Shown: positions 1-64,000 of the stretch, one piece after another
How positions within the stretch are numbered: the stretch's first letter is position 1
Layout: the number at the start of each line of letters is the position of its first letter
Origin: Salinivirgaceae bacterium
GTDB lineage: Bacteria > Bacteroidota > Bacteroidia > Bacteroidales > SZUA-534
Direction: 5' to 3'
Length of the DNA: 64,000 bases
Assembly: GCA_017551905.1 (NCBI GenBank)
Contig: JAFZKK010000149.1
Location: 9-64,008 of the forward strand
Notes under the pieces: generated by a model
What the model was told of the DNA's origin: nothing
What the model saw: only the letters and a program-made list of their open reading frames with translations
The model's database searches: none
Made by a program: the position numbers and the translations under genes

Positions 1-1
1 C

Positions 2-325
2 TATAACCGCAATGTGATTGTCCTGACGCAGCCCGATACCTACCGCAAAAAGCCAAACCGATTGTTGTGGCTGATGAGATTGTTTCTGCGGCGTTATCCA
101 ATGATTATCAAAGCCATGCGCGATCGCCACATAGAGTATAACCGCACCACCGCCACCATTCGTGAACGTGCCGCTCGGGGCGAAGTGTTTGTCATCTGTC
201 CCGACAAACCGCTCAATATCAGTCGAACCTCAAAAAATCCCGACGAGATGCAACGCGTCTATGAAGAAGGGCGCCGTGTGGCTTTGTCGCAAATCGATAG
301 AATCAGAGAGTATTTGAATAACTAA
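2..325 (+). CDS. patatin-like phospholipase family protein, C-terminal part (gene starts upstream of window)
   Basis: The frame is open from the window edge (nt 2: YNRNVIVLTQPD...) to TAA at 323-325. The GTG at 14 in the ORF track is only the first start-like codon in the window. The C-terminal block (VFVICPDKPLNISR...DEMQRVYEEGRRVA) matches my recall of bacterial patatin-family lipases. No search was run. Confidence 0.5.
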   Translation, partial: YNRNVIVLTQPDTYRKKPNRLLWLMRLFLRRYPMIIKAMRDRHIEYNRTTATIRERAARGEVFVICPDKPLNISRTSKNPDEMQRVYEEGRRVALSQIDRIREYLNN

Positions 326-384
326 TGCGGCCTGATTGAAGTGACGTTTCCGACTTGCCCATAAATTAATTTCACTCTCAAAAT

Positions 385-421
385 CCCCGTTTCGTATACA
401 GCAACCCCCGTTTTGTATACA
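385..421 (+). repeat. tandem direct repeat CCCCGTTTYGTATACA x2 in 21-nt register
   Basis: CCCCGTTTCGTATACA at 385-400 and CCCCGTTTTGTATACA at 406-421 are 15/16 identical. Each contains the palindrome GTATAC. They lie just upstream of the -7 box of the TonB-dependent receptor gene. Confidence 0.85.
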
Positions 422-448
422 ATTCAAAATTGGTGATTGGCGGCCACC

Positions 449-456
449 TACTTTTG
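449..456 (+). promoter_or_regulatory. Bacteroidetes-type -7 promoter box (TACTTTTG)
   Basis: Exact match to the TAnnTTTG -7 consensus of Bacteroides sigma-A promoters, 29 nt upstream of the ATG at 485. Confidence 0.45.
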
Positions 457-484
457 GCACCAGAATCAAAAAACAAAATTGAAT

Positions 485-2830
485 ATGAAACGGATTTTAT
501 TTCTTGCAGTTTGCTTAATGCTTCAGAATCAGATTGTTGAAGCGCAGTCGTTCACTCAAAACATTAGAGGCGTGGTTTTCGACGCGGCGTCAGGAACGCC
601 AGTGCCGTTTGCCACTGTTTACGTTGAGGACCAGCCGACACAGGGTGCGGCAGCCGACACCGCAGGTCGGTTTGTGATTAAAAACGTGACCGTCGGCCGC
701 CATACCGTTATCGTTCAGACAATCGGTTACGAACCGCTGATAATGAAAGAGTTGATGGTGTCGTCGGCAAAAGAGACATACATTGAGGCAGGTCTGCACG
801 AGTCGGTGACAGCGCTTGACGAGGTTACGGTTCGTCCGCAAATCAACAAGCAGCAGCCGCTCAACAAGATGGCTTCGACGGGCGCGCGAATGCTCTCGAT
901 TGAAGAGGCAAGCCGCTACGCAGGCGGTTTCGGCGACCCCGCGCGTTTGGCAAGTTCGTTTGCGGGTGTGTCGCAAGACGGTTGCACCAACGGCATTTCA
1001 ATCCACGGCAACGCACCGCATTTGCTCGCGTGGCGCATTGAGGGTATCGAGATTCCGAACCCCAACCACTTTGCCGACATTTCGGTGGCAGGCGGCGGAT
1101 TGGTTTCGTCGTTAAGTGCCTTTGTAGTAGGCAATTCCGACTTCTTTACGGCGGCTTTTCCTGCCGAATATGGCGATGCCGTTTCGGGCGTTTTCGATAT
1201 GAAACTGCGCCAGGGCAACAACGACAAGTATGAACACACCTTCCAGTTGGGCACTTTGGGTATCGATTTTGCGTCGGAAGGCCCTATCGGCAAGGACCGA
1301 AAGGCTTCATACATAGTCAATTACCGATATTCGTCGTTGGGTTTGGCGTCGAAAATGGATTGGGTTGATATGGGTGGCGAAGTGGTTGATTATCAGGACT
1401 TGAACTTCAAGATTAATCTGCCTACAAAATCGGCGGGAACGTTCGCTGTTTGGGGCACGGGGCTTATCGACACCGACGAGAAAATCGTTTCCGACACCAC
1501 CGAATGGGAAACCAGTTTCGACATAAATCAGGGAAAATCGAAACAAAAAATGGGCGCTATCGGCCTGAAACACCATATTTTACTGCCGCGCGGCGGACAA
1601 CTCACCACCACTTTGGCCGCCACCGCCAACACAATGGAAGCCGACCGTAAATCGTACAATTTCAGCACTAACGCCTACGACCTTCCCGCTGTTGTAATGT
1701 CGACAAGTTACACCGACCTGATTGCCGATGTGGCCCACAGCCGCAAGGTTTCGGCGCGCTACACAATGAAAAACGGCGTTCACTACACGCATTTCCTTTA
1801 CGACATTCAGATGCAGCACGGCGACACTATCGGACAGCCGCTCTACACAGTGTTTGAAGCCGATGGCGAGTCGGGGTTGCTGTCGGCCTACACAAGCCAC
1901 CAGTTGAGTTTGAGCAACGAGTTGACACTCACCGCAGGTCTGAATCTTGAGAGCCTGCGCCTGAACGGTGCCGTCAGCCTTGAGCCCCGTGTGGGACTGC
2001 GTTGGCAGCCAACTGCCCGCTCAACTTTCGCTGCAGCCTACGGTCTGCACAGCCGCCGCGAGAAAACCGATGTCTATTTTGTGAAAATCGGCGGCGAATT
2101 GGTCAACAAAGACCTTGATTTCACTAAAGCACACCACTTTATGCTGTCGTACAGCCTGAAACTCACCGACAACTCGTTGCTCAAAATCGAGCCGTTCTAC
2201 CAGCACCTTTATAATGTTCCTGTTGAGGAAGGCACTTCGTTCTCTGTGCTCAACCATATCAATTATTATATCGACAAAGCGTTGGTTAACAAAGGTTTGG
2301 GAAGAAATTACGGTGTCGATATCACGCTTGAGCGATATCTGAACAACGGTTGGTACGGAATGACCACGGCTTCGATTTTCAGTTCGCGCTACCGCGGCGG
2401 CGACGGCAAATGGTACCACTCGCGCTACGATAGAAACTACGTTATCAATGTGTTAGGCGGCAAAGAGTGGATGTTTGGAAGCGAGAAGCAGAACGTTTTT
2501 GCGCTGAACGCGAAAATCACCGTCCAGGGTGGCGACCGCCACGCGCCTGTGGCCGACGATGTTACGCCCTACGAGATTATCCATTCGTCGGAAGGTGCCG
2601 CACGCCTTGACGAGACCCGCGCCTTCACCGAGCAGTACGGCACGGCCATTGCCTACAACTATTCGGCCCGCGTCACCATTAACAAACACCGCGTGTCGCA
2701 CAGTTTCGTTATCGATATGACTCAAAACAAGGGCTACTACGACCACGTTTACAACCTGCGCACCCACAAAATTGAGCCGTACACCGTGAAACTGACTCTG
2801 CCGAATATTGCTTATAAACTTGAGTTCTAA
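485..2830 (+). CDS. TonB-dependent receptor with N-terminal carboxypeptidase-regulatory-like domain
   Basis: The ATG at 485 gives the signal peptide MKRILFLAVCLMLQNQIVEA (the track start at 437 is a TTG). A CarboxypepD_reg-like segment follows (IRGVVFDAASGTPVPFATVYV...GRFVIKNVTVGRHTVIV), then a plug-like region, a long beta-rich body and a terminal aromatic residue (YKLEF). Confidence 0.85.
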   Translation: MKRILFLAVCLMLQNQIVEAQSFTQNIRGVVFDAASGTPVPFATVYVEDQPTQGAAADTAGRFVIKNVTVGRHTVIVQTIGYEPLIMKELMVSSAKETYIEAGLHESVTALDEVTVRPQINKQQPLNKMASTGARMLSIEEASRYAGGFGDPARLASSFAGVSQDGCTNGISIHGNAPHLLAWRIEGIEIPNPNHFADISVAGGGLVSSLSAFVVGNSDFFTAAFPAEYGDAVSGVFDMKLRQGNNDKYEHTFQLGTLGIDFASEGPIGKDRKASYIVNYRYSSLGLASKMDWVDMGGEVVDYQDLNFKINLPTKSAGTFAVWGTGLIDTDEKIVSDTTEWETSFDINQGKSKQKMGAIGLKHHILLPRGGQLTTTLAATANTMEADRKSYNFSTNAYDLPAVVMSTSYTDLIADVAHSRKVSARYTMKNGVHYTHFLYDIQMQHGDTIGQPLYTVFEADGESGLLSAYTSHQLSLSNELTLTAGLNLESLRLNGAVSLEPRVGLRWQPTARSTFAAAYGLHSRREKTDVYFVKIGGELVNKDLDFTKAHHFMLSYSLKLTDNSLLKIEPFYQHLYNVPVEEGTSFSVLNHINYYIDKALVNKGLGRNYGVDITLERYLNNGWYGMTTASIFSSRYRGGDGKWYHSRYDRNYVINVLGGKEWMFGSEKQNVFALNAKITVQGGDRHAPVADDVTPYEIIHSSEGAARLDETRAFTEQYGTAIAYNYSARVTINKHRVSHSFVIDMTQNKGYYDHVYNLRTHKIEPYTVKLTLPNIAYKLEF

Positions 2831-2848
2831 TAAGTTGATGGATGTTTA

Positions 2849-2906
2849 AATTTGCTAACACAGATGTTACTAACAAGTTTGTTACTAACAATGTTGTTAG
2901 CAAATT
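2849..2906 (+). repeat. 12-bp inverted repeat enclosing two TGTTACTAACA palindromic direct repeats
   Basis: AATTTGCTAACA (2849-2860) is the exact reverse complement of TGTTAGCAAATT (2895-2906). The loop carries TGTTACTAACA at 2865-2875 and (T)TGTTACTAACA at 2879-2890. Confidence 0.85.
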
Positions 2907-2916
2907 AAAAAGTAAT

Positions 2917-2924
2917 TATCTTTG
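2917..2924 (+). promoter_or_regulatory. Bacteroidetes-type -7 promoter box (TATCTTTG)
   Basis: Exact TAnnTTTG match 21 nt upstream of the ATG at 2945. Confidence 0.45.
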
Positions 2925-2944
2925 CCGATATAAATGATGTAACT

Positions 2945-4072
2945 ATGGACAATCCGTTTGTATATGGAGTTGCTGCCGACAACGCACATTTTATCGGCAG
3001 AGAAGATGAGGCAAGACGTCTGATGATGAATTTTAGCAATGGCATCAACACCATTCTGATTTCGCAGCGACGATTAGGCAAAACTTCGCTTGTTAACAAT
3101 GTTATTGAGCGAATGGCTGACAATAAAAACGTGAGAATCATTAAGATGGATGCGTTTGCCTGCAAAGATGAAAGCGATTTTTATGTGATGTTCGCCACCG
3201 AAATTATCCGTCAGATAAGCAGCAAGGCCGAATCGCTGATTGAGAACGCCAAACGCTTCCTTTCGAGCCTTGTGCCAAAATTATCGGTGGAGCAGAGCGG
3301 AGACATTTCGTTCTCGCTTGAAACAACTGATAAACAATACAATGCCGATGTCCTATCACTTCCAGAACGCATTGCCGTTGAAAAAGGAATCCGAATTGTG
3401 GTCTGCATCGATGAGTTTCAGCAAATTGGTGAATTTACTGATTCACTGTCGTTTCAGAAGAAACTGCGGTCGGTATGGCAACATCAGCACAACACAAACT
3501 ATTGTCTGTTTGGCAGCAAGCGGCATCTTCTTATGAATATGTTCGGCAAGGCCAGTTACCCGTTTTACAAATTTGGCGACATCATTTTTCTCGAAAAAAT
3601 CCCCGTCGAACGTTGGGTAGAGTACATTCAACGGCAGTTCTCGGTTACAGGAAAATCGATTTCGAGCGAAATCTGCGAGGCGATTTGCAGTTATGTCGAG
3701 GGCAATTCTTCATACGTTCAGCAACTTGCGTGGTTGCTTTGGGCGCGGACGGACACTGCAGCAACCGAATCGTTACTTGAATTGGCAAAGCAGGATTTGT
3801 TGCAGCAAAACCACATCCTTTTCCTGAATTACATAAGCAATCTGTCGAGTTATCAAATACGTGCTGTTCAGGCAATTGCCGAAGGTCACACAACCGACCT
3901 TTCGACCAGCAATGTGATTTTCGACTATCGGTTGAGTTCAACTGCAAATGTAAGCCGAGTGAAAAAAGCCTTGGAAGAAAAGGAGTTTGTGGAGATAACA
4001 GGCAAAAACGTGGAATTGTCCGACCCCATTTTTGGTCGTTGGGTGCTTCGGAATCTGAAAACTTACATTTAG
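2945..4072 (+). CDS. AAA+ ATPase (archaeal-type ATPase / DUF234-like family)
   Basis: Walker A-like RRLGKTSLV, Walker B-like IVVCIDEFQQ, and a winged-helix-like C-terminal tail. This matches the widespread 'ATP-binding protein' family of Bacteroides accessory regions, by recall. Confidence 0.7.
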   Translation: MDNPFVYGVAADNAHFIGREDEARRLMMNFSNGINTILISQRRLGKTSLVNNVIERMADNKNVRIIKMDAFACKDESDFYVMFATEIIRQISSKAESLIENAKRFLSSLVPKLSVEQSGDISFSLETTDKQYNADVLSLPERIAVEKGIRIVVCIDEFQQIGEFTDSLSFQKKLRSVWQHQHNTNYCLFGSKRHLLMNMFGKASYPFYKFGDIIFLEKIPVERWVEYIQRQFSVTGKSISSEICEAICSYVEGNSSYVQQLAWLLWARTDTAATESLLELAKQDLLQQNHILFLNYISNLSSYQIRAVQAIAEGHTTDLSTSNVIFDYRLSSTANVSRVKKALEEKEFVEITGKNVELSDPIFGRWVLRNLKTYI

Positions 4073-4118
4073 ACAAGGATTGAAAACAAGCAAAATCACC
4101 ATTCTTCAAACTTTTCCC

Positions 4119-4126
4119 TAACTTTG
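4119..4126 (+). promoter_or_regulatory. Bacteroidetes-type -7 promoter box (TAACTTTG)
   Basis: Exact TAnnTTTG match. It overlaps the TTG at 4124 used as the start in the ORF track, which argues that the real start is the ATG at 4154. Confidence 0.45.
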
Positions 4127-4153
4127 TCTGAAATCGCACAAATCGCAGTTGTT

Positions 4154-7100
4154 ATGCTATTCCAGAAGAATATTCTCAAAAAATACACCGATGCCGTGCC
4201 GCAGGATGTTGTGGCGCAGGCTTGGCAGCAGTATCAGTCGTACTTCCTGAACCCCGAAATTCAGGCCAATATTCGCCAGAGCAAAGAGGAACAGTTTCAG
4301 GAGGGATTCCTTCGCGAATTGTTTGTCAAGGTGTTGGGCTATACGCTCAATCCGTCGCCAGACTACAATCTGATTACCGAGCAGAAGAACGAAACCAACT
4401 CGCGGAAAGCCGACGGAGCCATTCTTGTCGATGGCAAAGTGGTTGGTATTATCGAACTTAAAGACCACAAAACCACCGACTTATCGAAAATCGAGCAGCA
4501 GGCTTTCGGCTACAAAAGCCAAAACCAGAACGCGGTGTATGTTGTGATTTCGAATTTTGAGAAACTGCGATTCTATATCGACAACGCCGTGGAATGCGTC
4601 GAGTTCGATTTGTTCCATTTAACTGAAAATGAATTCTGTACACTTTGGCTTTGCCTTGCTTACACCAATATTGCCGCCAATCTGCCCAAGCGTATAAAGA
4701 CCGAGAGCGTGAGCAGCGAGGACGCCATTACCAACGCCTTGTATCGCGACTACACAAACTTCAAACGTGTTCTGTATCAGGATATTTGCGCAAACAACGA
4801 CGTGGCCGACGATGACGCGCGTGTTGAGTTGTACAAAAAGACGCAGAAATTGCTCGACCGTATGCTCTTCATTTTCTTTGCCGAAGACAGCGGACTTCTG
4901 CCGCCCAACACAATGATTCGAATCATTGACGATTGGCGCAAACTCGCCGATTTGGACGCCTATGTGCCACTCTACGAGCGTATTAAGAAATATTTCGGCT
5001 ACTTGGATACGGGATACAAAGGCAAAGATTACGAGATTTTCGCCTACAACGGCGGACTTTTCAAGCCCGACGATGTGCTCGACTCGCTCAAAATAACCGA
5101 CTCGGTTCTTGAGCAGCACACCCGCCGACTATCGGAATACGACTACCAGAGCGAGGTCGATGTCAATATTCTTGGCCATATCTTCGAAAACTCGCTGAAC
5201 GAGATTGAAGCCGTTGCCGCGCCGACCGATGCCGCGCCCAGCACCACCAAACGCAAGCGCGACGGCGTTTTCTACACCCCGCAGTACATTACCAAATACA
5301 TTGTCGAGAATACCGTGGGGCGGCTTTGCGCCGACAAGAAAGCCGAGTTGCAGATTGACGAGCAGGAGTATTTTGCCGACCGCCGACGCAACAAAGACAC
5401 CAAAATCAAACTCTTGAAACGGCTCAACGATTACCGCCAGTGGCTCTTGCAGATAACCATTTGCGACCCCGCGTGCGGCTCGGGCGCTTTTCTGAACGCC
5501 GCCCTTCAGTTCCTGATTCAGGAGCACCGCCTGATTGACGAGATGGATGCCAAGATTACCGACTCGCCGATGGTCATTCCCAATGTCGAAAACTCGATTT
5601 TGGAGAACAACCTTTTCGGTGTCGATATTAACGAGGAGAGCGTTGAGATTGCCCGTCTCTCGCTTTGGCTGCGCACCGCCCGTCCGCACCGCAAACTCAA
5701 CTCGCTCAACCAGAACATAAAGTGCGGAAACAGTCTGATTTCGGACCCCGATGTTGCCGCCGACAAAGCCTTCGATTGGCAGCGCGAGTTCCCGCAAGTG
5801 TTCGAGCGCGGTGGTTTCGACGTCGTGATTGGCAACCCGCCGTATGGCGCAACATTTAATGATGCTGAAAAAGCGTTTATTACAAAATCTTATAAATCTT
5901 ACAGATATAAGTATGAAAGTTATATCTATTTCATAGAAAAATCTTTGAATTTGGTTAAAGATGAAGGTTTTGTGGAATTTATTACACCCCAATTATGGTT
6001 GTCTCTTGATGAATCTTACAACATTCGCAATATTGTTTTAAATAATGATTTACAAACAATTAGGTTTTATGGAGAAGATGCTTTTGCTGACGCAGTAGTG
6101 AATACTTGTTCATTTATGATTAGGAAAAAAGCACCGAATAATGAACTTGTAATAATTGATATTGCAGAAAGAAAAAGATTGTTATCAAAATCGGATGTTA
6201 TTGAAAAAGAAACACTTAAAATCAATTATAGATTGGACAATATGCAAATGTCCATTATTAAAAAACTTCAACTTAACACAAGAAAACTATCATATTATGG
6301 TACTGTAATTCAAGGAATAACACCTTACGATAAGCACCGCGGCCAATCAGAAGAAATAATTAAAAACAGAGCGTATCACCATACAGAAAAAATTGATGAT
6401 ACGTGCGGTTATTGGTTAGAAGGTCAAGATGTTTCTCGTTATTCTGTATGTTGGAGCGGCAATTGGTTAAGTTATGGCACGTGGTTGGCTGCCCCCAGAG
6501 AAAAAAAATATTTTGAGGGTGCAAGAATACTCTTTAGGGAAATTCCAGGACAAGGGAAAAGATTGCAAGCCGCATATTATAATGAAGTTGCTTATTACGG
6601 GCATAGCATATCACCATTTAAGTTAAATCAAGAAAACGAATCTTTATTGAAAGCAATATTAGGTTGTGTTAATTCAAAACTTATTAGTTGGTATGGGGCT
6701 TTGTTGCTTCCCAATTTGTCAAAAGACATTTTCCCAAAGGTAAATCCAAAGGATATTTCTGAATTGCCCATTCCAAATGAGTTGGAAAATGACACAAATA
6801 CTATTTCTGCATTAGCAAATTTAGCCGACAAAATGCTGACACTAAACGCAGATTTGCAGCAGAAAGTGAGTCGATTCCTACGCCGCATAACGGAGACCTA
6901 CAATTTGGAAAAGACCACCGCCGCGCTCGAAACATTCTACACGCTCTCTTTCAGCGATTTTGTGAAGGAACTCGGCAAGCAGAAGGTGAAACTCACCCTT
7001 GTGCAAAAAGACGAACTCGAGGATTATTTCAACGCCTACCAATCGGAATGTCAGTCGCTCAAAACCGCAATCGCCACCACCGACCACGAGATTGACCGTA

Positions 7101-7156
7101 TGGTGTACGCCCTTTACGGCCTTACGGATGAGGAGATTGGGGTGGTGGAAAATTAA
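4154..7156 (+). CDS. type IIG (MmeI-like / type IIL) restriction-modification enzyme: PD-ExK nuclease + gamma-class N6-adenine methyltransferase + target-recognition region
   Basis: N-terminal D...ELK nuclease motif (ADGAILVDGKVVGIIELKDHK). AdoMet motif I DPACGSGAFL. Catalytic motif IV NPPYG (VVIGNPPYGATF). Long C-terminal region ending in the Eco57I/MmeI-type tail (IDRMVYALYGLTDEEI). Confidence 0.85.
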   Translation: MLFQKNILKKYTDAVPQDVVAQAWQQYQSYFLNPEIQANIRQSKEEQFQEGFLRELFVKVLGYTLNPSPDYNLITEQKNETNSRKADGAILVDGKVVGIIELKDHKTTDLSKIEQQAFGYKSQNQNAVYVVISNFEKLRFYIDNAVECVEFDLFHLTENEFCTLWLCLAYTNIAANLPKRIKTESVSSEDAITNALYRDYTNFKRVLYQDICANNDVADDDARVELYKKTQKLLDRMLFIFFAEDSGLLPPNTMIRIIDDWRKLADLDAYVPLYERIKKYFGYLDTGYKGKDYEIFAYNGGLFKPDDVLDSLKITDSVLEQHTRRLSEYDYQSEVDVNILGHIFENSLNEIEAVAAPTDAAPSTTKRKRDGVFYTPQYITKYIVENTVGRLCADKKAELQIDEQEYFADRRRNKDTKIKLLKRLNDYRQWLLQITICDPACGSGAFLNAALQFLIQEHRLIDEMDAKITDSPMVIPNVENSILENNLFGVDINEESVEIARLSLWLRTARPHRKLNSLNQNIKCGNSLISDPDVAADKAFDWQREFPQVFERGGFDVVIGNPPYGATFNDAEKAFITKSYKSYRYKYESYIYFIEKSLNLVKDEGFVEFITPQLWLSLDESYNIRNIVLNNDLQTIRFYGEDAFADAVVNTCSFMIRKKAPNNELVIIDIAERKRLLSKSDVIEKETLKINYRLDNMQMSIIKKLQLNTRKLSYYGTVIQGITPYDKHRGQSEEIIKNRAYHHTEKIDDTCGYWLEGQDVSRYSVCWSGNWLSYGTWLAAPREKKYFEGARILFREIPGQGKRLQAAYYNEVAYYGHSISPFKLNQENESLLKAILGCVNSKLISWYGALLLPNLSKDIFPKVNPKDISELPIPNELENDTNTISALANLADKMLTLNADLQQKVSRFLRRITETYNLEKTTAALETFYTLSFSDFVKELGKQKVKLTLVQKDELEDYFNAYQSECQSLKTAIATTDHEIDRMVYALYGLTDEEIGVVEN
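5850..6830 (+). other. AT-rich mosaic segment inside the R-M gene (post-NPPY methyltransferase motifs plus target-recognition region)
   Basis: Composition switches abruptly right after the NPPYG codons from GC-rich (e.g. ggcaacccgccgtatggcgc) to strongly AT-rich (e.g. aaatcttataaatcttacagatataagtatg). It switches back near 6830-6860 (gcagatttgcagcagaaagtgagtcg). Boundaries are judged by eye, to about +/- 30 nt. Confidence 0.7.
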
Positions 7157-7167
7157 ATAAAAACGCT

Positions 7168-7305
7168 ATGGATAACAACAAGTCAATCATACAATTAACG
7201 GAAGCAGTTGAAACCATAAAAACCGCCATTTTGCAAGGTCAGTACGAGGCGTTGAAAGACATTGAGGATATTTCGGTAGTCGGGACTACCGAATTGGCGG
7301 AATAA
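7168..7305 (+). pseudogene. 45-codon relic resembling the N-terminus of a DUF1016/YhcG-family protein
   Basis: ATG at 7168 to TAA at 7303-7305 gives MDNNKSIIQLTEAVETIKTAILQGQYEALKDIEDISVVGTTELAE. The AVETIKTAILQ segment parallels the N-terminal helix of DUF1016 proteins, including the intact neighbour (LCAIVETTKRKTAVAVN). It is too short to be the full protein. Confidence 0.35.
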
Positions 7306-7331
7306 TTGAAAACAAATTAATTAGGAACACG

Positions 7332-8381
7332 ATGGAAGAAATGAGCGAAACCAAATTGTTCTCTGACTTATGCGCCATTGTAGAGACAACAAAGCGCAAA
7401 ACCGCCGTAGCGGTCAACCGAGGAATAGTGTTTATGTATTGGCACATAGGCCACCGCATAAATACCGATGTGCTTGGTAACAAGCGCGCCGAATATGGTA
7501 AACGAATTGTGGCGGAATTGGCGACACAATTAAACGAGCATTTTCAAACCAAAGAATTCTCAAGTCGCAATTTGCACCGAATGATGCAGTTCGCCGCTGA
7601 TTTTCAAGATGTTGAAATTGTGTCGGCGCTGGCGACACAATTGACGTGGAGCCATATAATCGAGATATTGCCACTGAAAAGCACCGTTCAAAAAGAGTTT
7701 TATCTTACAATGGCTTCGAAAGAAATGTGGGGGACGAAAACCCTGCGGGCTAAAATCGACGGTATGCTTTTTGAGCGCACGGCTATCAGCGGCAAGCCCG
7801 AAGAATTTATTAAAAAGGAACTTACAGAACTTCGCGAAACCAACAATCTAACCCCCGATTTGGTTTTTAAAAATCCTTATTTCCTTGATTTTACAGGATT
7901 GAAAGGCTTTTATTCGGAACGTGATTTGGAAGACCGTTTGGTCACAAAAATCCAACAATTCTTAATGGAACTTGGCAACGGCTTTTGCTTTGTCGAACGA
8001 CAAAAACGTATAATAATCGATGGTGAGGATTATTATATCGATTTGCTGTTTTTCCACCGAAAATTGCGCCGATTGATTGCTGTCGAGTTAAAGTTAGGCC
8101 GTTTCAAAGCCGCCTACAAAGGGCAGATGGAGTTGTATTTGCGCTGGCTCGACAAATACGAGCGTCAAGAAAACGAGGAAAGTCCGTTAGGATTGCTTTT
8201 ATGCTCTGACGGAGGCGACGAGCAGATTGAATTGTTGCAATTAGACCAATCAGGCATTCGTGTTGCTCAATATCTAACCGAATTCCCTTCGAAAGAATTG
8301 TTGCAACAGCACTTGCGTCACCAGATTGAAAGTGACAATGATAATTCTGCAGAAACAGATTTGATTGGAGATAATAAATAG
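7332..8381 (+). CDS. DUF1016 / YhcG-family PD-(D/E)xK nuclease
   Basis: N-terminal DUF1016 region (AVNRGIVFMYWHIGHRI...GKRIVAELATQL) and a C-terminal nuclease core (YYIDLLFFHRKLRRLIAVELKLGRF, a D...ELK motif). Confidence 0.85.
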   Translation: MEEMSETKLFSDLCAIVETTKRKTAVAVNRGIVFMYWHIGHRINTDVLGNKRAEYGKRIVAELATQLNEHFQTKEFSSRNLHRMMQFAADFQDVEIVSALATQLTWSHIIEILPLKSTVQKEFYLTMASKEMWGTKTLRAKIDGMLFERTAISGKPEEFIKKELTELRETNNLTPDLVFKNPYFLDFTGLKGFYSERDLEDRLVTKIQQFLMELGNGFCFVERQKRIIIDGEDYYIDLLFFHRKLRRLIAVELKLGRFKAAYKGQMELYLRWLDKYERQENEESPLGLLLCSDGGDEQIELLQLDQSGIRVAQYLTEFPSKELLQQHLRHQIESDNDNSAETDLIGDNK

Positions 8382-8403
8382 TCGTTACCTAACACCCAAA
8401 GAA

Positions 8404-9423
8404 ATGCAATCCACACCAAAATCCCTAGCCACCGACCTACTTCTCGACGAGCGCTACCACCTGTTGAGGTACGTTGTTCTGTGCGTTGCGCTACTGATTT
8501 TCAGCATTTCAGAGATAACGTTCAACTACGTACAACTGATTGGCGATGCCGCAGGACAATTGAGTCTTATATTGCTGATTGCCAATTGTTTCCTTTGGAA
8601 GGTGGCGTATTTGGTAGTGCTTGTGAAGTTGCTTGTGCCGCGATTTTTCAACCGTGGGCGCTACGGATTTTTCTTCGTGAGCCTACTTGTGGTGACGGTT
8701 GCGCTTGTGGGACTGCAGTATTTGGTCGAGGGCGGAATTTGCAGCCGCTACGGCATTGCCACGCGCTACACGGCGCCGTTGCACTATATTGCGCTCGACG
8801 CGATGGTGCTCAATATCCAGTGGCTAATCGTCATAATTGGCGTAATATTAGGACTTTGCGTCAAGCGGATGGCGCAGGAACGGCAACTCAACCAACAGCA
8901 GCAGGCCGAGCGTGCGCAGATGGAAACCGCCCTGATGAAACAGCAGATTTCGCCCGCAATGCTCTGCACCACGCTTCACACCTGTGGCCAGCGCGCCTTG
9001 ACCGACGCCGAAGCCACGTCGGGTGCGCTGTTGCGGTTCAGCCGAGTGCTGCGCTACCAACTCTACGACAGCCGCCGTGAACTCTCGCTACTGAAAAGCG
9101 AACTCGATTTCGTGCACGAATATCTCAATGTTTTGCAGTTTGATGGCGTTTGTAAATCGTTCACAATCAATACCGATGGCTCGATAATGGGCATTATGGT
9201 GCCGCCGCTCGTCTTCACGTCGCTGATGCAGTACAGCGAGCCAGTTGGCAATATCGATTGTCATTTTACGGTTGGGGCTGACAATCTGCAATTTACAATT
9301 GTCGATGGCCGTACCGAGGCTGATTTTTCGGCAGCACGCAAGCGGCTCTCATTGCTCTATGCCGACCGTTACTCGCTGATTGTCAATAACAACGGCATTT
9401 GTCTCACAATTCCAATCAGTTAG
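8404..9423 (+). CDS. LytS/YehU-type membrane sensor kinase paralog, catalytically degenerate
   Basis: Multi-TM N-terminus, then a region collinear with the next gene's His_kinase and HATPase domains. QISPAMLCTTL replaces QINPHFLFN, MQYSEPVG replaces VENAVKHN, and there is no GIGL box. The ATG at 8404 is preferred over the TTG at 8365. Confidence 0.7.
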   Translation: MQSTPKSLATDLLLDERYHLLRYVVLCVALLIFSISEITFNYVQLIGDAAGQLSLILLIANCFLWKVAYLVVLVKLLVPRFFNRGRYGFFFVSLLVVTVALVGLQYLVEGGICSRYGIATRYTAPLHYIALDAMVLNIQWLIVIIGVILGLCVKRMAQERQLNQQQQAERAQMETALMKQQISPAMLCTTLHTCGQRALTDAEATSGALLRFSRVLRYQLYDSRRELSLLKSELDFVHEYLNVLQFDGVCKSFTINTDGSIMGIMVPPLVFTSLMQYSEPVGNIDCHFTVGADNLQFTIVDGRTEADFSAARKRLSLLYADRYSLIVNNNGICLTIPIS

Positions 9424-9425
9424 TT

Positions 9426-10526
9426 ATGGCACAGTTCAACTCGTTTTTCAATAAGTTGCTTTTCGATGGCAAATATCGGATAATCAGACATTTGCTGTTC
9501 CAATTCCCGATATTTATGCTGTCGCTCTGCATATTCGGCACCAACGACAGCCGCCTTTTCGATTTTCAGTTGTCGTTGGTTCCCGTATGGTTGGGATTCT
9601 ACGCTTATCTGATAATGTGTTGGTACGTAAATATTTATGTGCTGACGCCGCGATATTTGCTCAATGGTCGGATTCTGAAATTCACACTTCTTGCGCTGTT
9701 GCTCATTGCGCCAATCGCGATTTTGAGAATTATGGTGGTGGTGTTGTCCGACGCGAGTCAATTTCCGTTGAGTATCAGTATTATAAACTTTATAGGAAAC
9801 ACCCTGACGTTGGTTTTCCTGATGGCTGCGCCAACAAGTTTGGCCCTGTTCCGACAGATTGCGCTGCAGAATCTTCGCAACAGCGAACTGCAGGCCGCCA
9901 CAGCGCATACCGAGTTGCAAATGCTTAAGCAACAGATAAATCCGCACTTCCTGTTCAATATGATAAACAATGTGAACGTGCTTGTACGCCGCGAGCCCGA
10001 GCAGGCTTCAGCGTTGCTTTTCAGGCTCGAGGACCTTATCCGCTATCAGTTGGCCGACAGCAATCGCGAGCAGGTTAACTTGCTGTCCGACATTCAGTTC
10101 CTTCGCGATTTTCTTGACCTTGAGAAGGTTCGCCGTTCAAGTTTTCGTTTCAGTATCGACACCAGCGGCATTGCCCCCGACATTGAGGTGCCGCCGTTGC
10201 TTTTCATTCCGTTTGTCGAGAATGCCGTCAAGCACAACAGCGACGGCGAAAACGAATCGTGGGTGAATATAAGTTTCAGTCTGTCAGATGGTTTGCTGAC
10301 GTTTGTCTGCCAGAATTCCAAACCGCCCGTTGCGCCCGTACCGTCGAAAGCAAGCGGCATTGGCCTGAAAAATATCAGCCGCCGCCTTGAACTACTCTAC
10401 GGCAACCGCCACACGCTTTCAATTACCGACGAAAACAGTATATTTACGGTGAAACTTTCGATAGATTTGAGAATTTGGATGAAGGATTTATTGATTGCGA
10501 ATAGCGTGACTCGCTGCCGTCTGTAG
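9426..10526 (+). CDS. sensor histidine kinase, LytS/YehU family (His_kinase + HATPase_c)
   Basis: Multi-TM N-terminus. Phospho-acceptor box QINPHFLFNMINN, N-box FVENAVKHN, G2 box ASGIGLKNISRRLELLYG. The ATG at 9426 lies 3 nt after the upstream TAG. Confidence 0.85.
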   Translation: MAQFNSFFNKLLFDGKYRIIRHLLFQFPIFMLSLCIFGTNDSRLFDFQLSLVPVWLGFYAYLIMCWYVNIYVLTPRYLLNGRILKFTLLALLLIAPIAILRIMVVVLSDASQFPLSISIINFIGNTLTLVFLMAAPTSLALFRQIALQNLRNSELQAATAHTELQMLKQQINPHFLFNMINNVNVLVRREPEQASALLFRLEDLIRYQLADSNREQVNLLSDIQFLRDFLDLEKVRRSSFRFSIDTSGIAPDIEVPPLLFIPFVENAVKHNSDGENESWVNISFSLSDGLLTFVCQNSKPPVAPVPSKASGIGLKNISRRLELLYGNRHTLSITDENSIFTVKLSIDLRIWMKDLLIANSVTRCRL

Positions 10527-10572
10527 TCTGATGTCAGTTGTCCGTAGTCAAGAATTAAACTTTTGAATCAGT

Positions 10573-11289
10573 ATGAACTGCATAATAGTTGACGATGAGC
10601 CACTTGCGCGCGAGGCGATTGAGATTCTTCTTGAGTCGGAACCCGAACTGACGCTTGTGGGAACGTTTGGCAGCGCATTGGCAGCGCAGCGTTTCCTGTC
10701 GCAGACGCAAGTCGATTTGGCCTTTCTCGACATTCAGATGCCAGGGCTCACAGGCATTGAGTTCGCGCACACCATTTCGCCGCAGACGCTTGTGATTTTC
10801 ACCACGGCCTATTCCGAATACGCCATTGACAGTTACGAGGTCGATGCAGTCGATTTTCTTGTGAAACCCGTTGAGAAAGAACGCTTTCACAAGGCTGTTG
10901 ATAAGGCGGTATCTTACTTCAAATTGCTCACGCAGGGCGACAAGCAGAACATTGAGCCCGGTGCCGATGACTACTTTTTCGTCAAGTCGGACCGCAAGTT
11001 CTGCAAAGTTTGCTTCGCCGACATTCTTTTTGTCGAAGGCCTGAAGGATTATGTGGTTCTTCAACTTGAAAATCAGAAGATTATCACCCGAATGAACCTA
11101 AAAAACATATCGGCCCTTCTGCCGCAACCGATGTTTATGCGCGTCAGCAAATCGTACATTGTCAACACCGCCCGAATCGAAGCCTTTGACAACAACGACA
11201 TATTCATTGGCCCGCACGAAATTGCTATAGGTGAGAGCTTTAGAGACGAGTTTTTCGATTTGTTTGTGAAGAATCAGAGGCGGACATGA
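10573..11289 (+). CDS. LytR/AlgR-family response regulator (REC + LytTR DNA-binding domain)
   Basis: The receiver (MNCIIVDDEPLAREAI...DLAFLDIQMPGLTGIEF) is followed by a LytTR domain (ILFVEGLKDYVVLQL...MRVSKSYIVN). Confidence 0.9.
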   Translation: MNCIIVDDEPLAREAIEILLESEPELTLVGTFGSALAAQRFLSQTQVDLAFLDIQMPGLTGIEFAHTISPQTLVIFTTAYSEYAIDSYEVDAVDFLVKPVEKERFHKAVDKAVSYFKLLTQGDKQNIEPGADDYFFVKSDRKFCKVCFADILFVEGLKDYVVLQLENQKIITRMNLKNISALLPQPMFMRVSKSYIVNTARIEAFDNNDIFIGPHEIAIGESFRDEFFDLFVKNQRRT

Positions 11290-11327
11290 TAAGCACTAAA
11301 TCTTTATCCGCCGTTTCGAATTCTGTT

Positions 11328-11335
11328 TATATTTG
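11328..11335 (+). promoter_or_regulatory. Bacteroidetes-type -7 promoter box (TATATTTG)
   Basis: Exact TAnnTTTG match 27 nt upstream of the ATG at 11362. Confidence 0.45.
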
Positions 11336-11361
11336 CGTGAAAATCATAAATCAAAATTGAG

Positions 11362-12054
11362 ATGAAAGAGCATATCAATTCGTTTGTATTGGGCGCCAGC
11401 ATTGTTTTGGGCAGCTACTTACTTTATTGTGGAATAGACAATTACGCGCATAAAGACCGATATGTGTCGGTGAAAGGCTTGGCAGAACGCGAGGTTTTAG
11501 CCGACAGGGTGGTTTGGCCGCTGCAGTTCAACGAGGTGGGCAACGATATGCACCAACTCTACGACCTGATTGAAACCAAACAGCGCACCATTGTCAACTT
11601 CCTGAAACAGAATGGAATAAAAGACGATGAAATTACCATTTCGGCTCCGTCGGTGCTTGACCGTCTGGCGCAAACCTGGGCGCAGGACAACGTGCGCGAG
11701 CGCTACCAGACAAGCTGCACCATTACGGTCATTTCGTCGGATGTGCCAAAGGTTATGTCGATTATGAAAATGCAACAGGAGTTGCTGAAAAAGGGCGTGG
11801 CCGTTGGCGGAAACTCTTACGATAATCAGACTGAATATCAATACACTAACCTTAATTCGCTCAAGCCCGAAATGATTGAGGAGGCAACGCGCAACGCCCG
11901 TCAGGTGGCAGAAAAATTTGCACAGGACGCCGACTGCGATTTGGGCAGCATTAAGTTCGCCTCGCAAGGTCAATTCTCTATCAATGAGGAATATACAACT
12001 CCGCATATCAAGAAGGTGAGAGTGGTTACGACGATTGACTATTATCTGAAATAA
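11362..12054 (+). CDS. SIMPL (DUF541) domain-containing protein
   Basis: N-terminal TM/signal segment, then RYVSVKGLAEREVLADRVVWPLQF, typical of SIMPL-family periplasmic proteins. About 230 aa. Confidence 0.75.
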   Translation: MKEHINSFVLGASIVLGSYLLYCGIDNYAHKDRYVSVKGLAEREVLADRVVWPLQFNEVGNDMHQLYDLIETKQRTIVNFLKQNGIKDDEITISAPSVLDRLAQTWAQDNVRERYQTSCTITVISSDVPKVMSIMKMQQELLKKGVAVGGNSYDNQTEYQYTNLNSLKPEMIEEATRNARQVAEKFAQDADCDLGSIKFASQGQFSINEEYTTPHIKKVRVVTTIDYYLK

Positions 12055-12079
12055 CGTAAATTGAAAACGTAAACGAAAA

Positions 12080-12151
12080 CACTGACACTGACACTAACAC
12101 TAACACTAACACTACCACTGATGCTGATACTGATACTAACACTAACACTGA
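12080..12151 (+). repeat. hexanucleotide microsatellite (CACTRA and variants) x12, non-coding
   Basis: The units are CACTGA CACTGA CACTAA CACTAA CACTAA CACTAC CACTGA TGCTGA TACTGA TACTAA CACTAA CACTGA. It lies 26 nt after the SIMPL stop codon. The only frame free of stops inside it (NTDTDTNTN...) is closed by TAA at 12057 and has no start codon. Confidence 0.95.
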
Positions 12152-12197
12152 CGATTAAACATTTAAACTTTTAACAATAACTAAAAAACTTAAAACG

Positions 12198-13013
12198 ATG
12201 AAAATCAAAAGCATGGCATTAATTGCAACAACGCTGGCAGCTACGGTTGCCTGCACTTCGGCACCAAAAAAGGCTGAACCGGTACAACCGAAAGCATTGG
12301 TTGTATTCTACTCGCAAAGCAACACCACACGCACTGTGGCACAGGAAATTCAGAAGCAACTGAACTGCGATATCGCTGAAATTGAGTGCGTTGACCCGTA
12401 CACCGGCGATTTTGGCCAGTTGATTCAACGCTGGCAGAAAGAGCAACAAGAGGGCACACTGCCCGAAATCAAGCCGCTTGCAAAAAACATTAGCGACTAC
12501 GATGTTATCTTTCTTGGCTACCCGATTTGGGGTGGCACATACGCGCCTCCGGTTGCATCTTTGCTGAAGAACACTGATTTTGCAGGAAAGAAACTTGTTC
12601 CGTTCTGCACTTTTGGCAGTGGTGGTTTGAACACCAGCGTGGCAGCTTTGCAGCAAAACGCACAAAACGCAGAGATTCTTGACGGCTACGGAATCCGTCA
12701 GGCACGTGTTGCCAACGCTCCGGCCGAAGTTGAGCAATTTCTGATAAAAGGCGGATTTAAAGACGGCGAACTCGAGCAACTGCCCGATTTCTCGGCTCAA
12801 GCTGAGTGCACCGATGCTGAAAAAGAAATCTTTACACAAGCCACTTCGGGCTATCAGTTCCCGCTCGGAACACCTGTTTCAGTTGGCTCGCGCGCGATAA
12901 AAGGCGGCACCGAATACCTTTTCAATGTTGAAGGTCAAGGCGGAATGAAGTCGCAGATTTACGTTCTGGCAAAAGAAAACGAAACACCAGAGTTTACGCA
13001 AGTGGTTCGTTAA
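12198..13013 (+). CDS. flavodoxin-fold lipoprotein with C-terminal extension
   Basis: Lipoprotein signal (MKIKSMALIATTLAATVAC). Flavodoxin-like core (ALVVFYSQSNTTRTVAQEI...YDVIFLGYPIWGGTYAPPV...VPFCTFGSGG). About 100 extra C-terminal residues. Confidence 0.65.
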   Translation: MKIKSMALIATTLAATVACTSAPKKAEPVQPKALVVFYSQSNTTRTVAQEIQKQLNCDIAEIECVDPYTGDFGQLIQRWQKEQQEGTLPEIKPLAKNISDYDVIFLGYPIWGGTYAPPVASLLKNTDFAGKKLVPFCTFGSGGLNTSVAALQQNAQNAEILDGYGIRQARVANAPAEVEQFLIKGGFKDGELEQLPDFSAQAECTDAEKEIFTQATSGYQFPLGTPVSVGSRAIKGGTEYLFNVEGQGGMKSQIYVLAKENETPEFTQVVR

Positions 13014-13040
13014 CAGTCGTTTTGCCATAGCGGCACAAAC

Positions 13041-13078
13041 AAAAATCCACGGTAACAATGTTGCCGTGGATTTTTTTG
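13041..13078. terminator. bidirectional rho-independent terminator between convergent genes
   Basis: AAAAATCCACGGTAAC-AAT-GTTGCCGTGGATTTTTTT forms a 12-bp stem (one G-U pair), flanked by an A-run on one side and a T-run on the other. Confidence 0.75.
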
Positions 13079-13098
13079 TTGTGTTATGTTCAATTTTG

Positions 13099-13809
13099 TT
13101 AGTCTTCGAGTAGTATTATAGGCTCATTGTCTGACTGTTGCACCTCGACAAGCTCATTGTTGTCGCATTTGATTACGCGTCCCGGAAACTCTTTAATAAG
13201 AGGGTAGTCGTGAGTGGCTATTACAACGGCACGGCCGGTGGCGCTGATTTTTGTCAGAATCTGCATAATGCCGCGCGATGTGTCGGGGTCAAGGTTCCCG
13301 GTTGGCTCGTCGGCAAGGATAATCTCCGGATTGTTGAGCAATGCCCGCGCAATAACCACACGCTGTTGCTCGCCGCCCGAAAGCTCATTCGGCATTTTGT
13401 AACCTTTTTGCGCAAGTCCCACTTTTTCAAGCACTTCCTGAATGCGACGGTCAATCTCCATTTTGTTTTTCCAGCCAGTGGCTTTCAGCACAAACTTCAG
13501 ATTTTCGTTCACATTGCGGTCGGTAAGTAGTTGAAAATCCTGAAACACAATGCCTAACTTGCGGCGCAGGAAAGGAATCTGTTTGTTTTTGATTTTCTCG
13601 AGCTGAAATCCGGCTACAGTGCCCGTTCCCTTAGCCAAAGGCAGTTCGGCGTATAGCGTTTTGAGCAGGCTACTCTTGCCGCTGCCGGTGCGACCAATCA
13701 GATAAACAAGCTCGCCACTTTTTATCTCAAGGTTGATGTTCGACATAATGACGTTGTCGGGCTGAGCTATTGTGGCGTTCAGCAATTCTATTTTGGTATC
13801 CATTTCCAT
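13099..13809 (-). CDS. ftsE: cell-division ABC ATPase FtsE
   Basis: Walker [10 protein letters not shown], signature LSGGEQQRV, Walker [12 protein letters not shown], and an FtsE-like length. The ATG at 13809 is preferred (the track start at 13818 is a TTG). Confidence 0.8.
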
Positions 13810-13976
13810 ACTTCGCAAAATTTTTTCGACGTTTCAAAAGTAAGATTTAGAGGTGTCGCATTTGTGATAAACCGCTCATTTAATAAACATTCAATTGTTA
13901 ATTAAAACCTTGCTGAGGCCGATTATAGGCTCTCAAATGCATTTATTTTGATTTCGGTTTATTAGCTTCATTTTTT

Positions 13977-16900
13977 ATGCGTAAAACGATATTAACCAAT
14001 GTCTTAATCGCCGTATTTCTGTTGACGGCACTTGGCGTTTCCGCCCAAAAGACACAAATCTATCTTGATGAGGATTACGACTACCGAATAGGCGTCGATT
14101 TGTTTAACAAGCAGCACTATTCGCAGGCGCAGCAGTTCTTTGAGCGTGTTGTGGCGCACTACGGCAACGAGTTTTCCGACATCAAAGCCGATGCGGAGTA
14201 TTATGCGGCTTTGTGCGCGCTCGAGCTTTTCAACAGCGACGCCGAATATCGCATTGGCAAGTTCATAAACGAGTATCCCGAGAGTCCGCGCACACGGGTG
14301 GCTTATTTCGAAATGGGCCGCTATCAGTATCGGGCCAACCATTATAAAGAGGCGCTCGACTATTTCGACCGTGTGTGGAAGCAGAATCTGAACAAGGAGC
14401 AGCTTGCCGAGCTCTATTTCAAGAAAGGCTACAGCTATTTCAAACTCAAACAGTACGACCGTGCGTCGAAGATGTTCTACGAGCTTATCGACGGGAAAAG
14501 CAAATACGCCAATCCGGCAATCTATTTCTACGCTCACATAGCCTATACCAACAAGAATTACGAGACGGCGCTCAACAATCTACAAAAGATTGAGTCCGAC
14601 CCGACATTTGCGCCGGTTGTGCCATACTACAGGCTGCAGATTTACTTTATCCAAGGCAAGGACGACAAGGTTATTGAGCTTGGAAAATCACTTTTTGAGC
14701 AGACCGACGCCAAGCGCCAGGCCGAGATGTCGCGCATAGTGGGAGAGGCGCTCTACAACAAGGAGATGTACACCGAGGCCGTTCCCTATCTGGAGATTTA
14801 CAAGAGCAAGGCCGACAACTACACCCGCGAAGACATCTATCAGCTCGGCTACGCCTATTATAAGACAGGCGATTTCCAACAGGCGGCAACCACAATGTCA
14901 AATGTTACCAATATAAAAGATGAACTGACGCAGAACGCCTATTTCCACATCGCTTACTCAAATATGCAGCTTCAGCAGAAGGAGCAGGCGCGCATGGCTT
15001 TTGCCGCTGCATCGAAGTACGATTTCAACGAGCGGATAAAAGAACAGTCGTTGCTCAATTATGCTAAACTGTCTTACGAACTATCGTATTCGCCTTTCAA
15101 TGAGACGATTAAAGCTTTCAATCAATATCTGGAACAATATCCCAACTCGGTTCATCGCGATGAGGCTTACGAGTATCTAGTGAAGGCTTATCTGTCGTCG
15201 AAGAACTATCAGGCGGCGCTTGAGTCGATTGCCAAAATCAAAAACAAGACGCCCGAGATGCAGTCGGCATGGCAGCGCGTGGCTTATTTCCGCGGCTTGG
15301 AGCTCTACAACAACCTGAAATTTGAGGAGTCGGTTGTGGCGTTCGACAAAGTTATTGAGCTGAAGGCTTACGACAAGGAAATCAGGGCTTTAGCGCAGTA
15401 TTGGAAAGGTGAGGCGCTATACCGGCTCGAGAAATACACCGATGCCGCCGCCGCCTACAACCAACTTCTGACAACGCCCGGAGCCTACACAATGCCTGAG
15501 TACAAGACTTGCTATTATAACATCGGCTACTGCCATTTCAAAAATAAAGACTATACAAAGGCTGCCGACTGGTATCGCAAATACACCGAGAAAACCAGCG
15601 ACGCCGACACCGCCAAGCTGGCTGACAGCTACATCCGCATTGGCGACTGTTTCTTTGTTACGTCGAAGTTCAGCGACGCATCGCTGTTCTACGGAATGGC
15701 AGCCGACCTTAACGCGTTCGATGTCGAATACGCATTGTTCCAGAAAGGTTTTGCAATGGGACTTGGCAAAGATTTGACCGGCAAGATAAAGACAATGAGC
15801 GAGTTGCTTCGCCGTTACCCGAAATCGAACTATGCCGCCGACGCGCTTTTCGAGCGTGCGCGCGCCTACACCATTATCGATTCAACACAATTGGCAATCA
15901 ACGATTTCCACACGCTTGCCAAGAATTACCCAAACAGCTCGTATGTTGTTAAATCGCTGTTACAGACAGGTTTGCTCTATTATGCCGATGGTCAGAACTA
16001 TCTGGCTATCGACAATTTCAAGAGTGTGATTGAGAAATATCCGGGCACATCGGAGGCCGACGAGGCGCTTTTCGCTTTGAAGAATGTCTATGTCGATATG
16101 AACAAGGTTGACGACTATTTCGACTATGCCAAGAGCCGCGGAAACCTGACCGATGTCGATATGTCGGAGCGCGATTCGCTTACGTATGCTTCAGCCGAAA
16201 AGGTCTATATGACAGGCAATTGGCGTGAGGCCGGAGGCTTGTTCGACAGCTATCTCGACAAGTTCCCCGAAGGCAAATTCTCGCTCAATGCCACTTACTA
16301 TCGCGGCGACTGCAACTTGAAGATGCGCAACAACGACAAGGCTCGTGAGGATTTCGAGGCTATAGCCGCCCGTCCTAAGAATATGTTCACCGAGGCGTCG
16401 TTGCTGAGTGCAGCATCGCTTGCCGAGAGTGCAAAGGATTACAAACAGGCCGTCGAGCTTTATAAGAAGCTGGAAGACAATGCCGAAGTGAAATCGAACT
16501 TGATGATTGCGCGCGAAGGTCAGATGCAAAATGCTTTTGCCGACAGCAATTTCAATGCGGCAATCGAGGCGGCGCGTAAAGTACTGATAACCGACAAGAT
16601 AACTGAGGAGCAGATTCGCCGTGCACGTTATGTGATGGCCGTAAGCTACTATCAGACGCACCAAGCCGACCCGGCAATAACTCAGTTCCGCATTCTGGCG
16701 CTCGACATGACGAGCAAGGAGGGAGCAGAGTCGCAGTATATGGTTGCCCGAATGCTGTTTGAGCAGGGCGAGTTGCAAAAGTCGGAGGAGGCTGTCAATG
16801 CGCTCATCTCGTCGGGAACATCGCATTTCTACTGGATTGCCAAGGCGTTCTTCTTGCTGTCTGATATCTGCATGGAGCGTGGCGACCGTTTCCAGGCCAA

Positions 16901-17441
16901 GGCCAACTTGCAGAGTGTTATTGAGAACTACGGCGACACCTCCGACGGCATTGTTGACGAAGGCAACGCCAAGTTGAAACTCATTACCGATGAGGAGAAC
17001 GAGAAGTTTGTTGAGGATAATTCGACGCAGGAGGTAGTGATTAAGTTCAACGAGAACAATTCGGAAATGGAGTCGGAGGATGATGACGAAGAAGAAGCGC
17101 AACCGGAACCGGCACCCGAACCAGCCGTTGAGGAGGCTCCCAAAACCGAATCGATGCAAGTGGTAGAACCGCAAAATACTGAAACAAAACAGGTTGAACC
17201 GACTGAAAACGATACTCTGCAAGAGACAGAAACAACCGAAGACGCTGGCACGCAGACCGAAACTGAAAGTGCTGAAAGTCAGTCGGCCAACGAAACCGAA
17301 CAGTCGACAGCCGAAAGCGAACCTGAAGCCGCAGAGCCGCAAGCTGAGGAACAGCAGGAACAGAATACAGAACAGACTGATACTGAGCCTGCTAACGACA
17401 ATCAAGAACAAGACGAGGCTGAAAATCAAGAACAAGAATAA
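13977..17441 (+). CDS. large tetratricopeptide-repeat protein with acidic low-complexity C-terminal tail
   Basis: Signal peptide without a lipobox cysteine. Repeated TPR-like A/Y/F-spaced helices run throughout. The last ~130 residues are E/Q/T/D/P-rich (EEAQPEPAPEPAVEE...NQEQDEAENQEQE). Confidence 0.8.
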   Translation: MRKTILTNVLIAVFLLTALGVSAQKTQIYLDEDYDYRIGVDLFNKQHYSQAQQFFERVVAHYGNEFSDIKADAEYYAALCALELFNSDAEYRIGKFINEYPESPRTRVAYFEMGRYQYRANHYKEALDYFDRVWKQNLNKEQLAELYFKKGYSYFKLKQYDRASKMFYELIDGKSKYANPAIYFYAHIAYTNKNYETALNNLQKIESDPTFAPVVPYYRLQIYFIQGKDDKVIELGKSLFEQTDAKRQAEMSRIVGEALYNKEMYTEAVPYLEIYKSKADNYTREDIYQLGYAYYKTGDFQQAATTMSNVTNIKDELTQNAYFHIAYSNMQLQQKEQARMAFAAASKYDFNERIKEQSLLNYAKLSYELSYSPFNETIKAFNQYLEQYPNSVHRDEAYEYLVKAYLSSKNYQAALESIAKIKNKTPEMQSAWQRVAYFRGLELYNNLKFEESVVAFDKVIELKAYDKEIRALAQYWKGEALYRLEKYTDAAAAYNQLLTTPGAYTMPEYKTCYYNIGYCHFKNKDYTKAADWYRKYTEKTSDADTAKLADSYIRIGDCFFVTSKFSDASLFYGMAADLNAFDVEYALFQKGFAMGLGKDLTGKIKTMSELLRRYPKSNYAADALFERARAYTIIDSTQLAINDFHTLAKNYPNSSYVVKSLLQTGLLYYADGQNYLAIDNFKSVIEKYPGTSEADEALFALKNVYVDMNKVDDYFDYAKSRGNLTDVDMSERDSLTYASAEKVYMTGNWREAGGLFDSYLDKFPEGKFSLNATYYRGDCNLKMRNNDKAREDFEAIAARPKNMFTEASLLSAASLAESAKDYKQAVELYKKLEDNAEVKSNLMIAREGQMQNAFADSNFNAAIEAARKVLITDKITEEQIRRARYVMAVSYYQTHQADPAITQFRILALDMTSKEGAESQYMVARMLFEQGELQKSEEAVNALISSGTSHFYWIAKAFFLLSDICMERGDRFQAKANLQSVIENYGDTSDGIVDEGNAKLKLITDEENEKFVEDNSTQEVVIKFNENNSEMESEDDDEEEAQPEPAPEPAVEEAPKTESMQVVEPQNTETKQVEPTENDTLQETETTEDAGTQTETESAESQSANETEQSTAESEPEAAEPQAEEQQEQNTEQTDTEPANDNQEQDEAENQEQE

Positions 17442-17454
17442 AGGAGATATACCG

Positions 17455-19149
17455 ATGAAAAGTAATAGAATAAGTATATTGACTATCATATTGTTAGGCG
17501 CAACAACAGCATTCGCGCAGAACAACAACCTGAACCAAGAGGTGAAAGTGATAAAGGCATACGAGCCGGTAATCAACGATGCGTATAAAATCAGCTCGCT
17601 GCCCAAAATTGTTGACACTCTCAACGTTACGCCAACTTTCGACTACGATGACGGCGTTACTCCGGAGATGTACAAAACCAAATACAAACCAAAGCAGATG
17701 AAACCAGCAAAGCTTGTCGCCGAGCCGCTCCCGAAGCTCTACAACGTGTATGTGAAAGGCGGTTTCGGAATGTACACAACGCCGCTACTTAACATCTACA
17801 CCGGCAGCCAGAGGTCGGAAAAATGGCTGTGGAACGCCAACATGAACTACACTTCGAGCAGCGCCAAGGTTAAGAACGAAGACGACAAGCGGGTTTATGC
17901 AGGATTGTCGAAGTTCGACATTAACGGCAGCGTGCACCGCTATTTCAAAAACGATATGGCGGCTTCAATATCAGCTGGTTACGGCAATCGTGGCAATTAT
18001 TATTACGGATATGCCACCGAACTCAATCTGCCCGATTCGCTTATTCCTTTGAAACGGAAAGATATTGAGAAACAAAGTGTTAACTACTATAACATAGGAG
18101 CGACGGTCTATTCGACAAACCTTGATTCGGCTGAAATCGACTATAAGGTGTCGCTTGGCTACAACGGCCTGAAAACCAAAGACAGCAAGAGCGAAAACAA
18201 TATCCATTTCGACGGATATATTAGCTATCTACTTGATAAAGAGTTCTTAGGCGTTAAATGTGTGATAGACAATTACAAAACGCAAGGTCTTGCTAATGAT
18301 GTCAACTCGGCGGTTGTCAATTTCAATCCGTGGGTAGGCGCCTACGGCCGCAAATGGCGCGTCAAGGTGGGTGTCAACACTTTCTACGACCAGCGCAATC
18401 AGAAGTATATGTTCTTCCCCGACATCAGCATGCAGTATAACATTATCGACTATTTCCTACTGCCGTATGTCGAGCTGAACGGCAACTATAAAGTGCACGA
18501 TTACAAGGATATGTACTTCGAAAATCAGTTTGTGAAATCCGATTTGCGGATAAACCCGACCAAGACGCGAATCAATCTCGCTTTGGGTTTCCGCGGCAAC
18601 ATTAGCTCGCGTATCGCATTCAATATCAAGGCCGAATATGCTAAAATTGACAATCAGTATTTCTTCGTGAACGACACATCGACTTTGTTGCACGAGAAAT
18701 TCTTTGTTGTGTACGACGACATTATGCGTACTCACATCTTGGGCGAAATATCGTACAAGACGAGCGAGAAATTTAAGATTGGCCTGAAGGGACACTATTA
18801 TATTTATGATATGTCGACAGAGCTGGAGGCATGGCACTTGCCAACTTACAACATTAGCCTCGATGCTAGCTACAACCTGTCGAACAAGATAATAGCTACG
18901 GCCAATGTCTATGCCGTAAGCCGCCGTCAGGCTTGCCTCTATCAGGTGGACGGGCCGGGTAAGGTGCTACCTGTGGCCAAAGAGCTCGACGGTGTCATCG
19001 ACATCAATCTGGGCGTGGAGTACCGCATCACCAAACGGTTCTCCGGCTTCCTCGATTTGAACAACTTGACCGGCAGCCGCTATTACCAGTGGAACCAGTA
19101 TGCCAACCAGCGCTTCAATTTCATGCTTGGGTTGACTTACGCATTTTAA
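17455..19149 (+). CDS. outer-membrane beta-barrel protein (putative porin family)
   Basis: The ATG at 17455 gives the signal peptide MKSNRISILTIILLGATTAFAQ (the track ORF from 17194 overlaps the upstream tail). Alternating beta-strand pattern with a C-terminal LGLTYAF. Confidence 0.6.
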   Translation: MKSNRISILTIILLGATTAFAQNNNLNQEVKVIKAYEPVINDAYKISSLPKIVDTLNVTPTFDYDDGVTPEMYKTKYKPKQMKPAKLVAEPLPKLYNVYVKGGFGMYTTPLLNIYTGSQRSEKWLWNANMNYTSSSAKVKNEDDKRVYAGLSKFDINGSVHRYFKNDMAASISAGYGNRGNYYYGYATELNLPDSLIPLKRKDIEKQSVNYYNIGATVYSTNLDSAEIDYKVSLGYNGLKTKDSKSENNIHFDGYISYLLDKEFLGVKCVIDNYKTQGLANDVNSAVVNFNPWVGAYGRKWRVKVGVNTFYDQRNQKYMFFPDISMQYNIIDYFLLPYVELNGNYKVHDYKDMYFENQFVKSDLRINPTKTRINLALGFRGNISSRIAFNIKAEYAKIDNQYFFVNDTSTLLHEKFFVVYDDIMRTHILGEISYKTSEKFKIGLKGHYYIYDMSTELEAWHLPTYNISLDASYNLSNKIIATANVYAVSRRQACLYQVDGPGKVLPVAKELDGVIDINLGVEYRITKRFSGFLDLNNLTGSRYYQWNQYANQRFNFMLGLTYAF

Positions 19150-19383
19150 ATTTCGAAAAAGACTACTTTAAACATAAACTTTATGATGCTACCTAAAATC
19201 TTCAAATTCCGAAAGATAGAATCGAAAATTTCGGAAACTGAAAACCGAACCAGTAGGCAACAACACCTTGCGGAACTGGGAATTTTTATGTCGGAAGATG
19301 AATTTAAATTGAAAATCAAACAGTTGAAAATGGCAAATGTCAGCATCTGAAATTTGCCTGACTGAATTGTAAAAAGATTAAAT

Positions 19384-20322
19384 ATGGAAACAGAAAAAGT
19401 GAAAGTCCTGATAATTGGTTCAGGACCAGCAGGATACACTGCCGCCATTTACGCTTCGCGGGCTAACTTGCAGCCGGTTTTAATTCAGGGTTTGCAGGCT
19501 GGTGGACAGCTTACGCAAACAACTGAGATTGAGAACTTTCCGGGTTATCCGAATGGCATCGATGGCAATCAGATGATGGAGGAGTTCCGTCAGCAAGCCG
19601 AGCGTCTTGGCACCGACATCCGCTTTGGCGTTGTAACCAAAGTCGATTTTGCCGATGGCAAGCATCTTGTAACTGTCGATGGCGACAAAATAATTGACGC
19701 TGAGGCTGTTATTATTGCTACTGGCGCCACGGCCAAATATCTTGGTTTGCCCTCGGAGGAGAAATACAAGGGCAGCGGAGTGTCGGCTTGCGCCACTTGC
19801 GACGGCTTTTTCTACCGTAAGAAAGATGTGGCTGTGGTTGGCGGCGGCGACACGGCTTGCGAGGAAGCCACCTACTTGGCGCATCTTTGCAACAAGGTTT
19901 ACATGATTGTCCGCAAAAACTACCTGCGCGCCTCAAAAGCCATGCAGGACCGCGTGATGAACACACCTAACATTGAGATATTGTTCGAACACAACACTTT
20001 AGACTTGTTTGGCGATGGTGTTGTTGAGGGCGCAAACTTGGTTTACCGCCAGGGCACTCCCGACGAGCAAAAGCGTCAGATTAAGATTGACGGTTTCTTC
20101 CTTGCCATTGGTCATCACCCGAACAGCACTGTTTTTCAGCCGTTTGTGAAGACCGACGAGGACGGATACATTCTCACCGAGCCAAACTCAGGCCGCACCA
20201 ACGTGCCGGGCGTGTTTGCTTGTGGTGATGTTATGGACCGCACCTACCGTCAGGCTATTGTGGCTGCGGGTTCGGGCTGCAAGGCCGCGCTTGACGCCGA
20301 GCGTTATCTATTGTCGAAATAG
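19384..20322 (+). CDS. trxB: thioredoxin-disulfide reductase
   Basis: FAD motif IIGSGPAGYTAAIYA, redox-active CATCDG, NADPH motif VVGGGDTACEEA, and a typical length. Confidence 0.95.
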   Translation: METEKVKVLIIGSGPAGYTAAIYASRANLQPVLIQGLQAGGQLTQTTEIENFPGYPNGIDGNQMMEEFRQQAERLGTDIRFGVVTKVDFADGKHLVTVDGDKIIDAEAVIIATGATAKYLGLPSEEKYKGSGVSACATCDGFFYRKKDVAVVGGGDTACEEATYLAHLCNKVYMIVRKNYLRASKAMQDRVMNTPNIEILFEHNTLDLFGDGVVEGANLVYRQGTPDEQKRQIKIDGFFLAIGHHPNSTVFQPFVKTDEDGYILTEPNSGRTNVPGVFACGDVMDRTYRQAIVAAGSGCKAALDAERYLLSK

Positions 20323-20330
20323 CTTCGGTT

Positions 20331-23033
20331 ATGATTCTGAAATTTGATTGTTACTGCCCAACCGAGTGGGGGCAAAGCCTGAAAGTTGTCGGCTCGTCGC
20401 CTGAGCTTGGCAATTGGGACATTGAAAAAGCTTTGCCGTTAACGTGCTGTGAGTTAAATCGTTGGCGCACAACGGTGGAGTGTCCGAGTCAGCTGGTGCA
20501 TTACAAATACATTCTGGTTGACAGTAAAACGGGCAGGCAGACAATCGAAATAAGGCCGGTGCGGACATCGCCGGTCACATCAAAAAAAACGGCAACTTGC
20601 TATTGTATAGACACTTGGCAACAGTTGGGAACGGAGTACGCCGCATATCTGAGTTCGGCGTTCACAAATGTCATTTTCAAGGTTGATAAGAAATTCCGAA
20701 AGAAGGGCAAACCGCTTTCCGTCGCACGGCAACTCGAGATAAATTGCTTTGTTCCAAAGCTTAAGCTTACGCAGTTTGTGTGCATTGCCGGCGGTTGCGC
20801 GCAGCTGGGCGACTGGAACGCTCCGCTGCCAATGGTTGCCGGCGACAACGCAAAATGGAGTGTGAGCTTCGATTTGGAAGTGCTTCCGCCTGAGTTTGAG
20901 TACAAATTTGTGGTTTGCGACACCGCCGATTCCGCAACGCGCATTTGGCAGGACGGCCCAAATCATCGCTTTGTCAACACTTTCGGAAGCGAGCCGGCAA
21001 TTATCAAGGTTGACGACGGTGTGATTTGCGTGAATACTGAGAAAGTGCGTTTTGCGGGTGTCAATGTGCCGGTTTTCTCGTTGCGCACCGAGAACAGCTT
21101 CGGTGTTGGCGACTTCAGCGATTTGCGAAAACTTGTCGATTGGGCGACGAAAGTGGGGCTGAAGATGATTCAGATTCTGCCCATAAACGACACAATATCA
21201 ACATATTCGTTCCTCGATTCGTATCCATACAATGCCATTTCGGTTTTTGCGCTCAATCCGCTTTTTATCGACATTTTCAAGCTTGGCAAACTGGCCGACA
21301 AGAGACAGCAAGCCGAATATGAACGGGCGCGGAAAAGCCTGAACGAAAAGATTGACGTTGATTATGAGCAAGTTATAAAACTGAAACTGCAATATTGCAA
21401 GTCAGTTTTCGAAAGCGGTTTTGATTCAATAGTAAACTCATCTGATTTTCAGAAGTTTATAAAAGATAATTCGGAGTGGCTGATGCCATACGCGGCGTTC
21501 AGCCTTTTGCGCGACATCAATCAAACGGGCGATTTCAATAGATGGCAGAAATACTCGGTTTATTCAGCAAAGGTTATTGCTAAATTCTTCCAACCCAGCC
21601 ACTTATACTATCACAGTGCGATGTTTTGGTGCTATGTGCAGTTCAAGCTCGATGAGCAACTGCGCGAGACTACGGCCTACGCTCGCAAGGCTGGTGTCAT
21701 TCTGAAAGGCGACATCCCGATTGGAATTAGCCGTTGCAGCGTCGACGCTTGGAGCAATTCGCACCTTTTCCATTTCGATGGACAGGCTGGTGCGCCGCCC
21801 GATTTCTTCTCTGAAAACGGGCAAAACTGGGGCTTTCCGACCTACAACTGGGACAAAATGGCCAAAGACGGCTACGCTTGGTGGCGTCAGCGTTTGGCTA
21901 AGATGAACGCCTATTTCGACGCTTACCGCATCGACCATATACTCGGATTCTTCCGTATCTGGGAGATTCCAACATCGGCCATCTACGGGATGTTGGGGCA
22001 TTTCCGTCCGGCTATGCCGTTGAGCGAGGTCGAGCTGTTCAAGGCTGGCGTGGTGCTCGATTACGATGCGGCTTGCAAGCCTCAAGTTGAAGCCGAATAC
22101 ATCGACCAACTGTTTGGTGTTCAGGCCGAAAAAGTGAAACAGACTTATTTTGAGCCAACCAAAAACGTATTGTTCACACTCAAACCCGAATATGCCACAC
22201 AGCGGCAGATTTACAATAAGGTGGTGGGGCATAGGTCGCCCGATTCGCTTACCAAGCGCACGCAAACCCTGTTCAACGGCTTGACAACCATAGCTTCGGA
22301 TGTTTTGCTGTTGAAAGACACCGAGCAGGGCGGCTATCATCTGCGCATCGATTTGCAGAAAACCACAGCATACAAACGCCTTGCCGAGAGCCAGCGGAAA
22401 GTGCTTGACGAGCTATATGAGGATTTCTTCTATCATAGGCATAACCATTTTTGGGAACGTCTTGCAACACAGAAACTTACGGCGTTGTTGCAAGCCTCCG
22501 ACATGCTTGTATGCGGTGAGGATTTGGGCATGATTCCCGATTGCGTGAAACCAGTGATGGAGAAGTTCGGCATTCTGAGTCTCGAGATTCAGCGGATGCC
22601 TAAAACATTCACCGAATTTGCTCATTTACAAGACATTCCATATATGTCGGTTTGCGCCACATCGTCGCACGACACATCAACCATACGCGGCTGGTGGGAG
22701 GAGAACCACGAATCGATTCAGCGCTATTTCAACAACTGGCTTAACCAGAAAGGCAAGGCGCCGGTGCATGCCAACGAAAAGATTTGCAAGCAGATAATCG
22801 AACAGCATCTGCAGTCGCCGGCCTTGTGCGTGATGATGCCAATCCAGGATTTCTTTGCGCTTGAGACCGATTTGCGGGTGAAAAATGTGGAGCAGGAGCG
22901 GATAAACGTGCCCGCCAACCCACGCAATTTCTGGAAATACCGGATGCACGTCGGCATTGAGCGGCTGTGCGGAATGAAAAGCTTCAATTCGCGAATAAAA
23001 GCAATGCTTGAGGAAAGCAACAGACTGATTTAA
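20331..23033 (+). CDS. malQ: 4-alpha-glucanotransferase (GH77) with N-terminal starch-binding (CBM20-like) modules
   Basis: Two CBM20-like repeats (GQSLKVVGSSPELGNWD; CIAGGCAQLGDWN), then the GH77 core (GVGDFSDL...ILPINDT...YRIDHILGFFRIWEIP...VCGEDLGMIP...TSSHD). Confidence 0.9.
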   Translation: MILKFDCYCPTEWGQSLKVVGSSPELGNWDIEKALPLTCCELNRWRTTVECPSQLVHYKYILVDSKTGRQTIEIRPVRTSPVTSKKTATCYCIDTWQQLGTEYAAYLSSAFTNVIFKVDKKFRKKGKPLSVARQLEINCFVPKLKLTQFVCIAGGCAQLGDWNAPLPMVAGDNAKWSVSFDLEVLPPEFEYKFVVCDTADSATRIWQDGPNHRFVNTFGSEPAIIKVDDGVICVNTEKVRFAGVNVPVFSLRTENSFGVGDFSDLRKLVDWATKVGLKMIQILPINDTISTYSFLDSYPYNAISVFALNPLFIDIFKLGKLADKRQQAEYERARKSLNEKIDVDYEQVIKLKLQYCKSVFESGFDSIVNSSDFQKFIKDNSEWLMPYAAFSLLRDINQTGDFNRWQKYSVYSAKVIAKFFQPSHLYYHSAMFWCYVQFKLDEQLRETTAYARKAGVILKGDIPIGISRCSVDAWSNSHLFHFDGQAGAPPDFFSENGQNWGFPTYNWDKMAKDGYAWWRQRLAKMNAYFDAYRIDHILGFFRIWEIPTSAIYGMLGHFRPAMPLSEVELFKAGVVLDYDAACKPQVEAEYIDQLFGVQAEKVKQTYFEPTKNVLFTLKPEYATQRQIYNKVVGHRSPDSLTKRTQTLFNGLTTIASDVLLLKDTEQGGYHLRIDLQKTTAYKRLAESQRKVLDELYEDFFYHRHNHFWERLATQKLTALLQASDMLVCGEDLGMIPDCVKPVMEKFGILSLEIQRMPKTFTEFAHLQDIPYMSVCATSSHDTSTIRGWWEENHESIQRYFNNWLNQKGKAPVHANEKICKQIIEQHLQSPALCVMMPIQDFFALETDLRVKNVEQERINVPANPRNFWKYRMHVGIERLCGMKSFNSRIKAMLEESNRLI

Positions 23034-23066
23034 CTTTACCCTTTATTCAACTTCTAAAAGAAAAAT

Positions 23067-23074
23067 TACATTTG
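23067..23074 (+). promoter_or_regulatory. Bacteroidetes-type -7 promoter box (TACATTTG)
   Basis: Exact TAnnTTTG match 20 nt upstream of the ATG at 23094. Confidence 0.45.
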
Positions 23075-23093
23075 CGGCCGCAAAACAGACACA

Positions 23094-24074
23094 ATGGCAA
23101 CAAAGTTTAAAGTTTACATAATTCGTCCTGTCAGAAATTTCGTAATCTACCATTTCCTGCATTCGATTTTTGTTTTGGGACAGTTCATGCCGCGCCGGCC
23201 CTTGCTTTGGTGGCATGGCGTGCTGGCCAAGATTGTCTATCGGATGCTGAAAAAAACACGCCGGATTGTGGAGCAAAACCTTGCCATTGCCTTTGGTCCC
23301 GAAAAACAGAAAGGCGAGTATCATCGTATTGGACAACAGATGTTTGTGTCGCTCGGGAAGACCTTTACCGACTATGCGCTGTTCTGGAAGATGAAAACCC
23401 GCGAGCAGTTCTCACGTTATTTCCGTTTTGAGGGCGAAGAAAACCTGAAAGCAGCCTACGAGAAGGGCAAGGGCGTGCTGTGTTTGGTTACGCACACGTC
23501 GGGTTGGGAGTTTTCGGCTTTTATGCCGCCGGTGCTGGGCTACAAATCGATGGGAGTGAGTAGCCGCATCAAAAATCCGGCACTCAACAAGCTGATGATT
23601 GGTCTGCGCGAGTCGCGCGGCATGGCTAACATAACCCGCGACCATTGCTACGACACGCTTGTGGAGCGGCTCAAAAAAGGCGAGTGTCTGATAATAATGA
23701 TTGACCAAGACAGCCTGAATATCCGTGGTGAGTTTCTGCAATTCTTTGGAAAAGAGGCATATACGCCGATTGGCTGCGCCCGGTTAGCAATGGACACCGG
23801 AGCGGCGGTTGTGCCAATGTACACTTATCGCAACGACGATAACACCTACGTTTTCAAGATGTTGCCTGAGATTCCTTTTGAACACAAAGCGACCGATTTG
23901 GAGACAATCAGATACAACACGCAGAAGCACAACGACGCCATTGAGCAGATAATCCGTGAGCATCCCGAGCAGTGGGTGTGGATGCACGAGCGTTGGAAAA
24001 CAACACCTGAAATTCTGCGCCAACATCTTGAGCGTAAGCGTATTGCAAAAGAAAACTCACAAAAACAACAATAG
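23094..24074 (+). CDS. lysophospholipid / lipid A biosynthesis acyltransferase (LpxL/HtrB family)
   Basis: The HTSGWE (HX4E-like) acyltransferase motif and family-typical length and layout. Confidence 0.75.
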   Translation: MATKFKVYIIRPVRNFVIYHFLHSIFVLGQFMPRRPLLWWHGVLAKIVYRMLKKTRRIVEQNLAIAFGPEKQKGEYHRIGQQMFVSLGKTFTDYALFWKMKTREQFSRYFRFEGEENLKAAYEKGKGVLCLVTHTSGWEFSAFMPPVLGYKSMGVSSRIKNPALNKLMIGLRESRGMANITRDHCYDTLVERLKKGECLIIMIDQDSLNIRGEFLQFFGKEAYTPIGCARLAMDTGAAVVPMYTYRNDDNTYVFKMLPEIPFEHKATDLETIRYNTQKHNDAIEQIIREHPEQWVWMHERWKTTPEILRQHLERKRIAKENSQKQQ

Positions 24075-24076
24075 CC

Positions 24077-24283
24077 ATGACCGCAAAATTCTCTTACGAA
24101 AAGACCGTTGCCGAAATTGAGGCGATTATCGATGATATCGAAAACAACCGCCTTGATGTTGACCAGCTAACCGATGCTGTTGCCCGTGTTGGCGAATTGC
24201 TTGCCAAATGCAAAAAGAAACTCACCGATGCCCGTACCGTCGTCGATGAACTTGAAGCCAAGATGAACGGAGAAGAGGAGTGA
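24077..24283 (+). CDS. xseB: exodeoxyribonuclease VII small subunit
   Basis: A 68-aa helical protein. FSYEKTVAEIEAIIDDIENNRLDVDQL is typical of XseB. Confidence 0.85.
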   Translation: MTAKFSYEKTVAEIEAIIDDIENNRLDVDQLTDAVARVGELLAKCKKKLTDARTVVDELEAKMNGEEE

Positions 24284-24301
24284 GGCGTAAATAGCGCAAT
24301 C

Positions 24302-26875
24302 CTACAAATCCATAGTAGTATACCGTATTCCAATCACCAGAATATCGTCAACCTGGTCGTATTTAGTGCCGCGCCATTCTTCGTTGGCTATGCGTATCAG
24401 GTCTTTCTGTTCGCGCATCGGTTTGTCTTTGATGCTCTCGAGCAGGTCTTTGAACCGGCGTGTCAGGTATTTCTTGCCGTCATCGCCGCCAAATTGGTCA
24501 GTGATTCCATCGGAGAAGATGTAGAACTGGTCGCCCGGATTGAATGAGCGAACATTGTTGTAGTATGTGGTGTTGATTGAAGTGCCTGTAATATTGCTGC
24601 TTATCGGTATTTTGTCGCCTTTAATCTCCTCAAATCCATTTTGGTTGAACAGATAAAGAGGACGCATAGCCCCACTGTATTCGAGCGTGTGCAACTCTTT
24701 GTCAATCACCGCAAAGGCAATGTCCATACCGTCGTTGTTCTGCTCTTGTGAGTCGCTTTTGAGCGATATTTTGATTTTGCGGTTCAGGTTTTTCAAGATG
24801 TCGGCTGGTGTGTGTATCCCGTTGTGTATCACTATTGAATTGAGCAGATAGCTACCGATAATCGATAGGAACGCGCCCGGAACGCCGTGTCCCGTGCAAT
24901 CGACAGCCGCTATAAAGTATTTGTTCTCAATGCGATGATACCAATAAAAGTCGCCGCTCACAATGTCTTTCGGCATAAACAGCACAAAACTGTCGTTGAA
25001 GTCGCGGTGTATCTGCTTGGGTTTAGGCAAGATAGATGTCTGAATGCGTTTTGCGTAGCGTATGCTGCCGAACATCTCGTTCTGCCGGTTCTCTATTTCG
25101 TTTTTCTGCACAAGAGCAAGGTTGCGTTGCGTCTCGGCTTCGTTTTTCTGTTGCTCAATTTTTTTCTCGTACTGCTTAATCTGGGTTATGTCAGTGTCCA
25201 CCGATATAATCAGTTTCACCTCGTCGTTGTCGTCAAGAATAGGGGTGAGGGTGGTTTGCAGCCAGCGTTGGTCGTTTTCGTTCTTCATCTCCGACTCGTA
25301 GGCAACCACGCTTTTTTCCTTTAGCACCGATGCAATCACGTGTTTCAGATTCTTGTTTGAACTCACAGTGGTCACGTTTATCGGTTTCTCAAGGAATTTG
25401 TAGTCTTCAATGTCGATGTTGAGCCGTTTGCCGTAGGCTGCGTTGTACCAGTCGATATCGCCGTTCGGCTTATAGATGACAATCATGTTGTTCGACATGT
25501 TGGTCACGGTCGAAATCTTGCTTAGGTCGGCGTTTCGCATTTGCAGTAGCTCCTTTTGCGCACGCAGTTCCTCGCGTTGCGTCTGCAAGGTGTCGCGTTG
25601 CTGAATCAGCTCCTCACGCTGCGAACTCAGTTCCTCTTTCTGCAGGTTAATTAGCTCGGTGCGCTTCTTGATGCCTTCTTCCATGTTCTGGCTCACTTTG
25701 ATGTACTCGCTGCGCGCTCTCACAAATTTCCGTCCGAAAATGTACAGTAGCAGCAGCGCAGTCGTCATCATCGCTGTAAAGGCGAAATCTTCGTCGGAGT
25801 GCAGAAAGCCGATGCTCGATGAGTAGAAGAAGTATTTTATCGACATTTCCGCCAAAATCAAAGCCGATACTCCGACTCTCAGTTTGAAGAAATCGGAGCG
25901 GCGCTCGGTTGTCACAACGCAGTAGATGAAATATGCCAATACCGCCAGAATCATTGTGCAGATGAGGCCGGTAAACAGCATCCTAAGCCTTGACAGAATA
26001 TTGACAACAGTAGCAATGATGCATACGTAGGTTATTATCATTGAGGGCGATGTGTAACGGTGCCTCGTCTTTTTGGGTGTGAAGTTCCATTTTGTGTAAT
26101 AGGCAAATGCGGAAAAGGCGGCCGGCACTATGAAATGGAACATCATTATGTTGTTCGACGGTGTGTCGGGTGCCAGATATTTGAACAGTGTAGTGTCGTA
26201 CCACAGAGCCAATAGCATGGTGCTTAGCAGCAGCAGCGCATTGCTGATATACATCTTGTTTCGTTCCGACAGATAGCTTAGCAGACTGATAATCAGCACG
26301 GCAATCACCAGACCATAGGCAAAACCGTTTGTACGTTTTTGGGTGTTGCCTTCGTTCATGAAGCTGTCGCGGCTCCACATCTCCAGTTTGACGCTGCACA
26401 ACGATGTCTGTTTTGACAGTTTTATGCAGTATCGGCCTTTTTGTTTCGGCGCCAGGTTTATCTTGAAGGTGAAGTATTGCGAGTAAACATAGCGTTGGTA
26501 GGGGTAGAGCAGACCTGTGTTTAACGTTGTTGAGTCGATACCGTTGTAGAAGATTATTTCGGTAATCAGAGGGTTGTCGAGAGTCAGAAAGGCGGTGAAA
26601 TTTTCGTTTGTGGTGTTGTTTATGTCGATGAGCACCCAAATGTTGTTGCGGCCGCCGCCAATGTTTATCTGGTCGCTTGCCGACTGCGAAAAATTGCGGA
26701 AGAACCGCTCCGATATGGCGTCATCAATGGTGAGAGTGTTTGTCGGGTCTTCGTACACAAAGAAATGCTCGGCAAGGTCAATCTTGCCGTTGCGGTTTGC
26801 TTTGTTGATAACCACATTGGCTTTCAGCCCCATTGCGGTCACCACAAAAATCGCCAGCAATATTATTCTTCTCAT
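24302..26875 (-). CDS. 7TM-DISM receptor with coiled coil, PAS-like region and C-terminal PP2C/SpoIIE phosphatase domain
   Basis: Signal peptide plus an extracellular 7TMR-DISMED2-like domain, seven hydrophobic helices and a Q/E-rich coiled coil. The SpoIIE signature is present (SGDFYWY...DCTGHGVPGAFLS...SDGITDQFGG). Confidence 0.85.
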   Translation of the reverse strand: MRRIILLAIFVVTAMGLKANVVINKANRNGKIDLAEHFFVYEDPTNTLTIDDAISERFFRNFSQSASDQINIGGGRNNIWVLIDINNTTNENFTAFLTLDNPLITEIIFYNGIDSTTLNTGLLYPYQRYVYSQYFTFKINLAPKQKGRYCIKLSKQTSLCSVKLEMWSRDSFMNEGNTQKRTNGFAYGLVIAVLIISLLSYLSERNKMYISNALLLLSTMLLALWYDTTLFKYLAPDTPSNNIMMFHFIVPAAFSAFAYYTKWNFTPKKTRHRYTSPSMIITYVCIIATVVNILSRLRMLFTGLICTMILAVLAYFIYCVVTTERRSDFFKLRVGVSALILAEMSIKYFFYSSSIGFLHSDEDFAFTAMMTTALLLLYIFGRKFVRARSEYIKVSQNMEEGIKKRTELINLQKEELSSQREELIQQRDTLQTQREELRAQKELLQMRNADLSKISTVTNMSNNMIVIYKPNGDIDWYNAAYGKRLNIDIEDYKFLEKPINVTTVSSNKNLKHVIASVLKEKSVVAYESEMKNENDQRWLQTTLTPILDDNDEVKLIISVDTDITQIKQYEKKIEQQKNEAETQRNLALVQKNEIENRQNEMFGSIRYAKRIQTSILPKPKQIHRDFNDSFVLFMPKDIVSGDFYWYHRIENKYFIAAVDCTGHGVPGAFLSIIGSYLLNSIVIHNGIHTPADILKNLNRKIKISLKSDSQEQNNDGMDIAFAVIDKELHTLEYSGAMRPLYLFNQNGFEEIKGDKIPISSNITGTSINTTYYNNVRSFNPGDQFYIFSDGITDQFGGDDGKKYLTRRFKDLLESIKDKPMREQKDLIRIANEEWRGTKYDQVDDILVIGIRYTTMDL

Positions 26876-26935
26876 ACTCAGTTTTTATCTCGACTAATTT
26901 AGCAAAATCCGTTTTGCAAAACCTTATTCCGATTT

Positions 26936-28945
26936 TTATTCTGATATTTTTTTGAATTTATCGATTCCTTCATCCAAAAAATCCACAAACTCGCTGACAT
27001 TCAGGTTGTAACCCATTGGCGGGACAAGTAGTTGGCCGTCGGTGTCGAGCAGGCAGTAGTAGGGTTGGGCGTTGATTTTGAAGCGGCTGATTTGAAAATC
27101 GGCATTCACCTTGCCGATGCTTTTCTTCACTTTGCCGTCGTAGGCCGATGTCACCCATTCCGATTCTGGCAGCATGGTTTTGTCGTCAACATAAAGAGCC
27201 ACAACTATATAGTCGTTGCGCAGGCGGTCGAGCACTTCGGCATCGGACCACACGCGGGCTTCCATCTCGCGGCAGTTGACGCAGCCGTGGCCGGTAAAAT
27301 CGATAAACAGCGGTTTGCCTTGCTCTTTGGCGCACGCAAGTGCCTGATTATAATTGAAATAACCTTGCAGTCCGTGTGGCAGATGCAGAAGGTCGGCATA
27401 TTTGGGTGTCTCGCAAATGGCTGATTCATAATCGTCTGCCACGGCGGCGGTTTTAGCCGAAAGGTCGAAGTCGATTGTTGTTTGCGGCGGCAGATATCCC
27501 GAAAGGGCCTTCAATGGCGCGCCCCACATTCCGGGAATCAGGTAGATGACGAACGCCAATGTGAGCATTCCGAGCAGCAGCCGCAGCACACGCACGGGTC
27601 TGTGCTTGGTGCCCCAAACTTGCAGTTTTCCAAGCAGAAACAGCGCCAGCAGACTGAAGTCGGCAATCCAAATGGCAAGATAGACTTCGCGGTCCAAGAT
27701 GCCCCAGTGGTAGGTTTGGTCGGCCACGCTCAGGAATTTCAAGCCGAGTGCAATCTCGATGAATCCAAGTGTTACTTTAACTGTATTGAGCCAACTGCCT
27801 GATTTTGGCAACTTTGTGAGCCACGATGGAAAGAACGCCAGCAGCGTGAACGGCAGTGCGAAAGCTGCCGAAAAAGCCAGCATTGTGATTATCGGTTCCC
27901 AAATGTCGCCCTGCGTCGATTTCACGAGTATTGTGCCGACAATGGGGCCCGTGCACGAGAACGACACCAAAACCAGCGTCAGAGCCATAAAGAGTACGCC
28001 CACAAGGCCGCCTTTGTTCGAATTTGAGTCGGCTTTATTTATTAGTGAGCTTGGCAGAACAATCTCGAACGCGCCCAAAAACGATGCGGCGAACACCATA
28101 AAAATGATGAAAAACAGCACGTTAGGCAGCCAGTGCGTCGAGAGCCAGTTAAAAATATCGGCTGTAACCGATTGTCCGCCAATCAAGTATGTTGCAAAAA
28201 TGATGATTGCGATTGGAATGGTGTAGAGCGCCACTATCGACAGCCCGAACGTAGTGGCCATCGAGCGTGAGCGGCCTTTGTTCTGTTCGTTTTTCAGGAA
28301 GAACGACACGGTCATCGGCACCATCGGGAAGACGCACGGCGTGAGCAACGCGGCAAAGCCCCACAGAATGGCCTCGAGAATCACTTTCCAGAGCGAGTTT
28401 GAGTTGGCGGTGTGCACTACGGGTTCACTTTCCGTTAGTTTTGCGCCGTCCGACGGCTCGGCAGGTGCCGGAACCGCACTCTGTCCGCCGTCTAAAAACG
28501 ACAGGCTGAATTCTTTGTCGCCCATCACGCATTGCTCGTCGCTACAAGCCTGATATTCAATCTTTCCGCTCACGGCAGGGGCGGGGCCGGTAACTTTGAA
28601 AGTCTGTGCGAAGTGCGCCTCACGACTGAAAAACCGCACCACTGCGCCGGCATACTCGTCGTTTTCCTCTGTCACTTTCGACAGCTCACGAACGGTGTCA
28701 ACTCGCTCAACATCTGTCAGTTGCTCGAACGTGAAACTTGTGGGCAGCGAGTAGTTGCCTTTGGGCAGATATTGCGCGAAAATGTGCCAATTGGCATCGA
28801 TTTGTGCCTTAAAATCAATCTGATACTCGGTATCGGACAGCTTTTGGCTACTGATGTTCCATTTGACCGGATTTTGGATTTGCGCGTTGACGGCTATCGT
28901 GCAAAACGCGAAAATTGCTGAAAGTGTTTGTTTTATGAATTTCAT
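26936..28945 (-). CDS. dsbD: protein-disulfide reductase DsbD family (N-terminal DsbD-alpha-like, CcdA membrane core, C-terminal thioredoxin)
   Basis: Membrane-core cysteines (LLTPCVFPMVP and SFSCTGPIVG) and a C-terminal thioredoxin CxxC (GHGCVNCREME). Confidence 0.85.
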   Translation of the reverse strand: MKFIKQTLSAIFAFCTIAVNAQIQNPVKWNISSQKLSDTEYQIDFKAQIDANWHIFAQYLPKGNYSLPTSFTFEQLTDVERVDTVRELSKVTEENDEYAGAVVRFFSREAHFAQTFKVTGPAPAVSGKIEYQACSDEQCVMGDKEFSLSFLDGGQSAVPAPAEPSDGAKLTESEPVVHTANSNSLWKVILEAILWGFAALLTPCVFPMVPMTVSFFLKNEQNKGRSRSMATTFGLSIVALYTIPIAIIIFATYLIGGQSVTADIFNWLSTHWLPNVLFFIIFMVFAASFLGAFEIVLPSSLINKADSNSNKGGLVGVLFMALTLVLVSFSCTGPIVGTILVKSTQGDIWEPIITMLAFSAAFALPFTLLAFFPSWLTKLPKSGSWLNTVKVTLGFIEIALGLKFLSVADQTYHWGILDREVYLAIWIADFSLLALFLLGKLQVWGTKHRPVRVLRLLLGMLTLAFVIYLIPGMWGAPLKALSGYLPPQTTIDFDLSAKTAAVADDYESAICETPKYADLLHLPHGLQGYFNYNQALACAKEQGKPLFIDFTGHGCVNCREMEARVWSDAEVLDRLRNDYIVVALYVDDKTMLPESEWVTSAYDGKVKKSIGKVNADFQISRFKINAQPYYCLLDTDGQLLVPPMGYNLNVSEFVDFLDEGIDKFKKISE

Positions 28946-29038
28946 ACCAAAACAGTTTGTTTTTGTAAAAGTATGAAAATTGTTGGCTGTAACTTTAAAA
29001 ACGCCGTTTTTCTTGCTGATAAGCCGCAGAAATCACAG

Positions 29039-29070
29039 AAAACACGGAATTTTGAGCGTTTCCGTGTTTT
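29039..29070 (-). terminator. perfect 11-bp hairpin AAAACACGGAA / TTCCGTGTTTT downstream of the TonB-dependent receptor gene
   Basis: The arms are at 29039-29049 and 29060-29070, with a 10-nt loop. On the minus strand the stem ends in TTTT. It overlaps the repeated element listed next, so its function is ambiguous. Confidence 0.4.
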
Positions 29071-29088
29071 CAGTGAGTTCCGTGGTAA
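29059..29088. repeat. 30-nt intergenic element, copy A (TTTCCGTGTTTTCAGTGAGTTCCGTGGTAA)
   Basis: 28/30 identical to 49662-49691. It lies between the receptor stop (29094) and the dsbD start (28945). Confidence 0.9.
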
Positions 29089-29093
29089 TTGTT

Positions 29094-31130
29094 TCATCGT
29101 TTAGCCAATTCAACTTTCACGCCAGCCTTCACCCAACGCCCCGGCAGTTGCAAACCGCTGAAATCGAACGCTTTGGCATTGCCGATGTTGGTTGCTTCGG
29201 CAAACACGGTCAGCCATTTGAGCGAGTAGGCCGCACCCGCGTCAACGGTGCAAAAGCCGTTGTATGGCCGCGTCTCGACGGTTCCGTCGGCAAGGGCCAC
29301 ATCGTAGTTGCCGTTGCGTTTTTGATAGACGAAACGGATGTCAACTTTCAGTCGTTCAGCCGATTGCAGGTCGATGGCGGCTGTGAATTTGTGCTTCAGT
29401 TGGTCGAAGGCGTAGAGCGATTCGTAGCCGCTCGATGCCTTTGAAACCGAAATGTGCGAGTAGCTACATTCCACCTGATTGACTGTCAGCCATTTGCTGC
29501 ACAAATATTCCGACGGACGTGCAATAATCTGCACTTCCTGCCCGAAGGTGTTTAGCTCTGTAATGTTTTGTGATTCATACAGTTCCGCCGCCGATGTCCG
29601 TGCCCAGTCGATAATGTTGCGGCCGCGGCGCAGGTAGATGTTGCCGTTCATTTCAAGAACCGACATTTTCGACCGCAGTCCAAGTTCGTAAGTGGTTGCT
29701 TTTTCAGCTTTTAGGTCGGGATTTTGACGGTGTTTTGGGTCGTTGTAGAACAGGTCGGTGAACGTGGGCAGGCGGTACGAGCGGTTGGCGGCGGCGTACA
29801 GCTTCAGGTTGCGGTTGGCGGCGTAGCTTACGTCGATGCCGGGGAAAACGTCGGTGCCTTTGTATTGCAAAACGGCCGCCCCAACCGACACGGCAAATTT
29901 GCTGCCGACATATTTATTGTTCAGTGCCACAGTTAGATAGCCGCGGTCATAGAAATGGTCGTAGCGGATGCTGTCCGATGTGCGCGCGCGGCGGCTGAGG
30001 CTCTCGTCTGCATTGCCCAAACGGTTGCTACTGATGCGCTCGCTGCGGTATTCGGCGTTCAGCGTTGTGCGGCCAATGGCGGTGGAGGTCTCAAGTCCGG
30101 CGTTCGCGCCCCAAACATCCGTAAGATGGTGATTTTGATATATGTTAGGATTGTCGCGCACCAGCACGTAATAGTCGCGTAGGCGGCGCCCATACACGTT
30201 TGCCGACATTTTCAGCCGTTGTCCGGCCTCGATGCCGATACTGCCGATGGTCAGTCTATTTTCTTCATATTGAGTAGGATAGGACAGCGTGTAAAATCCA
30301 TTGCTGCCGAATTTCTTGTCGGTCAAGCCAAATTGTGCGTTGACGCTGAACCGCCCATCCGTGTAAACGCCTCTGTAATAGACGGTTTGGATGTCGTAAT
30401 CGGTGTTCGCGGTGTAGCCGTCGGAATGTGATTTTGCGGCAGCGGCAAAACTGTTCAACCCATTGATTGTCAGGTTGGTCGATGCCGATATTTTGTAAAG
30501 TCCGTGCTGTCCGGCCGTCAGCCTTGCGGTGGCTGTGTTGACGGTGTCGGTGGGCGTGCTGAAGCAAACCGCGCCGTTGAGCGCGTTGGTGCCCAAAATG
30601 CGGCTTTGCGCACCGCTCACAATTTCAATCTTTTGCGTGTTGGCAAGGTCGATTGGCAGACAGAAATTGTTGTGTCCCGTTTGCGGGTCACTGAAGTTTA
30701 TTTTGTTGATTATGATTGCGTTTTGGTCGGTTGAGCCGCCGCGGATTGAGAGGTCGGCTTGCACATCGTTCAGGCCGCGCTGCCTGATGTCTAAGGAAGG
30801 AATGTACTCGAGGAAATCGGTGAGGCTTTGTTGGGGCGCAGCGTCCATTTGGCGCGTGCTGACGACGGTTTGTTGCAGCACCATCTGCGTGAAGGTTACG
30901 GGCGTTCGGTCGGTTGCAACAATCACCTCGTCAATGTCGATGTGACTGCCTACTTGCACCGAGTCAATCATCGACTCACACTTTGCCTGCGTGGCCACAA
31001 CTGTCAGTGTGTCAACCAGAACGCAGATTTTAATCACTTTGCCGATGCTGCAAAACGTAGCATACGGCTTTCGCGTCCATTGCGAAAAATGGACAAGTTT
31101 CTTTCCGAAACTTCGCTTTTTCTGTTTCAT
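29094..31130 (-). CDS. TonB-dependent receptor (plug + beta-barrel)
   Basis: Plug-domain motifs (DEVIVAT...LDIRQRGLNDVQADLSIRGGSTDQNAIIINKINFSDP...IEIVSGAQSRILGTNALNGAV) and a long beta-barrel. Confidence 0.85.
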   Translation of the reverse strand: MKQKKRSFGKKLVHFSQWTRKPYATFCSIGKVIKICVLVDTLTVVATQAKCESMIDSVQVGSHIDIDEVIVATDRTPVTFTQMVLQQTVVSTRQMDAAPQQSLTDFLEYIPSLDIRQRGLNDVQADLSIRGGSTDQNAIIINKINFSDPQTGHNNFCLPIDLANTQKIEIVSGAQSRILGTNALNGAVCFSTPTDTVNTATARLTAGQHGLYKISASTNLTINGLNSFAAAAKSHSDGYTANTDYDIQTVYYRGVYTDGRFSVNAQFGLTDKKFGSNGFYTLSYPTQYEENRLTIGSIGIEAGQRLKMSANVYGRRLRDYYVLVRDNPNIYQNHHLTDVWGANAGLETSTAIGRTTLNAEYRSERISSNRLGNADESLSRRARTSDSIRYDHFYDRGYLTVALNNKYVGSKFAVSVGAAVLQYKGTDVFPGIDVSYAANRNLKLYAAANRSYRLPTFTDLFYNDPKHRQNPDLKAEKATTYELGLRSKMSVLEMNGNIYLRRGRNIIDWARTSAAELYESQNITELNTFGQEVQIIARPSEYLCSKWLTVNQVECSYSHISVSKASSGYESLYAFDQLKHKFTAAIDLQSAERLKVDIRFVYQKRNGNYDVALADGTVETRPYNGFCTVDAGAAYSLKWLTVFAEATNIGNAKAFDFSGLQLPGRWVKAGVKVELAKR

Positions 31131-31175
31131 ATAAAATGTGTTTAAAATTAGCGTCGGCTTTATTGCAAAAAGCGC

Positions 31176-31212
31176 ACCAAAAAAGGCATGGTCGGAACAA
31201 CCATGCCTTTTC
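31176..31212 (-). terminator. rho-independent terminator after the alcohol dehydrogenase gene
   Basis: On the minus strand, AAAGGCATGG-loop-CCATGCCTTT forms a 10-bp stem (31182-31191 / 31201-31210) followed by six T (complement of the A-run at 31179-31184). Confidence 0.8.
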
Positions 31213-31234
31213 TTCGTTTTCTATGTCGCAAATC

Positions 31235-32440
31235 CTATTTGTTTGCCAACTGATAAATCGCCAATATGTCGTTGTAAGCCAGCTTCTTAAGGTTGCCGAC
31301 GGTTGAAGTTTTTCCAATTGAGCATTTGTCGGCCATAAGTTGCATTTCGCTGTCGGTGGCTTTGCGGCCAATCAGTTCCGGAATCGATGTCGGCATGCCG
31401 ATGCTGTGGTAGAAGCGGCACATTGCGGCTATGCCTTCAAGAGCGGTGTCTTTTGCCGAACGGAAATTGTTGGGCACATCAAGCACGTTTACAGCAAATT
31501 GCGCAAAGCGTGTCGGATTCTCGTCGAGCACATAGGCGGCCCAGTGCGGCCAAATGGCGGCCAGTCCGGCTCCGTGCGCCACATTGTACAATGCCGACAG
31601 TTCGTGTTCGATGCAGTGTGTTGCCCAGTCGCCCGTTGTGCCGCAGCCAGTCAAGCCGTTGTGTGCAATAGAGCCGGCCCACATTATTTGGGAGCGCAGA
31701 TGGTAATTGTCGGGCTCAGCCAGCACTTTCGGTCCGCATTGGCGCACGGTTTTCAGTATCGATTCGGCAACAGCGTCGGTTATCAGCATATCATCGTCGT
31801 GCGAGAAATAGCGTTCCATGGTGTGCATCATAATGTCGGTGATGCCGCATGCGGTCTGGAATGGCGGTAGCGTAAGGGTGCGCTCAGGGTTCATTATGGC
31901 GAAGCGCGGACGGCACAAATCGACATCGTACGAGCGTTTCACATCGGTTGACGTAACAGGCTCTTGCTCAGCTTCTTTTGTTATCACGCAGCCTTCGCTC
32001 ATCTCTGAGCCGGCGGCCGGTATGGTAAGCACCACGCCAAGCGGACGGCAGGTGTCGGCTTCGCCTTTGCCAATAAACAAATCCCACACATCGCCTTTAT
32101 AATCAAGCCCATAGCCAATAGCTTTAACCGAGTCGATGACGGAGCCGCCGCCAACGGCAAGTAGAAAATCGACATTTTCGGCCTTGCAAAGCGCGATGCC
32201 TTTGCGCACCAGCGACAATCTTGGGTTTGGTACCACACCGCCCAATTCAACGTGTTTAATTCCTGCAGAATCAAGGCTTTTGCGTACAACGTTGAGCACC
32301 CCCGACCGCTCGGCGCTTTGTCCGCCGTAGTGGATGAGCACTTTTTTGCCGCCATATTTCTGAACCATTGCGGCTATCTGGCTTTCCGAATCGCGGCCGA
32401 AGATGACTTCGGTTGGCGCATAGTACTTGAAATCTTTCAT
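31235..32440 (-). CDS. iron-containing (group III) alcohol dehydrogenase, butanol-dehydrogenase-like
   Basis: MKDFKYYAPTEVIFG...GGGSVIDSVKA...HGLTG...HELSALYNVAHGAG are typical Fe-ADH motifs. The ATG at 32440 is preferred over the upstream start at 32491. Confidence 0.85.
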   Translation of the reverse strand: MKDFKYYAPTEVIFGRDSESQIAAMVQKYGGKKVLIHYGGQSAERSGVLNVVRKSLDSAGIKHVELGGVVPNPRLSLVRKGIALCKAENVDFLLAVGGGSVIDSVKAIGYGLDYKGDVWDLFIGKGEADTCRPLGVVLTIPAAGSEMSEGCVITKEAEQEPVTSTDVKRSYDVDLCRPRFAIMNPERTLTLPPFQTACGITDIMMHTMERYFSHDDDMLITDAVAESILKTVRQCGPKVLAEPDNYHLRSQIMWAGSIAHNGLTGCGTTGDWATHCIEHELSALYNVAHGAGLAAIWPHWAAYVLDENPTRFAQFAVNVLDVPNNFRSAKDTALEGIAAMCRFYHSIGMPTSIPELIGRKATDSEMQLMADKCSIGKTSTVGNLKKLAYNDILAIYQLANK

Positions 32441-32543
32441 ATTGTGATGTTTTTGCAGTGTAAATAGCTGTTTGTAAATGCTTTCCGACAAAGATAATTA
32501 TTGTCGGCAAAGTTGTTCGTTTGCAGCTATTTTCTTTTTTGTG

Positions 32544-33263
32544 CTAATTGTTTTTCAGAAACGCTTCGGCCTCAGCAATTTTCTCAACAGAGCCGGCGTC
32601 GAACCAATAGTCGCTTTGGTGCGGATATCCGATAATTTTGTGGGAGGAGGCAAGTTTCAAATAATGAGGAATTATCGGGAAGACATCGTCGTCGGGAAAT
32701 TTATCAATAATACTTGGCGAGATGATGTGAATGCCGCTGAAAGCATACTGCGAAAGCCCCGATTTTTCGGCCACGTATATGGCTTCGCACGTCTTTGTGT
32801 TCTGCCAGCCTTTAAGTTGTAAATTATTGTCAAACAACAGATAACGTGAACTTTTCCGCTCTCTTATAGCCAGTGTTGCGTCGGCTTTCGATTCAATGTG
32901 ACGGCGCAGCATTTTCTGTAAGTCGATGTTGCTCAGAATATCGACGTTGGTTATCATAATCGGAGCTTTGCCGCTGAACAAACCGATGGCTTTTTTCAGT
33001 CCGCCGCCCGTGTCGAGTAGCAAATCGCTCTCGTCGGAAATCAGAATGTCGATGTCGTATTTCAGGTTGGCGATGTATGTTTTCATCATTTCGGCAAAGT
33101 GGTGCACGTTGATAACCACACGTGTGACACCGTTCCTAATCAGTAACTCGATGCAGTGCTGCAAGAGCGTTTTTCCGCACACTTCGACCAAGGCTTTCGG
33201 CTTGTCGTTTGTCAGCGGCCGCAAGCGTGTGCCCAAGCCGGCGGCAAATATCATTGCTTCCAT
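32544..33263 (-). CDS. sugar-1-phosphate nucleotidyltransferase, MurU-like (N-acetylmuramate-1-P uridylyltransferase candidate)
   Basis: MEAMIFAAGLGTRLRPLTNDKPKALV is the NTP_transferase G-loop. About 240 aa. Collinear by eye with Pseudomonas MurU. It starts 11 nt after the AmgK-like gene. Confidence 0.7.
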   Translation of the reverse strand: MEAMIFAAGLGTRLRPLTNDKPKALVEVCGKTLLQHCIELLIRNGVTRVVINVHHFAEMMKTYIANLKYDIDILISDESDLLLDTGGGLKKAIGLFSGKAPIMITNVDILSNIDLQKMLRRHIESKADATLAIRERKSSRYLLFDNNLQLKGWQNTKTCEAIYVAEKSGLSQYAFSGIHIISPSIIDKFPDDDVFPIIPHYLKLASSHKIIGYPHQSDYWFDAGSVEKIAEAEAFLKNN

Positions 33264-33274
33264 TGTTTGACAGA

Positions 33275-34699
33275 TTAACTGATTGATGGGTTGAATATCT
33301 GATTGATTTTCAGTTCGCGATGAATGAGTTTTACGCGGACATTGTGCTTTTTGCTTATTGCTTCGGCAAAATTCTGCGCGCAATAGGCGGAGCGGTGCTG
33401 ACCGCCGGTGCAGCCAAAGCACACCATAAGTTTGGTAAAACCGCGCTCAATGTATTTTTCGATTGTAGGTGTCACAATATCAATGGCTTGCGACAGAAAA
33501 TGGTCGATAGTGGAGTTCGCTTTCAGAAAGTCGATAACCGGCTGGTCGCGTCCGGTAAGCATTTTGTACTCGTCGTAGCGGCCGGGATTGTGCTGCCCGC
33601 GGCAGTCGAACACAAAGCCGCCGCCGGTTTCAGCGTCTGTCGGAATGCCTTTTTTGTACGAGAAGCTGACAACGGTTACCGTCAGTCCGCTGTAGTCATC
33701 TTTTTCGGGTTCTTCAATCTCAATTTTGTCGGCAATCTCGCATAAATGCGGTAGAGGCAAAATGTTGAGTGCCAGCAAGTTTTTGAGGTTTTTCAGTGCA
33801 AACGGAATGCTTTCGATAAAATGCTGTTTTTTCTCGTAATAGCCTCTATATCCGTATGCACCAAGCACTTGCAGAGTTCTTATGAGAGCGAATATCTTGA
33901 ACTCGCGCTTCAGTTGCGCAGTGTCAATATCTATCAGTTTTTTAACCGACTCTAAATATTTGTTGAACAACAAATTGCGTGTTTCTTCGCTCAGCTTGGC
34001 TTTTGCCTGATACAAAAGCGAAGCCACATCGTAAGCCAATGGACCGTGTTTGCCGCCTTGAAAATCAATGTAATACGGAGTACCATTTTTCAACATTATA
34101 TTCCTCGACTGAAAATCGCGGAACATAAAGTATTGATTGTCAGTGCCAGCAACGGCTTGTTTTATTGTCTCAAAGTCGGTTTCAAGTTTTTGCTCGTCGA
34201 AGTTGATGTGAGCGTTTTTTAAGTAACAGTATTTGAAATAGTTAAGGTCCCATTGAATGGCTGTTTGGTCAAAATTTTGAGAGCCTATGCACAGACTGTA
34301 ATCGATTTTCCTTCCGGCCGAAATCTGTATTTTGGCCAAATCGTCTAAAACTTTGGAAAACAGCTTTATAAGTTCGCTATCTGGATTGCCGTCGGCTGCC
34401 GTTACCAAGTCGTAGAGCGTTTCACGGCCAATGTCTTCCACCAAATAGTAGCGCATGGTGTCATCGTGAGAGAGCACTGTCGGCACATTTATTCCGCAGT
34501 CGGTAAATGTCTGTGTGAAAGATAGATATGCTTTGTTTTCTGTTGTGTCATCGTTGTGAACGGCTAAAACCGTTGTGCCGTCGGAGGCCGTAAGACGGTA
34601 GTAGCGCCGGTTTGAGCCGGAGTGGGGCAGTGGCTCGCATTTTTTGTACGGCTCGCCAAATCTCTCCTGAAAAAGCCGTTCTATTGTGTTGTCTGGCAT
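33275..34699 (-). CDS. fusion protein: aminoglycoside-phosphotransferase-fold (AmgK-like) kinase + RapZ C-terminal-like domain
   Basis: The N-terminal ~330 aa are APH-fold (FRDFQSRNIMLKNGTPYYIDFQG catalytic loop). The C-terminal ~140 aa match the RapZ/YvcJ C-domain (VVSFSYKKGIP...FVFDCRGQHNPGR...LTGRD..V..FL...GCTGGQHRS). Confidence 0.7.
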   Translation of the reverse strand: MPDNTIERLFQERFGEPYKKCEPLPHSGSNRRYYRLTASDGTTVLAVHNDDTTENKAYLSFTQTFTDCGINVPTVLSHDDTMRYYLVEDIGRETLYDLVTAADGNPDSELIKLFSKVLDDLAKIQISAGRKIDYSLCIGSQNFDQTAIQWDLNYFKYCYLKNAHINFDEQKLETDFETIKQAVAGTDNQYFMFRDFQSRNIMLKNGTPYYIDFQGGKHGPLAYDVASLLYQAKAKLSEETRNLLFNKYLESVKKLIDIDTAQLKREFKIFALIRTLQVLGAYGYRGYYEKKQHFIESIPFALKNLKNLLALNILPLPHLCEIADKIEIEEPEKDDYSGLTVTVVSFSYKKGIPTDAETGGGFVFDCRGQHNPGRYDEYKMLTGRDQPVIDFLKANSTIDHFLSQAIDIVTPTIEKYIERGFTKLMVCFGCTGGQHRSAYCAQNFAEAISKKHNVRVKLIHRELKINQIFNPSIS

Positions 34700-34708
34700 A
34701 TAATTAGC

Positions 34709-35053
34709 TTATAACGAGGCAATTGCTTCGTCTAAATTGCTGTAAATGTCAAGAATCTGATTAATGCGTGTCATTGTTATCACATTGTTAACCGACTGGC
34801 TCAGATTGAAGAATTTCAGCTTGCAGTTGTTGTTGCGCGAGTGGTTGTAAATGCTTATCAATGTGCCTAATCCGGTACTATCGATAACCTCGATGTTGCT
34901 CATATCAACTAGAATCGAAAGGTAATAATGCTGGTCGACAAGCTCGTTGAGTTGATTTTTTATCTCGTTGTCGCTTGAAACCGTCAGACGGTTGTTTTCT
35001 GGCATGGGGGTTACTATGGCGCAACCTGCAATCTGATTGTCTATCTTTATCAT
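34709..35053 (-). CDS. STAS-domain protein (anti-sigma-factor antagonist, SpoIIAA-like)
   Basis: 114 aa. The STAS core is VIDSTGLGTLISIY, carrying the conserved phosphorylatable Ser/Thr position in DSTG. Confidence 0.85.
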   Translation of the reverse strand: MIKIDNQIAGCAIVTPMPENNRLTVSSDNEIKNQLNELVDQHYYLSILVDMSNIEVIDSTGLGTLISIYNHSRNNNCKLKFFNLSQSVNNVITMTRINQILDIYSNLDEAIASL

Positions 35054-35101
35054 AATTAGTGAGATATAAGAGTCCTAAGTTTAAAGTTTTAAGTTAGAAA
35101 G

Positions 35102-37435
35102 TTATGATTTAGTGTCAGCGTTAGTGTCTGTGTCAGCGTTAGTGTCAGTGTCAGTGTTTGCGTTATTTATGCTTTGCCGCAGCAATTCTATTTCCGACAA
35201 CACATCGGTGCTGACCGATATGAAGTTGGTTACGATTCCTGCATACGTGTCGATGTCTTCGCCGGTTTTGGTTTTCTTCTCAAGCGTGGCCATGTCGAGA
35301 CGCAACGACTCAATACCCATAAGCGCCACCGATGATTTGGTCTTGTGCGCTATTGCCCCAAGTTGCGCATAATTCTTTTCTTGCAAAGCTTTTTCGAGCC
35401 CTACGGCCAATATCGGCATCTGTTGCACAAAAACATCAATCAGTTCTTGTTTGAATTTGTTGTCGCCGCCCGTAATCGAGTCTAAATGAGCCGGATTGAT
35501 GAACTTGAAATTGTTATATTCCGTAGCGGTTTCTGTTGCGGGCTGTTGCTCGGCGGCTGGTGCCTTTTTGCCGATATGCTTTTGAATCATGTTGATAAGG
35601 TCTTGTGTCTCAAATGGTTTCGAAATATAATCGTCCATTCCGGCGGCAAGACATTTCTCTTTTTCGCCTTTTATCGCAGCTGCGGTCAGCGCAATGATTG
35701 GTATGGTGCGTTTTTCCTGATTTTCCATCTTCCTGATGACCGAAGTGGCAGTGTAACCGTCCATTTCCGGCATGTGTAAGTCCATAAGTATCACGTCGAA
35801 AGGCTCTTTTTTGAGTAGGTCGATGACTACTTTTCCGTTTGGCGCAACCATTATGTTGAAGTCTTTTTTCAAGATTGTCTTCACAAACAATTGGTTTATC
35901 TCGTTGTCTTCGGCCAACAGAATGTTTGGTGTGTAATTGAGCAACTTCTCTGGCTTGTTTGTGCTTGATTCTGTGCTCTTTGTCACAACGGGTTCTTTGC
36001 TGTGCTTGTAAGTTATCTCCAAACAGAAGCTACTGCCCAATCCGTTTTCGCTGTTGAGCGTAATGTTGCCGCCTTGCAGCTCGGCAAGCTGTTTCGAAAT
36101 GGTCAGTCCCAAGCCGGTGCCGCCGTATTTGCGGGTGGTGTCGCTACTTGCTTGTGAGAAGCTCGAGAAAATAAGCTCTTGCTTGTCTTTAGGTATGCCG
36201 ATGCCGGTGTCGTGTACAATGAAATTCAGTTTGCTGGAGTTTTTGGTCTGGCTTACCACGCTGACTGTAAGTGTGATACCGCCATATTCGGTGAATTTGA
36301 GCGCATTGCTCAAAAGGTTGTTCAGAATCTGGTTCAGCCTTGTCGGGTCGCCGATAACGTTCTCTGGTGTGCGCGGGTCGGTGTTCACTTTGAAGTACAG
36401 ACCTTTGTTTTTGGTGTGCTGCGTGTAAATGGCTGACAGATTTTCGATTATATTGTGCAGATTGAAACTGATGTTCTCAATCTCCATTTTTCCGGCCTCA
36501 ATTTTCGAGAAGTCGAGAATGTCGTTTATGATTATCAGTAGGTTGTTGGCCGATATGGTGATGTTGTTAAGGAAAGTGTGCTGTTCCTCAGTTAGTTTAG
36601 TCTCGTTAAGCAGCCGTGCCATACCCACAATTCCGTTCATAGGCGTGCGTATCTCGTGGCTCATGTTGGCAAGGAACTGGTCTTTCACTTTTGCCAGATT
36701 CTCGGCTTGCTCCTTGGCTATTGTCAGGTCGATGTTCTGTTTTTTTATCTGCCGAATCATCATGTTGAAGCCTTTCATCAGCTCGCCAATCTCATCGTTG
36801 CGCTTTTCGATTTTTTTAACCTGATAATCAGTAATATCCGACATTGTGCGCATGGTTATTGTCAGGTCGATGATTGGGTTTGTGATGGCGTCCTGCATCT
36901 TGCTCGACAGCAGCAGCGCGATAATCATCGACACAATTATCATTATCAGCACCACTTGAGCCAGCTGTTTTATGTGCATGTGATATTCGTCGAGGCTGGC
37001 TTGCAGGAATATGGAGCCGATTTTTTCATCGTCAAGTATTATTATCCGGCTGACAAGCAATGCGTTATCGACAAAGGCGAATGTGTCGCGCTCCGATATG
37101 AAATTCAGGTTGGTGTTGCTGTATTTGGCCGATTTGGTGTATTCGGCAAAAATGCGGTTGTTGTTGTCGTAGATTCGGGCGGCGCAGATGTTTGTATCGA
37201 CGCTGAGTGTCTGCAGCACCGTTTGCGCCTCCTCGGGGTAATCGAACGTGATGTTGGCGGTGTTGTTGCTACCGACAATGTCGGCAAGTATTGTCAGGTT
37301 GTTGAGCGCCTGACGGTCGAACTGCCGCTTGTCGTAGCGGGCAAAGATGATACTTGCTATGACAATGGCTATAAAGCTGATTATCATCACAAGTATGGTG
37401 ATTTTCGTACGTATCGATAAATCCTTAAAACTCAT
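35102..37435 (-). CDS. hybrid sensor histidine kinase / response regulator (TM sensor, HAMP, HisKA, HATPase_c, REC, HPt)
   Basis: H-box [17 protein letters not shown] boxes ([29 protein letters not shown]). Receiver ([11 protein letters not shown]...[12 protein letters not shown]). HPt ([11 protein letters not shown]). The 5' end overlaps the upstream yfiR-like gene by 11 nt. Confidence 0.9.
35111..35158 (-). repeat. coding copy of the (ACTGAC/ACTAAC-type) hexanucleotide repeat, encoding the kinase tail [16 protein letters not shown]
   Basis: The minus strand reads AACACTGACACTGACACTAACGCTGACACAGACACTAACGCTGACACT. The first 21 nt are identical to 12078-12098. Confidence 0.9.
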
Positions 37436-37973
37436 CTTCCTTGGTCGATATTATTTTTGCGAGCAGCAGCAGTTTGGGGCTGATTTTCACACCGATACCG
37501 TCGGCGGCGTCTTTGTTTATCTCAAACTGGTGCTTCGAGAACTGCGGCATGAAATTGATTATTCCGCCCGTTATGCAGAATCCCGCTATTTCGTCGCCTA
37601 TGGTCACTATCGGCTTCTTGTCGATGGCTTTCAGAACCTGCATTATCTCGTGTTGCCTGGTGCCCGAAAGAATCAATATGTGGCAGTTTCCAATATCGTT
37701 AGTGTTGTTTACCCGTCTGATGTTCCAGCTGCGGCCGTTGGCTTTCCGGCCTATCATGGTCTTTTCCAGAATGATACCGAACGGGTCGTCTTTGTAGATG
37801 CACAGTTGAATGGTGTCGCCGATGTAGTTTTCGGGCCACTCTATGAATTTCGCAAAGTTGAAGATGTAGGCCGCTTTAACCTCATATTCAGAATATTGCG
37901 CGTGCGCGCTGCCAGCAATCAAGCTTAAGACCGCTATCGCTCCGACTATCGTTATGTTTCTGATTGTCTTCAT
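37425..37973 (-). CDS. YfiR-family (DUF4154) periplasmic protein
   Basis: Signal peptide, then [20 protein letters not shown], the hallmark N-terminal motif of DUF4154/YfiR proteins. Confidence 0.8.
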
Positions 37974-37979
37974 AATAGC

Positions 37980-40442
37980 TTAATCTTTAAGTTCGAAAAG
38001 GTTTATCTCTACGCGGCGGTAGTTCATCTCGCGCGTTTTAGCTTCGTAGCGCCCGTGCTCGGTCGATTCGCCATGGCCTTGGGTTATTATCTTTCGTCCG
38101 TCGACATTTTGTTCGAGCAGATACTTCAGAACGTTCTGCGCTCGTCGTTGCGACAGGCTGTAGTTGTGCTCGGCTTCGCCCAGTTGGTCGGCGTAACCGT
38201 TAATCTCAGCACCTATCTTTTCGTTGTCAATCAGCAAGTTGATAATTTGCTGAAGGCCTTTTTTGTCTTTTTCTGTCAGCTCGCTCAAATCGTTACCATA
38301 ATATATGGTGTGCGTGTAGACAATTTTCCGCTGTTCTTGTTGCGATGTCTTGAACTGAGCCAGTTTGCTCTCTTTCTTGTCTTCGTTGTTGGCAACACGT
38401 CGGGGATGCGAGTAGCGGCGGCTGAGGTCGATAGGAGCGGCGGTGTAGAAGGTGTCGCGGCCTATGACTTGCATTGTCAGTGAGTTGTTTTGGTCGCCGT
38501 CGGTGTAGAAGTGTGTCTCGGTAACTTTGCCTTTCTGTTTCGAGTTGGCGTCAAGAATGCTCAGCGTCACGGGGTCGTTGGTGTTGATGGCGTCCTCAAT
38601 CATGTTGAGCAAGTTGTCGGTGTTCTCTTTCAGCTTCTGTTTGTTGCCCTGCGTGTATGTGGCGTCGGAGTAGTTCAGTTTGCTTATGGTGTCCGATGTC
38701 TGGATTATATTCTCCACTAAATCAAGAAGATGCTCGTAGTACTTTGGTTGCTTGAGCGAGTCGTTTTGTTTTATCGAGTCGGCTTCGTTTGTCTGGTAGA
38801 TGTCGTAGAAGATGTTGTTGACAATCACTTCCTCGCCTATGCTCTTGTTGTTCAGTTCGATAGGCGTAAGCGTTATCTCTTGATACAGCTCGTAGAAATA
38901 GTTCTGATAGGGGATGTGGACGCTGATGAGCTGCGGCATGAAGTTGGGTGTCGAAATCACCAGTTGGTAGTTCTTTGCCGGCGGGAAAATCATCAGGTAT
39001 TTGCCTGTTTTTGAATCGGGTGTGTAGACATATTTTACCTCCTCCTGGGTGTTTTTGTCATACACTTTTATGTCCACCTTCAAAGGTTTGCCCGTGTCGC
39101 CGGCTTTGACGGTTCCTTTAACAAGTGTCAGCGGAATGGGGTCGGTGTAGTCGGCCTTCATTATCGACTGCCTGTTGTAAGGATTGTTCTTCGACGACGC
39201 GAAATAGCCCGTCTCACCGCTTGCGTTCAGCATAAAGTTGAAGTCGTCGAGCGTGGTGTTTGTAAAGCCCATATTTTCCGGCTCGGTCCAGCCGTTGAAC
39301 TGCCGTGTGGTGCGGAAGATGTCGCGGCCGCCCATTGTCTTGTGTCCCTCAGAGCTGAAGAAGAGCGTGCGTCCGTCATAGTGTATGGTTGGCGCGTCCT
39401 CGTCATATTTGGTGTTCACCTTGTCGCCAAGGTTCTCGGGCTCGCCCCATTCGCCTTTCTTGTTGATAGTCGATACGTAGATGTCGCGGCCACCAAGTCC
39501 GCCCGGGCGGTCACTCACAAAATAGAGTTTGGTGCCGTCGGGGGTGATGCTGGCTGAGCCTTCATAATAAGGTGTGTTTATGTTCTTGTTCAGCTTTTTG
39601 ATGTCGCTGATGGTTTTGCCTTGCAGCTGCCCGATGTAGATGTCCTGGTTAAGACCATCGCCGATGTTCAGGAAAACCGAGCGTCCGTCGGGCGACAGGC
39701 CGGCCAGACGTATCTCGTGGTTCAGCAATTTATGCTCGGCTACAATCTCAACTTTTTCGGCCCGCCGCCAGTTGTCGAGCGAGTCTTTGGTCGAAATCAT
39801 TATGCTTTTGGTTGTGGGCACGCCCTTGCCAAAGTTGTATTCGCGCATCAGCAACATTATGCTTTCGTCGGCGCTAATCAGCGGAAAATAGTCCGATTCG
39901 GTCGAGAACAGGCCATTCACGGCTTCAACCTTCACTTTGTAGGGACGGTCCATTATCTTTATGGCTGTCTCGCAAATCGTAATCATGCGTTTGCAGTAGT
40001 TCAGCTTGTTGATGTCGGCGTTGTTGGTCTTGGCTGTTTTCGAAATGTATTTGTTGTACTCTTTTATGGCGTCTTCAAACCGATATTCGACATGATAGGC
40101 GTCGCCCAGGTAGATTATAGCGTCCATTGGGATGAGCGTGCCCGACGACGGCGCCACCTCTTCCAGATATTTTATCGACTGGTATTTGTTGGCTTGCGAG
40201 TTAAGGTAGCAAATGCCGATGTGGTAGGGCAGATTGATATCGTCGATAATCGAATCGAGCTTCAGATAGAGCGGAAGCGCTTTCTCATATTGGCCTGCGG
40301 TGAAGTAGTTGTGCGCCGTTTTGAACATTTTGCGTTCCGACTGCGAATACTGAGCGACAGCATGATGACTCACCGTCAGCAACAAAATGCCGACAGCAAT
40401 CTTACCGATTAAACTTTTTACACAAATTTTGTTTGAAGTCAT
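37980..40442 (-). CDS. OmpA-family outer-membrane protein with TPR, PD40/TolB-like beta-propeller repeats, beta-sandwich and C-terminal OmpA peptidoglycan-binding domain
   Basis: PD40-like repeats (SPDGRSVFL, TPDGTKLYFVSDRPGGLGGRDIYVS, DGRTLFFSSEGHKTMGGRDIF). OmpA_C (INGYADQLGEAEHNYSLSQRRAQNV...RRVEINL). Confidence 0.85.
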   Translation of the reverse strand: MTSNKICVKSLIGKIAVGILLLTVSHHAVAQYSQSERKMFKTAHNYFTAGQYEKALPLYLKLDSIIDDINLPYHIGICYLNSQANKYQSIKYLEEVAPSSGTLIPMDAIIYLGDAYHVEYRFEDAIKEYNKYISKTAKTNNADINKLNYCKRMITICETAIKIMDRPYKVKVEAVNGLFSTESDYFPLISADESIMLLMREYNFGKGVPTTKSIMISTKDSLDNWRRAEKVEIVAEHKLLNHEIRLAGLSPDGRSVFLNIGDGLNQDIYIGQLQGKTISDIKKLNKNINTPYYEGSASITPDGTKLYFVSDRPGGLGGRDIYVSTINKKGEWGEPENLGDKVNTKYDEDAPTIHYDGRTLFFSSEGHKTMGGRDIFRTTRQFNGWTEPENMGFTNTTLDDFNFMLNASGETGYFASSKNNPYNRQSIMKADYTDPIPLTLVKGTVKAGDTGKPLKVDIKVYDKNTQEEVKYVYTPDSKTGKYLMIFPPAKNYQLVISTPNFMPQLISVHIPYQNYFYELYQEITLTPIELNNKSIGEEVIVNNIFYDIYQTNEADSIKQNDSLKQPKYYEHLLDLVENIIQTSDTISKLNYSDATYTQGNKQKLKENTDNLLNMIEDAINTNDPVTLSILDANSKQKGKVTETHFYTDGDQNNSLTMQVIGRDTFYTAAPIDLSRRYSHPRRVANNEDKKESKLAQFKTSQQEQRKIVYTHTIYYGNDLSELTEKDKKGLQQIINLLIDNEKIGAEINGYADQLGEAEHNYSLSQRRAQNVLKYLLEQNVDGRKIITQGHGESTEHGRYEAKTREMNYRRVEINLFELKD

Positions 40443-40466
40443 CGTTTCGCTTTATTTGTGATATTC

Positions 40467-40474
40467 AAAGTTAT
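40467..40474 (-). promoter_or_regulatory. Bacteroidetes-type -7 promoter box (TAACTTTG on minus strand)
   Basis: Exact TAnnTTTG match 25 nt upstream of the minus-strand ATG at 40442. Confidence 0.45.
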
Positions 40475-40516
40475 GATTTTTACTTTTATTGCAAACTAAT
40501 AAATCCGTTTTGAATC

Positions 40517-41314
40517 ATGTCTTTTTTCAATGGATTGATAAACAGATTGTTTCCCGCGAAAAATCTTTCTTCAGCCATGCGTCGGGCGGGCTATTTGAAA
40601 GACCAGACGGGCATCCGCAGGCGTTATGAGCGCGAACAAGAGCCATGGCAACAGCATATCGACAACACGCGGAGGTTTATTGTTGAGTCGGCGCGGAAAG
40701 TGGCAAGCCACAAGTCGGTGGCGGTGCTCGGCAGCGGCTGGTTGCTCGATGTGCCTGTCGATGAGCTATCGCAAATGTTTGAGAATGTGTATCTTGTCGA
40801 CATTGTGCACCCTGAGCCGGTAAAAGTGCGGGCGCGCAAACTGGGCAATGTGCATCTGGTGGAGGCCGACCTCACTGGTGGCGCCGTGCAGATGGCTGTC
40901 AACGCACGCTCGTTTCAGCAATTTGTTGACAATTTGAAGAATATCAAACCTGATGCTGAGCTGTCGGGGTACGATTTTGTGGTGTCGGTCAATTTGCTCA
41001 ATCAGCTCGATATAATAATGTGCGACTATCTGCAAGAACGATTCTGTGTTGATAATCAGCAACTTGAGCCGGTGCGCGCCATGGTTCAGCAACGCCATAT
41101 CGACAGTCTGCCAATCGAAAAAAGCTGCCTGATAACTGATTATCAGCAAATTGACACTGATATAGACGGCGCGGTTACCGCCACAGTCAATCTTCTTCAT
41201 TGCAAACTGCCCGATGTGGGCGAAAAAAAGGAGTGGAATTGGCTGTTTGACACCAATCAGCGTTATTCTGTAAAAAATAACACCACATTTAAGGTAATGG
41301 CTTTTTGTTTTTAG
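40517..41314 (+). CDS. hypothetical protein, possibly class I SAM-dependent methyltransferase fold
   Basis: Rossmann-like pattern VAVLGSGWLLD ... VYLVDIVHP ... DFVVSVNLLNQL, read by eye. There is no firm family assignment. Confidence 0.35.
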   Translation: MSFFNGLINRLFPAKNLSSAMRRAGYLKDQTGIRRRYEREQEPWQQHIDNTRRFIVESARKVASHKSVAVLGSGWLLDVPVDELSQMFENVYLVDIVHPEPVKVRARKLGNVHLVEADLTGGAVQMAVNARSFQQFVDNLKNIKPDAELSGYDFVVSVNLLNQLDIIMCDYLQERFCVDNQQLEPVRAMVQQRHIDSLPIEKSCLITDYQQIDTDIDGAVTATVNLLHCKLPDVGEKKEWNWLFDTNQRYSVKNNTTFKVMAFCF

Positions 41315-41378
41315 GCCGAACTTTATAATTTTAGCGTTTTTCAGTAAATGAATTTGGATAACATTTAAGTTCAATATT

Positions 41379-42437
41379 ATGACAAGATTACGACTTATTT
41401 CCATTGCTGGAACACTGTTGATTTCCCTGTCGGGAATGGCTCAAAATGCCGTCAATAAAGATTCCACACTTGTAGTGGCCGACAATCAGGAGGCCGAAGT
41501 GGCATTTAATGCCGGCAACGATTTTGTTGCGCAAAAGAATTATCAAGAGGCGATAAACAGCTTCACTAAAGCTTTGTCGGTGAACCCGAAATTTACCAAG
41601 GCCATGGTGAACAGAGCTTTCGCCAAGTCGGAAATGGCCGATTACAGCGGCGCCATAACCGATTTCACAATGGCTATCGAGATTGAGGAGTCGCCTGTGG
41701 CTTACTACGGACGCGGTCTGGCTTACTTCAACCAGAACAACTCGAGCGACGCGCTCAACGATTTCGAGCTTGCCATAAAAGCCGGCTACGACGAGGCAAA
41801 GGTTTACTATTACGCCGGTGTCGCTCATTTTGAGTGCGGCAACTACGAGGAGAGTGTCAACAACCTAACGCTTTCAATCACCTTCGACGGCAACAACGCC
41901 CAGGCCTACAACGACCGCGGCAGCGCCAAGCGTATGAAGGAGGATTACGACGGCGCCATTGCGGATTATCAGCAAGCTATCAAGATTGACCCGAAGCTGG
42001 CCACAGCCTATAACAACCTTGCCAGTGCATTGCTCAAGAAGGGCAACATCGACGATGCCATAAGCAACTACGGTCTGGCTATCGGTCTCGACCAGGATTA
42101 TGTTATCGCCTACAACAACCGCGCTCGCGCCAAGTTTGAGAAGAATGACTTCGACGGAATGATTGCCGATTGCCAGAAGGCTGTCGAGATAAATCCGAAC
42201 TACGCATACGCATATAATAATATGGGTATCGCCCAGATGAAGAAGAAAGACTACGATGCCGCTTACCAGTCGTTCAGCAAGGCCATTCAGGTGAACGAGA
42301 ATTTTGCCGAGGCTTATCTGAATCGCGGTTCGTGCCTCGAAATGCAGCGCAAGTTTGAAGACGCCGTTGCCGACTGGCGCATGGCTTACAAACTTGGCAT
42401 CACCAAGGCCAGAAACTATATCTCATTCTACGAATAA
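41379..42437 (+). CDS. secreted tetratricopeptide-repeat protein
   Basis: Signal peptide plus about 8 canonical 34-aa TPR units (A..Y..RG.A....DY.GAI.D...AI..DP). Confidence 0.8.
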   Translation: MTRLRLISIAGTLLISLSGMAQNAVNKDSTLVVADNQEAEVAFNAGNDFVAQKNYQEAINSFTKALSVNPKFTKAMVNRAFAKSEMADYSGAITDFTMAIEIEESPVAYYGRGLAYFNQNNSSDALNDFELAIKAGYDEAKVYYYAGVAHFECGNYEESVNNLTLSITFDGNNAQAYNDRGSAKRMKEDYDGAIADYQQAIKIDPKLATAYNNLASALLKKGNIDDAISNYGLAIGLDQDYVIAYNNRARAKFEKNDFDGMIADCQKAVEINPNYAYAYNNMGIAQMKKKDYDAAYQSFSKAIQVNENFAEAYLNRGSCLEMQRKFEDAVADWRMAYKLGITKARNYISFYE

Positions 42438-42449
42438 TCTGATAATACG

Positions 42450-44501
42450 ATGAATATGAAAAAATTATATATTGTTTTGATTGCGGTTTTGTGCAGCTCA
42501 GCCGCATTTGCGCAAGATGTTCCTTTCGACAAGAATTTATTCCAGAATCAGAAAGACGCTTTTAAGGAGGCTAACAACAACCTGAAAGACGGTGAGTCGT
42601 ATTACAGCAAGGAGCAATACCATGAGGCTCTTCAGTATTATCTTGAGGCTCAGAAGTTTAACCCGAATTTCTCTACATTGAACTATCGTATTGGCGTGTG
42701 CTATATGAACTTGTCGGCCAAATACAAAAGTCTTGAATATTTTGAAAAGGCCTACCAGTTGCGCCGCGATGTCGCCGACGACATTCATCTGATGCTTGCT
42801 CGCAGCTATCATCTTAACAATCAGTTCGATAAAGCTATTGCGGAATACAAGGCTCACATAGCTGTCATTCCGCCGGTTGATGCTCCCAAAGAGCGCCCGC
42901 TGATTGAGAAATACATTGCTGAGTGCAACGCCGGAAAAGCCATGATTGAAGAGCCGGCCCGCGCTTTTGTCGATAATGCAGGCTCGGTGCTCAACTCGCG
43001 CTTCAACGACCATAGTCCGCTGATTTCAGCCGACGAGTCGATGATGATTTTCACATCGACGCGCAACAACGGCCGTACAGTCAATGGTTACGACGGTCAG
43101 TACGACGAGGACATCTACACCAGTATCAATGTCGATAAGAATTGGAAAGTTCCGGAGTCGATAGGTGAGCCAATTAACACGCAGTTCGACGATGCTACCG
43201 TGGGTTTGTTCCCCGACGGTCAGCAACTTCTTATCTACAACGGACGTAAGGGTAGTGGCGACATCGAGGTTTGCTCGCTGAAAGGCGACAAGTGGGAGTA
43301 CCCGAAGTCGATGCCGAAACCAATCAACACTGAATATCGTGAGACCTCGGCTTGCTTCTCGCCCGATGGACGGCAAATCTATTTCGTGAGCGACCGTCCG
43401 GGCGGATACGGTGGCAGCGATATTTATGTGAGCACACGCGGCCCGAAAGACAAATGGAGCGAGCCGGTGAACCTTGGCCCGACTATCAATTCGGAATATG
43501 ACGAGGAGGCAGTGTTTATGCACCCTGATGGCCGTACGCTCTATTTCAGCTCGACCGGCCACAATACAATGGGCGGCTACGACATCTTCACATCAAGAAT
43601 GGACGACAGCGGCAAATGGAGCGAGCCTGTCAATCTGGGCTATCCAATCAACTCGTCGGACCACGACCTTTGCTTTGTGATTTCGGCAAACGGACGCCAC
43701 GGCTATTTCAGTAGCACACGTCCCGACGGCTCTGGCGGTCTGGATATCTATCGTGTAACCTTCCTCGGACCCGAAAAGCCATACACTCTGTCGGGTGAGG
43801 ACAACCTGATTTCGGCGCGCTCGCAACCGGTTTCCGATATGGTTATGGAGGCTTCGGTTGAGCTTGTCACCATTCGCTTGACAATTGTAAAAGGCACTGT
43901 CCGCGACGCTATCAGCAATGACCCGGTAAGCGCAACTATCGATATTATTGATAATGAGAAGAATGAGGTCATCTTCACCTCACAGACCAACTCCGCTACC
44001 GGTAAATTCCTTGTCTCGCTGCCTTCTGGTAAGAACTACGGTCTGGCTGTGAAAGCCGACAACTATCTGTTCCATTCGGAGAACTTCGATATTCCGGCTG
44101 CAACTGAGTATCAGGAGATTGAGAAGGATATCGCTTTGAACAACATCAAGAAAGACGTGAAGATAATCCTGAAAAACGTCTTCTTTGAGACAGGCAGCGC
44201 CAAGTTGAAACCGACATCGTACGCCGAGCTGGGCCGTCTGACAAAGATGATGAGCGACATGCCGGCAATGCGCATCGAGATTTCGGGACACACCGACAAC
44301 CAGGGCAGCAAGGTTACCAACCAACGTCTGTCGGAGGCTCGTGCCAAGGCCGTTGTCGACTTCCTGATTTCGGAAGGTGTCGATGCAAGCCGTCTTGAGT
44401 ACAAGGGCTACGCTTTCGACCAGCCGGTGGCCGACAACTCCACCAAGGAGGGACGCGCAATGAACCGCCGTGTCGAGTTTAAGGTGTTGAGTACAGAATA
44501 A
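42450..44501 (+). CDS. OmpA-family outer-membrane protein with TPR, PD40/TolB-like repeats, beta-sandwich and OmpA_C domain (paralog of 37980-40442)
   Basis: Same architecture and motifs as the paralog (SPDGRQIYFVSDRPGGYGGSDIYVS, DGRTLYFSSTGHNTMGGYDIF). OmpA_C is ISGHTDNQGSKVTNQRLSEARAKAV...NRRVEFKV. Confidence 0.85.
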   Translation: MNMKKLYIVLIAVLCSSAAFAQDVPFDKNLFQNQKDAFKEANNNLKDGESYYSKEQYHEALQYYLEAQKFNPNFSTLNYRIGVCYMNLSAKYKSLEYFEKAYQLRRDVADDIHLMLARSYHLNNQFDKAIAEYKAHIAVIPPVDAPKERPLIEKYIAECNAGKAMIEEPARAFVDNAGSVLNSRFNDHSPLISADESMMIFTSTRNNGRTVNGYDGQYDEDIYTSINVDKNWKVPESIGEPINTQFDDATVGLFPDGQQLLIYNGRKGSGDIEVCSLKGDKWEYPKSMPKPINTEYRETSACFSPDGRQIYFVSDRPGGYGGSDIYVSTRGPKDKWSEPVNLGPTINSEYDEEAVFMHPDGRTLYFSSTGHNTMGGYDIFTSRMDDSGKWSEPVNLGYPINSSDHDLCFVISANGRHGYFSSTRPDGSGGLDIYRVTFLGPEKPYTLSGEDNLISARSQPVSDMVMEASVELVTIRLTIVKGTVRDAISNDPVSATIDIIDNEKNEVIFTSQTNSATGKFLVSLPSGKNYGLAVKADNYLFHSENFDIPAATEYQEIEKDIALNNIKKDVKIILKNVFFETGSAKLKPTSYAELGRLTKMMSDMPAMRIEISGHTDNQGSKVTNQRLSEARAKAVVDFLISEGVDASRLEYKGYAFDQPVADNSTKEGRAMNRRVEFKVLSTE

Positions 44502-44506
44502 TTTAA

Positions 44507-44545
44507 GGCGCACCGCTGGAATGCCGGCGGTGTGCTTCTTTTTTT
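44507..44545 (+). terminator. rho-independent terminator
   Basis: GGCGCACCGC (44507-44516) pairs with GCGGTGTGCT (44527-44536), with two G-U pairs and a 10-nt loop. TCTTTTTTT follows. Confidence 0.7.
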
Positions 44546-46390
44546 ATGAAGGGCAACAGGTTTTTCAAGATTAGAGAGCTATTCACCAAATACTTCCTGA
44601 TTTTTCAAGATATATCGAGGAAGCTGGGAGTGTTGGTGGCCGGACTTTGCAATGTTGTGATAGTGTTGTGCGGCTTTTTGTTCGCCACGCTGTTCATTGC
44701 CAGGCTCGGTTTCTACAATCATCAGATTGTGCAGGACAATCTGATATCGCTTATGCGCAACATCTTGTTTGTGACCTATTGCGCCAAAATTTTCGTAACC
44801 TACATTGCCCGCAATCCCGACGGTACTATGCAGATTGTCAACCGGAAAGGGTGGGCGAGGTGGATTGACATTTCGGCAACGTTGCTTGCCACAATAGTGT
44901 TGTTCGCCAACACCCAGATATCTTGGTTTCAGCCGCTTAACGGCACATTTCTGTCGGGTTTTGTGGCCATATCGTTTGTGCTGGTTCTGATTTTCATATC
45001 GGAGTTCCACAAAGTGTCTAAGTTCTTGATGCTGGCCAAGTTATCGCCGCCGATGTTCTTTGCCATCAGCTTCCTGATACTTATTTTAATAGGCTCCGGC
45101 TTGCTAATGCTGCCCGACATCCGAATAGGCCAGATGAGTTATTTTGAGGCACTTTTCACCTCCACCAGCACCATTTGCGTGTCGGGTTTGTCGATAGTCG
45201 ATTTGCCGGCTACGCTTACGTTGAAGGGTAATTGCCTGTTGCTGGTTTTGTTTCAGGTTGGCGGTTTGGGCATTATGGTTTTCACAGGTTTGTTCGCATA
45301 CGCGTTTACCGGCAACGTGTCGTTCAAAGACCGTATGATGCTGAAAGACATGTTCTCATCAGAGGCCATGAGCGATGTCTTCGCCTTTCTGGCCAAAGTC
45401 ATTTCGATAACATTGCTTTTCGAGTTGATAGGCGCTGTTGTTATTTATCTGAGCATTGCCGAAAGCAATATTTCAAATCCGATATTCTTTTCGATATTCC
45501 ACTCTGTATCAGCATTTTGTAACTGTGGAATATCAACTTTGCCAAACGGTTTTGCCAATCCGCTGGTTGAAGGCAACAACATGTTTCTTTTGACGATAGC
45601 CATACTGACAACGTTTGGCGGCATCGGTTTCCCGGTTCTTATATCTATCTATCAGATAACGGCTTACAATACCCGCCGCTTGCTGCATCTGTCAACAAAC
45701 CATATTCCCAATGCCACAGGTTCGCACATGGCTACTCGCATTGCGCTCATCACCACTATTGCCATTCTGATAGTCGGCACGTTGAGCTATTATTGGCTCG
45801 AAATCAAGAACACGCTTGCCAGTGACGATTCGTTTACAAGCTGGGTGAAGTCGTTTTTCTGTTGCGCCACGGCTCGCACAGCCGGTTTCAACGTTTCCGA
45901 CGTTTCCAGCTGGAGTAACGGAACAATCGTTCTTATTATGGCAATAATGTGGATTGGCGCTTCGCCTGGCTCGACGGGCGGCGGCATAAAAACAACCACT
46001 TTCGCTTTGGCCGTATGCGCGATTGTCAGTTTTGTGCGTGGCAACCGCTATATTGAACTTGGTTATCATCGTATTGGTTTTGAGACAGTTCTGCGTGTGC
46101 TGGCGTTCATATTCATATCGCTTGTCGTTATTTTCAGTGCGTTTATTCTGTTCACCGTTTTTGAGCCCGACAAGAATCCTTTCGACTTGTTCTTCGACAC
46201 GGTGTCGGTTTACAGCACCACAGGCCTTTCGCTGATAGGCACCACCGAGCTTTCGATGCCATCGCGCGTGCTCACAATGATACTGATGTTTGTTGGCCGC
46301 GTTGGACCGCTGACATTGCTGTCGGGAATGTTTGTGTCGCGTAAGCCGAAATATGCTAAATATCCATATAAAAACTTGACAATAAACTAA
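44546..46390 (+). CDS. TrkH/KtrB-family potassium uptake membrane protein
   Basis: Polytopic protein with repeated pore-loop motifs (CVSGLS, FCNCGIS, ARTAGFN, YSTTGLS) typical of TrkH/KtrB. The start is uncertain because the ATG at 44546 abuts the terminator T-run. Confidence 0.8.
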   Translation: MKGNRFFKIRELFTKYFLIFQDISRKLGVLVAGLCNVVIVLCGFLFATLFIARLGFYNHQIVQDNLISLMRNILFVTYCAKIFVTYIARNPDGTMQIVNRKGWARWIDISATLLATIVLFANTQISWFQPLNGTFLSGFVAISFVLVLIFISEFHKVSKFLMLAKLSPPMFFAISFLILILIGSGLLMLPDIRIGQMSYFEALFTSTSTICVSGLSIVDLPATLTLKGNCLLLVLFQVGGLGIMVFTGLFAYAFTGNVSFKDRMMLKDMFSSEAMSDVFAFLAKVISITLLFELIGAVVIYLSIAESNISNPIFFSIFHSVSAFCNCGISTLPNGFANPLVEGNNMFLLTIAILTTFGGIGFPVLISIYQITAYNTRRLLHLSTNHIPNATGSHMATRIALITTIAILIVGTLSYYWLEIKNTLASDDSFTSWVKSFFCCATARTAGFNVSDVSSWSNGTIVLIMAIMWIGASPGSTGGGIKTTTFALAVCAIVSFVRGNRYIELGYHRIGFETVLRVLAFIFISLVVIFSAFILFTVFEPDKNPFDLFFDTVSVYSTTGLSLIGTTELSMPSRVLTMILMFVGRVGPLTLLSGMFVSRKPKYAKYPYKNLTIN

Positions 46391-46405
46391 TTAAAATCTA
46401 TTGCG

Positions 46406-47080
46406 ATGAAATTTATAGTTATCGGTTTGGGTTATTTTGGTGCAACATTAGCCACCCGTCTGACCGAACAAGGACACGAAGTAATCGGCATCGACAACCG
46501 TTATGAGCGCATTGATGAGCTTAAAAACCAGATTACCAGCGTGATGGAAATGGAGGCGACCAACGAGAACGCCTTGAAGACATTGCCGCTGAACGATACC
46601 GACGCTGTGATTGTGGCCATTGGCGAGGATATAGGCTCGTCAATCCTGTCGCTTTCGATATTGAAAAAACTTGGTGTGAAAAACATTATCGGCCGCATAA
46701 TCAGCCCGATACACAAGAATATCCTGAATCAGATTGGCATCGACAACACAGTCCATCCCGAGTCGCAGACAGCCGTGCTGATAAGTCTTCAGTTGCAGAT
46801 AAAAAACGCATTGAAAATCACCGAGATAGACGCCAACAATGTGATTGTGGAGTTCCGTGTGCCGCAAAAATACCTGACACACACGCTGGGAACTGCAAAC
46901 TTCAACTCGCGTTTCAAACTGAAAGTTATCGCTGTTAAATCGCAGGAAAAGAAGGGGTTACTGTCGCGCGACCAGATAAAGACAACGCTCATGCCCGATG
47001 ACAACTACATCTTCCGCGAGAACGACATCATAGTGCTTATGGGCGCTCTTGACGATATGAAACGTTTTGCGGCTGATTAA
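46406..47080 (+). CDS. TrkA/KtrA-family potassium uptake regulatory protein (RCK N + C domains)
   Basis: NAD-binding fold MKFIVIGLGYFGATLATRL...EVIGID. About 224 aa. It lies directly downstream of the trkH-like gene. Confidence 0.85.
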   Translation: MKFIVIGLGYFGATLATRLTEQGHEVIGIDNRYERIDELKNQITSVMEMEATNENALKTLPLNDTDAVIVAIGEDIGSSILSLSILKKLGVKNIIGRIISPIHKNILNQIGIDNTVHPESQTAVLISLQLQIKNALKITEIDANNVIVEFRVPQKYLTHTLGTANFNSRFKLKVIAVKSQEKKGLLSRDQIKTTLMPDDNYIFRENDIIVLMGALDDMKRFAAD

Positions 47081-47124
47081 TTGACAGATAAACAATGAAT
47101 TAACCATCCGAAAATAATCGACTG

Positions 47125-48081
47125 ATGAGAAAAATACTATTACTGACATTTTGTGCGTTTTTGTCGCAATTGTCTGTTGCTCAAAGACAAACGCGAGCAC
47201 AATACATCGATAAATACAACAAGATAGCTGTCCGCGAGATGCAACGCGTGGGCATTCCGGCAAGCATAACGTTGGCGCAGGGTATTCTGGAGTCGGGCGA
47301 CGGCAACAGCACGCTGGCACGGAAAGCCAACAACCACTTCGGTATCAAGTGCCACAAGGACTGGAAAGGTGAGTCGATGTACCGCGACGATGACCGCCCA
47401 AACGAGTGCTTCCGTTCGTATAAAGATGCCAATCAGTCGTTTGTCGACCATTCGGAATTTCTTTGCACCCATCAGCGTTACGCGTTTCTTTTCGAATACG
47501 GCACCACTGATTATAAAAAGTGGGCAAAAGGCTTGAAACAAGCAGGTTACGCAACCAGCCCCACATACGCCGATCGCTTGATTCAGATTATCGAACAGAA
47601 CAACCTGCAACGTTTCGACAAGGCGGTAAAGCCCGAATCGACGCCTGAGGAGCGGACGGAGATTGCCGAACAAACCAACAACTTCATCGAGGTTGATGTG
47701 AACGATATGGAGGTTTCGCCATTCGGTAACATCAAAACCAACAACGGAGTTGATTACGTTGAGGTGCTTCCGGGAGACAACATTGAGTCTGTTGCCGCAC
47801 GTTACGAGTTGGAACCGTGGCAGTTACGAATGTTCAACGATTTTGATTCAAAATCCGTCAAGCTGAAAACAGGTCAACGTTTGTATATCAGCCGCAAACA
47901 ATCGAAAGCCGAAAAGCAATACAAAACTCACACTGTGAAGAAAGGCGAGACAATGCATAGCATATCACAGCAGTACGCCATTCGCTTGAAAGCGCTTTAC
48001 AAACTCAACTTGATGGAGGAAGGCTCGCAACCTAACGAGGGTGATGTATTGCAGTTGAGGAAGAAGGCGAAGAAGAAATAA
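47125..48081 (+). CDS. peptidoglycan hydrolase: glucosaminidase (FlgJ/LytD-like) domain + two LysM domains
   Basis: GIPASITLAQGILESGDGNSTLARKANNHFGIK is the glucosaminidase motif. The LysM repeats are YVEVLPGDNIESVAARYELEPWQLRMFN and HTVKKGETMHSISQQYAIRLKALYKLN. Confidence 0.85.
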   Translation: MRKILLLTFCAFLSQLSVAQRQTRAQYIDKYNKIAVREMQRVGIPASITLAQGILESGDGNSTLARKANNHFGIKCHKDWKGESMYRDDDRPNECFRSYKDANQSFVDHSEFLCTHQRYAFLFEYGTTDYKKWAKGLKQAGYATSPTYADRLIQIIEQNNLQRFDKAVKPESTPEERTEIAEQTNNFIEVDVNDMEVSPFGNIKTNNGVDYVEVLPGDNIESVAARYELEPWQLRMFNDFDSKSVKLKTGQRLYISRKQSKAEKQYKTHTVKKGETMHSISQQYAIRLKALYKLNLMEEGSQPNEGDVLQLRKKAKKK

Positions 48082-48109
48082 TTGTATTTTATTGTAAAAT
48101 AGAAGAATT

Positions 48110-48541
48110 ATGAAAGCACGGAACTTGTTTTGTGTGGTTTTATTTCTCGGTTTGCTTTCGTGTGAAAAGCATGAAGGAAATTCATCAAATTCCGAATCAG
48201 CCATTGAAATCGCAGGAGATTGGAAAATAGTTAGTATTTCAGGTGGAATAACAGGCCGTGCAATTGTCTCAAGTTATTTTAAATACTTAAGTATCAGGCC
48301 TAATGGTGAGTTCCTCTTTTCAAATGATACAGCCATACTTGCAATTGGTAATATTAAAACCGAAACCGATTCGCGTAACGATGTATGGTATTATTTTGAT
48401 GTGGATAGCACAAAATATTTGCCTATAGTGCCATTGCCAACACATTTCCCTAAAACGGTCTTACAAATTGATTCTGAAAATTTGGTTTTGGCCGACCCTT
48501 GCTGCGATTTATACTCATATATATTCGTTAAAAAGGAGTGA
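48110..48541 (+). CDS. small hypothetical lipoprotein
   Basis: Lipobox LGLLSC. More AT-rich than its neighbours. No recognisable family. Confidence 0.5.
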   Translation: MKARNLFCVVLFLGLLSCEKHEGNSSNSESAIEIAGDWKIVSISGGITGRAIVSSYFKYLSIRPNGEFLFSNDTAILAIGNIKTETDSRNDVWYYFDVDSTKYLPIVPLPTHFPKTVLQIDSENLVLADPCCDLYSYIFVKKE

Positions 48542-48620
48542 TTGTATGTTGAAGCAATGTGTCGTCAGTGCGAAAAATCTATGCAAAACCATTCAATCTG
48601 TGTAATCCGCATTCTAAATC

Positions 48621-49601
48621 CTAATTCCTAAATCCTAACTCACAACCTTCCGTCTTAAACCCACGCAGAAAATCCGCCACAGGCATACGTTTTTTGCCGG
48701 CAAGTTGAACGTCGGCAAGGGCAATGGTGCCGCCATTGACATACACCTTAAACGTGTTTTTGCCGTCGGTGTTGACTTTGCCAAACGGTTGGTTGTGAGC
48801 GCATTGCTCGAATTTGGCAGTAAAAATCTTCATTGGCAGGGGTTCTTCGTCGCCGCGTTGCAGATTGCTGAAAGCGGCAGGATAGGGGCTTAAGCCGCGA
48901 ATTTGGTTGATGATTGTTTGTGGCTCGGCGTTCCAATTGATGCGGCAGTCGTCTTTGAAAATCTTTGGTGCGCTTTTCAGAATTCCGTCGGCGGGCATAA
49001 GGTCGCTTTGAGGCGTGCCGTGGGTGTTGTCAGCGCAAATCTGTTCAACGGTTTTGATGAGCAGTCCGGCACCAATCGTCATTAGGCGGTCGTGGAGCGT
49101 GCCGGCGTTGTCGTCGGGAGTGATGGGCGTGCGCTCGAATTGCAGAATGTCGCCCGTGTCAATCTCGTGTTTCAGCAGGAACGTGGTGACGCCCGATTCT
49201 GTCTCGCCGTTCATAATGGCGCGGTTGATGGGCGCGGCGCCGCGATAGTTGGGCAGGAGCGAGGCGTGCACATTGATTGAGCCCAATGGCGGCATTGACC
49301 ACACGCTCTCGGGCAACATTCGAAACGCCACAATCACCTGCAAATCGGCCTTCCAATTGCGCAGAGCCGACTGAAAATCAGCGTCTTTCAACTTCTCGGG
49401 TTGCAGTACGGGCAGACCTTTGCTCACCGCGAATTGCTTCACGGCACTTTCGCTCAATTTCTGTCCGCGGCCGGCAGGCTTGTCGGGTGTGGTGACCACC
49501 CCAACCACGTTGTACCCATTATCAATCAACGCTTTAAGGCTCTCAACCGCAAAGTCGGGCGTGCCCATAAAAACTATTCTCAACGACTCTTTAGTATACA
49601 T
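48621..49601 (-). CDS. fmt: methionyl-tRNA formyltransferase
   Basis: RIVFMGTPDFAV...VVTTPDKPAGRGQK...NVHASLLPNYRGAAPIN are hallmark Fmt motifs. The ATG at 49601 is preferred (the track start at 49607 is a TTG). Confidence 0.9.
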   Translation of the reverse strand: MYTKESLRIVFMGTPDFAVESLKALIDNGYNVVGVVTTPDKPAGRGQKLSESAVKQFAVSKGLPVLQPEKLKDADFQSALRNWKADLQVIVAFRMLPESVWSMPPLGSINVHASLLPNYRGAAPINRAIMNGETESGVTTFLLKHEIDTGDILQFERTPITPDDNAGTLHDRLMTIGAGLLIKTVEQICADNTHGTPQSDLMPADGILKSAPKIFKDDCRINWNAEPQTIINQIRGLSPYPAAFSNLQRGDEEPLPMKIFTAKFEQCAHNQPFGKVNTDGKNTFKVYVNGGTIALADVQLAGKKRMPVADFLRGFKTEGCELGFRN

Positions 49602-49615
49602 ATTCAATAGTGTTT

Positions 49616-49630
49616 TTTCCGTGTTTTAGT
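49616..49630. repeat. half-copy of the intergenic element (TTTCCGTGTTTTAGT)
   Basis: It matches the first half of the 30-nt element found at 29059 and 49662. Confidence 0.7.
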
Positions 49631-49661
49631 AAGGCGTTTACGCCATTTTTGAAAATAATGA

Positions 49662-49691
49662 TTTCCGTGTTTTTAGTGCGTTCCGTGGTAA
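49662..49691. repeat. 30-nt intergenic element, copy B (TTTCCGTGTTTTTAGTGCGTTCCGTGGTAA)
   Basis: 28/30 identical to 29059-29088. It lies between a terminator (49712-49738) and the fmt start. Confidence 0.9.
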
Positions 49692-49711
49692 AATCTGTGC
49701 GAAAATCTAAC

Positions 49712-49738
49712 AAAAAAGGCCGCACGCGGCAGCCTTTT
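49712..49738 (-). terminator. rho-independent terminator after the GH16-like gene
   Basis: The minus strand reads AAAAGGCTGC-CGCGT-GCGGCCTTTTTT: a 6-bp GC-rich stem (one G-U pair) followed by a T6 run. Confidence 0.6.
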
Positions 49739-49758
49739 CTGTTTGTATCTTTTTGATA

Positions 49759-51198
49759 TTATGCCTTTTCGTAGCAGCGAACCCAATCAATTTGCATTGC
49801 AGCCGGCAGATTGTCGGCATCTTTATTCAAGCCAGCCGACAGCATTATGAATAAAGGCTCGTTGATGTTGTTAGTTGCAGAAGCAACCTCGTAACCATTT
49901 ATTTTCCAGCTGATTTTGTCGGCCGTCCAATCAACGGTGTAGATGAAGAAATCTTTTGCCAGACCCGAGCCGCCGAATTTGTTGCCTGCGGCAGCGCCCT
50001 TGTTGTAGGCTGACAATTGCATCTGACCTTTTTTGATGTTGTATTTGAAAATGTCAATTTCAGGTTCCTTGTTTTCGCCTTTCAGCCAGAAAGCTTGATA
50101 TACAGGTGCTTCTGCGTTTATTTTTATTTTGGCCTCGAAGCGTCCGTATTGCTGGCGGAAGCTGTTGGCGGTGCTCAGCAAGCCCGAAGTGTAGTCGAAA
50201 TCCTGTGTGAAGAAGCCGTGTTTTGCGTCCCAAACCTTGCCGTTGGCTTTCTCTTTTTTGGTGACGATGCTCAAAACCGAGTTTTTGATGTCTACGTTCT
50301 TGTTGTCAGTGTAATACTGTTTGTCACCGGCCAGCACGTAGCGGTCGTTCAGCATCATCTTGCCCCAGAAGAATGAGTTCATCCACTTCTTCTCGTCAAC
50401 TTTTGCCTCGTCAAAATTGTCCTCAAAGGTTAGTTTCCAAGCGTTCAGCTCGTCAAATTTGTTCGAGTTGACGGTGGCCTGATACCATTTTATCTCTTCT
50501 GAGTTCTGCATCTCGATGAACTGTTGCTCGCGTTTGGCCTCATCTGTTTTGCTAAAGCGGTCTTTGTCAAGAAGATAGGCTTTCTGAGTTTTGAACTCCT
50601 CTGAGTTGACGTATGTTTTAAGTTCTTCGTAATCAGCAATCAACGACGAGTTGCTGGTTTCGACATACATCTTGTAAGCCGATTTTTTCTGGTATTTTGT
50701 CCAGAATTTTATTTCCGAATTCTTTGTCAGCGATTTGTATTCCTGTTGCAGGCTTTTGCATTCGGCCATTTTCTCCGGATTCGATTTGTCCGATTTTGCC
50801 TGTTGGAAGTCGGCGCTGTTGACAGTCTCGGCCAATTCCTTCATGCGTTTCAGCGCATCGGAGTTGGCGGCAGATTCAAATCGTTTTAAATCAGCCGATT
50901 GGCTTACACTGAAATAGTTCTTCACGCGTTTGTCCTTCTCAAGCGCAATGTATTGCTGTTCCTTTTTATAATATTCAGAATCAGCGTATTTGAGCGAGGT
51001 AACATCGCTTTTTATTTTCTTGAATTCAGCCGAATCGACATATTCCTGCAACTTGTTGAAGGTTTTCAGCGTGTCTGATTTCTTAAACTCCTCCAACCTA
51101 TTGTATTCATCGATAAGCTGTTTGCGGTCGTTTTCTATTTTTTCTGTTTTTGGCAGCAGGCCAAATGCTAAACGCAGTGCGAAACTGAAATTTGCCAT
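49759..51198 (-). CDS. protein with N-terminal helical repeats and C-terminal GH16-fold (concanavalin-A-like) domain
   Basis: The C-terminal ~230 aa have GH16-like strands (YTSGLLST...YGRFEAKIK...AFWLKG...PEIDIFKY...YTVDWTADKISWKINGYEV...IDWVRCY). The N-terminus has recurring NS[AE][DE]F[KQ] motifs. No signal peptide is evident. Confidence 0.55.
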   Translation of the reverse strand: MANFSFALRLAFGLLPKTEKIENDRKQLIDEYNRLEEFKKSDTLKTFNKLQEYVDSAEFKKIKSDVTSLKYADSEYYKKEQQYIALEKDKRVKNYFSVSQSADLKRFESAANSDALKRMKELAETVNSADFQQAKSDKSNPEKMAECKSLQQEYKSLTKNSEIKFWTKYQKKSAYKMYVETSNSSLIADYEELKTYVNSEEFKTQKAYLLDKDRFSKTDEAKREQQFIEMQNSEEIKWYQATVNSNKFDELNAWKLTFEDNFDEAKVDEKKWMNSFFWGKMMLNDRYVLAGDKQYYTDNKNVDIKNSVLSIVTKKEKANGKVWDAKHGFFTQDFDYTSGLLSTANSFRQQYGRFEAKIKINAEAPVYQAFWLKGENKEPEIDIFKYNIKKGQMQLSAYNKGAAAGNKFGGSGLAKDFFIYTVDWTADKISWKINGYEVASATNNINEPLFIMLSAGLNKDADNLPAAMQIDWVRCYEKA

Positions 51199-51285
51199 GT
51201 TTTATCGTGTTTTTTATGTGTGCAAATATAAAATAAGTTGAACAAGTTGACTCAAAACTTAAAACTTAAATGCTTATAACATCAT

Positions 51286-52500
51286 TTACATCGCCTTAGG
51301 CATCGTAAAAAAGAACGTGCTTCCGCTGTCTTTAGTGCTTGTGGCCCAGATTTTTCCGTTGTTTTTCTCGACAAATTCCTTGCAGAGAATCAGTCCGAGT
51401 CCGGTGCCTTCAAGCTCGTTGTTTTCGTTGTGGCTCAGGGTGCGGCTGTCGATGCGGAACACCTTAGCCAGCTGTTCCTCGTCCATTCCGGGGCCTTGGT
51501 CGGCAATGCTGACCTCCACCATGTCGTCTTCAACCTCGCGCGCCTTGATTGTGATAGAGCTGTTTTGCGGACTGAATTTCAGTGCGTTCGACACAATGTT
51601 GCGAATCACAAACGTAGTCATATCCTGGTCGGCGTAAATGTCGAGATACGGGTCGGCTTCAGTGTCGATGTTGATGTTTTTCTCTTTGATGACGCCAGCT
51701 TGTTGCTCTACAACGCTGTTTATGACGCTGTTAAGGTTGACGCTCTTGAAGTTGATTTTTATCTGTCCGGTCTGCGAGCGCGCCCATTGCAGCAGGTTCT
51801 CGAGCAGGCCGAAAATCTTGTGCGAGTAGAAGTTTATCTGTTTGATGTACTCGTGGTCTTTGTGCGGATTCGATTGGTATATCCCGCTCAGCATCAGGTC
51901 GGTAATGTTGATGATAGCCGAGAACGGGTTCTTCAGGTCGTGCGAGATTATTGTGAAGAATTTGTCTTTGGCGGCGTTTTTCTGTTCCAGTTCGTTTTTC
52001 TGTTTCTCCAGATTACGCTTCTCAACTACAAGTTTCTCCTGTTCTTTTTGTATCTCGTTGGCTTTCTGAGTCATAGCCTCCTCACGGTTGTTGAAGTTGC
52101 GCAGGCGGCCCAGCAGCGAAATCATCATCTTCTCCCAAAGGTCGGGGCGTTGCGCCACCACTTGGCTGAACCTTTCGCGTGTCAGAATCAGGAACGTTGA
52201 GCCGTGCAGTGTTGTCACACTGGTTGAGCGTGGCGACTCGTCGATGAGCGCGTATTCGCCAAAATATTGGCGGCTGTTGAGTGTGGCAAAGGTATGCTCG
52301 CCATTGTGGATTTTCACGCTTCCGTCGACAATTATGTACATCGATTTGCCCGGCGACCCTTTGGCAAACAAAAGCTCATCTTTCTTATAATGAACCTCTT
52401 TCATGTTGCTTGCCATGGCTGTGAGCGCATCCTCGTCAAAGTCGCGGAACAATTCAACCTGGCGGAGCAGCATAATCGATTTCTGAATATCATCTTGCAT
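51286..52500 (-). CDS. cyclic-nucleotide-binding-domain sensor histidine kinase
   Basis: cNMP-binding domain (LFAKGSPGKSMYIIVDGSVKI...FGEYALIDESPRSTSV), coiled coil, H-box FFTIISHDLKNPF, and HATPase (NALKFS, DQGPGMD, GTGLGL). The ATG at 52500 is preferred over the GTG at 52506. Confidence 0.85.
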   Translation of the reverse strand: MQDDIQKSIMLLRQVELFRDFDEDALTAMASNMKEVHYKKDELLFAKGSPGKSMYIIVDGSVKIHNGEHTFATLNSRQYFGEYALIDESPRSTSVTTLHGSTFLILTRERFSQVVAQRPDLWEKMMISLLGRLRNFNNREEAMTQKANEIQKEQEKLVVEKRNLEKQKNELEQKNAAKDKFFTIISHDLKNPFSAIINITDLMLSGIYQSNPHKDHEYIKQINFYSHKIFGLLENLLQWARSQTGQIKINFKSVNLNSVINSVVEQQAGVIKEKNINIDTEADPYLDIYADQDMTTFVIRNIVSNALKFSPQNSSITIKAREVEDDMVEVSIADQGPGMDEEQLAKVFRIDSRTLSHNENNELEGTGLGLILCKEFVEKNNGKIWATSTKDSGSTFFFTMPKAM

Positions 52501-52657
52501 AAACACGTGTTTTTACATCTCCTAAAAATAAAGAAACTTAGGTAGAAACTTCAAAAAAAAGAGATTTTATTTGATAATATTCCGATAAATGCAGAAAAAC
52601 GGAACTTTTCCGCTTGTGTCTTGCATTTTTTTGTAGATTTAGTAAAATTTTGAAGAT

Positions 52658-54694
52658 ATGAAAGTGCCAAAAATTGTTAAGGACGACCCTTGGTTGAATC
52701 CTTACCGACAAGTAATTACAGACAGAATGCAGCACTGCGCCGATGTTGAGGCTCACTTGACAGGCGGCGGCAAACAGTCGCTTTACGATTTCGCCAACGG
52801 CTATATGTATTACGGTACTTTTTGCGACGGACAGACAACGACAATCCGCGAATGGCTGCCCAACGCAATGCGCGTGACGCTCATAGGCGACATAAACGGC
52901 TGGCAGGAGAGTGCCGATTACGATTTCAAACCGCTCGACGGCGGCAACTGGGAGTTGAAACTGCCGGCGGCAAAGTTCGGGCACGGCTCCATTTTCCGTC
53001 TGAAAGTTTACTGGAACGGCGGCGAGGGCGAGCGCATTCCGGCTTGGTCGCGCAGGGTGGTGCAGGATTCGAAAACCAATATCTTCAGCGCGCAGGTGTG
53101 GTGTCCGCCGCAGCCTTACGAGTGGAAATGCACCGAGCGTCCGAAAGCCGACGAGCCTTTCATCTACGAGGTGCACGTGGGCATGGCGGGCGAGAAGGAG
53201 GCCGTGAGCACATTCAACGATTTTCGCCGCGATGTGCTGCCGCGCGTCATCAAGCTTGGCTACAACACCATTCAGATGATGGCCATTCAGGAGCATCCTT
53301 ACTACGGCTCGTTCGGCTATCATGTGTCGAGTTTCTTTGCCGTCTCGTCGCGGTTTGGCACGCCTGACGACCTCAAGGCGCTCATCGACGAATGTCACCA
53401 GAATGGCATCCGTGTGGTTATGGATTTGGTTCATTCTCATGCAGTTAAAAACGAAAACGAAGGTCTTGGCCTTTACGACGGAACACGCTATCAGTTCTTC
53501 CACAGTGGCGACCGAGGCGTGCATCCGGCGTGGGATTCGTACTGTTTCAATTACGGAAAAGACGAGGTTATCCATTTCCTTCTGTCGAACATAAAATATT
53601 GGCTCGAGGAGTTCCATTTCGACGGTTTCCGTTTCGATGGCGTTACCAGCATGATTTATCTGAATCATGGTCTGGGCGAGGATTTTACGTCGTATGAGCT
53701 TTATTTCAACGGCGCGCAGGACGAGGACGCCATTGTTTATCTGATGCTTGCCAACAAACTGATAAAGCAAGTCAATCCGGAATCGATATCGATTGCCGAG
53801 GAGATGAGCGGTTATCCGGGCTTGGCAATGCCTTTGGCCGACGGCGGTGTCGGTTTCGATTACCGTCTGGCTATGGGAATCCCCGATATGTGGATTAAAG
53901 TGCTGAAAGAGAGCCCGAACGATGAGTCGTGGGACTTGGGGCACATTTATCACGAACTGACTTCGAAGCGCGCCGATGAGCGGACAATCTCGTATGCCGA
54001 GTCGCACGACCAGGCGCTTGTGGGCGATAAGACCATGGCTTTCTGGCTGATGGACAAGGAGATGTATTTCAGCATGCTTGTCACGACGCAGAATCTGCAA
54101 ATCGACCGAGGCATCGCCTTGCATAAGATGATAAGATTGCTGACAATGGCAACGGCCGGCGGCGGCTATTTGAACTTTATGGGCAATGAGTTTGGACATC
54201 CCGAATGGATTGATTTTCCACGTGAGGGCAACAACTGGTCGTATAAATACGCCATGCGCCAATGGAGCCTTGCCGACCGCGACGACTTGAAATACAAATA
54301 CTTGGATGCTTTCGATGTTGCAATTGTGCATCTTCTTCGCGAGCGTCATTTGCTCAAGATTTTCCCGTTCTATGCGCAGCTGGTGAGCCAGGAGAATATG
54401 GTGCTGTCGTTCTCGCGTGGCGATTTGCTGTTTGTCTTCAATTTCCACCCGACGCGCAGCTACACCGATTTCGAGATACCGGTTGTCGAGGGCAAATACA
54501 AGATATTGCTCAGCACCGACGAACTGCAGTTTGGCGGTTTCGGCCGCATCGACGAGGCTATGTCGTACCCGACATCGGTTGCCAGCGTTGACGATAAATC
54601 GACTATAAAACTCTATATACCAGCGCGTTCGGCAATCGTTTTGCAACGGCAGTTTATACCTAATGTTTATCAGCGGTTGCTGGGGAAAAAGTAA
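52658..54694 (+). CDS. glgB: 1,4-alpha-glucan branching enzyme (GH13)
   Basis: GH13 conserved regions are VVMDLVHSHAV, GFRFDGVTSM, IAEEMSG and YAESHDQ. The length is typical of a branching enzyme, with an N-terminal E-set region. Confidence 0.9.
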   Translation: MKVPKIVKDDPWLNPYRQVITDRMQHCADVEAHLTGGGKQSLYDFANGYMYYGTFCDGQTTTIREWLPNAMRVTLIGDINGWQESADYDFKPLDGGNWELKLPAAKFGHGSIFRLKVYWNGGEGERIPAWSRRVVQDSKTNIFSAQVWCPPQPYEWKCTERPKADEPFIYEVHVGMAGEKEAVSTFNDFRRDVLPRVIKLGYNTIQMMAIQEHPYYGSFGYHVSSFFAVSSRFGTPDDLKALIDECHQNGIRVVMDLVHSHAVKNENEGLGLYDGTRYQFFHSGDRGVHPAWDSYCFNYGKDEVIHFLLSNIKYWLEEFHFDGFRFDGVTSMIYLNHGLGEDFTSYELYFNGAQDEDAIVYLMLANKLIKQVNPESISIAEEMSGYPGLAMPLADGGVGFDYRLAMGIPDMWIKVLKESPNDESWDLGHIYHELTSKRADERTISYAESHDQALVGDKTMAFWLMDKEMYFSMLVTTQNLQIDRGIALHKMIRLLTMATAGGGYLNFMGNEFGHPEWIDFPREGNNWSYKYAMRQWSLADRDDLKYKYLDAFDVAIVHLLRERHLLKIFPFYAQLVSQENMVLSFSRGDLLFVFNFHPTRSYTDFEIPVVEGKYKILLSTDELQFGGFGRIDEAMSYPTSVASVDDKSTIKLYIPARSAIVLQRQFIPNVYQRLLGKK

Positions 54695-54824
54695 AGAAGG
54701 CATTAGGCAAAAGGCATAAGTATTTAGGAGTTAGGAATTAGTAATTAACAATGAATGCTTTAAACTTGTTCAACCTGTTCAACTTTTAAACTAAACATTA
54801 AACTCTAAACACTAAACATTTACA

Positions 54825-56516
54825 ATGTCTCTAATATCAATATATCAGGTTTTGCCGCGATTGTTCGGAAACAAGAACACGAATCCGGTTCTGAACGGCT
54901 CGCGCGAGGAGAACGGAGTGGGGAAGATGAACGATTTTACTCCGCACATTTTCAGGCAGATAAAGTCGATGGGATTTACCCACATCTGGTACACGGGGCT
55001 TATTGAGCACGCCCGTTGCACCGCCGACGAACAATTCGGCATACCGGGCGGCAATCCGCGCATAGTCAAGGGCCGCGCCGGTTCACCCTACGCCATAACC
55101 GACTATTATGACATCGACCCCGATTTGGCGGTTTCAGTGCCTAACCGCATGAAGGAATTTGCTGATTTAGTGAAGCGTACACACGCCGCCGGTCTGAAGT
55201 TCATTATCGATTTTGTGCCAAACCATGTGGCGCGTCAGTATCATTCCGATGTCAAGCCTGAAGCCGATTTCGGGCTAAACGACTGTCAGGAGTGGCACTT
55301 CTCGCCGCTCAACGACTTCTACTACACCGGTGAGCCGCTGCATCTGCCTTTCGGCTCGGGCACCAATATCGATTTGCAGACAACATACGAGGAAAATCCG
55401 GCAAAAGCCACCGGCAACGACCAGTTCTCGGCTTGGCCGTCGATTAACGACTGGTACGAGACGGTGAAGCTCAACTATGGTGTCGATTACATGAACAATC
55501 AGCACAAACAGTTTGCTCCTATGCCTGTCCTGTGGCCTAAAATGGTTGATATTCTACTCTATTGGGCGCAGAAAGGTGTCGATGCCTTCCGTTGCGACAT
55601 GGCCGAAATGGTGCCGGTTGAGTTCTGGCATTTCGCGATAGCCAAAGTTAAATCGCAATATCCTGACATTCAGTTTATTGCCGAGGTTTATAATCCGAAT
55701 ATGTATCGCGATTATATCTTCACTGGCGGATTCGATTACCTCTACGACAAGGTTGGCCTTTACGACACGCTGCGAGGCATAACTTGCTGGGGCGCACCGG
55801 CTTACGACATCACCCAGACGTGGAAAAATCTAGAGGGTATCAACAATAAGATGCTCCGTTTTTTGGAGAACCACGATGAGCAACGCATCGCCTCGCGTTT
55901 CTTTGCCGGCTGCGCCGAAAAAGCCATTCCGGCAATGCTTGTCACAGCTACAATCAACCAAGGCGCGCTGATGCTCTATTTCGGGCAGGAGGTGGGCGAA
56001 CCGGCCAATGGCGAGTCGGGCTTCAGCGGCGACGACGGGCGCACCACAATCTTCGATTATTACAACGTTCTGGCGTTTCAGCGCTGGTATAACGGCGGAA
56101 AAGCCGATGGCGTCTTGCTTAGCGACAGTGAGCGCCGGCTCCGCGATACATACGTTTCGATTTTGCGATTGGCAACCACCGAAAAATGCTTCACCGACGG
56201 AGCCTTCTACGATTTGATGTGGGCCAACAGCAATGTCGATAGCTCAAAGATTTACGCCTATCTGCGTCATACTGAGGGCGAAGCTATGCTTGTGGTTGTC
56301 AATTTTGATGCTTGCAGTGCCCGTGATTTCAACATTCATATTCCGCAGCATGCCTGGCAGACAATGGGTTTCAACACAATGGGCGAGGTGTCGGTTAGTG
56401 CTGTTTTTGGCGGCAGCCTGAGCATACGGCAATCGGCACAAAGCATCGACGAGACAGGTCTGTTCGTTCAAATGCCGCCCATGAGCGGAGTGGTGTATAA
56501 AATAAAGGAAGTCTGA
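54825..56516 (+). CDS. alpha-amylase-family glycoside hydrolase (GH13)
   Basis: GH13 regions are IIDFVPNHVA, DAFRCDMAEMV, FIAEVY and FLENHDEQR. Confidence 0.85.
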   Translation: MSLISIYQVLPRLFGNKNTNPVLNGSREENGVGKMNDFTPHIFRQIKSMGFTHIWYTGLIEHARCTADEQFGIPGGNPRIVKGRAGSPYAITDYYDIDPDLAVSVPNRMKEFADLVKRTHAAGLKFIIDFVPNHVARQYHSDVKPEADFGLNDCQEWHFSPLNDFYYTGEPLHLPFGSGTNIDLQTTYEENPAKATGNDQFSAWPSINDWYETVKLNYGVDYMNNQHKQFAPMPVLWPKMVDILLYWAQKGVDAFRCDMAEMVPVEFWHFAIAKVKSQYPDIQFIAEVYNPNMYRDYIFTGGFDYLYDKVGLYDTLRGITCWGAPAYDITQTWKNLEGINNKMLRFLENHDEQRIASRFFAGCAEKAIPAMLVTATINQGALMLYFGQEVGEPANGESGFSGDDGRTTIFDYYNVLAFQRWYNGGKADGVLLSDSERRLRDTYVSILRLATTEKCFTDGAFYDLMWANSNVDSSKIYAYLRHTEGEAMLVVVNFDACSARDFNIHIPQHAWQTMGFNTMGEVSVSAVFGGSLSIRQSAQSIDETGLFVQMPPMSGVVYKIKEV

Positions 56517-56529
56517 AAGGCGAGGAGTC

Positions 56530-56766
56530 TTATTTTGAATTGATTATCTTGATAATCTCCTCAAGACTTTTGTTCGAGTTGGGCATGATGCTTTCGGGAA
56601 CTGGCTTGCCGGTTGCCTGTGCCGCCAAATAACGCTTGCACGTTTTGTATTTTTCCGGAACCAGGCAGTACATGTTCTTGTAAGCCAAATCAGCAAAATC
56701 ATTCACAAGAACACCCTTTACAAAAATCGGGCATCTCTCAAGATTTTTACAAACATCATTCTCCAT
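56530..56766 (-). CDS. small four-cysteine hypothetical protein
   Basis: About 78 aa from MENDVCKNLERCPIF, with CX5C ... CX8C spacing. No recognised family. The start is chosen at the internal ATG. Confidence 0.4.
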   Translation of the reverse strand: MENDVCKNLERCPIFVKGVLVNDFADLAYKNMYCLVPEKYKTCKRYLAAQATGKPVPESIMPNSNKSLEEIIKIINSK

Positions 56767-56996
56767 TGTTACAACTTTTAGTTTCCCGATTACGAACATA
56801 CGAAAAAATACTATTGAGGTTACGATTTAGTCGAAAAAAACTGAATAAGATGGTTGGAAAGCCTGCATTTCGCAGGTTGACAAGAAATGTTTTTTTATGG
56901 GATACATATTTAAAAAAGAGTATTATTGTAGTTTAAAATGGAATATAGCCGGAGATATATTCAATATTCACGGCTGCAAAATTGGATTTAACAGAT

Positions 56997-58076
56997 ATGG
57001 ACGGATTCAAAAACATTGAGATTAAGAACTTCAGAGGCATTGACCATCTGACAATTGATGATTGTTCACGCGTGAATGTCTTTCTCGGGCAAAACGGTTC
57101 GGGGAAGTCATCAATCCTTGAAGCATTATTGATGATTGCAGGAATGTCAAATCCGGAACTTCCCCGAAATATCAATATGTTACGTTCAAAGGGAACATAT
57201 GGGCATTTTCTTGACGTAAGGTATATGTTTCACAATTTAATGTTAATGAATCCTCCGGAAATTTCCACAATTCAAACAAAAGGAGCGAAACGACATCTTA
57301 CTCTAAAAATGCCATTTGTTTTCGACGAACAATCTCAAACCACAACGCCGATAGGCCAAATCCAACGGTCCGACGCAATGGTTCAAGTCAATCAAGTGGA
57401 GATGAATTTTGATATTACAGAAGACGAAATCGTTAATAGGTATAAAAGCACATTGTCCTTCAACCAACAAGGTCCCATTAGGGGAAAAATTGCTGACGGA
57501 TATCAAGAAAAAATGTATGCATCACTGATTCCTGCGAATATTCCTACCGGGAATTCGACAAGTGATTTGTCGGAATTAGTAAAACGGAAAATGAAACAAT
57601 TGGTTGTTGACCGGCTTGTCTATTTTGATAATAGGATAACGACCATTGAAGTATTGTCTGACGGCGTTTTTGTTGGTATCGAAGGTGTGCCGGAATTATT
57701 ACCGGTCACAATGCACGGCGATGGTATGTTCCGTTATTTGACAATTGTGGCGGCGTCCGCCAATCCAATATCCGATGTTGTTCTGATTGACGAAATCGAA
57801 AATGGTCTGCATTATTCAGCCTACAAAAAACTCTGGGAAGCCATCTTTGCTTTGGCAACCGAAACAAACAAACAAATATTTATAACAACCCACAGCAAGG
57901 AAACTCTATACCGGTTGAACGAAATGCTTGAAGAGAAACCCTGCTACCAAGATGCATTGCGGCTATATACAATAGAGAACACCAAACTTAAAGGGCAGCA
58001 AGCATACAAATATTCCTTTGAGGAACTGAATGCCGCTTGCAAGAATGGTGTGGAAATTAGAAGTTTAGCATTATGA
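56997..58076 (+). CDS. ABC/SMC-type ATPase (AAA_21-like; AriA/OLD-family ATPase-like)
   Basis: Walker A GQNGSGKSS, signature-like HGDGMF, Walker B VVLIDEIENGLH, and His-switch ITTHS. The ATG at 56997 is preferred (the track start at 56982 is a TTG). Confidence 0.75.
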   Translation: MDGFKNIEIKNFRGIDHLTIDDCSRVNVFLGQNGSGKSSILEALLMIAGMSNPELPRNINMLRSKGTYGHFLDVRYMFHNLMLMNPPEISTIQTKGAKRHLTLKMPFVFDEQSQTTTPIGQIQRSDAMVQVNQVEMNFDITEDEIVNRYKSTLSFNQQGPIRGKIADGYQEKMYASLIPANIPTGNSTSDLSELVKRKMKQLVVDRLVYFDNRITTIEVLSDGVFVGIEGVPELLPVTMHGDGMFRYLTIVAASANPISDVVLIDEIENGLHYSAYKKLWEAIFALATETNKQIFITTHSKETLYRLNEMLEEKPCYQDALRLYTIENTKLKGQQAYKYSFEELNAACKNGVEIRSLAL

Positions 58077-58684
58077 AAGAACGTTTTCACATTATTGTTG
58101 AAGGAATTGCTGATTTAGTGTTTTTTGAACAATACTACCAACATCTGTTCGGGAAACCAGCGCCAGAAGGTTTTATTTTTAAAACTGACGGAAAAGACAA
58201 TTTGCATAAGTTTGTGAACAAGATGCGTAGTATGACGGCCAATGACGGGGTGAATCTTGTTATCTTCGATGCAGATAAAGACATAGATGCAAGGCGAAAC
58301 GAATTATTGGAGTGGAAAGAAAAAGCGGGCGTTAACTTCGAGTTGTTTTTGCTGCCAAATAACAAAAATAAAGGTGCCTTGGAAGATTTGTTGGAAAGCA
58401 TCATAAATCCGAATAACCGACCGATCTTCAATTGTTGGGAAGATTACGAAAAAGAACTTGTCAAATTAGAGATTCCTGGCCGCACACCACCGCCATTAAC
58501 CACTCCCGCCAAGAAAACAAAGATTTATGGATATTTGGAGGCATTGCTTGGACCAACGAATGACGAAAAAGAATTGATAAAAGAGCGAAATAGAGAGTAT
58601 TTCAACACAAAACATTGGAATTTGGATGCGGAGTATTTGGAGCCGTTGAGGAGGTTTTTAATTGAGCATTTAAAAGAAAACTAA
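58073..58684 (+). CDS. TOPRIM-like protein (DUF4435/DUF4276-like; AriB/OLD-nuclease-like partner of the ATPase)
   Basis: N-terminal IIVEGIADLVFF (TOPRIM Glu) and VIFDADKD (DxD). About 200 aa. The start overlaps the ATPase stop (ATGA at 58073-58076). Confidence 0.55.
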   Translation: MKERFHIIVEGIADLVFFEQYYQHLFGKPAPEGFIFKTDGKDNLHKFVNKMRSMTANDGVNLVIFDADKDIDARRNELLEWKEKAGVNFELFLLPNNKNKGALEDLLESIINPNNRPIFNCWEDYEKELVKLEIPGRTPPPLTTPAKKTKIYGYLEALLGPTNDEKELIKERNREYFNTKHWNLDAEYLEPLRRFLIEHLKEN

Positions 58685-59904
58685 TGAAAAAGAAAAACTA
58701 TACAGTAATTGACCTTTTTGCAGGGTGTGGGGGCTTATCGCTAGGCTTATATCAAGCCGGCTGGAAGGGTCTTTTTGCTATCGAAAAGAATGCATTTGCA
58801 TTTGAAACTCTGAAATACAATCTGATTGACAACAAAAAACACTTCCAATGGCCTGATTGGCTGCCTCAAAAGGAACATGACATCAATGAAGTGCTGGAAA
58901 AATATCCAAAGCAATTGGAAGCATTGCAAGGCAAGGTTGATTTGGTAGCAGGAGGACCACCTTGTCAAGGTTTTTCCATGGCAGGGAAACGTGTTGAAGA
59001 TGATGTGCGTAATCAATTAGTATTCTCGTATATTAAGTTTATCGACTTAGTGCGGCCGAAAATGATTCTTTTTGAAAATGTAAAAGGTTTTACATACGCT
59101 TTCGACAAAGGGAAATCAACTTCAACCGAGAATGAACCTTATTCTCACAAAGTAATTCGTGAATTGAGAAACTTGGGATACAATGTAAGACCCCACGTGA
59201 TTGATTTTTCTGAATACGGCGTACCACAACGCCGCAAACGTTTTATTCTTGTTGGGATTCGACAAGAATTAGGTGCACCTGAGCAATTTGAGGATTTGTT
59301 GAAAGCCAATCGCGATACTTTTTTGACAAAAAAAGGATTGAAAACAACCACCACTTTGCAAGATGCCATTTCAGACCTTTTGCGTTCCAATGGGGAAGTT
59401 TCTTCTCCAGACAGAAAAGGGTTTTATTCTGGAATATATGATAAGAAAAAACTTACGGCATACGAAAAAATAATGCGTGGAGATTACCCAAAAACACATG
59501 ATATAGCCGATAGCCATAGTTTTGCCAAACAAACACCAGATAAAATCAATTGTTACAAACGGTTGCTTGCTGAATACCCACAACGAGGTAAACGGATTGA
59601 CGGGAAATCCCGTGAGCAGTGGGGTATCAAACAACGAGGTATTACGGTGCTGGATCCCAATGCCGTTTCGCCAACCATTACGGGGCATCCTGACGATTAT
59701 CTGCACTATTGTGAGCCTCGTATCATGACCGTTCGTGAGTGCGCTCGTATCCAATCGTTTCCCGATTGGTACGAGATTAAGAAAAAGTACACCACTGGCG
59801 GCAAGATGCGCAAGTTGGAAGTTCCTCGTTATACACAAATCGGCAATGCCATTCCGCCTTTGTTTGCAGAACAAGCGGGGAATGTACTTAAAATGATGAT
59901 ATAA
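58684..59904 (+). CDS. dcm: DNA (cytosine-5)-methyltransferase
   Basis: Motif I DLFAGCGGLSLG, motif IV GGPPCQGFS, motif VI ENV, motif VIII QRRKRF, motif X GNAIPPLF. Confidence 0.95.
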   Translation: MKKKNYTVIDLFAGCGGLSLGLYQAGWKGLFAIEKNAFAFETLKYNLIDNKKHFQWPDWLPQKEHDINEVLEKYPKQLEALQGKVDLVAGGPPCQGFSMAGKRVEDDVRNQLVFSYIKFIDLVRPKMILFENVKGFTYAFDKGKSTSTENEPYSHKVIRELRNLGYNVRPHVIDFSEYGVPQRRKRFILVGIRQELGAPEQFEDLLKANRDTFLTKKGLKTTTTLQDAISDLLRSNGEVSSPDRKGFYSGIYDKKKLTAYEKIMRGDYPKTHDIADSHSFAKQTPDKINCYKRLLAEYPQRGKRIDGKSREQWGIKQRGITVLDPNAVSPTITGHPDDYLHYCEPRIMTVRECARIQSFPDWYEIKKKYTTGGKMRKLEVPRYTQIGNAIPPLFAEQAGNVLKMMI

Positions 59905-59907
59905 GAT

Positions 59908-62457
59908 ATGGCAAGTCTTCACTTTAAAACAAATGTGCAAATAAAAAGTATCATTGGTAAAGATCTTATCAATGATGATAATATTGCCATCCTTGAACTC
60001 GTCAAGAATTCCTTTGATGCAGATGCAAAACGAGTGGATATTTCATTTCTGAACCTTAAAGAAAATGACGATAGCGAAGTCGAGGAATATTCGCATAAAA
60101 CCTCGAAATTGATATTAGCTGATGATGGAGTCGGAATGGACATAGTGGATATTCGTGAGAAATGGTTAAATATCGCTTATTCCGAGAAAAAAACAAAGTC
60201 CAGACAGTATAATAGATTAATGGCTGGAGCCAAAGGTGTTGGACGTTTTTCATGTGACAGGTTAGGCAAATATCTTAATTTATACTCTACGAAAGATAGC
60301 AACACATACTATTCTTTAAAGATAGATTGGAAAAAATTTGAAATAAATGACAAAGATACAGAAATACAATCTATTGCTCTGGATTATGAAGTGTTAACTT
60401 CTTCGGAGTTATTGCAACGTGGCATCCAACCGTTTAAGCATGGTGTTGTCTTGGAGATCATAAAATTGCGCAGCAATTGGGTTGCATATGATGGCAATCG
60501 CTGGATAACAGACAAATTAACAAACTTGAAAAAGTATCTCGAAAAACTCATCAATCCCAATCAGGCATTTGAGAAGAATGATTTTGGTATATATCTAAAT
60601 GCACCAGAATTTTTGGCAGAGAATGCCGAACAGGAAGAAAATGACAAGTTTATAGGCAAAGTAGAAAATACGATTTTTCAGAAACTTGATTTTAAAACAA
60701 CAAGCATTGAGTGCAAATCAATAGAAGGTGGCTCTCAAATACAAACAACTCTTAAAGATAAAGGAGAAACTATTTATTGGATTAAGGAAGTATCGGATTA
60801 TTATCCGGCCATCAAGGATTTTAAAATCACTTTATATTTCCTTAATACTTATGCTAAAGCCTTTTTTACCAAACAAACAGGTATTCGCTCTGTTGATTAC
60901 GGTTCTATTTTTTTGTTTCTTAATGGGTTTAGAATACCTCCGTATGGAGAATTTGGCGATGATTGGTTGAAACTTGATCAAAGGCGTGCACAAGGCTATG
61001 CGCGTTTTATTAGTGCTCGTGATTTGGTTGGTCAGATAGAAATATTGGATGTAGATGAAACTTTTCAGATTGTATCCAGCAGGGAAGGATTGGTCAAAAA
61101 CGACAACTATGACATACTTACGAATAAAAAAAATGGTTTATTTTATAGGGTATTGAGACGATTGGAAAGGTATGTCGTTGATGGTTTGGATTGGGATAGT
61201 ATTCCTGAAGAAGATAGAAACAAAACGTCAGAAATCGAGAAGAAAATTATTAGTGGTGAACTTGTTGAAAAAGATTTAAAATATAAAGAAGATTCTAATA
61301 TAAAGCGACGTAGAATCTATGAAAGTATACATTATATTATTAATGCAAATCCGCAAAAGGTAATAGAATTATATATTAATGAGGACTTGATTGAGTCAAA
61401 AGTCGCAGAGGAAAAAGTGCTGGCTGAACAAGAATTTTCCCAGCTATTATCCGACTTTGAAAATAAAAAAGTATCTGGTGAACTTTTGGCACAAATATTA
61501 AGAAGAAAGGCAGAAGAGAGTGTGGAATTAGAGAAACAATTGGCTGCTTTCTCAAGATATACTACAACAGAGGCCACCTCTAAAGCTATAGCAGAGATTC
61601 AACAGTATAAAAAAACGATAGAAGAACAAACGCATGTTATTGAAGCTCTGAAAAAACAATTGGACGAAATCCAAAAGGAGATTGACGCGACAAAACAGGC
61701 TGCCCACATACGTATCTCGACTGCTGAAAAGAAGCAACAAGAAGCGGAAAGAGAGAGAGATTTGTTCAAACAAGCCAATACATACCTACAATCCACGCGA
61801 ACCATATCTGAGGAAGAAGAATCTTTTATACACATCATAAATGTCTATGCAGCAGAAATTGAACCGGCGTTTGATAAGATTGACCATATTGTAAAGTCAA
61901 ATAGTTCTATATCGAAAGAGTTTATTCTTGAGATTGGAGTCATTCGCGCTTTCTTTGATAAAATCATAAGCACAGCGAGTCTGTTGACAAAAGCTAACAT
62001 AAAAAAACTTGCAGATAAAGAGATAATAAATTTATCCGATTTTATCGTTGAATACATAAATAAGTGTTCGGAAGTTCTCTTTAGGGATATAGATTTTAAA
62101 ATCATCAATGAGAAAAATGCAGAATATTTCGGAGCATATAGTTTATTGGACATATCTGTATTGATAGATAATTTAATTAGCAATGCGAAAAAAGAGCATG
62201 CTGATAAAATACAAATAAATATCTTCCAAAAAGAGAACAAATATGTTATAGATTTTTCAGATTCTGGTAATGGAGTTTCAGACCCCACTATAGGAAAGCA
62301 CATGTTTGACATAGGTGTAACTACCCGCTATGGAGGATCTGGAATAGGCCTCGCATCAGTTAAAAAGATAGTGAACGATATGAATGGGAAAATCTCGTTC
62401 TTGGGGAATAATATATATCTCAAAGGAGCAACATTTAGAATAGAATTTGACATATGA
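59908..62457 (+). CDS. dual-GHKL protein: N-terminal MORC/Hsp90-like ATPase (HATPase_c_3-like), coiled coil, C-terminal histidine-kinase-like ATPase
   Basis: N-terminal module: ELVKNSFDADA (N-box), LADDGVGMD (G1), GAKGVGRFS (G2). Long K/E/Q-rich helical segment. C-terminal module: LIDNLISNAKKE (N-box), DFSDSGNGV (G1), GGSGIGLASVKK (G2). A candidate phospho-acceptor motif, ESFIHIINVY, lies upstream of the second module. Confidence 0.7.
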   Translation: MASLHFKTNVQIKSIIGKDLINDDNIAILELVKNSFDADAKRVDISFLNLKENDDSEVEEYSHKTSKLILADDGVGMDIVDIREKWLNIAYSEKKTKSRQYNRLMAGAKGVGRFSCDRLGKYLNLYSTKDSNTYYSLKIDWKKFEINDKDTEIQSIALDYEVLTSSELLQRGIQPFKHGVVLEIIKLRSNWVAYDGNRWITDKLTNLKKYLEKLINPNQAFEKNDFGIYLNAPEFLAENAEQEENDKFIGKVENTIFQKLDFKTTSIECKSIEGGSQIQTTLKDKGETIYWIKEVSDYYPAIKDFKITLYFLNTYAKAFFTKQTGIRSVDYGSIFLFLNGFRIPPYGEFGDDWLKLDQRRAQGYARFISARDLVGQIEILDVDETFQIVSSREGLVKNDNYDILTNKKNGLFYRVLRRLERYVVDGLDWDSIPEEDRNKTSEIEKKIISGELVEKDLKYKEDSNIKRRRIYESIHYIINANPQKVIELYINEDLIESKVAEEKVLAEQEFSQLLSDFENKKVSGELLAQILRRKAEESVELEKQLAAFSRYTTTEATSKAIAEIQQYKKTIEEQTHVIEALKKQLDEIQKEIDATKQAAHIRISTAEKKQQEAERERDLFKQANTYLQSTRTISEEEESFIHIINVYAAEIEPAFDKIDHIVKSNSSISKEFILEIGVIRAFFDKIISTASLLTKANIKKLADKEIINLSDFIVEYINKCSEVLFRDIDFKIINEKNAEYFGAYSLLDISVLIDNLISNAKKEHADKIQINIFQKENKYVIDFSDSGNGVSDPTIGKHMFDIGVTTRYGGSGIGLASVKKIVNDMNGKISFLGNNIYLKGATFRIEFDI

Positions 62458-63158
62458 GAACACATTGCTTAATAATAGATGATGATAATCAGGAAGAATA
62501 TTTCAATACTCATGTGCAGCGCGTATTAGGAGCTGAAGGTATTGAAGTCGTTCCTGTTTTTATCAAACCTACAGAGCGAAAATACATAAAACCAGACCAT
62601 TCCGGTTTGGATATAGATTCCATTATTTCGGATTGTAATAACTTGATAGAAACATTAGATGTATCCATCATTGTTTCTGATTATAAGATTGCCACAAGAA
62701 AAGATTCTTTTACTGGTGTGGATATAGTTTTAGCTCTTATAGAAAGATATCCCCAAATTTATAAGATATTATATTCTGCCACAATTAAAGATGCCATTAA
62801 ACAAGTCTTATCATTATTGCCTGCGAAAGCTAAAATTGATGATATAGATGTCGATAAAGTTATTGAAGATTTGGCAAGGATAGCCAAAATAAATGATTTT
62901 GTCAGTGGTAAAGGGTATGAGCAGAAACTAATAAAACATCTTCGCAATCCGGAAATACAATATAAGCAGCATTTAATCAATGTTCTTAAAGAATGTGCCC
63001 CAGATATTGTATTTAAATCATGTTATCCTCCGTTTGTTGGAAAGACATTAAAGGAAATTGGGAAAGAAATAGAATCTGATACACTCCAAGGACGTGAATT
63101 TCAGGAAGAATTGATTCGTCAAACACTTGCATATATAGTAGCCGTCAATCATGAGTAA
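62454..63158 (+). CDS. receiver-like (REC-fold) protein with uncharacterised helical C-terminal half
   Basis: CLIIDDD (beta1 acidic cluster), SIIVSDYKI (candidate phospho-acceptor Asp76, nt 62679-62681), KILYSAT (beta4 Ser/Thr). The start overlaps the upstream stop (ATGA). Confidence 0.45.
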   Translation: MRTHCLIIDDDNQEEYFNTHVQRVLGAEGIEVVPVFIKPTERKYIKPDHSGLDIDSIISDCNNLIETLDVSIIVSDYKIATRKDSFTGVDIVLALIERYPQIYKILYSATIKDAIKQVLSLLPAKAKIDDIDVDKVIEDLARIAKINDFVSGKGYEQKLIKHLRNPEIQYKQHLINVLKECAPDIVFKSCYPPFVGKTLKEIGKEIESDTLQGREFQEELIRQTLAYIVAVNHE

Positions 63159-63792
63159 AACTGTTTGTATATATTCTCAAGAGAGGGACGGTTCTACGGA
63201 TTTCCTAAAACCTCTATATGACCATATTTGTACGACGCTCTCTGCAGATGGCGTTGGCTATGATGCGGATAGTGAAGAGGATACTATTTCCAGAATATAT
63301 GATGCCACTAAGGATGCAGATACAATTATTTTCTTAGGGCATGGTAATAGCAAGGGGCTATATGCATGTGTTCAGGATAATTTTGAATTATTCAATCAGA
63401 AGAATGTTGCTATGTTGACTGATAAGTCATTGTTCCTACTTGCGTGTAGATCATCTGATTTTATAAAAAGATTCTCCTTAACTAATGCTATCGGCTTTGG
63501 GCATTTACCTACAAGTAATGAAGATGCTAAACATTGGAATAATGAGCATAGTATCGCATTGAATGATTTTTCTAAAGATGATATTAAACTTTACGATAAC
63601 GCAATAGTAAGTATCCTCTACAATGCGATAGCCCCCGAAACAATATCAAATTCCAATCTGCTATATAATAGGATTAAGTTACAAGCGAGTATGGAAATTG
63701 TCAAGTGTCTTATTCTGCACAAAGATAACCCGCATTACCGGAAGATAGCCGATTTGTTATTCTATTTGCAGAAAGATATACGGATACAATAA
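63151..63792 (+). CDS. hypothetical protein with caspase/CHAT-like His...Cys dyad pattern
   Basis: A hydrophobic strand plus GHG (TIIFLGHGNSKG, His64 at 63340-63342). About 35 residues later, a hydrophobic strand plus AC (SLFLLACRSS, Cys99 at 63445-63447). It overlaps the upstream gene by 8 nt. The function is inferred only from this pattern. Confidence 0.35.
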   Translation: MSKTVCIYSQERDGSTDFLKPLYDHICTTLSADGVGYDADSEEDTISRIYDATKDADTIIFLGHGNSKGLYACVQDNFELFNQKNVAMLTDKSLFLLACRSSDFIKRFSLTNAIGFGHLPTSNEDAKHWNNEHSIALNDFSKDDIKLYDNAIVSILYNAIAPETISNSNLLYNRIKLQASMEIVKCLILHKDNPHYRKIADLLFYLQKDIRIQ

Positions 63793-63821
63793 TCAAGAAC
63801 AGTTTTTTAACAAACTATGTA

Positions 63822-64000
63822 ATGAGGAAAAAAGCCGTAACTATTATGCCCAAGAAAAAATATACATTCATAGACCTATTTGCAGGAGCTGGCGGGCTTT
63901 CTGAAGGTTTTATTAGAGCAGGATTTGAACCTGTAGCGCACATTGAAATGAACAAGTATGCGTGTGACACTCTTCGCTCAAGGATGAAACACTATGGCTA
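63822..64000 (+). CDS. dcm: second DNA (cytosine-5)-methyltransferase, N-terminal fragment (continues past window end)
   Basis: Motif I is FIDLFAGAGGLSEGF. The start is either ATG 63822 or ATG 63846. The ORF is open at the window edge. Confidence 0.85.
   Translation, partial: MRKKAVTIMPKKKYTFIDLFAGAGGLSEGFIRAGFEPVAHIEMNKYACDTLRSRMKHYG

Follow-up and report, generated by a model that had tools for sequence, protein, structure and literature searches.

Sequence comparison supports an exchangeable recognition-domain module in a predicted Type IIG restriction-modification gene of uncultured Bacteroidales

Replacement of recognition domains in methyltransferase genes, and their movement between genes, has been described by Furuta and Kobayashi (PMC3467074; commentary PMC3575425; PMC3077401). 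Those reports deal with Helicobacter pylori, where the genes concerned are Type III mod genes and, in Type I and Type IIG systems, those for the S subunits; the junctions of the replaced domains lie in DNA encoding conserved methylase motifs. Here, we analyzed a restriction-modification (R-M) gene in a 64,000-nucleotide stretch of a Salinivirgaceae contig (hereafter, the window) from a draft genome of 161 contigs. Our comparisons support that this gene is a mosaic in which an AT-rich block is an in-frame exchangeable module holding the recognition domain. Because composition alone cannot decide the matter, this reading rests on the comparison of alleles and homologs.

The gene product and its genomic setting

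The gene is an uninterrupted open reading frame on the + strand that starts at a TTG at 4124 or, in the same frame, at an ATG at 4154 and ends at 7156. The database protein P0002 has the ATG start and 1000 residues, and we refer to this version (4154..7156) below. Based on Pfam, PADLOC and fold matches, the product is predicted to be a single-chain Type IIG R-M enzyme of the Eco57I/TaqI_C kind. It matches the curated PADLOC profile REase_MTase_IIG (PDLC03609) with 818 bits (E = 2.9e-246), and Pfam reports Eco57I with 142.7 bits (cut-off 25.3) as well as N6_Mtase, MmeI_Mtase and TaqI_C, the last with 57 bits over residues 765-883. An N-terminal PD-(D/E)xK nuclease is present in the same chain and is followed by motifs I and IV of a gamma-class N6-adenine methylase and then by the recognition domain. 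In the nuclease signature ADGAI...IELKD, residues D87, E101 and K103 are invariant in an alignment of 26 sequences, and the same is true of motif I (DPACGSG, 5465-5485) and motif IV (NPPY, 5834-5845, with the NPPYG codons beginning at 5834); the HSDR_N family scores 23.2 bits, which is under the Pfam cut-off. The order of parts is, thus, a PD-ExK nuclease, a helical spacer, an Eco57I-type N6-adenine methylase, a TaqI_C recognition domain and a helical tail. An AlphaFold model of moderate quality (pLDDT 77, pTM 0.45), which we used together with a fold search only for domain order and secondary structure, predicts a beta-rich nuclease core (residues 88-152), a helical spacer to approximately residue 431 and a Rossmann-type methylase with its fourth strand ending at NPPY (561-564). 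After NPPY, the model places more strands and helices to approximately residue 680, then a mixed domain to approximately residue 880 and finally two long tail helices (881-916 and 949-987).

In its layout, i.e. an N-terminal PD-ExK nuclease, a helical spacer, a gamma-class N6-adenine methylase and a recognition domain, the protein resembles BpuSI (3S1S), MmeI (5HR4) and DrdV (7LO5). These three are significant fold matches at only 11-13% identity. The closest solved folds overall are BrxX/PglX, CamA, BpuSI, MmeI and DrdV, all at 11-18% identity, and at this level BpuSI, MmeI, DrdV and PglX are not separable as nearest kin by the fold search. PDB matches by sequence are PglX, M.TaqI and, weakly, MmeI; among BpuSI, MmeI and DrdV, only MmeI is found in this way, over 150 residues (423-576 of the R-M protein against 5HR4, E = 2e-5). 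The original prediction had called the gene MmeI-like, and this holds for the layout and for MmeI_Mtase, which passes with 54.8 bits, yet far under the Eco57I score. The best models are, however, Eco57I, TaqI_C and the PADLOC Type IIG profile. MmeI_hel barely exceeds its cut-off (27.6 against 27 bits), MmeI_N remains under its own (18.7 against 27 bits), and MmeI_TRD and MmeI_C are absent from the eight Pfam families that match the protein at E <= 0.01. Unlike in MmeI, the recognition domain is of the TaqI_C type. Membership of the MmeI family (Type IIL) consequently fails on the Pfam domain set of that family.

The methylase region has its best sequence and fold matches in BREX PglX/BrxX (8C45, 9EWZ, 8ZEK). 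Unlike these proteins, the R-M protein has a nuclease domain of its own. The match to the NCBIfam model BREX_1_MTaseX is partial and reaches 149.4 bits against a cut-off of 500, and neither of the immediate islet neighbors, an AAA ATPase and a DUF1016 nuclease, matches a BREX model. We, therefore, rejected an identity as BREX PglX.

The gene lies in a variable defence islet of 5.6 kb (2831..8429, + strand) between a receptor gene and LytS-type kinase genes. The islet consists of the AAA ATPase gene, the Type IIG R-M gene, a relic ORF and the DUF1016/YhcG nuclease gene. The AAA-type ATPase gene (2945..4072, + strand) has weak Pfam matches to ATPase_2, AAA_14 and KAP_NTPase and no PADLOC match; it adjoins the R-M gene also in two genomes, G009 and G014, and on two metagenome contigs, L017 and L019, all of which carry the islet. 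In another genome, G002, the flanks of the islet are present (363-2830 at 89% and 8430-10475 at 78% identity) with only 958 bp between them; this stretch holds a pair of genes for 72 and 150 residues that we read as VapBC-like. A second variable slot follows directly behind the R-M gene (7188..8386, + strand). In the window, it contains the relic ORF of 45 codons and the DUF1016/YhcG gene (7332-8381; PADLOC PDC-S02), while L017 has a KAP NTPase gene in this slot and G009 has different content, with identity to G009 stopping at 7187 and restarting at 8387. Because identity to G014 and G009 is 94-98% in approximately 11 kb enclosing the islet (370-11280) and only 66-84% in the rest of the window, the R-M locus has crossed species recently. 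The host genome also has a second copy of the R-M gene, which is broken over contigs C87 and C142; its frame is 96-97% identical to that in the window, yet it has another cassette. Since this copy exists, the 1.7-kb 5' arm of the gene is a repeat in the draft.

Unrelated cassettes between precise junctions

Searching 61 related genomes, we found syntenic genes in two species of the same genus (G009 and G014). A three-way DNA alignment of these genes with the window gives 93-100% identity from 2624 to approximately 5860, 11-53% from 5864 to 6840, and again 93-100% from 6840. The metagenome contigs L017 and L019 display the same pattern. Compared with the window, the syntenic genes of all four are 93-100% identical at the nucleotide level on both sides and 18-61% identical in the middle. 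In other words, one locus holds unrelated domains between conserved flanks. Also relative to alleles with 98-99% identical frames, the cassette of the window is unrelated to the corresponding middles (35-50% nucleotide and approximately 20% amino acid identity).

The comparison of four alleles places the junctions at 5846/5847 and 6824/6825. In these four, a base-by-base alignment is possible as far as ...AACCCGCCGTATG (5846) and resumes at GACAAAATGCTGACA (6825-6827); the middles show no relation to one another, with length differences of -33 to +126 bp. The breakpoints of the original prediction (5850-6830) lie within a few bases of these positions. The 5' junction is located immediately 3' of the NPPY codons, i.e. 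in DNA for a conserved methylase motif, and the 3' junction is within the conserved tail helix, outside any methylase motif. The gene can thereby be divided into a conserved frame (4154..5846, + strand), which encodes the nuclease, the helical spacer and the first methylase half and is 93-100% identical at the nucleotide level to G009, G014, L017 and L019; an exchangeable AT-rich cassette of 326 codons (5847..6824, + strand), in which the second half of the methylase fold occupies approximately 5847-6220 and TaqI_C approximately 6416-6772; and a conserved C-terminal helical tail (6825..7156, + strand), which would be the 3' recombination arm and is 93-100% identical among alleles. Unrelated middles between flanks of 93-100% identity bear out the earlier proposal of a replaceable specificity module with both junctions kept in frame, with the change in specificity itself being a probable consequence. 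As to its extent, the swapped unit does hold the recognition domain but is larger than that domain, as it includes the methylase half after NPPY.

The diversity of cassettes is large. A protein search with the N-terminal 560 residues of the R-M protein as query yielded more than 8000 members of the family. Among the proteins from this search, the frame clade of the window comprises 11 full-length proteins (at least 93% identical, single linkage), nine of which are 98-99% identical to the window, and total lengths in this clade range from 975 to 1046 residues. Clustering distinguishes 13 cassette types across three frame clades. The frame clade of the window alone has about 11, i.e. nine clustered types together with the cassettes of P0134 and the C142 copy. 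Frames are at least 97% identical in 53 protein pairs; of these, 48 have cassettes of less than 35% identity, and no pair reaches 90%. Overall, frame and cassette identity are almost uncorrelated (Spearman 0.11).

The reciprocal arrangement, the same cassette in a diverged frame, was found in P0027 (locus L016). This gene comes from a different sample and has a different neighborhood, where MatE lies upstream and a gene for an IS200-like transposase downstream, and its frame has approximately 85% protein identity to that in the window. At the DNA level, identity is 64-90% over 4154-5660, 94% over 5660-5812 and approximately 90% in the tail. By contrast, the 1067 bp of 5813-6879 differ by one substitution (6521) and a 2-bp deletion (6453-6454), and the deletion breaks the reading frame of L016. 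The shared tract ends 34-35 nt and approximately 55 nt beyond the cassette, inside the conserved arms. The same domain is, thus, present in a diverged gene at another locus. Because these near-identical 1067 bp sit in frames that are only 64-90% identical, this exact cassette has moved very recently between two diverged frames. In a further pair, P0126 and P0142, the cassettes are 99% identical and the frames 84%.

Smaller mosaics also occur inside a cassette type. P0136 and P0145, which share one type, are 75-100% identical per 20-residue block except in a 60-residue stretch at 20-35%.

Base composition of the cassette

The original prediction started from an internal drop in GC content after NPPYG within an uninterrupted frame of 1000 codons, and this drop is there: GC3 is 0.671 in the frame, 0.237 in the cassette and 0.648 in the tail. 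Against a genome median of 0.61, windows of 40 codons have GC3 values of 0.50-0.78 up to codon 560, 0.15-0.33 from approximately codon 580 to 880 and 0.62-0.72 from codon 900. Among 2487 stretches of 320 codons from long ORFs of the host genome, 22% have a GC3 as high as the frame and only 0.08% one as low as the cassette; therefore, the composition of the frame is host-like and that of the cassette is extreme. The low-GC island at 56.8-64 kb, to which the cassette had been likened, is similar in that both are low-GC defence DNA, and the resemblance goes no further.

The drop is not particular to this allele. After NPPY, GC3 falls from approximately 0.5-0.75 to 0.16-0.44 in G009, in G014, in the C142 copy and in the cross-family proteins P0003, P0005 and P0008. 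Cassette GC3 is below frame GC3 in 14 of 15 family members, whose host flanks have a GC content of 0.28-0.47, and the values span 0.12-0.38 in cassettes and 0.18-0.70 in frames. Cassette GC3 tracks frame GC3 with a slope of approximately 0.3, although the relatives are not independent samples. Compared with the window, the nearest cross-family relatives have cassettes of approximately 72-75% and frames of 68-75% identity. At four-fold degenerate sites, the cassette of the window and those of these relatives match at 0.31-0.39, with 0.32-0.33 expected from composition, while GC at these sites is 0.17-0.27 in the cassettes of both partners and 0.57-0.74 in the frames. The four-fold sites of the cassette are, thus, saturated relative to the nearest cross-family relatives and are still AT-rich in all of them.

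The contrast between frame and cassette has outlived a complete synonymous turnover, which is why the drop can neither date the swap nor name a donor; AT-richness is a standing trait of the cassettes of this family and not a mark of origin. For this reason, the inference of a recent event from composition does not hold. The other expectation, a donor from a low-GC lineage, fares no better: of 5.8 billion proteins searched, one alone matches at more than 77%; this match, at 100%, lies in a sister gene from the same family with a flank GC of 0.49, and the search returned neither another cassette above 77% nor a close copy in a low-GC carrier. The original prediction had, moreover, taken a drop shared by orthologs as a sign against a mosaic. 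Orthologs do share it, but the mosaic is upheld by the comparison of sequences.

A possible, if doubtful, interpretation is that the AT-richness is an actively maintained equilibrium rather than a trace of foreign origin. We raise it because the AT-richness survives turnover at four-fold sites and depends on host GC with a slope of only approximately 0.3 in hosts with GC contents from 28% to 47%. If so, a local evolutionary regime would act on the cassettes. They might never encounter a homologous partner and thereby be spared the GC-biased repair or conversion to which the recombining arms are exposed; alternatively, there could be selection for AT-rich DNA in the module. Such a rule might also explain the low GC of other balanced hypervariable gene segments. 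We found nothing in the literature on the GC content of Type IIG recognition domains.

Origin of the mosaic and comparison with known systems

We suggest that there is a large pool of interchangeable cassettes, to which 5847-6824 belongs as one allele, and that each cassette consists of the second half of the methylase fold and a TaqI_C-type recognition domain. Replacement would most likely take place by homologous recombination in two conserved arms, a 5' arm formed by the DNA up to the NPPY codons and a 3' arm formed by the approximately 330 bp for the helical tail. Such a replacement would keep the nuclease, the spacer and the cofactor-binding half and presumably alter the DNA sequence that is methylated and cut. 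We regard this explanation as highly probable. The alignments show directly where the junctions lie, how diverse the alleles are, and that this cassette passed very recently between two diverged frames; homologous recombination is the most likely mechanism judging from the shape of the identity tracts, and we infer a changed specificity, with phage-driven diversifying selection as the cause. Recombination at the conserved flanks is suggested because no DNA is better conserved between frame lineages than the arms (94-96% against 64-90% elsewhere), the tract shared with L016 ends inside them, and no recombinase gene was found among the islet genes tested with Pfam and PADLOC.

Four other explanations were weighed against this one. 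The cassette could be a recent import from a low-GC donor lineage, its composition being a fading trace of that donor. A cassette GC3 of 0.24 far under the genome median fits this idea, family members are known in low-GC Bacteroidales genomes (locus GC 0.28-0.36), and repeated import from an AT-rich reservoir is possible. However, a cassette GC3 below that of the frame in 14 of the 15 members, cassettes that are AT-rich in both partners despite saturation of the four-fold sites, and the only match above 77% residing in a sister gene with a flank GC of 0.49 make such an import unlikely. If, instead, no exchange had taken place and a vertically inherited gene simply had an AT-rich middle that evolves fast, a family-wide drop in GC and nearest cross-family relatives that are about equally diverged in frame and cassette would be expected, and both are seen. 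This explanation cannot account for cassettes of approximately 20% identity and unequal length between arms of 97-100% identity, nor for a 99.9% identical cassette within a frame that is only 64-90% identical. Divergence in place is refuted by these two observations, near-identical arms around unrelated cassettes and the reciprocal case in L016, and we give it virtually no credence.

An assembly artefact, in which arms and cassette on the contig would come from different copies of the gene or from different strains, has to be considered since the gene is a repeat in a draft genome with the second copy split over C87 and C142, and the joins between cassette and arms in the window contig rest on the assembly and on parallel independent assemblies. 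Beyond the cassette, exact identity to the L016-type gene continues for only approximately 34 nt on one side and 55 nt on the other, rather little sequence for two mis-joins, and the same architecture with other cassettes is present in the independent assemblies G009, G014, L017/L018 (two runs) and L019. We consider an artefact very unlikely, and because these independent assemblies agree, the cassette phenomenon itself does not depend on this contig. The two copies with 96-97% identical frames and different cassettes could also point to a programmed site-specific switch (shufflon or phase variation) that uses the second copy in the same cell. In addition, the only notable pair in our repeat search is a 15-nt inverted repeat (14 of 15 positions complementary) in the two arms, at 5801-5815 and 6917-6931. 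Other alleles have synonymous changes in this repeat, and by our estimate chance would produce approximately 0.07 such pairs in 1.8 kb; with no recombinase gene nearby among the islet genes tested, we rejected it as a recombination site and regard it as probably a chance occurrence. The two copies, moreover, lie in different neighborhoods and not head-to-head. Long homopolymers and repeat tracts are absent from the cassette, which has only a run of A8, and the 2-bp deletion in L016 is outside any homopolymer tract, so that phase variation was also rejected. A programmed switch is, overall, extremely improbable.

With exchange from a pool of cassettes as the preferred explanation, the locus offers a natural experiment, resolved in detail, on how new targets may be gained by restriction enzymes of the single-chain type: about 11 unrelated modules occur in one nearly invariant frame with base-precise junctions. 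One of these junctions splits the methylase fold directly after NPPY, so that the second half of the fold travels with the recognition domain. Because the junctions mark sites at which chimeras are naturally tolerated, they could be useful in the engineering of specificity. The locus also gives reason for caution, as an internal drop in GC in such genes is a family trait and no evidence of a recent low-GC donor. In biological terms, the locus is what diversifying defence evolution would lead one to expect in Bacteroidales of the gut or digester type.

The design of this locus is overall similar to that of the systems described by Furuta and Kobayashi. As in those systems, conserved flanks enclose recognition domains that are unrelated from allele to allele, a given domain recurs in non-orthologous genes at other loci, the histories of the domain and of the remainder of the gene are incongruent, and a junction, here the 5' one, falls in DNA for a conserved methylase motif. 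The case reported here differs in that the enzyme is a predicted single-chain Type IIG protein from uncultured Bacteroidales, that one half of the catalytic fold, the one beyond motif IV, moves as part of the unit, and that the 3' arm encodes a helical tail that contains no methylase motif. Thus, the case is a clear example of the known process of recognition-domain exchange and not a new process.

Apparent exchange within the cassette and the frame

Among relatives of the R-M protein, three pairs with the same cassette type within each pair (P0129/P0130, P0136/P0145 and P0139/P0140) differ by swapped blocks of 60-120 residues, while the remainder of the cassette is 90-100% identical. Because these blocks are replaced in otherwise highly similar cassettes, a second, finer tier of module exchange inside the cassette is suggested. 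Moreover, P0132, P0138 and P0143 have alternative versions of the C-terminal tail inside one frame clade, i.e. a cluster defined by frame identity, and P0132 also has an alternative version of its first 40 residues. Thus, judging from these variants, the frame is mosaic as well. The conserved arms on either side of the cassette contain a 15-nt inverted repeat, with 14/15 positions complementary (5801-5815 and 6917-6931). The repeat has synonymous-site variation among other alleles and is probably due to chance.

A second copy of the R-M gene and a sister gene

The same draft genome (G000) contains a second copy of the R-M gene, which is split over C87:8245-8343 and C142:3231-5048 (minus strand). 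In the arms, this copy is 96-97% identical to the R-M gene in the window, while its cassette is unlike that in the window and of the P0139/P0140 type (64-74% amino acid identity), and its neighboring genes also differ. The 5' part common to both copies seems to have been collapsed into contig C4. In the sister-gene locus L016, the gene with the identical cassette (4001-7028) is disrupted by a 2-bp deletion (equivalent to 6453-6454 in the window) and adjoins an IS200-like Y1 transposase gene.

Other low-GC DNA

The low-GC block at 56982-63792 is a further defence-type island. It encodes an AAA_15/AAA_21 ATPase with a DUF3226/OLD-like TOPRIM protein, a C-5 cytosine methylase and an 849-aa GHKL ATPase; for two ORFs in this block, the family search gave no match. 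Elsewhere in G000 (C76:51418-52383 / ~52282 onward), another N6-adenine methylase gene has a low-GC3 stretch, among the lowest in the genome, directly 3' of the methylase core.

Variable surroundings and transfer of the locus

Immediately 3' of the R-M gene is a variable slot (7188-8386), which contains DUF1016/YhcG (PADLOC PDC-S02) in the window, a KAP NTPase in the metagenome contig L017 (7133-8554) and other DNA in the same-genus genome G009. In G002, the entire islet of defence genes is absent and the site (C26:60255-61211) is occupied by a small two-gene pair, which we read as VapBC-like. Over ~11 kb (370-11280), the window is 94-98% identical to G009 and a second same-genus genome, G014, in which the match is syntenic on one contig, whereas 14000-30000 is only 66-84% identical to these two genomes. 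This difference in identity indicates that the whole locus, together with its flanks, moved between species recently.

Follow-up and report, generated by a model that had tools for sequence, protein, structure and literature searches.

A PorE-like protein encoded with a YfiR-like protein and a CHASE8 hybrid histidine kinase in a putative envelope-signalling operon of Bacteroidales

The genome of a rumen Bacteroidales bacterium (Salinivirgaceae) encodes four closely spaced genes on the minus strand of the window, i.e. the whole 64 000 nt stretch of contig JAFZKK010000149.1 that was analysed (Table 1). The sequence-only reading of this DNA had described three of these genes as tightly packed, with a 6 nt gap between P0001 and P0002 and an 11 nt overlap between P0002 and P0003, which the open reading frames reproduce exactly. 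The overlap between yfiR and dgcN in E. coli is likewise 11 nt. The STAS gene located 3′ of the kinase gene, which that reading had not included, is the fourth conserved member of the operon. No terminator-like site was found on the minus strand between positions 34700 and 40442. The candidate promoter of P0001 consists of TTTG, an 18 nt spacer and TAACTTTG, and ends 23 nt before the ATG; TTTG and TAnnTTTG are the consensus elements of Bacteroides and Flavobacterium promoters.

Table 1. Features of the locus (positions within the window)
Feature	Positions	Strand	Length or residues	Basis
Candidate Bacteroidota-type promoter 5′ of P0001	40466..40495	-		Read directly in the sequence
P0001, PorE-family paralog	37980..40442	-	820 aa	Pfam, NCBIfam, AF2, Foldseek
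Clade-specific insert of P0001, between beta-sandwich and OmpA_C	38316..38801	-	~160 aa, residues ~548-709
P0001/P0002 intergenic gap	37974..37979		6 nt	Open reading frames
P0002, secreted YfiR-fold (DUF4154) protein	37425..37973	-	182 aa	Pfam, NCBIfam, PDB match
P0002/P0003 overlap	37425..37435		11 nt	Open reading frames
P0003, hybrid histidine kinase	35102..37435	-	777 aa	Pfam, NCBIfam, motifs
CHASE8 periplasmic sensor of P0003	37004..37315	-	residues 41-144	PF17152, 45.6 bits
P0004, STAS protein (anti-sigma-factor-antagonist type)	34709..35053	-	114 aa	Pfam STAS, 53.7 bits

The secreted protein P0002, with a cleavage site between AHA and QYSEYE and a C-terminal tail ending in KEDEF, matches the complete PF13689 (DUF4154/YfiR) profile (positions 1-143 of 143, 137.4 bits) as well as the solved YfiR structures 4yn7 and 4zhu (E 4e-7), and the DUF4154 assignment made in the sequence-only reading is thus supported. 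The protein scores 106 bits against the YfiR-like model NF053591 (TOL_0243; cut-off 125) and 46.7 bits against the true-YfiR model NF053586 (cut-off 85). The residues kept with respect to 4yn7/4zhu include W61, P62, the ANGR stretch at 89-92, C110, C145, F162, E163, N165, D167, P178 and L181. The second disulfide of YfiR (C145-C152) is not kept, and P0002 differs at several positions through which YfiR contacts YfiB (R60 to E, S57 to K, I169 to A, R171 to G and H177 to S).

The kinase P0003 is composed of a first transmembrane segment (residues ~12-32), the periplasmic CHASE8 domain, which the sequence-only reading had not listed, a second transmembrane segment (~158-178) and the HAMP (25.5 bits), HisKA (77 bits), HATPase_c (93.7 bits), Response_reg (87.9 bits) and Hpt (28.4 bits) domains. 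All of these domain matches exceed the Pfam gathering cut-offs, in agreement with the hybrid architecture initially proposed, and the three phospho-sites (H260 in HisKA, D552 in the receiver and H696 in HPt) are all present. Residues 7-231 match NF053592, the model of a 'sensor histidine kinase, YfiR-like protein-associated', with 169 bits (cut-off 194). The CHASE8 profile also recognizes residues 45-146 of E. coli YfiN/DgcN (115.7 bits), in which the motif AAVVF aligns with ANITF (residues 60-64) of P0003; the final aromatic residue of this motif is kept in 20/20 aligned sensors. Given the DUF4154 assignment and the common CHASE8 family, P0002 and the CHASE8-HAMP sensor part of P0003 are, as judged by sequence comparison, homologous to YfiR and the sensor part of YfiN.

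The locus had been interpreted as a YfiBNR-like module with a kinase output. The homology of the YfiR-like protein and the sensor bears this out, but the kinase rewiring itself is not new, since distant YfiNR pairs in which a histidine kinase or HPt output replaces GGDEF were reported in 2012 by Malone et al. (PMC3375315), and such proteins are covered by NF053591 and NF053592. P0002 and the P0003 N-terminus match these two models better than any other family, although both scores fall below the cut-offs. In the same work, the YfiR-YfiN[PAS/HAMP] core was proposed to be a module of ancient origin that has been combined with a variety of outputs. The pairs described there, which have kinase, HPt or MCP outputs, also combine a YfiR-like protein with a YfiN-type sensor, but are described as lacking a YfiB-type partner, whereas a dedicated PorE-like partner is encoded here. 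What is new in the present operon is only the large partner, P0001.

In P0001, a signal peptide is followed by a TPR region (residues ~34-165), a TolB-like beta-propeller (~170-432), a beta-sandwich (~439-546), the insert and an OmpA_C domain (705-818). The Pfam profiles for PD40 (62.6 bits) and OmpA (58.6 bits at residues 715-805) agree with the TPR, PD40 and OmpA_C domains first assigned, the TPR match being weak. The best NCBIfam matches are PorE (193 bits, cut-off 600) and CHU_0125 (189 bits, cut-off 620), and the AF2 model (pLDDT 79) retrieved in Foldseek a TolB propeller (E 2e-8), Pal/OmpA_C domains (TMt 0.85) and the C-terminal domain of PorE (6top). P0001 is thus a PorE-family paralog; it shares with PorE (PG1058) of Porphyromonas gingivalis and CHU_0125 of Cytophaga hutchinsonii the TPR region, the WD40/PD40 propeller, the CRD-like beta-sandwich, the OmpA_C domain and its peptidoglycan-binding Asp/Arg pair (D752 and R767). 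P0001 differs from both in having no lipobox, in the extra insert and in being linked to a signalling pair rather than to secretion genes. The true PorE is encoded elsewhere in the genome (G000:C136, 684.6 bits), which also contains a type IX secretion system. Because the leader of P0001 is of the signal-peptidase-I type (cleavage between HHAVA and QYSQ) and has no lipobox, the protein is predicted to be periplasmic and bound to the cell wall via OmpA_C, and not to be the outer-membrane protein that it had been taken for.

The sequence-only reading had also placed this larger multi-domain protein in the position of YfiB. While a dedicated partner is indeed present, a relationship to YfiB was rejected, as P0001 lacks a lipobox, is encoded upstream of the yfiR-like gene and reaches 47 bits against the YfiB model NF053585, whose cut-off is 128. 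The only element common to both proteins is the OmpA_C domain; the N-terminal segment specific to YfiB and its lipid anchor are both missing. When compared with the YfiBNR systems of P. aeruginosa and E. coli (TpbB/DgcN; HmsCDE in Yersinia), the operon resembles them in the secreted YfiR-fold protein, the CHASE8-HAMP inner-membrane sensor, a third partner with a peptidoglycan-binding OmpA_C/Pal-like domain and, for E. coli, the gene overlap. The systems differ in output (GGDEF versus HisKA-HATPase-REC-HPt and STAS), in the third partner (a 160 aa lipoprotein versus an 820 aa soluble PorE paralog), in the position of its gene (downstream of the sensor versus upstream of yfiR-like) and in the scores of P0002 and P0003, which do not reach the equivalog cut-offs for YfiR and the YfiN type.

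The three-gene order that the earlier reading expected to recur (PorE-like, YfiR-like, CHASE8 kinase) was observed in all 24 genomes sampled from the family to which this DNA belongs, which represent eight genera and extend down to 46-53 % identity. The same arrangement was found in ~30/39 loci outside this family but within the order and in ~45/58 loci of a public genome scan. At 78/107 distinct loci, which span 16 or more families of the order, the gene immediately upstream of the YfiR-like one is PorE-like, and in 72 of these 78 the YfiR-like gene is directly followed by the kinase gene; an overlap between yfiR-like and the kinase gene is present at almost all loci. This conserved order shows, at the level of genome comparison, a functional link of whatever nature. 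In the YfiR-like tree, all PorE-linked proteins belong to one clade (SH-aLRT 87), which branches among receptor-linked YfiR-like proteins that lie outside it. The PorE-like protein is a dedicated, co-inherited partner of the clade that includes P0002. In other lineages its position is taken by a TonB-dependent receptor, and receptor-linked DUF4154 paralogs are also encoded in the genome of P0002. The receptor trio, catalogued in several phyla, has the same order with the envelope protein first, but its partner is an outer-membrane barrel rather than a periplasmic cell-wall-binding propeller protein; no experimental study of this trio was found in the literature. PorE-like and YfiR-like pairs without an adjacent kinase also exist (loci L017 and L018; the downstream side is cut or unclear in L057/L061), which argues for a direct link between both proteins. 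In many genomes, the operon has another PorE-like gene and a TPR gene as divergent neighbours.

The insert was found in 34/401 genomes of the order, all of them among the 42 with the YfiR-like clade of P0002, and in 0/359 others; a 683 aa paralog of P0001 does not contain it. In the AF2 model, the insert consists of three low-confidence helices (within residues 567-632, pLDDT 42-58) and one small, confident beta-sheet (634-667, ~84). It directly precedes OmpA_C, i.e. it occupies the position of the YfiR-binding segment in YfiB, and may thus be regarded as a candidate YfiR-like-binding region. However, the Cytophagales relatives keep the TPR/propeller partner without the insert and without OmpA_C; the TPR or propeller part may therefore contain the binding site instead. 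The AF2 model of a natural read-through fusion of P0001 and P0002, judged on pTM and pLDDT only, had a pTM of 0.49 (0.53 for P0001 alone) and a pLDDT below 50 in the P0002 tail.

P0001, P0002 and the kinase most likely constitute an envelope-sensing switch. Together with P0004, they would form a four-gene envelope-signalling operon, a Bacteroidota version of the module built from an envelope protein, a YfiR-like protein and a CHASE8 sensor; a probability of roughly 0.55 is assigned to this reading jointly with the whole mechanism proposed below. P0002 would bind the CHASE8 domain and hold the kinase in one signalling state, while OmpA_C would tether P0001 to the cell wall. A change in the state of the wall or outer membrane would lead P0001 to bind P0002, probably via the insert, and this binding would shift the kinase state, either through activation or, as in YfiBNR, through relief of repression. 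The sequestration of P0002 by P0001 is suggested by analogy with YfiBNR, in which the YfiB- and YfiN-binding surfaces on YfiR overlap (PMC4887326).

A different, rather unlikely possibility is that the YfiR-like protein serves as a ligand-binding adaptor, comparable to TorT-TorS and LuxP-LuxQ, whose ligand-loaded form activates the CHASE8 kinase, with the PorE-like protein only as a wall scaffold or ligand deliverer; the signal would then be a small molecule and not envelope mechanics. The hydrophobic pocket of P. aeruginosa YfiR accommodates vitamin B6, L-Trp and F57 of YfiB (PMC4887326), ligand or peptide binding is common for TPR and propeller domains, and the ligand-handling receptor found upstream elsewhere would fit a substrate-linked signal. 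However, P0002 conserves the pocket only in part (P178 and L181 are present, but L166, I169 and V176 are replaced by K, A and I, respectively), the gene context suggests no ligand, and repression with sequestration is the mode of the characterized relatives. Somewhat less probable still is a structural or secretion complex of the PorE-like and YfiR-like proteins, comparable to the role of PorE in type IX secretion, with the kinase co-expressed or regulating but receiving no input from it. The kinase-less pairs, the divergent PorE-like and TPR neighbours, the type IX secretion system and the structural or secretion roles of the known family members PorE and CHU_0125 (PMC7192894, PMC12773672 and PMC5891637) would accord with such a complex, but the one studied partner of CHASE8 is YfiR, the true PorE lies elsewhere, and both the gene overlap and the 72/78 kinase adjacency speak against it. 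That the OmpA-family gene merely neighbours an independent YfiR-like/kinase pair is very improbable: many YfiNR-type pairs need no third partner (PMC3375315) and the adjacent gene is missing at L038, L049 and L062 of the P0002 clade, but adjacency kept at 30-50 % identity across 16 or more families and the joint occurrence of insert and YfiR-like clade in 34/34 genomes contradict it, and the genomes of L038 and L049 carry the insert-bearing gene on another contig.

For the envelope-sensing switch, the signal would exit via a His-Asp-His phosphorelay to a receiver and, directly or indirectly, a STAS partner switch, for which P0004 is the putative output. The HptB-HsbR-HsbA partner switch of Pseudomonas (PMC5085249, PMC6482189) similarly links an HPt-step hybrid kinase to a STAS protein with a phosphorylatable serine; by contrast, none of the 24 PP2C genes in the genome studied here was recognized as encoding an HsbR-like receiver-PP2C-kinase protein, nor was a receiver-PP2C or other obvious HPt-to-STAS link found in the genome, and this link is putative here. 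Where the kinase has a fused HPt, its gene is followed by the STAS gene at almost all loci, and the IDS[ST]G motif with its phosphorylatable serine (S58) is invariant in the 30/30 operon-linked STAS proteins aligned.

The minus-strand operon belongs to a known kind of system, the YfiR/CHASE8-type module for envelope signalling, here with a kinase as output; its new element is a dedicated third partner, a PorE-like protein predicted to bind the cell wall. Four genes follow one another (table): P0001, encoding the PorE-like protein of the OmpA family; P0002, encoding a YfiR-like (DUF4154) protein; P0003, encoding a hybrid histidine kinase; and P0004, encoding a STAS protein. For the first three, the positions and tight packing described in the sequence-only reading match the ORFs, with a gap of 6 nt between P0001 and P0002 and an overlap of 11 nt between P0002 and P0003. 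The P0002 tail (..DEF) and the P0003 start (MSF) share bases, because the kinase ATG lies inside the final P0002 codons (window 37425-37435, where GAT GAG TTT TAA is also read as ATG AGT TTT AA.), and the overlap of yfiR and dgcN in E. coli is likewise 11 nt. In a promoter/terminator scan, of which the terminator predictions alone were used since the sigma-70 promoter scan is ill-suited to Bacteroidota promoters, no minus-strand terminator-like site was detected inside the operon block. A TTTG-18 nt-TAACTTTG element, read in the sequence 23 nt upstream of the P0001 start, is a candidate promoter by comparison with the Bacteroides consensus.

Coordinates of the genes (window positions unless a contig of the same genome, G000, is named) and of the P0001 domains (residues)
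Feature	Position	Strand	Remark
P0001 gene	37980-40442	-	820 aa
P0002 gene	37425-37973	-	182 aa
P0003 gene	35102-37435	-	777 aa
P0004 STAS gene	34709-35053	-	114 aa; starts 48 nt after kinase gene
AmgK-like/RapZ_C fusion gene	33275-34699	-	474 aa; directly after STAS gene
MurU-like nucleotidyl transferase gene	32544-33422	-	next after fusion gene
DsbD-like gene	26936-28945	-	6 kb downstream of operon
7TMR-DISM-PAS-PP2C gene	24302-26875	-	PP2C copy in window
Divergent block	40517-44501	+	265-aa, 352-aa and 683-aa proteins
P0001 TPR helices	34-165		AF2
P0001 beta-propeller	170-432		AF2
P0001 beta-sandwich	439-546		AF2
P0001 helical stretch	567-632		AF2; low confidence
P0001 small sheet	634-667		AF2; confident
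P0001 OmpA_C	705-818		AF2
True PorE gene	G000:C136:41419-43341		684.6 bits
Two tandem DUF4154 paralogs, each then a TonB-receptor-like gene (1019 and 931 aa), and a third then a 662-aa TM-GAF-PAS protein	G000:C1:28965-36125 and G000:C11:13178-15904

All domains named in the sequence-only reading were recovered by Pfam, including PD40, OmpA_C and a weak TPR in P0001. P0002 matches the DUF4154/YfiR profile (PF13689) over its full length (137.4 bits, profile 1-143 of 143), aligns with the solved YfiR structures of the PDB (E 4e-7) and has a signal peptide ending in ..AHA before QYSEYE. It is not YfiR proper, since it scores 46.7 bits against a cut-off of 85 with the equivalog model NF053586, and it falls below the cut-off for YfiR-like proteins of the TOL_0243 family (NF053591, 106.2 bits against 125), which is still its best NCBIfam match. 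In P0003, the expected HAMP (25.5 bits), HisKA, HATPase_c, Response_reg and Hpt domains are preceded by an additional one, CHASE8 at residues 41-144 (45.6 bits, cut-off 27), which lies between hydrophobic or transmembrane segments at about residues 12-32 and 158-178. YfiN of E. coli (DgcN) carries CHASE8 too (residues 45-146, 115.7 bits), and the placing of this domain between two TM helices and ahead of HAMP is common to both proteins. Because DgcN has the same Pfam domain, P0002 and the P0003 sensor are homologous to YfiR and the YfiN sensor, and the kinship goes beyond a shared layout. The counterpart in P0003 of the AAVVF motif (EAAVVF in the E. coli protein) is ANITF, and the final aromatic residue of the motif is kept in 20/20 aligned sensors. 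P0003 lacks GGDEF and retains the phospho-sites of the H-box (H260), the receiver (D552) and the HPt domain (H696), which agrees with the earlier proposal of a phosphorelay-type output in place of c-di-GMP.

The proposal that a YfiBNR system had been rewired to a kinase is partly supported: it stands for the YfiR/CHASE8 core and its output, P0001 is not a homolog of YfiB, and coupling to a kinase was already known. Malone et al. (2012, PMC3375315) reported that distant YfiNR pairs mostly lack YfiB and bear kinase, HPt or MCP outputs, and viewed the YfiR-YfiN[PAS/HAMP] core as a portable module of apparently ancient origin. NCBIfam models exist both for the YfiR-like family and for the adjoining kinase; they are the best matches of P0002 and P0003, each under its cut-off (for P0003, the N-terminal domain model NF053592, 169.2 bits over residues 7-231, cut-off 194). 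No description of a PorE-like partner of a YfiR-like protein was found in the literature searched, in which DUF4154 comes up in a single paper.

The best NCBIfam matches of P0001 are PorE (NF052230, 193.4 bits, cut-off 600) and CHU_0125 (189 bits, cut-off 620). The YfiB model NF053585 reaches 47.3 bits (cut-off 128) over model positions 47-158 only, which represent the OmpA_C core; the N-terminal YfiR-binding segment of YfiB (the F48/W55/F57 region) lies outside this match, and the alignment with YfiB in the PDB (E 2e-4) is restricted to the same core. YfiB is a small outer-membrane lipoprotein with a lipobox Cys; the leader of P0001 is of the SPase-I type (..AVA before QYSQ), with neither a cleavage-site Cys nor a lipobox, and nearly all orthologs likewise lack a lipobox, the ambiguous case being L090 (..TTGC..). 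An AF2 model built on 34 orthologs (mean pLDDT 79) yielded Foldseek matches to TolB propellers (E 2e-8), to Pal/OmpA_C domains (TMt up to 0.85) and to the C-terminal domain of PorE (6top). Pfam, AF2 and Foldseek together give a PorE-like architecture, with TPR, a WD40/PD40 propeller, a CRD-like beta-sandwich and OmpA_C in that order, and P0001 is collinear with the neighbouring 683-aa paralog except for an insert of ~160 aa (residues 548-705) just before OmpA_C, which the paralog lacks. PorE has been described as a TPR-WD40-CRD-OmpA_C protein and an outer-membrane-associated lipoprotein (PMC12773672, PMC7192894), whereas P0001 has the SPase-I leader and the insert. The true PorE of the genome is encoded elsewhere (table), and the type IX secretion system is present (GldM).

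In OmpA-like domains, a conserved Asp and Arg hold the diaminopimelate carboxylate. Both are retained in the GYAD...RRA motif of P0001, and across the 34 orthologs D752 is nearly invariant and R767 invariant, from which peptidoglycan binding by OmpA_C is predicted. P0001 is therefore best described, from its PorE-like architecture, missing lipobox and conserved D752/R767, as a periplasmic wall-anchored PorE paralog and not as an outer-membrane protein or a YfiB homolog; the earlier placing in the outer membrane as the equivalent of YfiB did not hold. The predicted mature forms of P0001 (from residue 31) and P0002 (from residue 26), and of most orthologs, begin with Gln. Signal-peptidase-I substrates of Bacteroidota follow a pyroglutamate 'Q-rule', which these predicted starts fit.

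The triad, i.e. the PorE-like, YfiR-like and CHASE8 kinase genes side by side, was found in the same order and strand in 24/24 genomes sampled in the family of the window (8 genera) by separate searches with the three proteins, at identities down to 48% for P0001, 53% for P0002 and 46% for the kinase sensor. The close relatives are 'Salinivirgaceae bacterium' rumen MAGs from water buffalo, sheep and yak. When the order was sampled evenly, a close YfiR-like relative (E <= 1e-22) turned up in 42 of 401 genomes, from 20 families, and 39 loci outside the family were retrieved from such genomes. In about 30 of these, the YfiR-like gene directly follows a PorE-like gene and directly precedes a CHASE8 kinase gene, mostly with gaps of -29 to +20 nt; contig ends truncate two loci, a TonB-dependent receptor gene takes the upstream place in three, and four lack a neighbour of this kind. 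Public genomes scanned with a 6-sequence alignment as query yielded 58 loci, and the triad recurs in about 45. Overall, a PorE-like gene precedes 78/107 distinct YfiR-like genes, and a kinase gene follows in 72/78 of these. The synteny on which the three-gene proposal depended thus recurs across the order, the module being conserved in at least 16 families. The strongest test of the link within the triad is the co-occurrence of the P0001 insert with the YfiR-like clade: the insert occurs in 34/401 genomes of the order; all 34 belong to the set of 42 that carry the YfiR-like clade, and the insert was found in none of the other 359. In two apparent exceptions (L038, L049), the insert-bearing gene lies on another contig. 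All counts are given without statistics, because genomes that share ancestry cannot be treated as independent.

Set beside the interfaces published for YfiR (PMC4887326, PMC3375315), P0002 keeps W61, P62, A89-N90-G91-R92, C110, C145, F162, E163, N165, D167, P178 and L181 of P. aeruginosa YfiR, and differs by S57K, R60E, S146I, L166K, I169A, R171G and H177S. The F162/E163 surface has been tied to YfiN binding (Malone et al. 2012, PMC3375315); by this alignment, P0002 keeps that central surface and does not keep several YfiB contacts. As for the C145-C152 disulfide of YfiR, C145 is kept and C152 is changed to N. C71 is kept only in the genus of the window.

A C-terminal E-x-x-F tail ends 62/67 of the YfiR-like proteins with a partner that carries insert and OmpA_C together, 0/11 of the receptor-linked proteins (those with a TonB-dependent receptor in the upstream slot) and 0/6 of those with a partner that lacks the two alike (four from Cytophagales, L056 and L060). 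Its conservation could stem from the gene overlap, because the tail codons overlap the kinase start; the tail is retained in pairs without an adjacent kinase, L017 (..LADEF) and L018 (..DEDNF), which argues for selection on the protein. As a lead, the conserved tail of this clade may dock on the partner protein. The mature N-terminal motif QY[ST]EYE.K was rejected as a partner-specific mark, being present in three receptor-linked proteins too.

Variants of the module bear on which proteins are in contact. L017 and L018 are additional copies, from two genomes of the family of the window, and at two further PorE-like/YfiR-like pairs (L057, L061) the downstream side is cut or ambiguous; the pairs without a kinase point to a direct link between the PorE-like and YfiR-like proteins. 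In Cytophagales (the cultivable Flexithrix dorotheae DSM 6795 and Rapidithrix thailandica JCM 23209, and Flammeovirgaceae MAGs), the gene for a TPR/PD40 protein of 762-779 aa is followed by the YfiR-like and kinase genes. This partner lacks the insert and OmpA_C, so the YfiR-like protein may be contacted through the TPR or propeller region.

Outside the order, in a 401-genome sample of the phylum, the closest YfiR-like genes all adjoin CHASE8 kinase genes; of three such loci retrieved, two are preceded by genes resembling TonB-dependent receptors (at BLAST level) and the third by an 875-aa gene without assignment. The receptor arrangement also occurs in Cloacimonadota and Hydrogenedentota MAGs (Pfam Plug matches). 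In a tree of 107 YfiR-like proteins, rooted on E. coli YfiR and with sampling centred on P0002, all PorE-linked proteins fall into one clade of 87 rows with moderate support (SH-aLRT 87), and none of the receptor-linked rows lies inside it; these form a grade outside. The simplest reading of this topology would be a single swap of the receptor for a PorE paralog in the upstream slot. The genome of the window contains three DUF4154 genes beyond P0002 (table), and the membrane GAF/PAS protein encoded after the third has no kinase domain.

On the output side, P0004 (STAS, 53.7 bits in Pfam; TIGR00377, 52.8 bits, just under the cut-off of 53.45) is a putative anti-sigma antagonist of the SpoIIAA/RsbV type, and the phosphorylatable Ser of 'IDS[ST]G' is invariant in 30/30 aligned operon-linked STAS proteins. 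Where the kinase has a fused HPt domain, the next gene encodes a STAS protein in nearly all loci; where it does not, the next gene usually encodes a stand-alone HPt protein of about 115 aa, and at one locus the genes for kinase, HPt and STAS are consecutive. The pairing of HPt and STAS in the operon recalls the HptB-HsbR-HsbA partner switch (PMC5085249, PMC6482189). As a receiver-PP2C (HsbR/RsbU-like) bridge from HPt to STAS, none of the 24 SpoIIE/PP2C genes of the genome has a receiver domain detectable by BLAST, and this includes the two best candidates, a dCache-PP2C-HATPase_c_2 protein and a 416-aa PP2C. The partner-switch network of this 3.1-Mb genome is very lopsided: the 24 phosphatases, most of them sensor proteins of about 750 aa, stand beside four STAS matches (three small STAS proteins) and two RsbW-like kinase domains. 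Five of the SpoIIE/PP2C genes are consecutive on one contig (C136).

The natural read-through product of P0001 and P0002, whose genes share one reading frame with the stop codon and two codons between them, was folded by AF2 as a single-chain stand-in for the complex (1005 aa, stop TAA read as G, 10 paired ortholog rows plus unpaired rows). There was no gain in pTM (0.49 against 0.53 for P0001 alone); the insert gained only about 10 pLDDT, the YfiR part reached pLDDT 73-88 and the tail was disordered, at pLDDT under 50. Homology, gene order and co-occurrence slightly favour a mechanism in which the PorE-like protein would act on the CHASE8 kinase via the YfiR-like protein (probability about 0.55). 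A wider joint reading is considerably more speculative: the PorE-like protein, with its TolB propeller and Pal-type anchor, might be the input sensor of an undescribed Bacteroidota envelope-stress pathway, would sense the state of the wall or outer membrane by capturing the YfiR-like protein via the insert, and would switch the CHASE8 kinase, whose relay would feed the STAS partner switch; in evolution, it would have replaced a TonB-dependent receptor.

How bacteria sense envelope stress is well mapped in Proteobacteria (Rcs, Cpx, sigma-E and YfiBNR) and poorly in Bacteroidota, the dominant group of gut and rumen communities. The operon is a concrete, testable candidate for such sensing, in which a periplasmic, putatively wall-anchored protein is combined with an adaptor of the YfiR fold and a kinase whose sensor is of the YfiN type. 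It extends the picture of the YfiR/CHASE8 core as a portable module, with a Pal-like lipoprotein, a TonB-dependent receptor or a PorE-like protein as partner and c-di-GMP, phosphorelay or chemotaxis as output. Its value is limited because the core pairing of YfiR and a CHASE8 kinase was already known.

Several neighbouring genes were observed alongside. YfiR is redox-sensitive, and a DsbD-like thiol:disulfide interchange protein (DsbD_N, DsbD_TM, thioredoxin-like) is encoded downstream, with no conserved linkage to the operon in the loci compared. The 474-aa protein encoded after P0004 consists of an AmgK-like sugar kinase of the APH family (NF045759, 91 bits) fused to a RapZ C-terminal domain (PapZ_C, 115 bits), and together with the MurU-like gene it resembles a pair for MurNAc/GlcNAc recycling, in which the RapZ_C fusion is unusual. 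This pair remains downstream of the operon in the genus of the window and in one other genus. In the divergent block, the 265-aa protein matches nothing in Pfam (E up to 5) or among PDB sequences (E up to 1), the 352-aa protein is a TPR protein, and the 683-aa protein is the second PorE-like paralog (TPR-PD40-CarboxypepD_reg-OmpA; PorE 305 bits, under the cut-off). This block recurs beside the operon in the family of the window and in several other families.

Follow-up and report, generated by a model that had tools for sequence, protein, structure and literature searches.

The two-gene pair at positions 56,997–58,684 of a 64,000-nucleotide stretch of DNA from a Salinivirgaceae bacterium (the window) is probably an autonomous AbiL-type module with a likely role in anti-phage defence. 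It would belong to the group of OLD-like ABC ATPase and TOPRIM systems, as a relative of PARIS and not as a member of it. This group comprises P2 Old, Gabija GajA, retron Eco8, PARIS AriAB, MADS MAD3–MAD4 and AbiL. The pair and its surroundings contain the following features.

56,846–56,996, forward strand: island-specific leader, the presumed promoter region, 5′ of the ATPase gene (blastn edge and GC drop).
56,997–58,076, forward strand: ABC ATPase gene, AbiLi-type (AAA_15/AAA_21, Rad50/SMC-like), 359 aa from ATG.
58,073–58,076, forward strand: ATGA stop/start overlap of 4 nt that couples the ATPase and DUF3226 genes (sequence reading).
58,073–58,684, forward strand: gene for a small DUF3226/AbiLii-type, TOPRIM-like protein of 203 aa, a putative metal-dependent nuclease.
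58,684–63,792, forward strand: separable four-gene cassette that adjoins the pair and lies outside it (context).
58,684–59,904, forward strand: C5 DNA methyltransferase (Pfam DNA_methylase, 5.5e-60).
59,908–62,457, forward strand: 849-aa protein with MORC-like GHKL and histidine-kinase-like GHKL domains (HATPase_c_3, 1.1e-18; HATPase_c, 1.5e-17).
62,454–63,158, forward strand: receiver-like 234-aa protein.
63,151–63,792, forward strand: 213-aa protein.
63,822–64,000, forward strand: start of a second C5 methyltransferase, truncated to a 65-aa remnant (contig-end sequence).

An earlier note, made from the sequence alone, had described the pair as a split ABC ATPase and small TOPRIM-type protein at the head of an operon, and this architecture is correct. 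The motifs that it quoted are in place in the 359-aa ATPase (GQNGSGKSS at residues 31–39, LIDEIENGLH at 263–272, a Walker B/D-loop segment which contains DEIENGLH, and TTHS at 297–300) and in its 203-aa partner (IIVEG with Glu10, FDADKD with Asp66 and Asp68). The ATGA join of the two genes, a 4-nt overlap, was likewise read correctly, as was the tight coupling to a methyltransferase module: the start codon of the C5 methyltransferase at 58,684 shares one base with the TAA stop of the pair (TAATG). An alternative TTG start at 56,982 would extend the ATPase to 364 aa. The ATPase gene lies directly 5′ of the DUF3226 gene in all 83 non-redundant loci compared. The two genes overlap by 4 or 1 nt, or stand 3 nt apart, and one of the two overlaps is kept in nearly all of the loci. 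The catalytic motifs of both proteins are also conserved across the compared loci. From this invariant gene order and the conserved motifs, it follows that the two reading frames are not a chance pair. The ATPase is predicted to be catalytically intact and co-translated with a small TOPRIM-core protein that carries a conserved Glu, Asp-x-Asp, Glu and Lys.

Profile searches place the ATPase closest to AbiL. The PADLOC AbiLi model (PDLC02336) matches residues 5–355 over positions 3–340 of its 340 (1.9e-59, 200 bits), and the PADLOC model PDC-M38A matches over its full length (4e-45). In Pfam, the protein matches AAA_15 (1e-24) and AAA_21 (3.5e-20). Its nucleotide-binding elements comprise a Walker A motif (G31, K37 and S38), a signature-like MHGDG at residues 239–243, a Walker B motif (D265 and E266) and the H-loop histidine H299. 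Across 80 orthologues, conservation of the Walker A, Walker B and H-loop motifs is 95% or higher, and the stretch between about residues 102 and 238 is variable. A housekeeping repair ATPase of the RecF/Rad50 type was considered and rejected: such matches stay within the Walker A lobe, and congeners lack these accessory genes.

The 203-aa partner is a DUF3226 protein (Pfam, 4.2e-13, 50 bits against a cut-off of 27). It bears a TOPRIM signature, with a conserved Glu after strand 1, DxD after strand 3 and additional acidic residues. The putative nuclease residues are E10, D14, D66, D68, E104, K148 and K150, and conservation across sets of 123 and 77 diverse members reaches 97–100% for E10, 91–100% for D14, 100% for D66, 92% for D68, 99% for E104 and 96% for K148. 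PADLOC AbiLii aligns weakly with residues 38–198 (profile positions 8–122 of 125; 9.9e-6, 24 bits), and PDC-M38B gives a local match to residues 83–129 (5.5e-8).

In the 77-member family of this protein, DUF3226 was matched by every member, OLD-like_TOPRIM_1 by two and Toprim_2 by one. The PADLOC models AbiLii (best 5.4e-14), PDC-M38B, mad4 and AriB matched 69, 68, 12 and 7 members, respectively, and the 203-aa protein is not among the AriB seven. The earlier note had expected a match to DUF4435 or to another TOPRIM profile. This expectation is borne out by relatives, of which 24 match OLD-like_TOPRIM (best 5.6e-7) and 7 match DUF4435 weakly (best 1.7e-5); the 203-aa protein itself falls just short, scoring 21.0 bits against OLD-like_TOPRIM (PF20469; E 4.9e-4) where the cut-off is 23.2.

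An AlphaFold2 model of the partner, built with 85 more diverse sequences, has a pLDDT of 95.5 and a pTM of 0.91, and predicts a fourfold beta-alpha core spanning residues 5–94; an earlier model from 27 close homologues had reached a pLDDT of 70.6, with a poor C-terminal half. The best PDB matches of the newer model in Foldseek are the C-terminal TOPRIM regions of OLD proteins, 6NK8 (E 0.023) and 6NJV (E 0.075), at a weak TM-score of about 0.36–0.43 and 14–15% identity, and no structural match reached E ≤ 0.001. The top viral structural matches include DnaG-type TOPRIM primases (probability ≤0.89, E ≥0.048). Searches of PDB sequences with the 203-aa protein alone and with the 77-member family profile returned no meaningful relative, and the protein matched no PHROG family. 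A literature search on the names DUF3226 and PDC-M38 found no papers, and no experimental characterisation of the DUF3226 branch of the ATPase–TOPRIM group was found in the literature searched. DUF3226 is not in the domain list of a published ATPase–TOPRIM classification (PMC11464382).

The earlier note had labelled the pair PARIS-like, and the profile scores contradict this label. [quoted passage not shown] In PARIS, AriA belongs to the AAA_15 ATPases, has a mass of about 55 kDa and contains the insertions IS1 and IS2; the system has a hexameric scaffold, and AriB cleaves tRNA-Lys once it is released. True membership of the AriA/AriB family would account for the common two-gene layout, for the AriA model matches (5e-25 and 4.5e-23; 87 and 81 bits) and for the seven relatives with weak DUF4435/AriB matches. 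However, the AriA matches are partial, covering only the nucleotide-binding lobes (residues 5–114 and 208–301), and the AbiLi score exceeds them by more than 110 bits. The partner in PARIS is a DUF4435 protein, whereas the one here is DUF3226, with no match to PF14491 (DUF4435) at E ≤ 0.1 and a best AriAB-model match of E 0.015. Both proteins are also small for PARIS: the ATPase is about 100 residues shorter than the AriA chains in PDB entries 8ux9 and 8v45 (359 against 464 aa), and the partner has 203 aa against about 35 kDa for AriB (PMC11464382). A true PARIS system is therefore highly improbable.

The note's alternative, that the partner belongs to DUF4276, fails as well, since PF14103 matches neither the 203-aa protein nor any of its 77 relatives at E ≤ 0.01. 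A RloB-type partner (PF13707) was rejected on the same scale, with no match in the protein or the 77 relatives (E ≤ 0.01). Gabija consists of a fused ATPase–TOPRIM protein, GajA, and a UvrD-like helicase, GajB. Here ATPase and TOPRIM are separate proteins, the lobes of the ATPase are all that GajA models match (about 1e-17), the island holds no helicase gene, and Gabija was rejected. The class 1 OLD proteins (P2 Old and those of Burkholderia and Xanthomonas, 6NK8 and 6NJV) likewise combine an E...DxD TOPRIM signature with an ABC ATPase, but the two are fused in one polypeptide in OLD and are separate proteins here.

AbiL is the closest named system. Its Lactococcus lactis prototype also has two overlapping genes, for an ABC (Rad50/SMC-like) ATPase and then a small TOPRIM/OLD-like protein, and published work groups AbiL and MAD3–4 with PARIS as ABC ATPase and TOPRIM systems (PMC11464382; PMC13064643). 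Abortive infection of phage by AbiL needs both genes of its operon, and the present pair has the same operon layout. It differs in its Bacteroidales host and in heading a restriction island, whereas AbiL stands alone on a plasmid. The 359-aa ATPase may also be shorter than the lactococcal protein, which is perhaps 453 aa, as in a superposition of PARIS-i and AbiLi (PMC13064643). PADLOC-DB 2.0 has two AbiLi/AbiLii model pairs, and the models that match here may or may not be those built with the Lactococcus prototype. PDC-M38, in which A is the ATPase and B the partner, also fits, with a full-length A match and B matches in most of the family, and is itself a computational candidate only.

MADS provides a further comparison. 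In MAD3–MAD4, as here, a separate P-loop ATPase is partnered by a small TOPRIM protein, about 200 aa long, that has a cluster of acidic residues and a lysine, and in both settings the operon includes a DNA methyltransferase and a kinase-like ATPase. MAD3 and MAD4 assemble 2:2 into a complex that has ATPase activity, cleaves DNA and is required for MADS defence (PMC13662399). By analogy, the present pair could be the integral nuclease arm of the adjacent methylation-linked system, cutting DNA left unmarked by the methyltransferase. This reading would explain the one-base overlap with the Dcm gene and would supply a nuclease to the methylase/GHKL/receiver/213-aa cassette, in which profile searches recognised no classical nuclease domain. 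The similarity to MADS is remote, however (mad3 1.2e-17 for the ATPase, mad4 3e-3 for the 203-aa protein). Membership of MADS itself was rejected: with the NCBIfam equivalog model for MAD3 (NF047739) the score is 39.7 bits, where the cut-off is 420, the downstream proteins match no mad model, and no further part of the mad1-8 operon was detected. The methylase is also of the C5 type here and of the m6A type in MADS.

Genomic context further argues against an integral arm, as pair and methylase cassette are separable here. The earlier note had asked whether such pairs ever occur apart from the downstream genes; homologous pairs do stand alone elsewhere, and the cassette occurs without the pair. 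In four of four independent other contexts, the four-gene methylase/GHKL cassette, with a GHKL protein 62–74% identical, lacks any such pair, and pairs are found with many other cargos or with none. In chromosomes of other Bacteroidota, related pairs are found on their own between ppi and gatB. Another pair is the only accessory cargo of a 4.1-kb, non-mobilisable ColE1-type Klebsiella plasmid, the one record inspected of 143 with an ATPase match; this pair matches AbiLi (2.6e-58), DUF3226 (6.6e-27) and PDC-M38B over its full length (3.9e-11). The plasmid homologues were located with the ATPase as query, and a tblastn search of plasmids with the 203-aa protein gave no match at E ≤ 1e-3. The pair and the adjoining methylase cassette are modules that do not depend on each other, and we consider an integral nuclease arm improbable.

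The pair opens an island of 11.15 kb, which is absent as a whole from the two closest congeners. Alignment by blastn against their empty site sets the left edge at 56,845/56,846, where homology ends at position 8773 of L002 (window position 56,845), a near-identical, longer metagenome contig that supplies the part of the island beyond the window. The right edge lies at L002 position 19923, 8 nt ahead of the start of a conserved NUDIX gene. GC content drops at the island from about 0.45–0.53 to 0.32–0.40. Of the 16 species in the genus one has the pair, as do two of the 33 in the family. The second C5 methyltransferase opens a third island module, which continues beyond the window on L002 with an McrB-like AAA_5 protein (535 aa) and a RE_LlaJI-like protein (714 aa), followed by the NUDIX gene. 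The island was acquired horizontally, is led by the pair and carries two restriction-type modules.

Pairs throughout the Bacteroidales clade lead in the same way. Restriction-type genes follow the pair in 57 of 65 loci and precede it in none of 67, a strict polarity that leaves room for a functional tie between the pair and its restriction cargo. The Bacteroidetes -7 motif TAnnTTTG occurs within 200 nt upstream in 62 of 80 orthologous loci, mostly 30–40 nt before the ATG (background 9%); the leader in this window holds one-mismatch versions only. Pairs that are 96–98% identical are followed by unrelated cargo, and in one comparison nucleotide homology is limited to the promoter and the pair. 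Promoter and two genes together make up a discrete unit of about 1.7 kb, which is passed on and exchanged as such, with no particular neighbour needed.

This position at the 5′ end of restriction-type arrays bears on the guard function that was proposed by analogy with PARIS. In this form of the preferred reading, tied to one kind of trigger, the pair would sense anti-restriction proteins of phages, or a breakdown of the Dcm/GHKL and McrBC/LlaJI-type systems next to it, and would release a nuclease as a second line of defence. To our knowledge, no trigger has been described for any AbiL-type system, which weakens this proposal. It gains from the strict polarity and from the Dcm gene that directly follows the pair in 25 of 65 loci, at gaps mostly between about -13 and +15 nt and up to 101 nt. 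In PARIS itself, the trigger is Ocr, which inhibits type I R-M and BREX (PMC11464382). However, the cargo varies widely and eight of the 65 loci contain none of the labelled restriction families, so that no single system is guarded. Related pairs also stand alone on small plasmids and in chromosomes, and defence genes are commonly co-located without functional coupling. A PARIS-like guard is therefore possible but rather unlikely.

A more far-reaching reading concerns a large Bacteroidales clade. There the pair might form a constant front end, with its own promoter, of a modular restriction island in which cargo is swapped either just downstream of the TOPRIM gene or within the last ten or so codons of that gene. 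In that position, it could act as a cargo-agnostic sentinel that backs whatever Dcm/GHKL or McrBC-type system follows it, or as a conserved recombination arm that drives cassette turnover. We put this forward tentatively, as rather unlikely.

The pair might also be an addiction module in which the TOPRIM protein is the toxin and the ATPase the antitoxin, and which mainly stabilises its island or plasmid instead of providing phage defence. Its status as the sole accessory cargo of the inspected Klebsiella plasmid would suit this role, as would its persistence as the conserved element beside rapidly exchanged cargo. PARIS has been described as acting as a type II TA pair (PMC13064643, which cites Deep et al. 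2024). However, proteins of this group can combine toxin–antitoxin behaviour with defence, and all characterised relatives are defence systems. Stabilisation as the main function therefore seems improbable.

For the preferred reading, an autonomous AbiL-type defence module, the characterised relatives suggest how the pair may work. The ATPase would oligomerise, bind the TOPRIM subunit and hold it in a stable, restrained state. A cue from the phage, which the variable insertion at about residues 102–238 probably detects, would then alter the ATP-dependent conformation and allow the TOPRIM subunit to cut nucleic acid by metal-ion catalysis. Candidate substrates are DNA, as for OLD, GajA and MAD3–MAD4, or tRNA, as for AriB. 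The outcome would be abortive infection or destruction of the invader.

These results correct the label of the pair from PARIS to AbiL-type/DUF3226. The independence of the pair from the methylase cassette matters to any attempt at describing the cassette as a new system. Members of the DUF3226 branch are common among Bacteroidales of the gut and rumen, and likewise on small plasmids of Klebsiella. Its strict head position, together with the fast turnover of cargo behind near-identical pairs, makes these loci a tractable natural system for studying how defence islands are rebuilt and whether such sentinels work together with restriction systems.

The earlier note had placed two open reading frames of 359 and 203 aa here, and both were found exactly as claimed:

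ATPase gene (P0001): 56997-58076, + strand, open reading frame of 359 aa
Partner gene (P0002): 58073-58684, + strand, open reading frame of 203 aa

Direct reading of the sequence also confirmed the ATGA overlap that joins the two genes, and each of the quoted motifs (GQNGSGKSS, LIDEIENGLH, TTHS, IIVEG and FDADKD) is present. The pair is tightly coupled to a methyltransferase gene, as had been noted: the P0002 stop codon and the start codon of a C5 DNA methyltransferase gene (Dcm) overlap by one base in the TAATG at 58682-58686, and four more tightly packed genes come next.

Pfam assigns P0001 to the AAA_15/AAA_21 ABC ATPases (1e-24 and 3.5e-20). The top PADLOC model is AbiLi (1.9e-59, 200 bits), which aligns with residues 5-355 across profile positions 3-340 of 340, followed by the defence candidate model PDC-M38A (4e-45). 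AriA models matched the two nucleotide-binding lobes only (5e-25 and 4.5e-23), with mad3 (1.2e-17) and GajA (1.6e-17) at lower ranks. The NCBIfam MAD3 model reached 39.7 bits, where the cut-off is 420. Sequence relatives in the PDB, including Rad50, the retron Ec83 ATPase and AriA, cover the Walker A lobe only. Across 80 orthologues, Walker A, a signature-like MHGDG, Walker B (D265 E266) and the H-loop (H299) are at least 95% conserved, and the segment spanning residues ~102-238 is variable, a pattern consistent with an active ATPase that carries a variable insertion.

P0002 matches Pfam DUF3226 over its full length (4.2e-13, 50 bits, cut-off 27), and its OLD-like_TOPRIM score of 21.0 bits (E 4.9e-4) falls slightly below the 23.2-bit cut-off. 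The same Pfam scan gave no match to DUF4435, to RloB or to DUF4276, which had been offered as an alternative family. As P0002 was singly weak on defence models, its family was tested. All 1.84 billion cluster representatives were scanned with HMMER, giving 765 clusters at E <= 1e-3; the family set comprised 77 full-length members with 30-65% identity to P0002.

Profile matches in the P0002 family (members matched; best E)
DUF3226 (Pfam): 77/77; 1.3e-22
OLD-like_TOPRIM (Pfam): 24/77; 5.6e-7
DUF4435 (Pfam): 7/77; 1.7e-5
OLD-like_TOPRIM_1 (Pfam): 2/77; 0.0034
Toprim_2 (Pfam): 1/77; 0.00064
AbiLii (PADLOC): 69/77; 5.4e-14
PDC-M38B (PADLOC): 68/77; 3.5e-12
mad4 (PADLOC): 12/77; 6.2e-7
AriB (PADLOC): 7/77; 4.4e-7

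Part of the family thus matches TOPRIM profiles, with 24 members on OLD-like_TOPRIM and P0002 itself below the cut-off. Residues E10, D14, D66, D68, E104, K148, P95 and G101 are 91-100% conserved. An initial AlphaFold model was of low quality over its C-terminal half; a second, built with 85 more diverse sequences (pLDDT 95.5, pTM 0.91), has residues 5-94 folded as a four-strand beta-alpha core and a helical domain after it. Its top structural matches in the PDB, all statistically weak, were the C-terminal regions, which include the TOPRIM, of OLD proteins from Burkholderia and Xanthomonas (6NK8, E 0.023; 6NJV, E 0.075, TM 0.43), with Thermus OLD in eighth place. In a viral structure library, many of the more probable matches were DnaG-type TOPRIM primase domains, again statistically weak. 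No sequence relative was found in the PDB with P0002 itself or the family profile. With profile matches, conserved residues and structural matches considered jointly, P0002 is best read as a divergent member of the AbiLii/DUF3226 lineage, TOPRIM/OLD-like in kind and a sister of AriB's DUF4435 family that lies outside DUF4435 itself.

Membership of PARIS fails on both defining proteins. The PARIS-like (AriA/AriB-like) label of the earlier note is therefore withdrawn, P0001 being best matched by AbiLi, with AriA similarity confined to the lobes, and P0002 lacking DUF4435; the proposed architecture, a split ABC ATPase with a TOPRIM-type partner, stands. Judged by sequence, the pair is an AbiL-type ATPase-TOPRIM pair (PADLOC AbiL / PDC-M38, DUF3226).

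Near 56.8 kb, GC content falls from ~0.45-0.53 to 0.32-0.40. The contig stops ~60 bp beyond the window end; on a near-identical longer metagenome contig (L002), the 213-aa gene is followed by a 65-aa C5 methylase remnant, a McrB-like AAA_5 gene (535 aa), a RE_LlaJI-like gene (714 aa) and NUDIX. The two closest congeners (G004 and G006; loci L108 and L109), whose alpha-amylase is 97% identical to that of the window, have the order amylase, small ORF, NUDIX, 340-aa gene, Vsr, and the island is absent from their amylase-NUDIX site. In blastn comparisons homology breaks at window position 56845 and 8 nt 5' of NUDIX, which gives an insertion of 11.15 kb that starts 151 nt upstream of the ATPase gene. 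The empty site is clean in L108 and L109, where ~370 bp of unrelated DNA occupies the position of the island. The Vsr gene kept by both congeners has no methylase close to it and is possibly left over from a previous island. Within the genus only 1 of 16 species has the DUF3226 gene, and within the family 2 of 33. Given this scarcity and the empty congener site, the pair is part of a horizontally acquired island of three modules:

Module 1: the pair
Module 2: Dcm, a MORC/histidine-kinase-like GHKL protein, a receiver-like protein and a 213-aa protein
Module 3: a LlaJI/McrBC-like module with a decayed methylase

Just inside the left edge, ~110 nt 5' of the ATPase start, lies a short GC-rich hairpin (56864-56884, GCCTGC-ATTTC-GCAGG) with a T-run ~20 nt beyond it, a candidate terminator that could insulate the island from the amylase side. 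In module 3 (window 63822-64000 onward; L002 15750-19899), the remnant is of a second C5 methylase and the McrB-like and RE_LlaJI-like genes are intact. It resembles a LlaJI/McrBC-type module whose own methylase is gone; such a module would be methyl-dependent, would rely on the upstream Dcm, or would be in decay. A related island (L061) retains a full-length methylase at the position of the remnant.

The pair was compared across 83 non-redundant Bacteroidales loci with a DUF3226 protein 55-77% identical to P0002, in which genes were called and labelled by BLAST against Pfam-annotated neighbours. The ATPase gene lies immediately 5' of the DUF3226 gene in every one. Same-strand downstream genes were counted in the 65 loci whose sequence extends at least 5 kb downstream, and no family was universal.

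Same-strand genes downstream of the pair (loci)
Any methylase, GHKL, McrB-like or McrC-like gene: 57/65
McrB-like: 45/65
Methylase: 41/65
McrC-like: 35/65
GHKL: 28/65
Dcm adjoining the pair: 25/65
None of these families: 8/65

By the same method, no methylase, GHKL, McrB-like or McrC-like gene was found within 8 kb upstream (0/67 loci). A Bacteroidetes -7 promoter motif precedes the ATPase gene at 62 of 80 loci (background 9%), mostly 30-40 nt ahead of the ATG. Pairs with 96-98% protein identity are followed by wholly different cargo. Loci L041 and L045 share, at 97% nucleotide identity, a 1.72-kb promoter-plus-pair segment alone, which begins 54 nt 5' of the ATPase start codon and ends about 25-30 nt short of the DUF3226 stop, and homology is absent on both flanks; in the remaining comparisons of near-identical pairs, downstream homology is lost at this point too. 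In this clade, the pair is the promoter-proximal head of variable restriction islands, a strikingly constant place.

Across the near-identical pairs (L041/L045/L047, L004/L008, L016/L018, L020/L032), nucleotide homology ends about 6-35 nt before the DUF3226 stop, just past the ...LKxFL codons, and the final ~8-10 DUF3226 codons and all downstream DNA differ. At the 3' ends of islands L004-L092, Vsr (18 loci), NUDIX (7-9) and a Pmp3-family ORF of 51-55 aa (7) recur, and upstream flanks vary from genome to genome, which points to a conserved border on the right-hand side or to a neighbourhood preferred for insertion.

The neighbouring four-gene cassette (Dcm, an 849-866-aa GHKL protein and proteins of ~240 and ~220 aa) occurs without the pair in 4/4 independent contexts. 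This and the sub-threshold MAD3/MAD4 scores make it very unlikely that the pair is an integral MADS-like nuclease arm of the neighbouring system. In the window, the cassette (58684-63792; compare loci L120-L128) encodes the C5 methylase, the 849-aa P0004 with MORC-like and histidine-kinase-like GHKL domains, a receiver-like protein of ~234 aa and a ~213-aa protein. It recurs as a unit without the pair in many Prevotella/Bacteroidales contexts, with GHKL proteins 62-93% identical to P0004, and PADLOC 2.0 has no model for it. In variants with a ~990-aa GHKL protein, the next gene encodes a Response_reg_2 protein of ~520 aa (7e-27).

Homologous pairs also occur apart from the downstream genes, in agreement with the separable module envisaged earlier. 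Distant pairs (42-45% identity) stand alone between ppi and gatB in other Bacteroidota, and in the one plasmid record inspected, a 4.1-kb ColE1-type plasmid of Klebsiella, an AbiLi-type ATPase (2.6e-58) and a DUF3226 protein (6.6e-27) are the sole accessory genes. An ATPase match was present in 143 plasmid records, mostly about 4 kb, 135 of them from Klebsiella. The inspected plasmid (NZ_OW970520.1, L119; 4167 bp, Klebsiella pneumoniae) is non-mobilisable; its 210-aa DUF3226 ORF spans the record origin, is unannotated and is absent from the distributed gene table. The plasmid data are compatible with an addiction module, a reading that we consider highly improbable and that would still allow a defence role alongside. 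A role in guarding the restriction cargo would fit the polarity of the pair relative to that cargo, but is unlikely, as the cargo is diverse and relatives of the pair stand alone. From these stand-alone relatives, the cassette without the pair and the variable cargo, it follows that the pair is a self-contained module.

As read from its motifs, the pair combines an intact ABC ATPase with an intact TOPRIM-type acidic site, translationally coupled and travelling as a unit. A mechanism can be proposed from P2 Old, class 1/2 OLD structures, Gabija, PARIS (PMC11464382) and MAD3-MAD4 (PMC13662399). MAD3-MAD4 forms a 2:2 complex with ATPase and Mg-dependent DNA cleavage activities, and its TOPRIM subunit alone is insoluble (PMC13662399). 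On the basis of these characterised relatives, it is proposed that the ATPase would bind the TOPRIM subunit, restraining or stabilising it, and that a phage cue sensed by the ATPase would license cleavage of DNA or tRNA, by which infection may be aborted or blocked. For AbiL, the need for both genes and action after phage transcription are all that is known according to the account in PMC13064643, citing Deng et al. 1999. Whether the PARIS mode is common to all ATPase-plus-TOPRIM systems is posed there as an open question (PMC13064643). The pair adds modest interest to this group, through an uncharacterised DUF3226 branch and a head-of-island organisation with fast cargo turnover.
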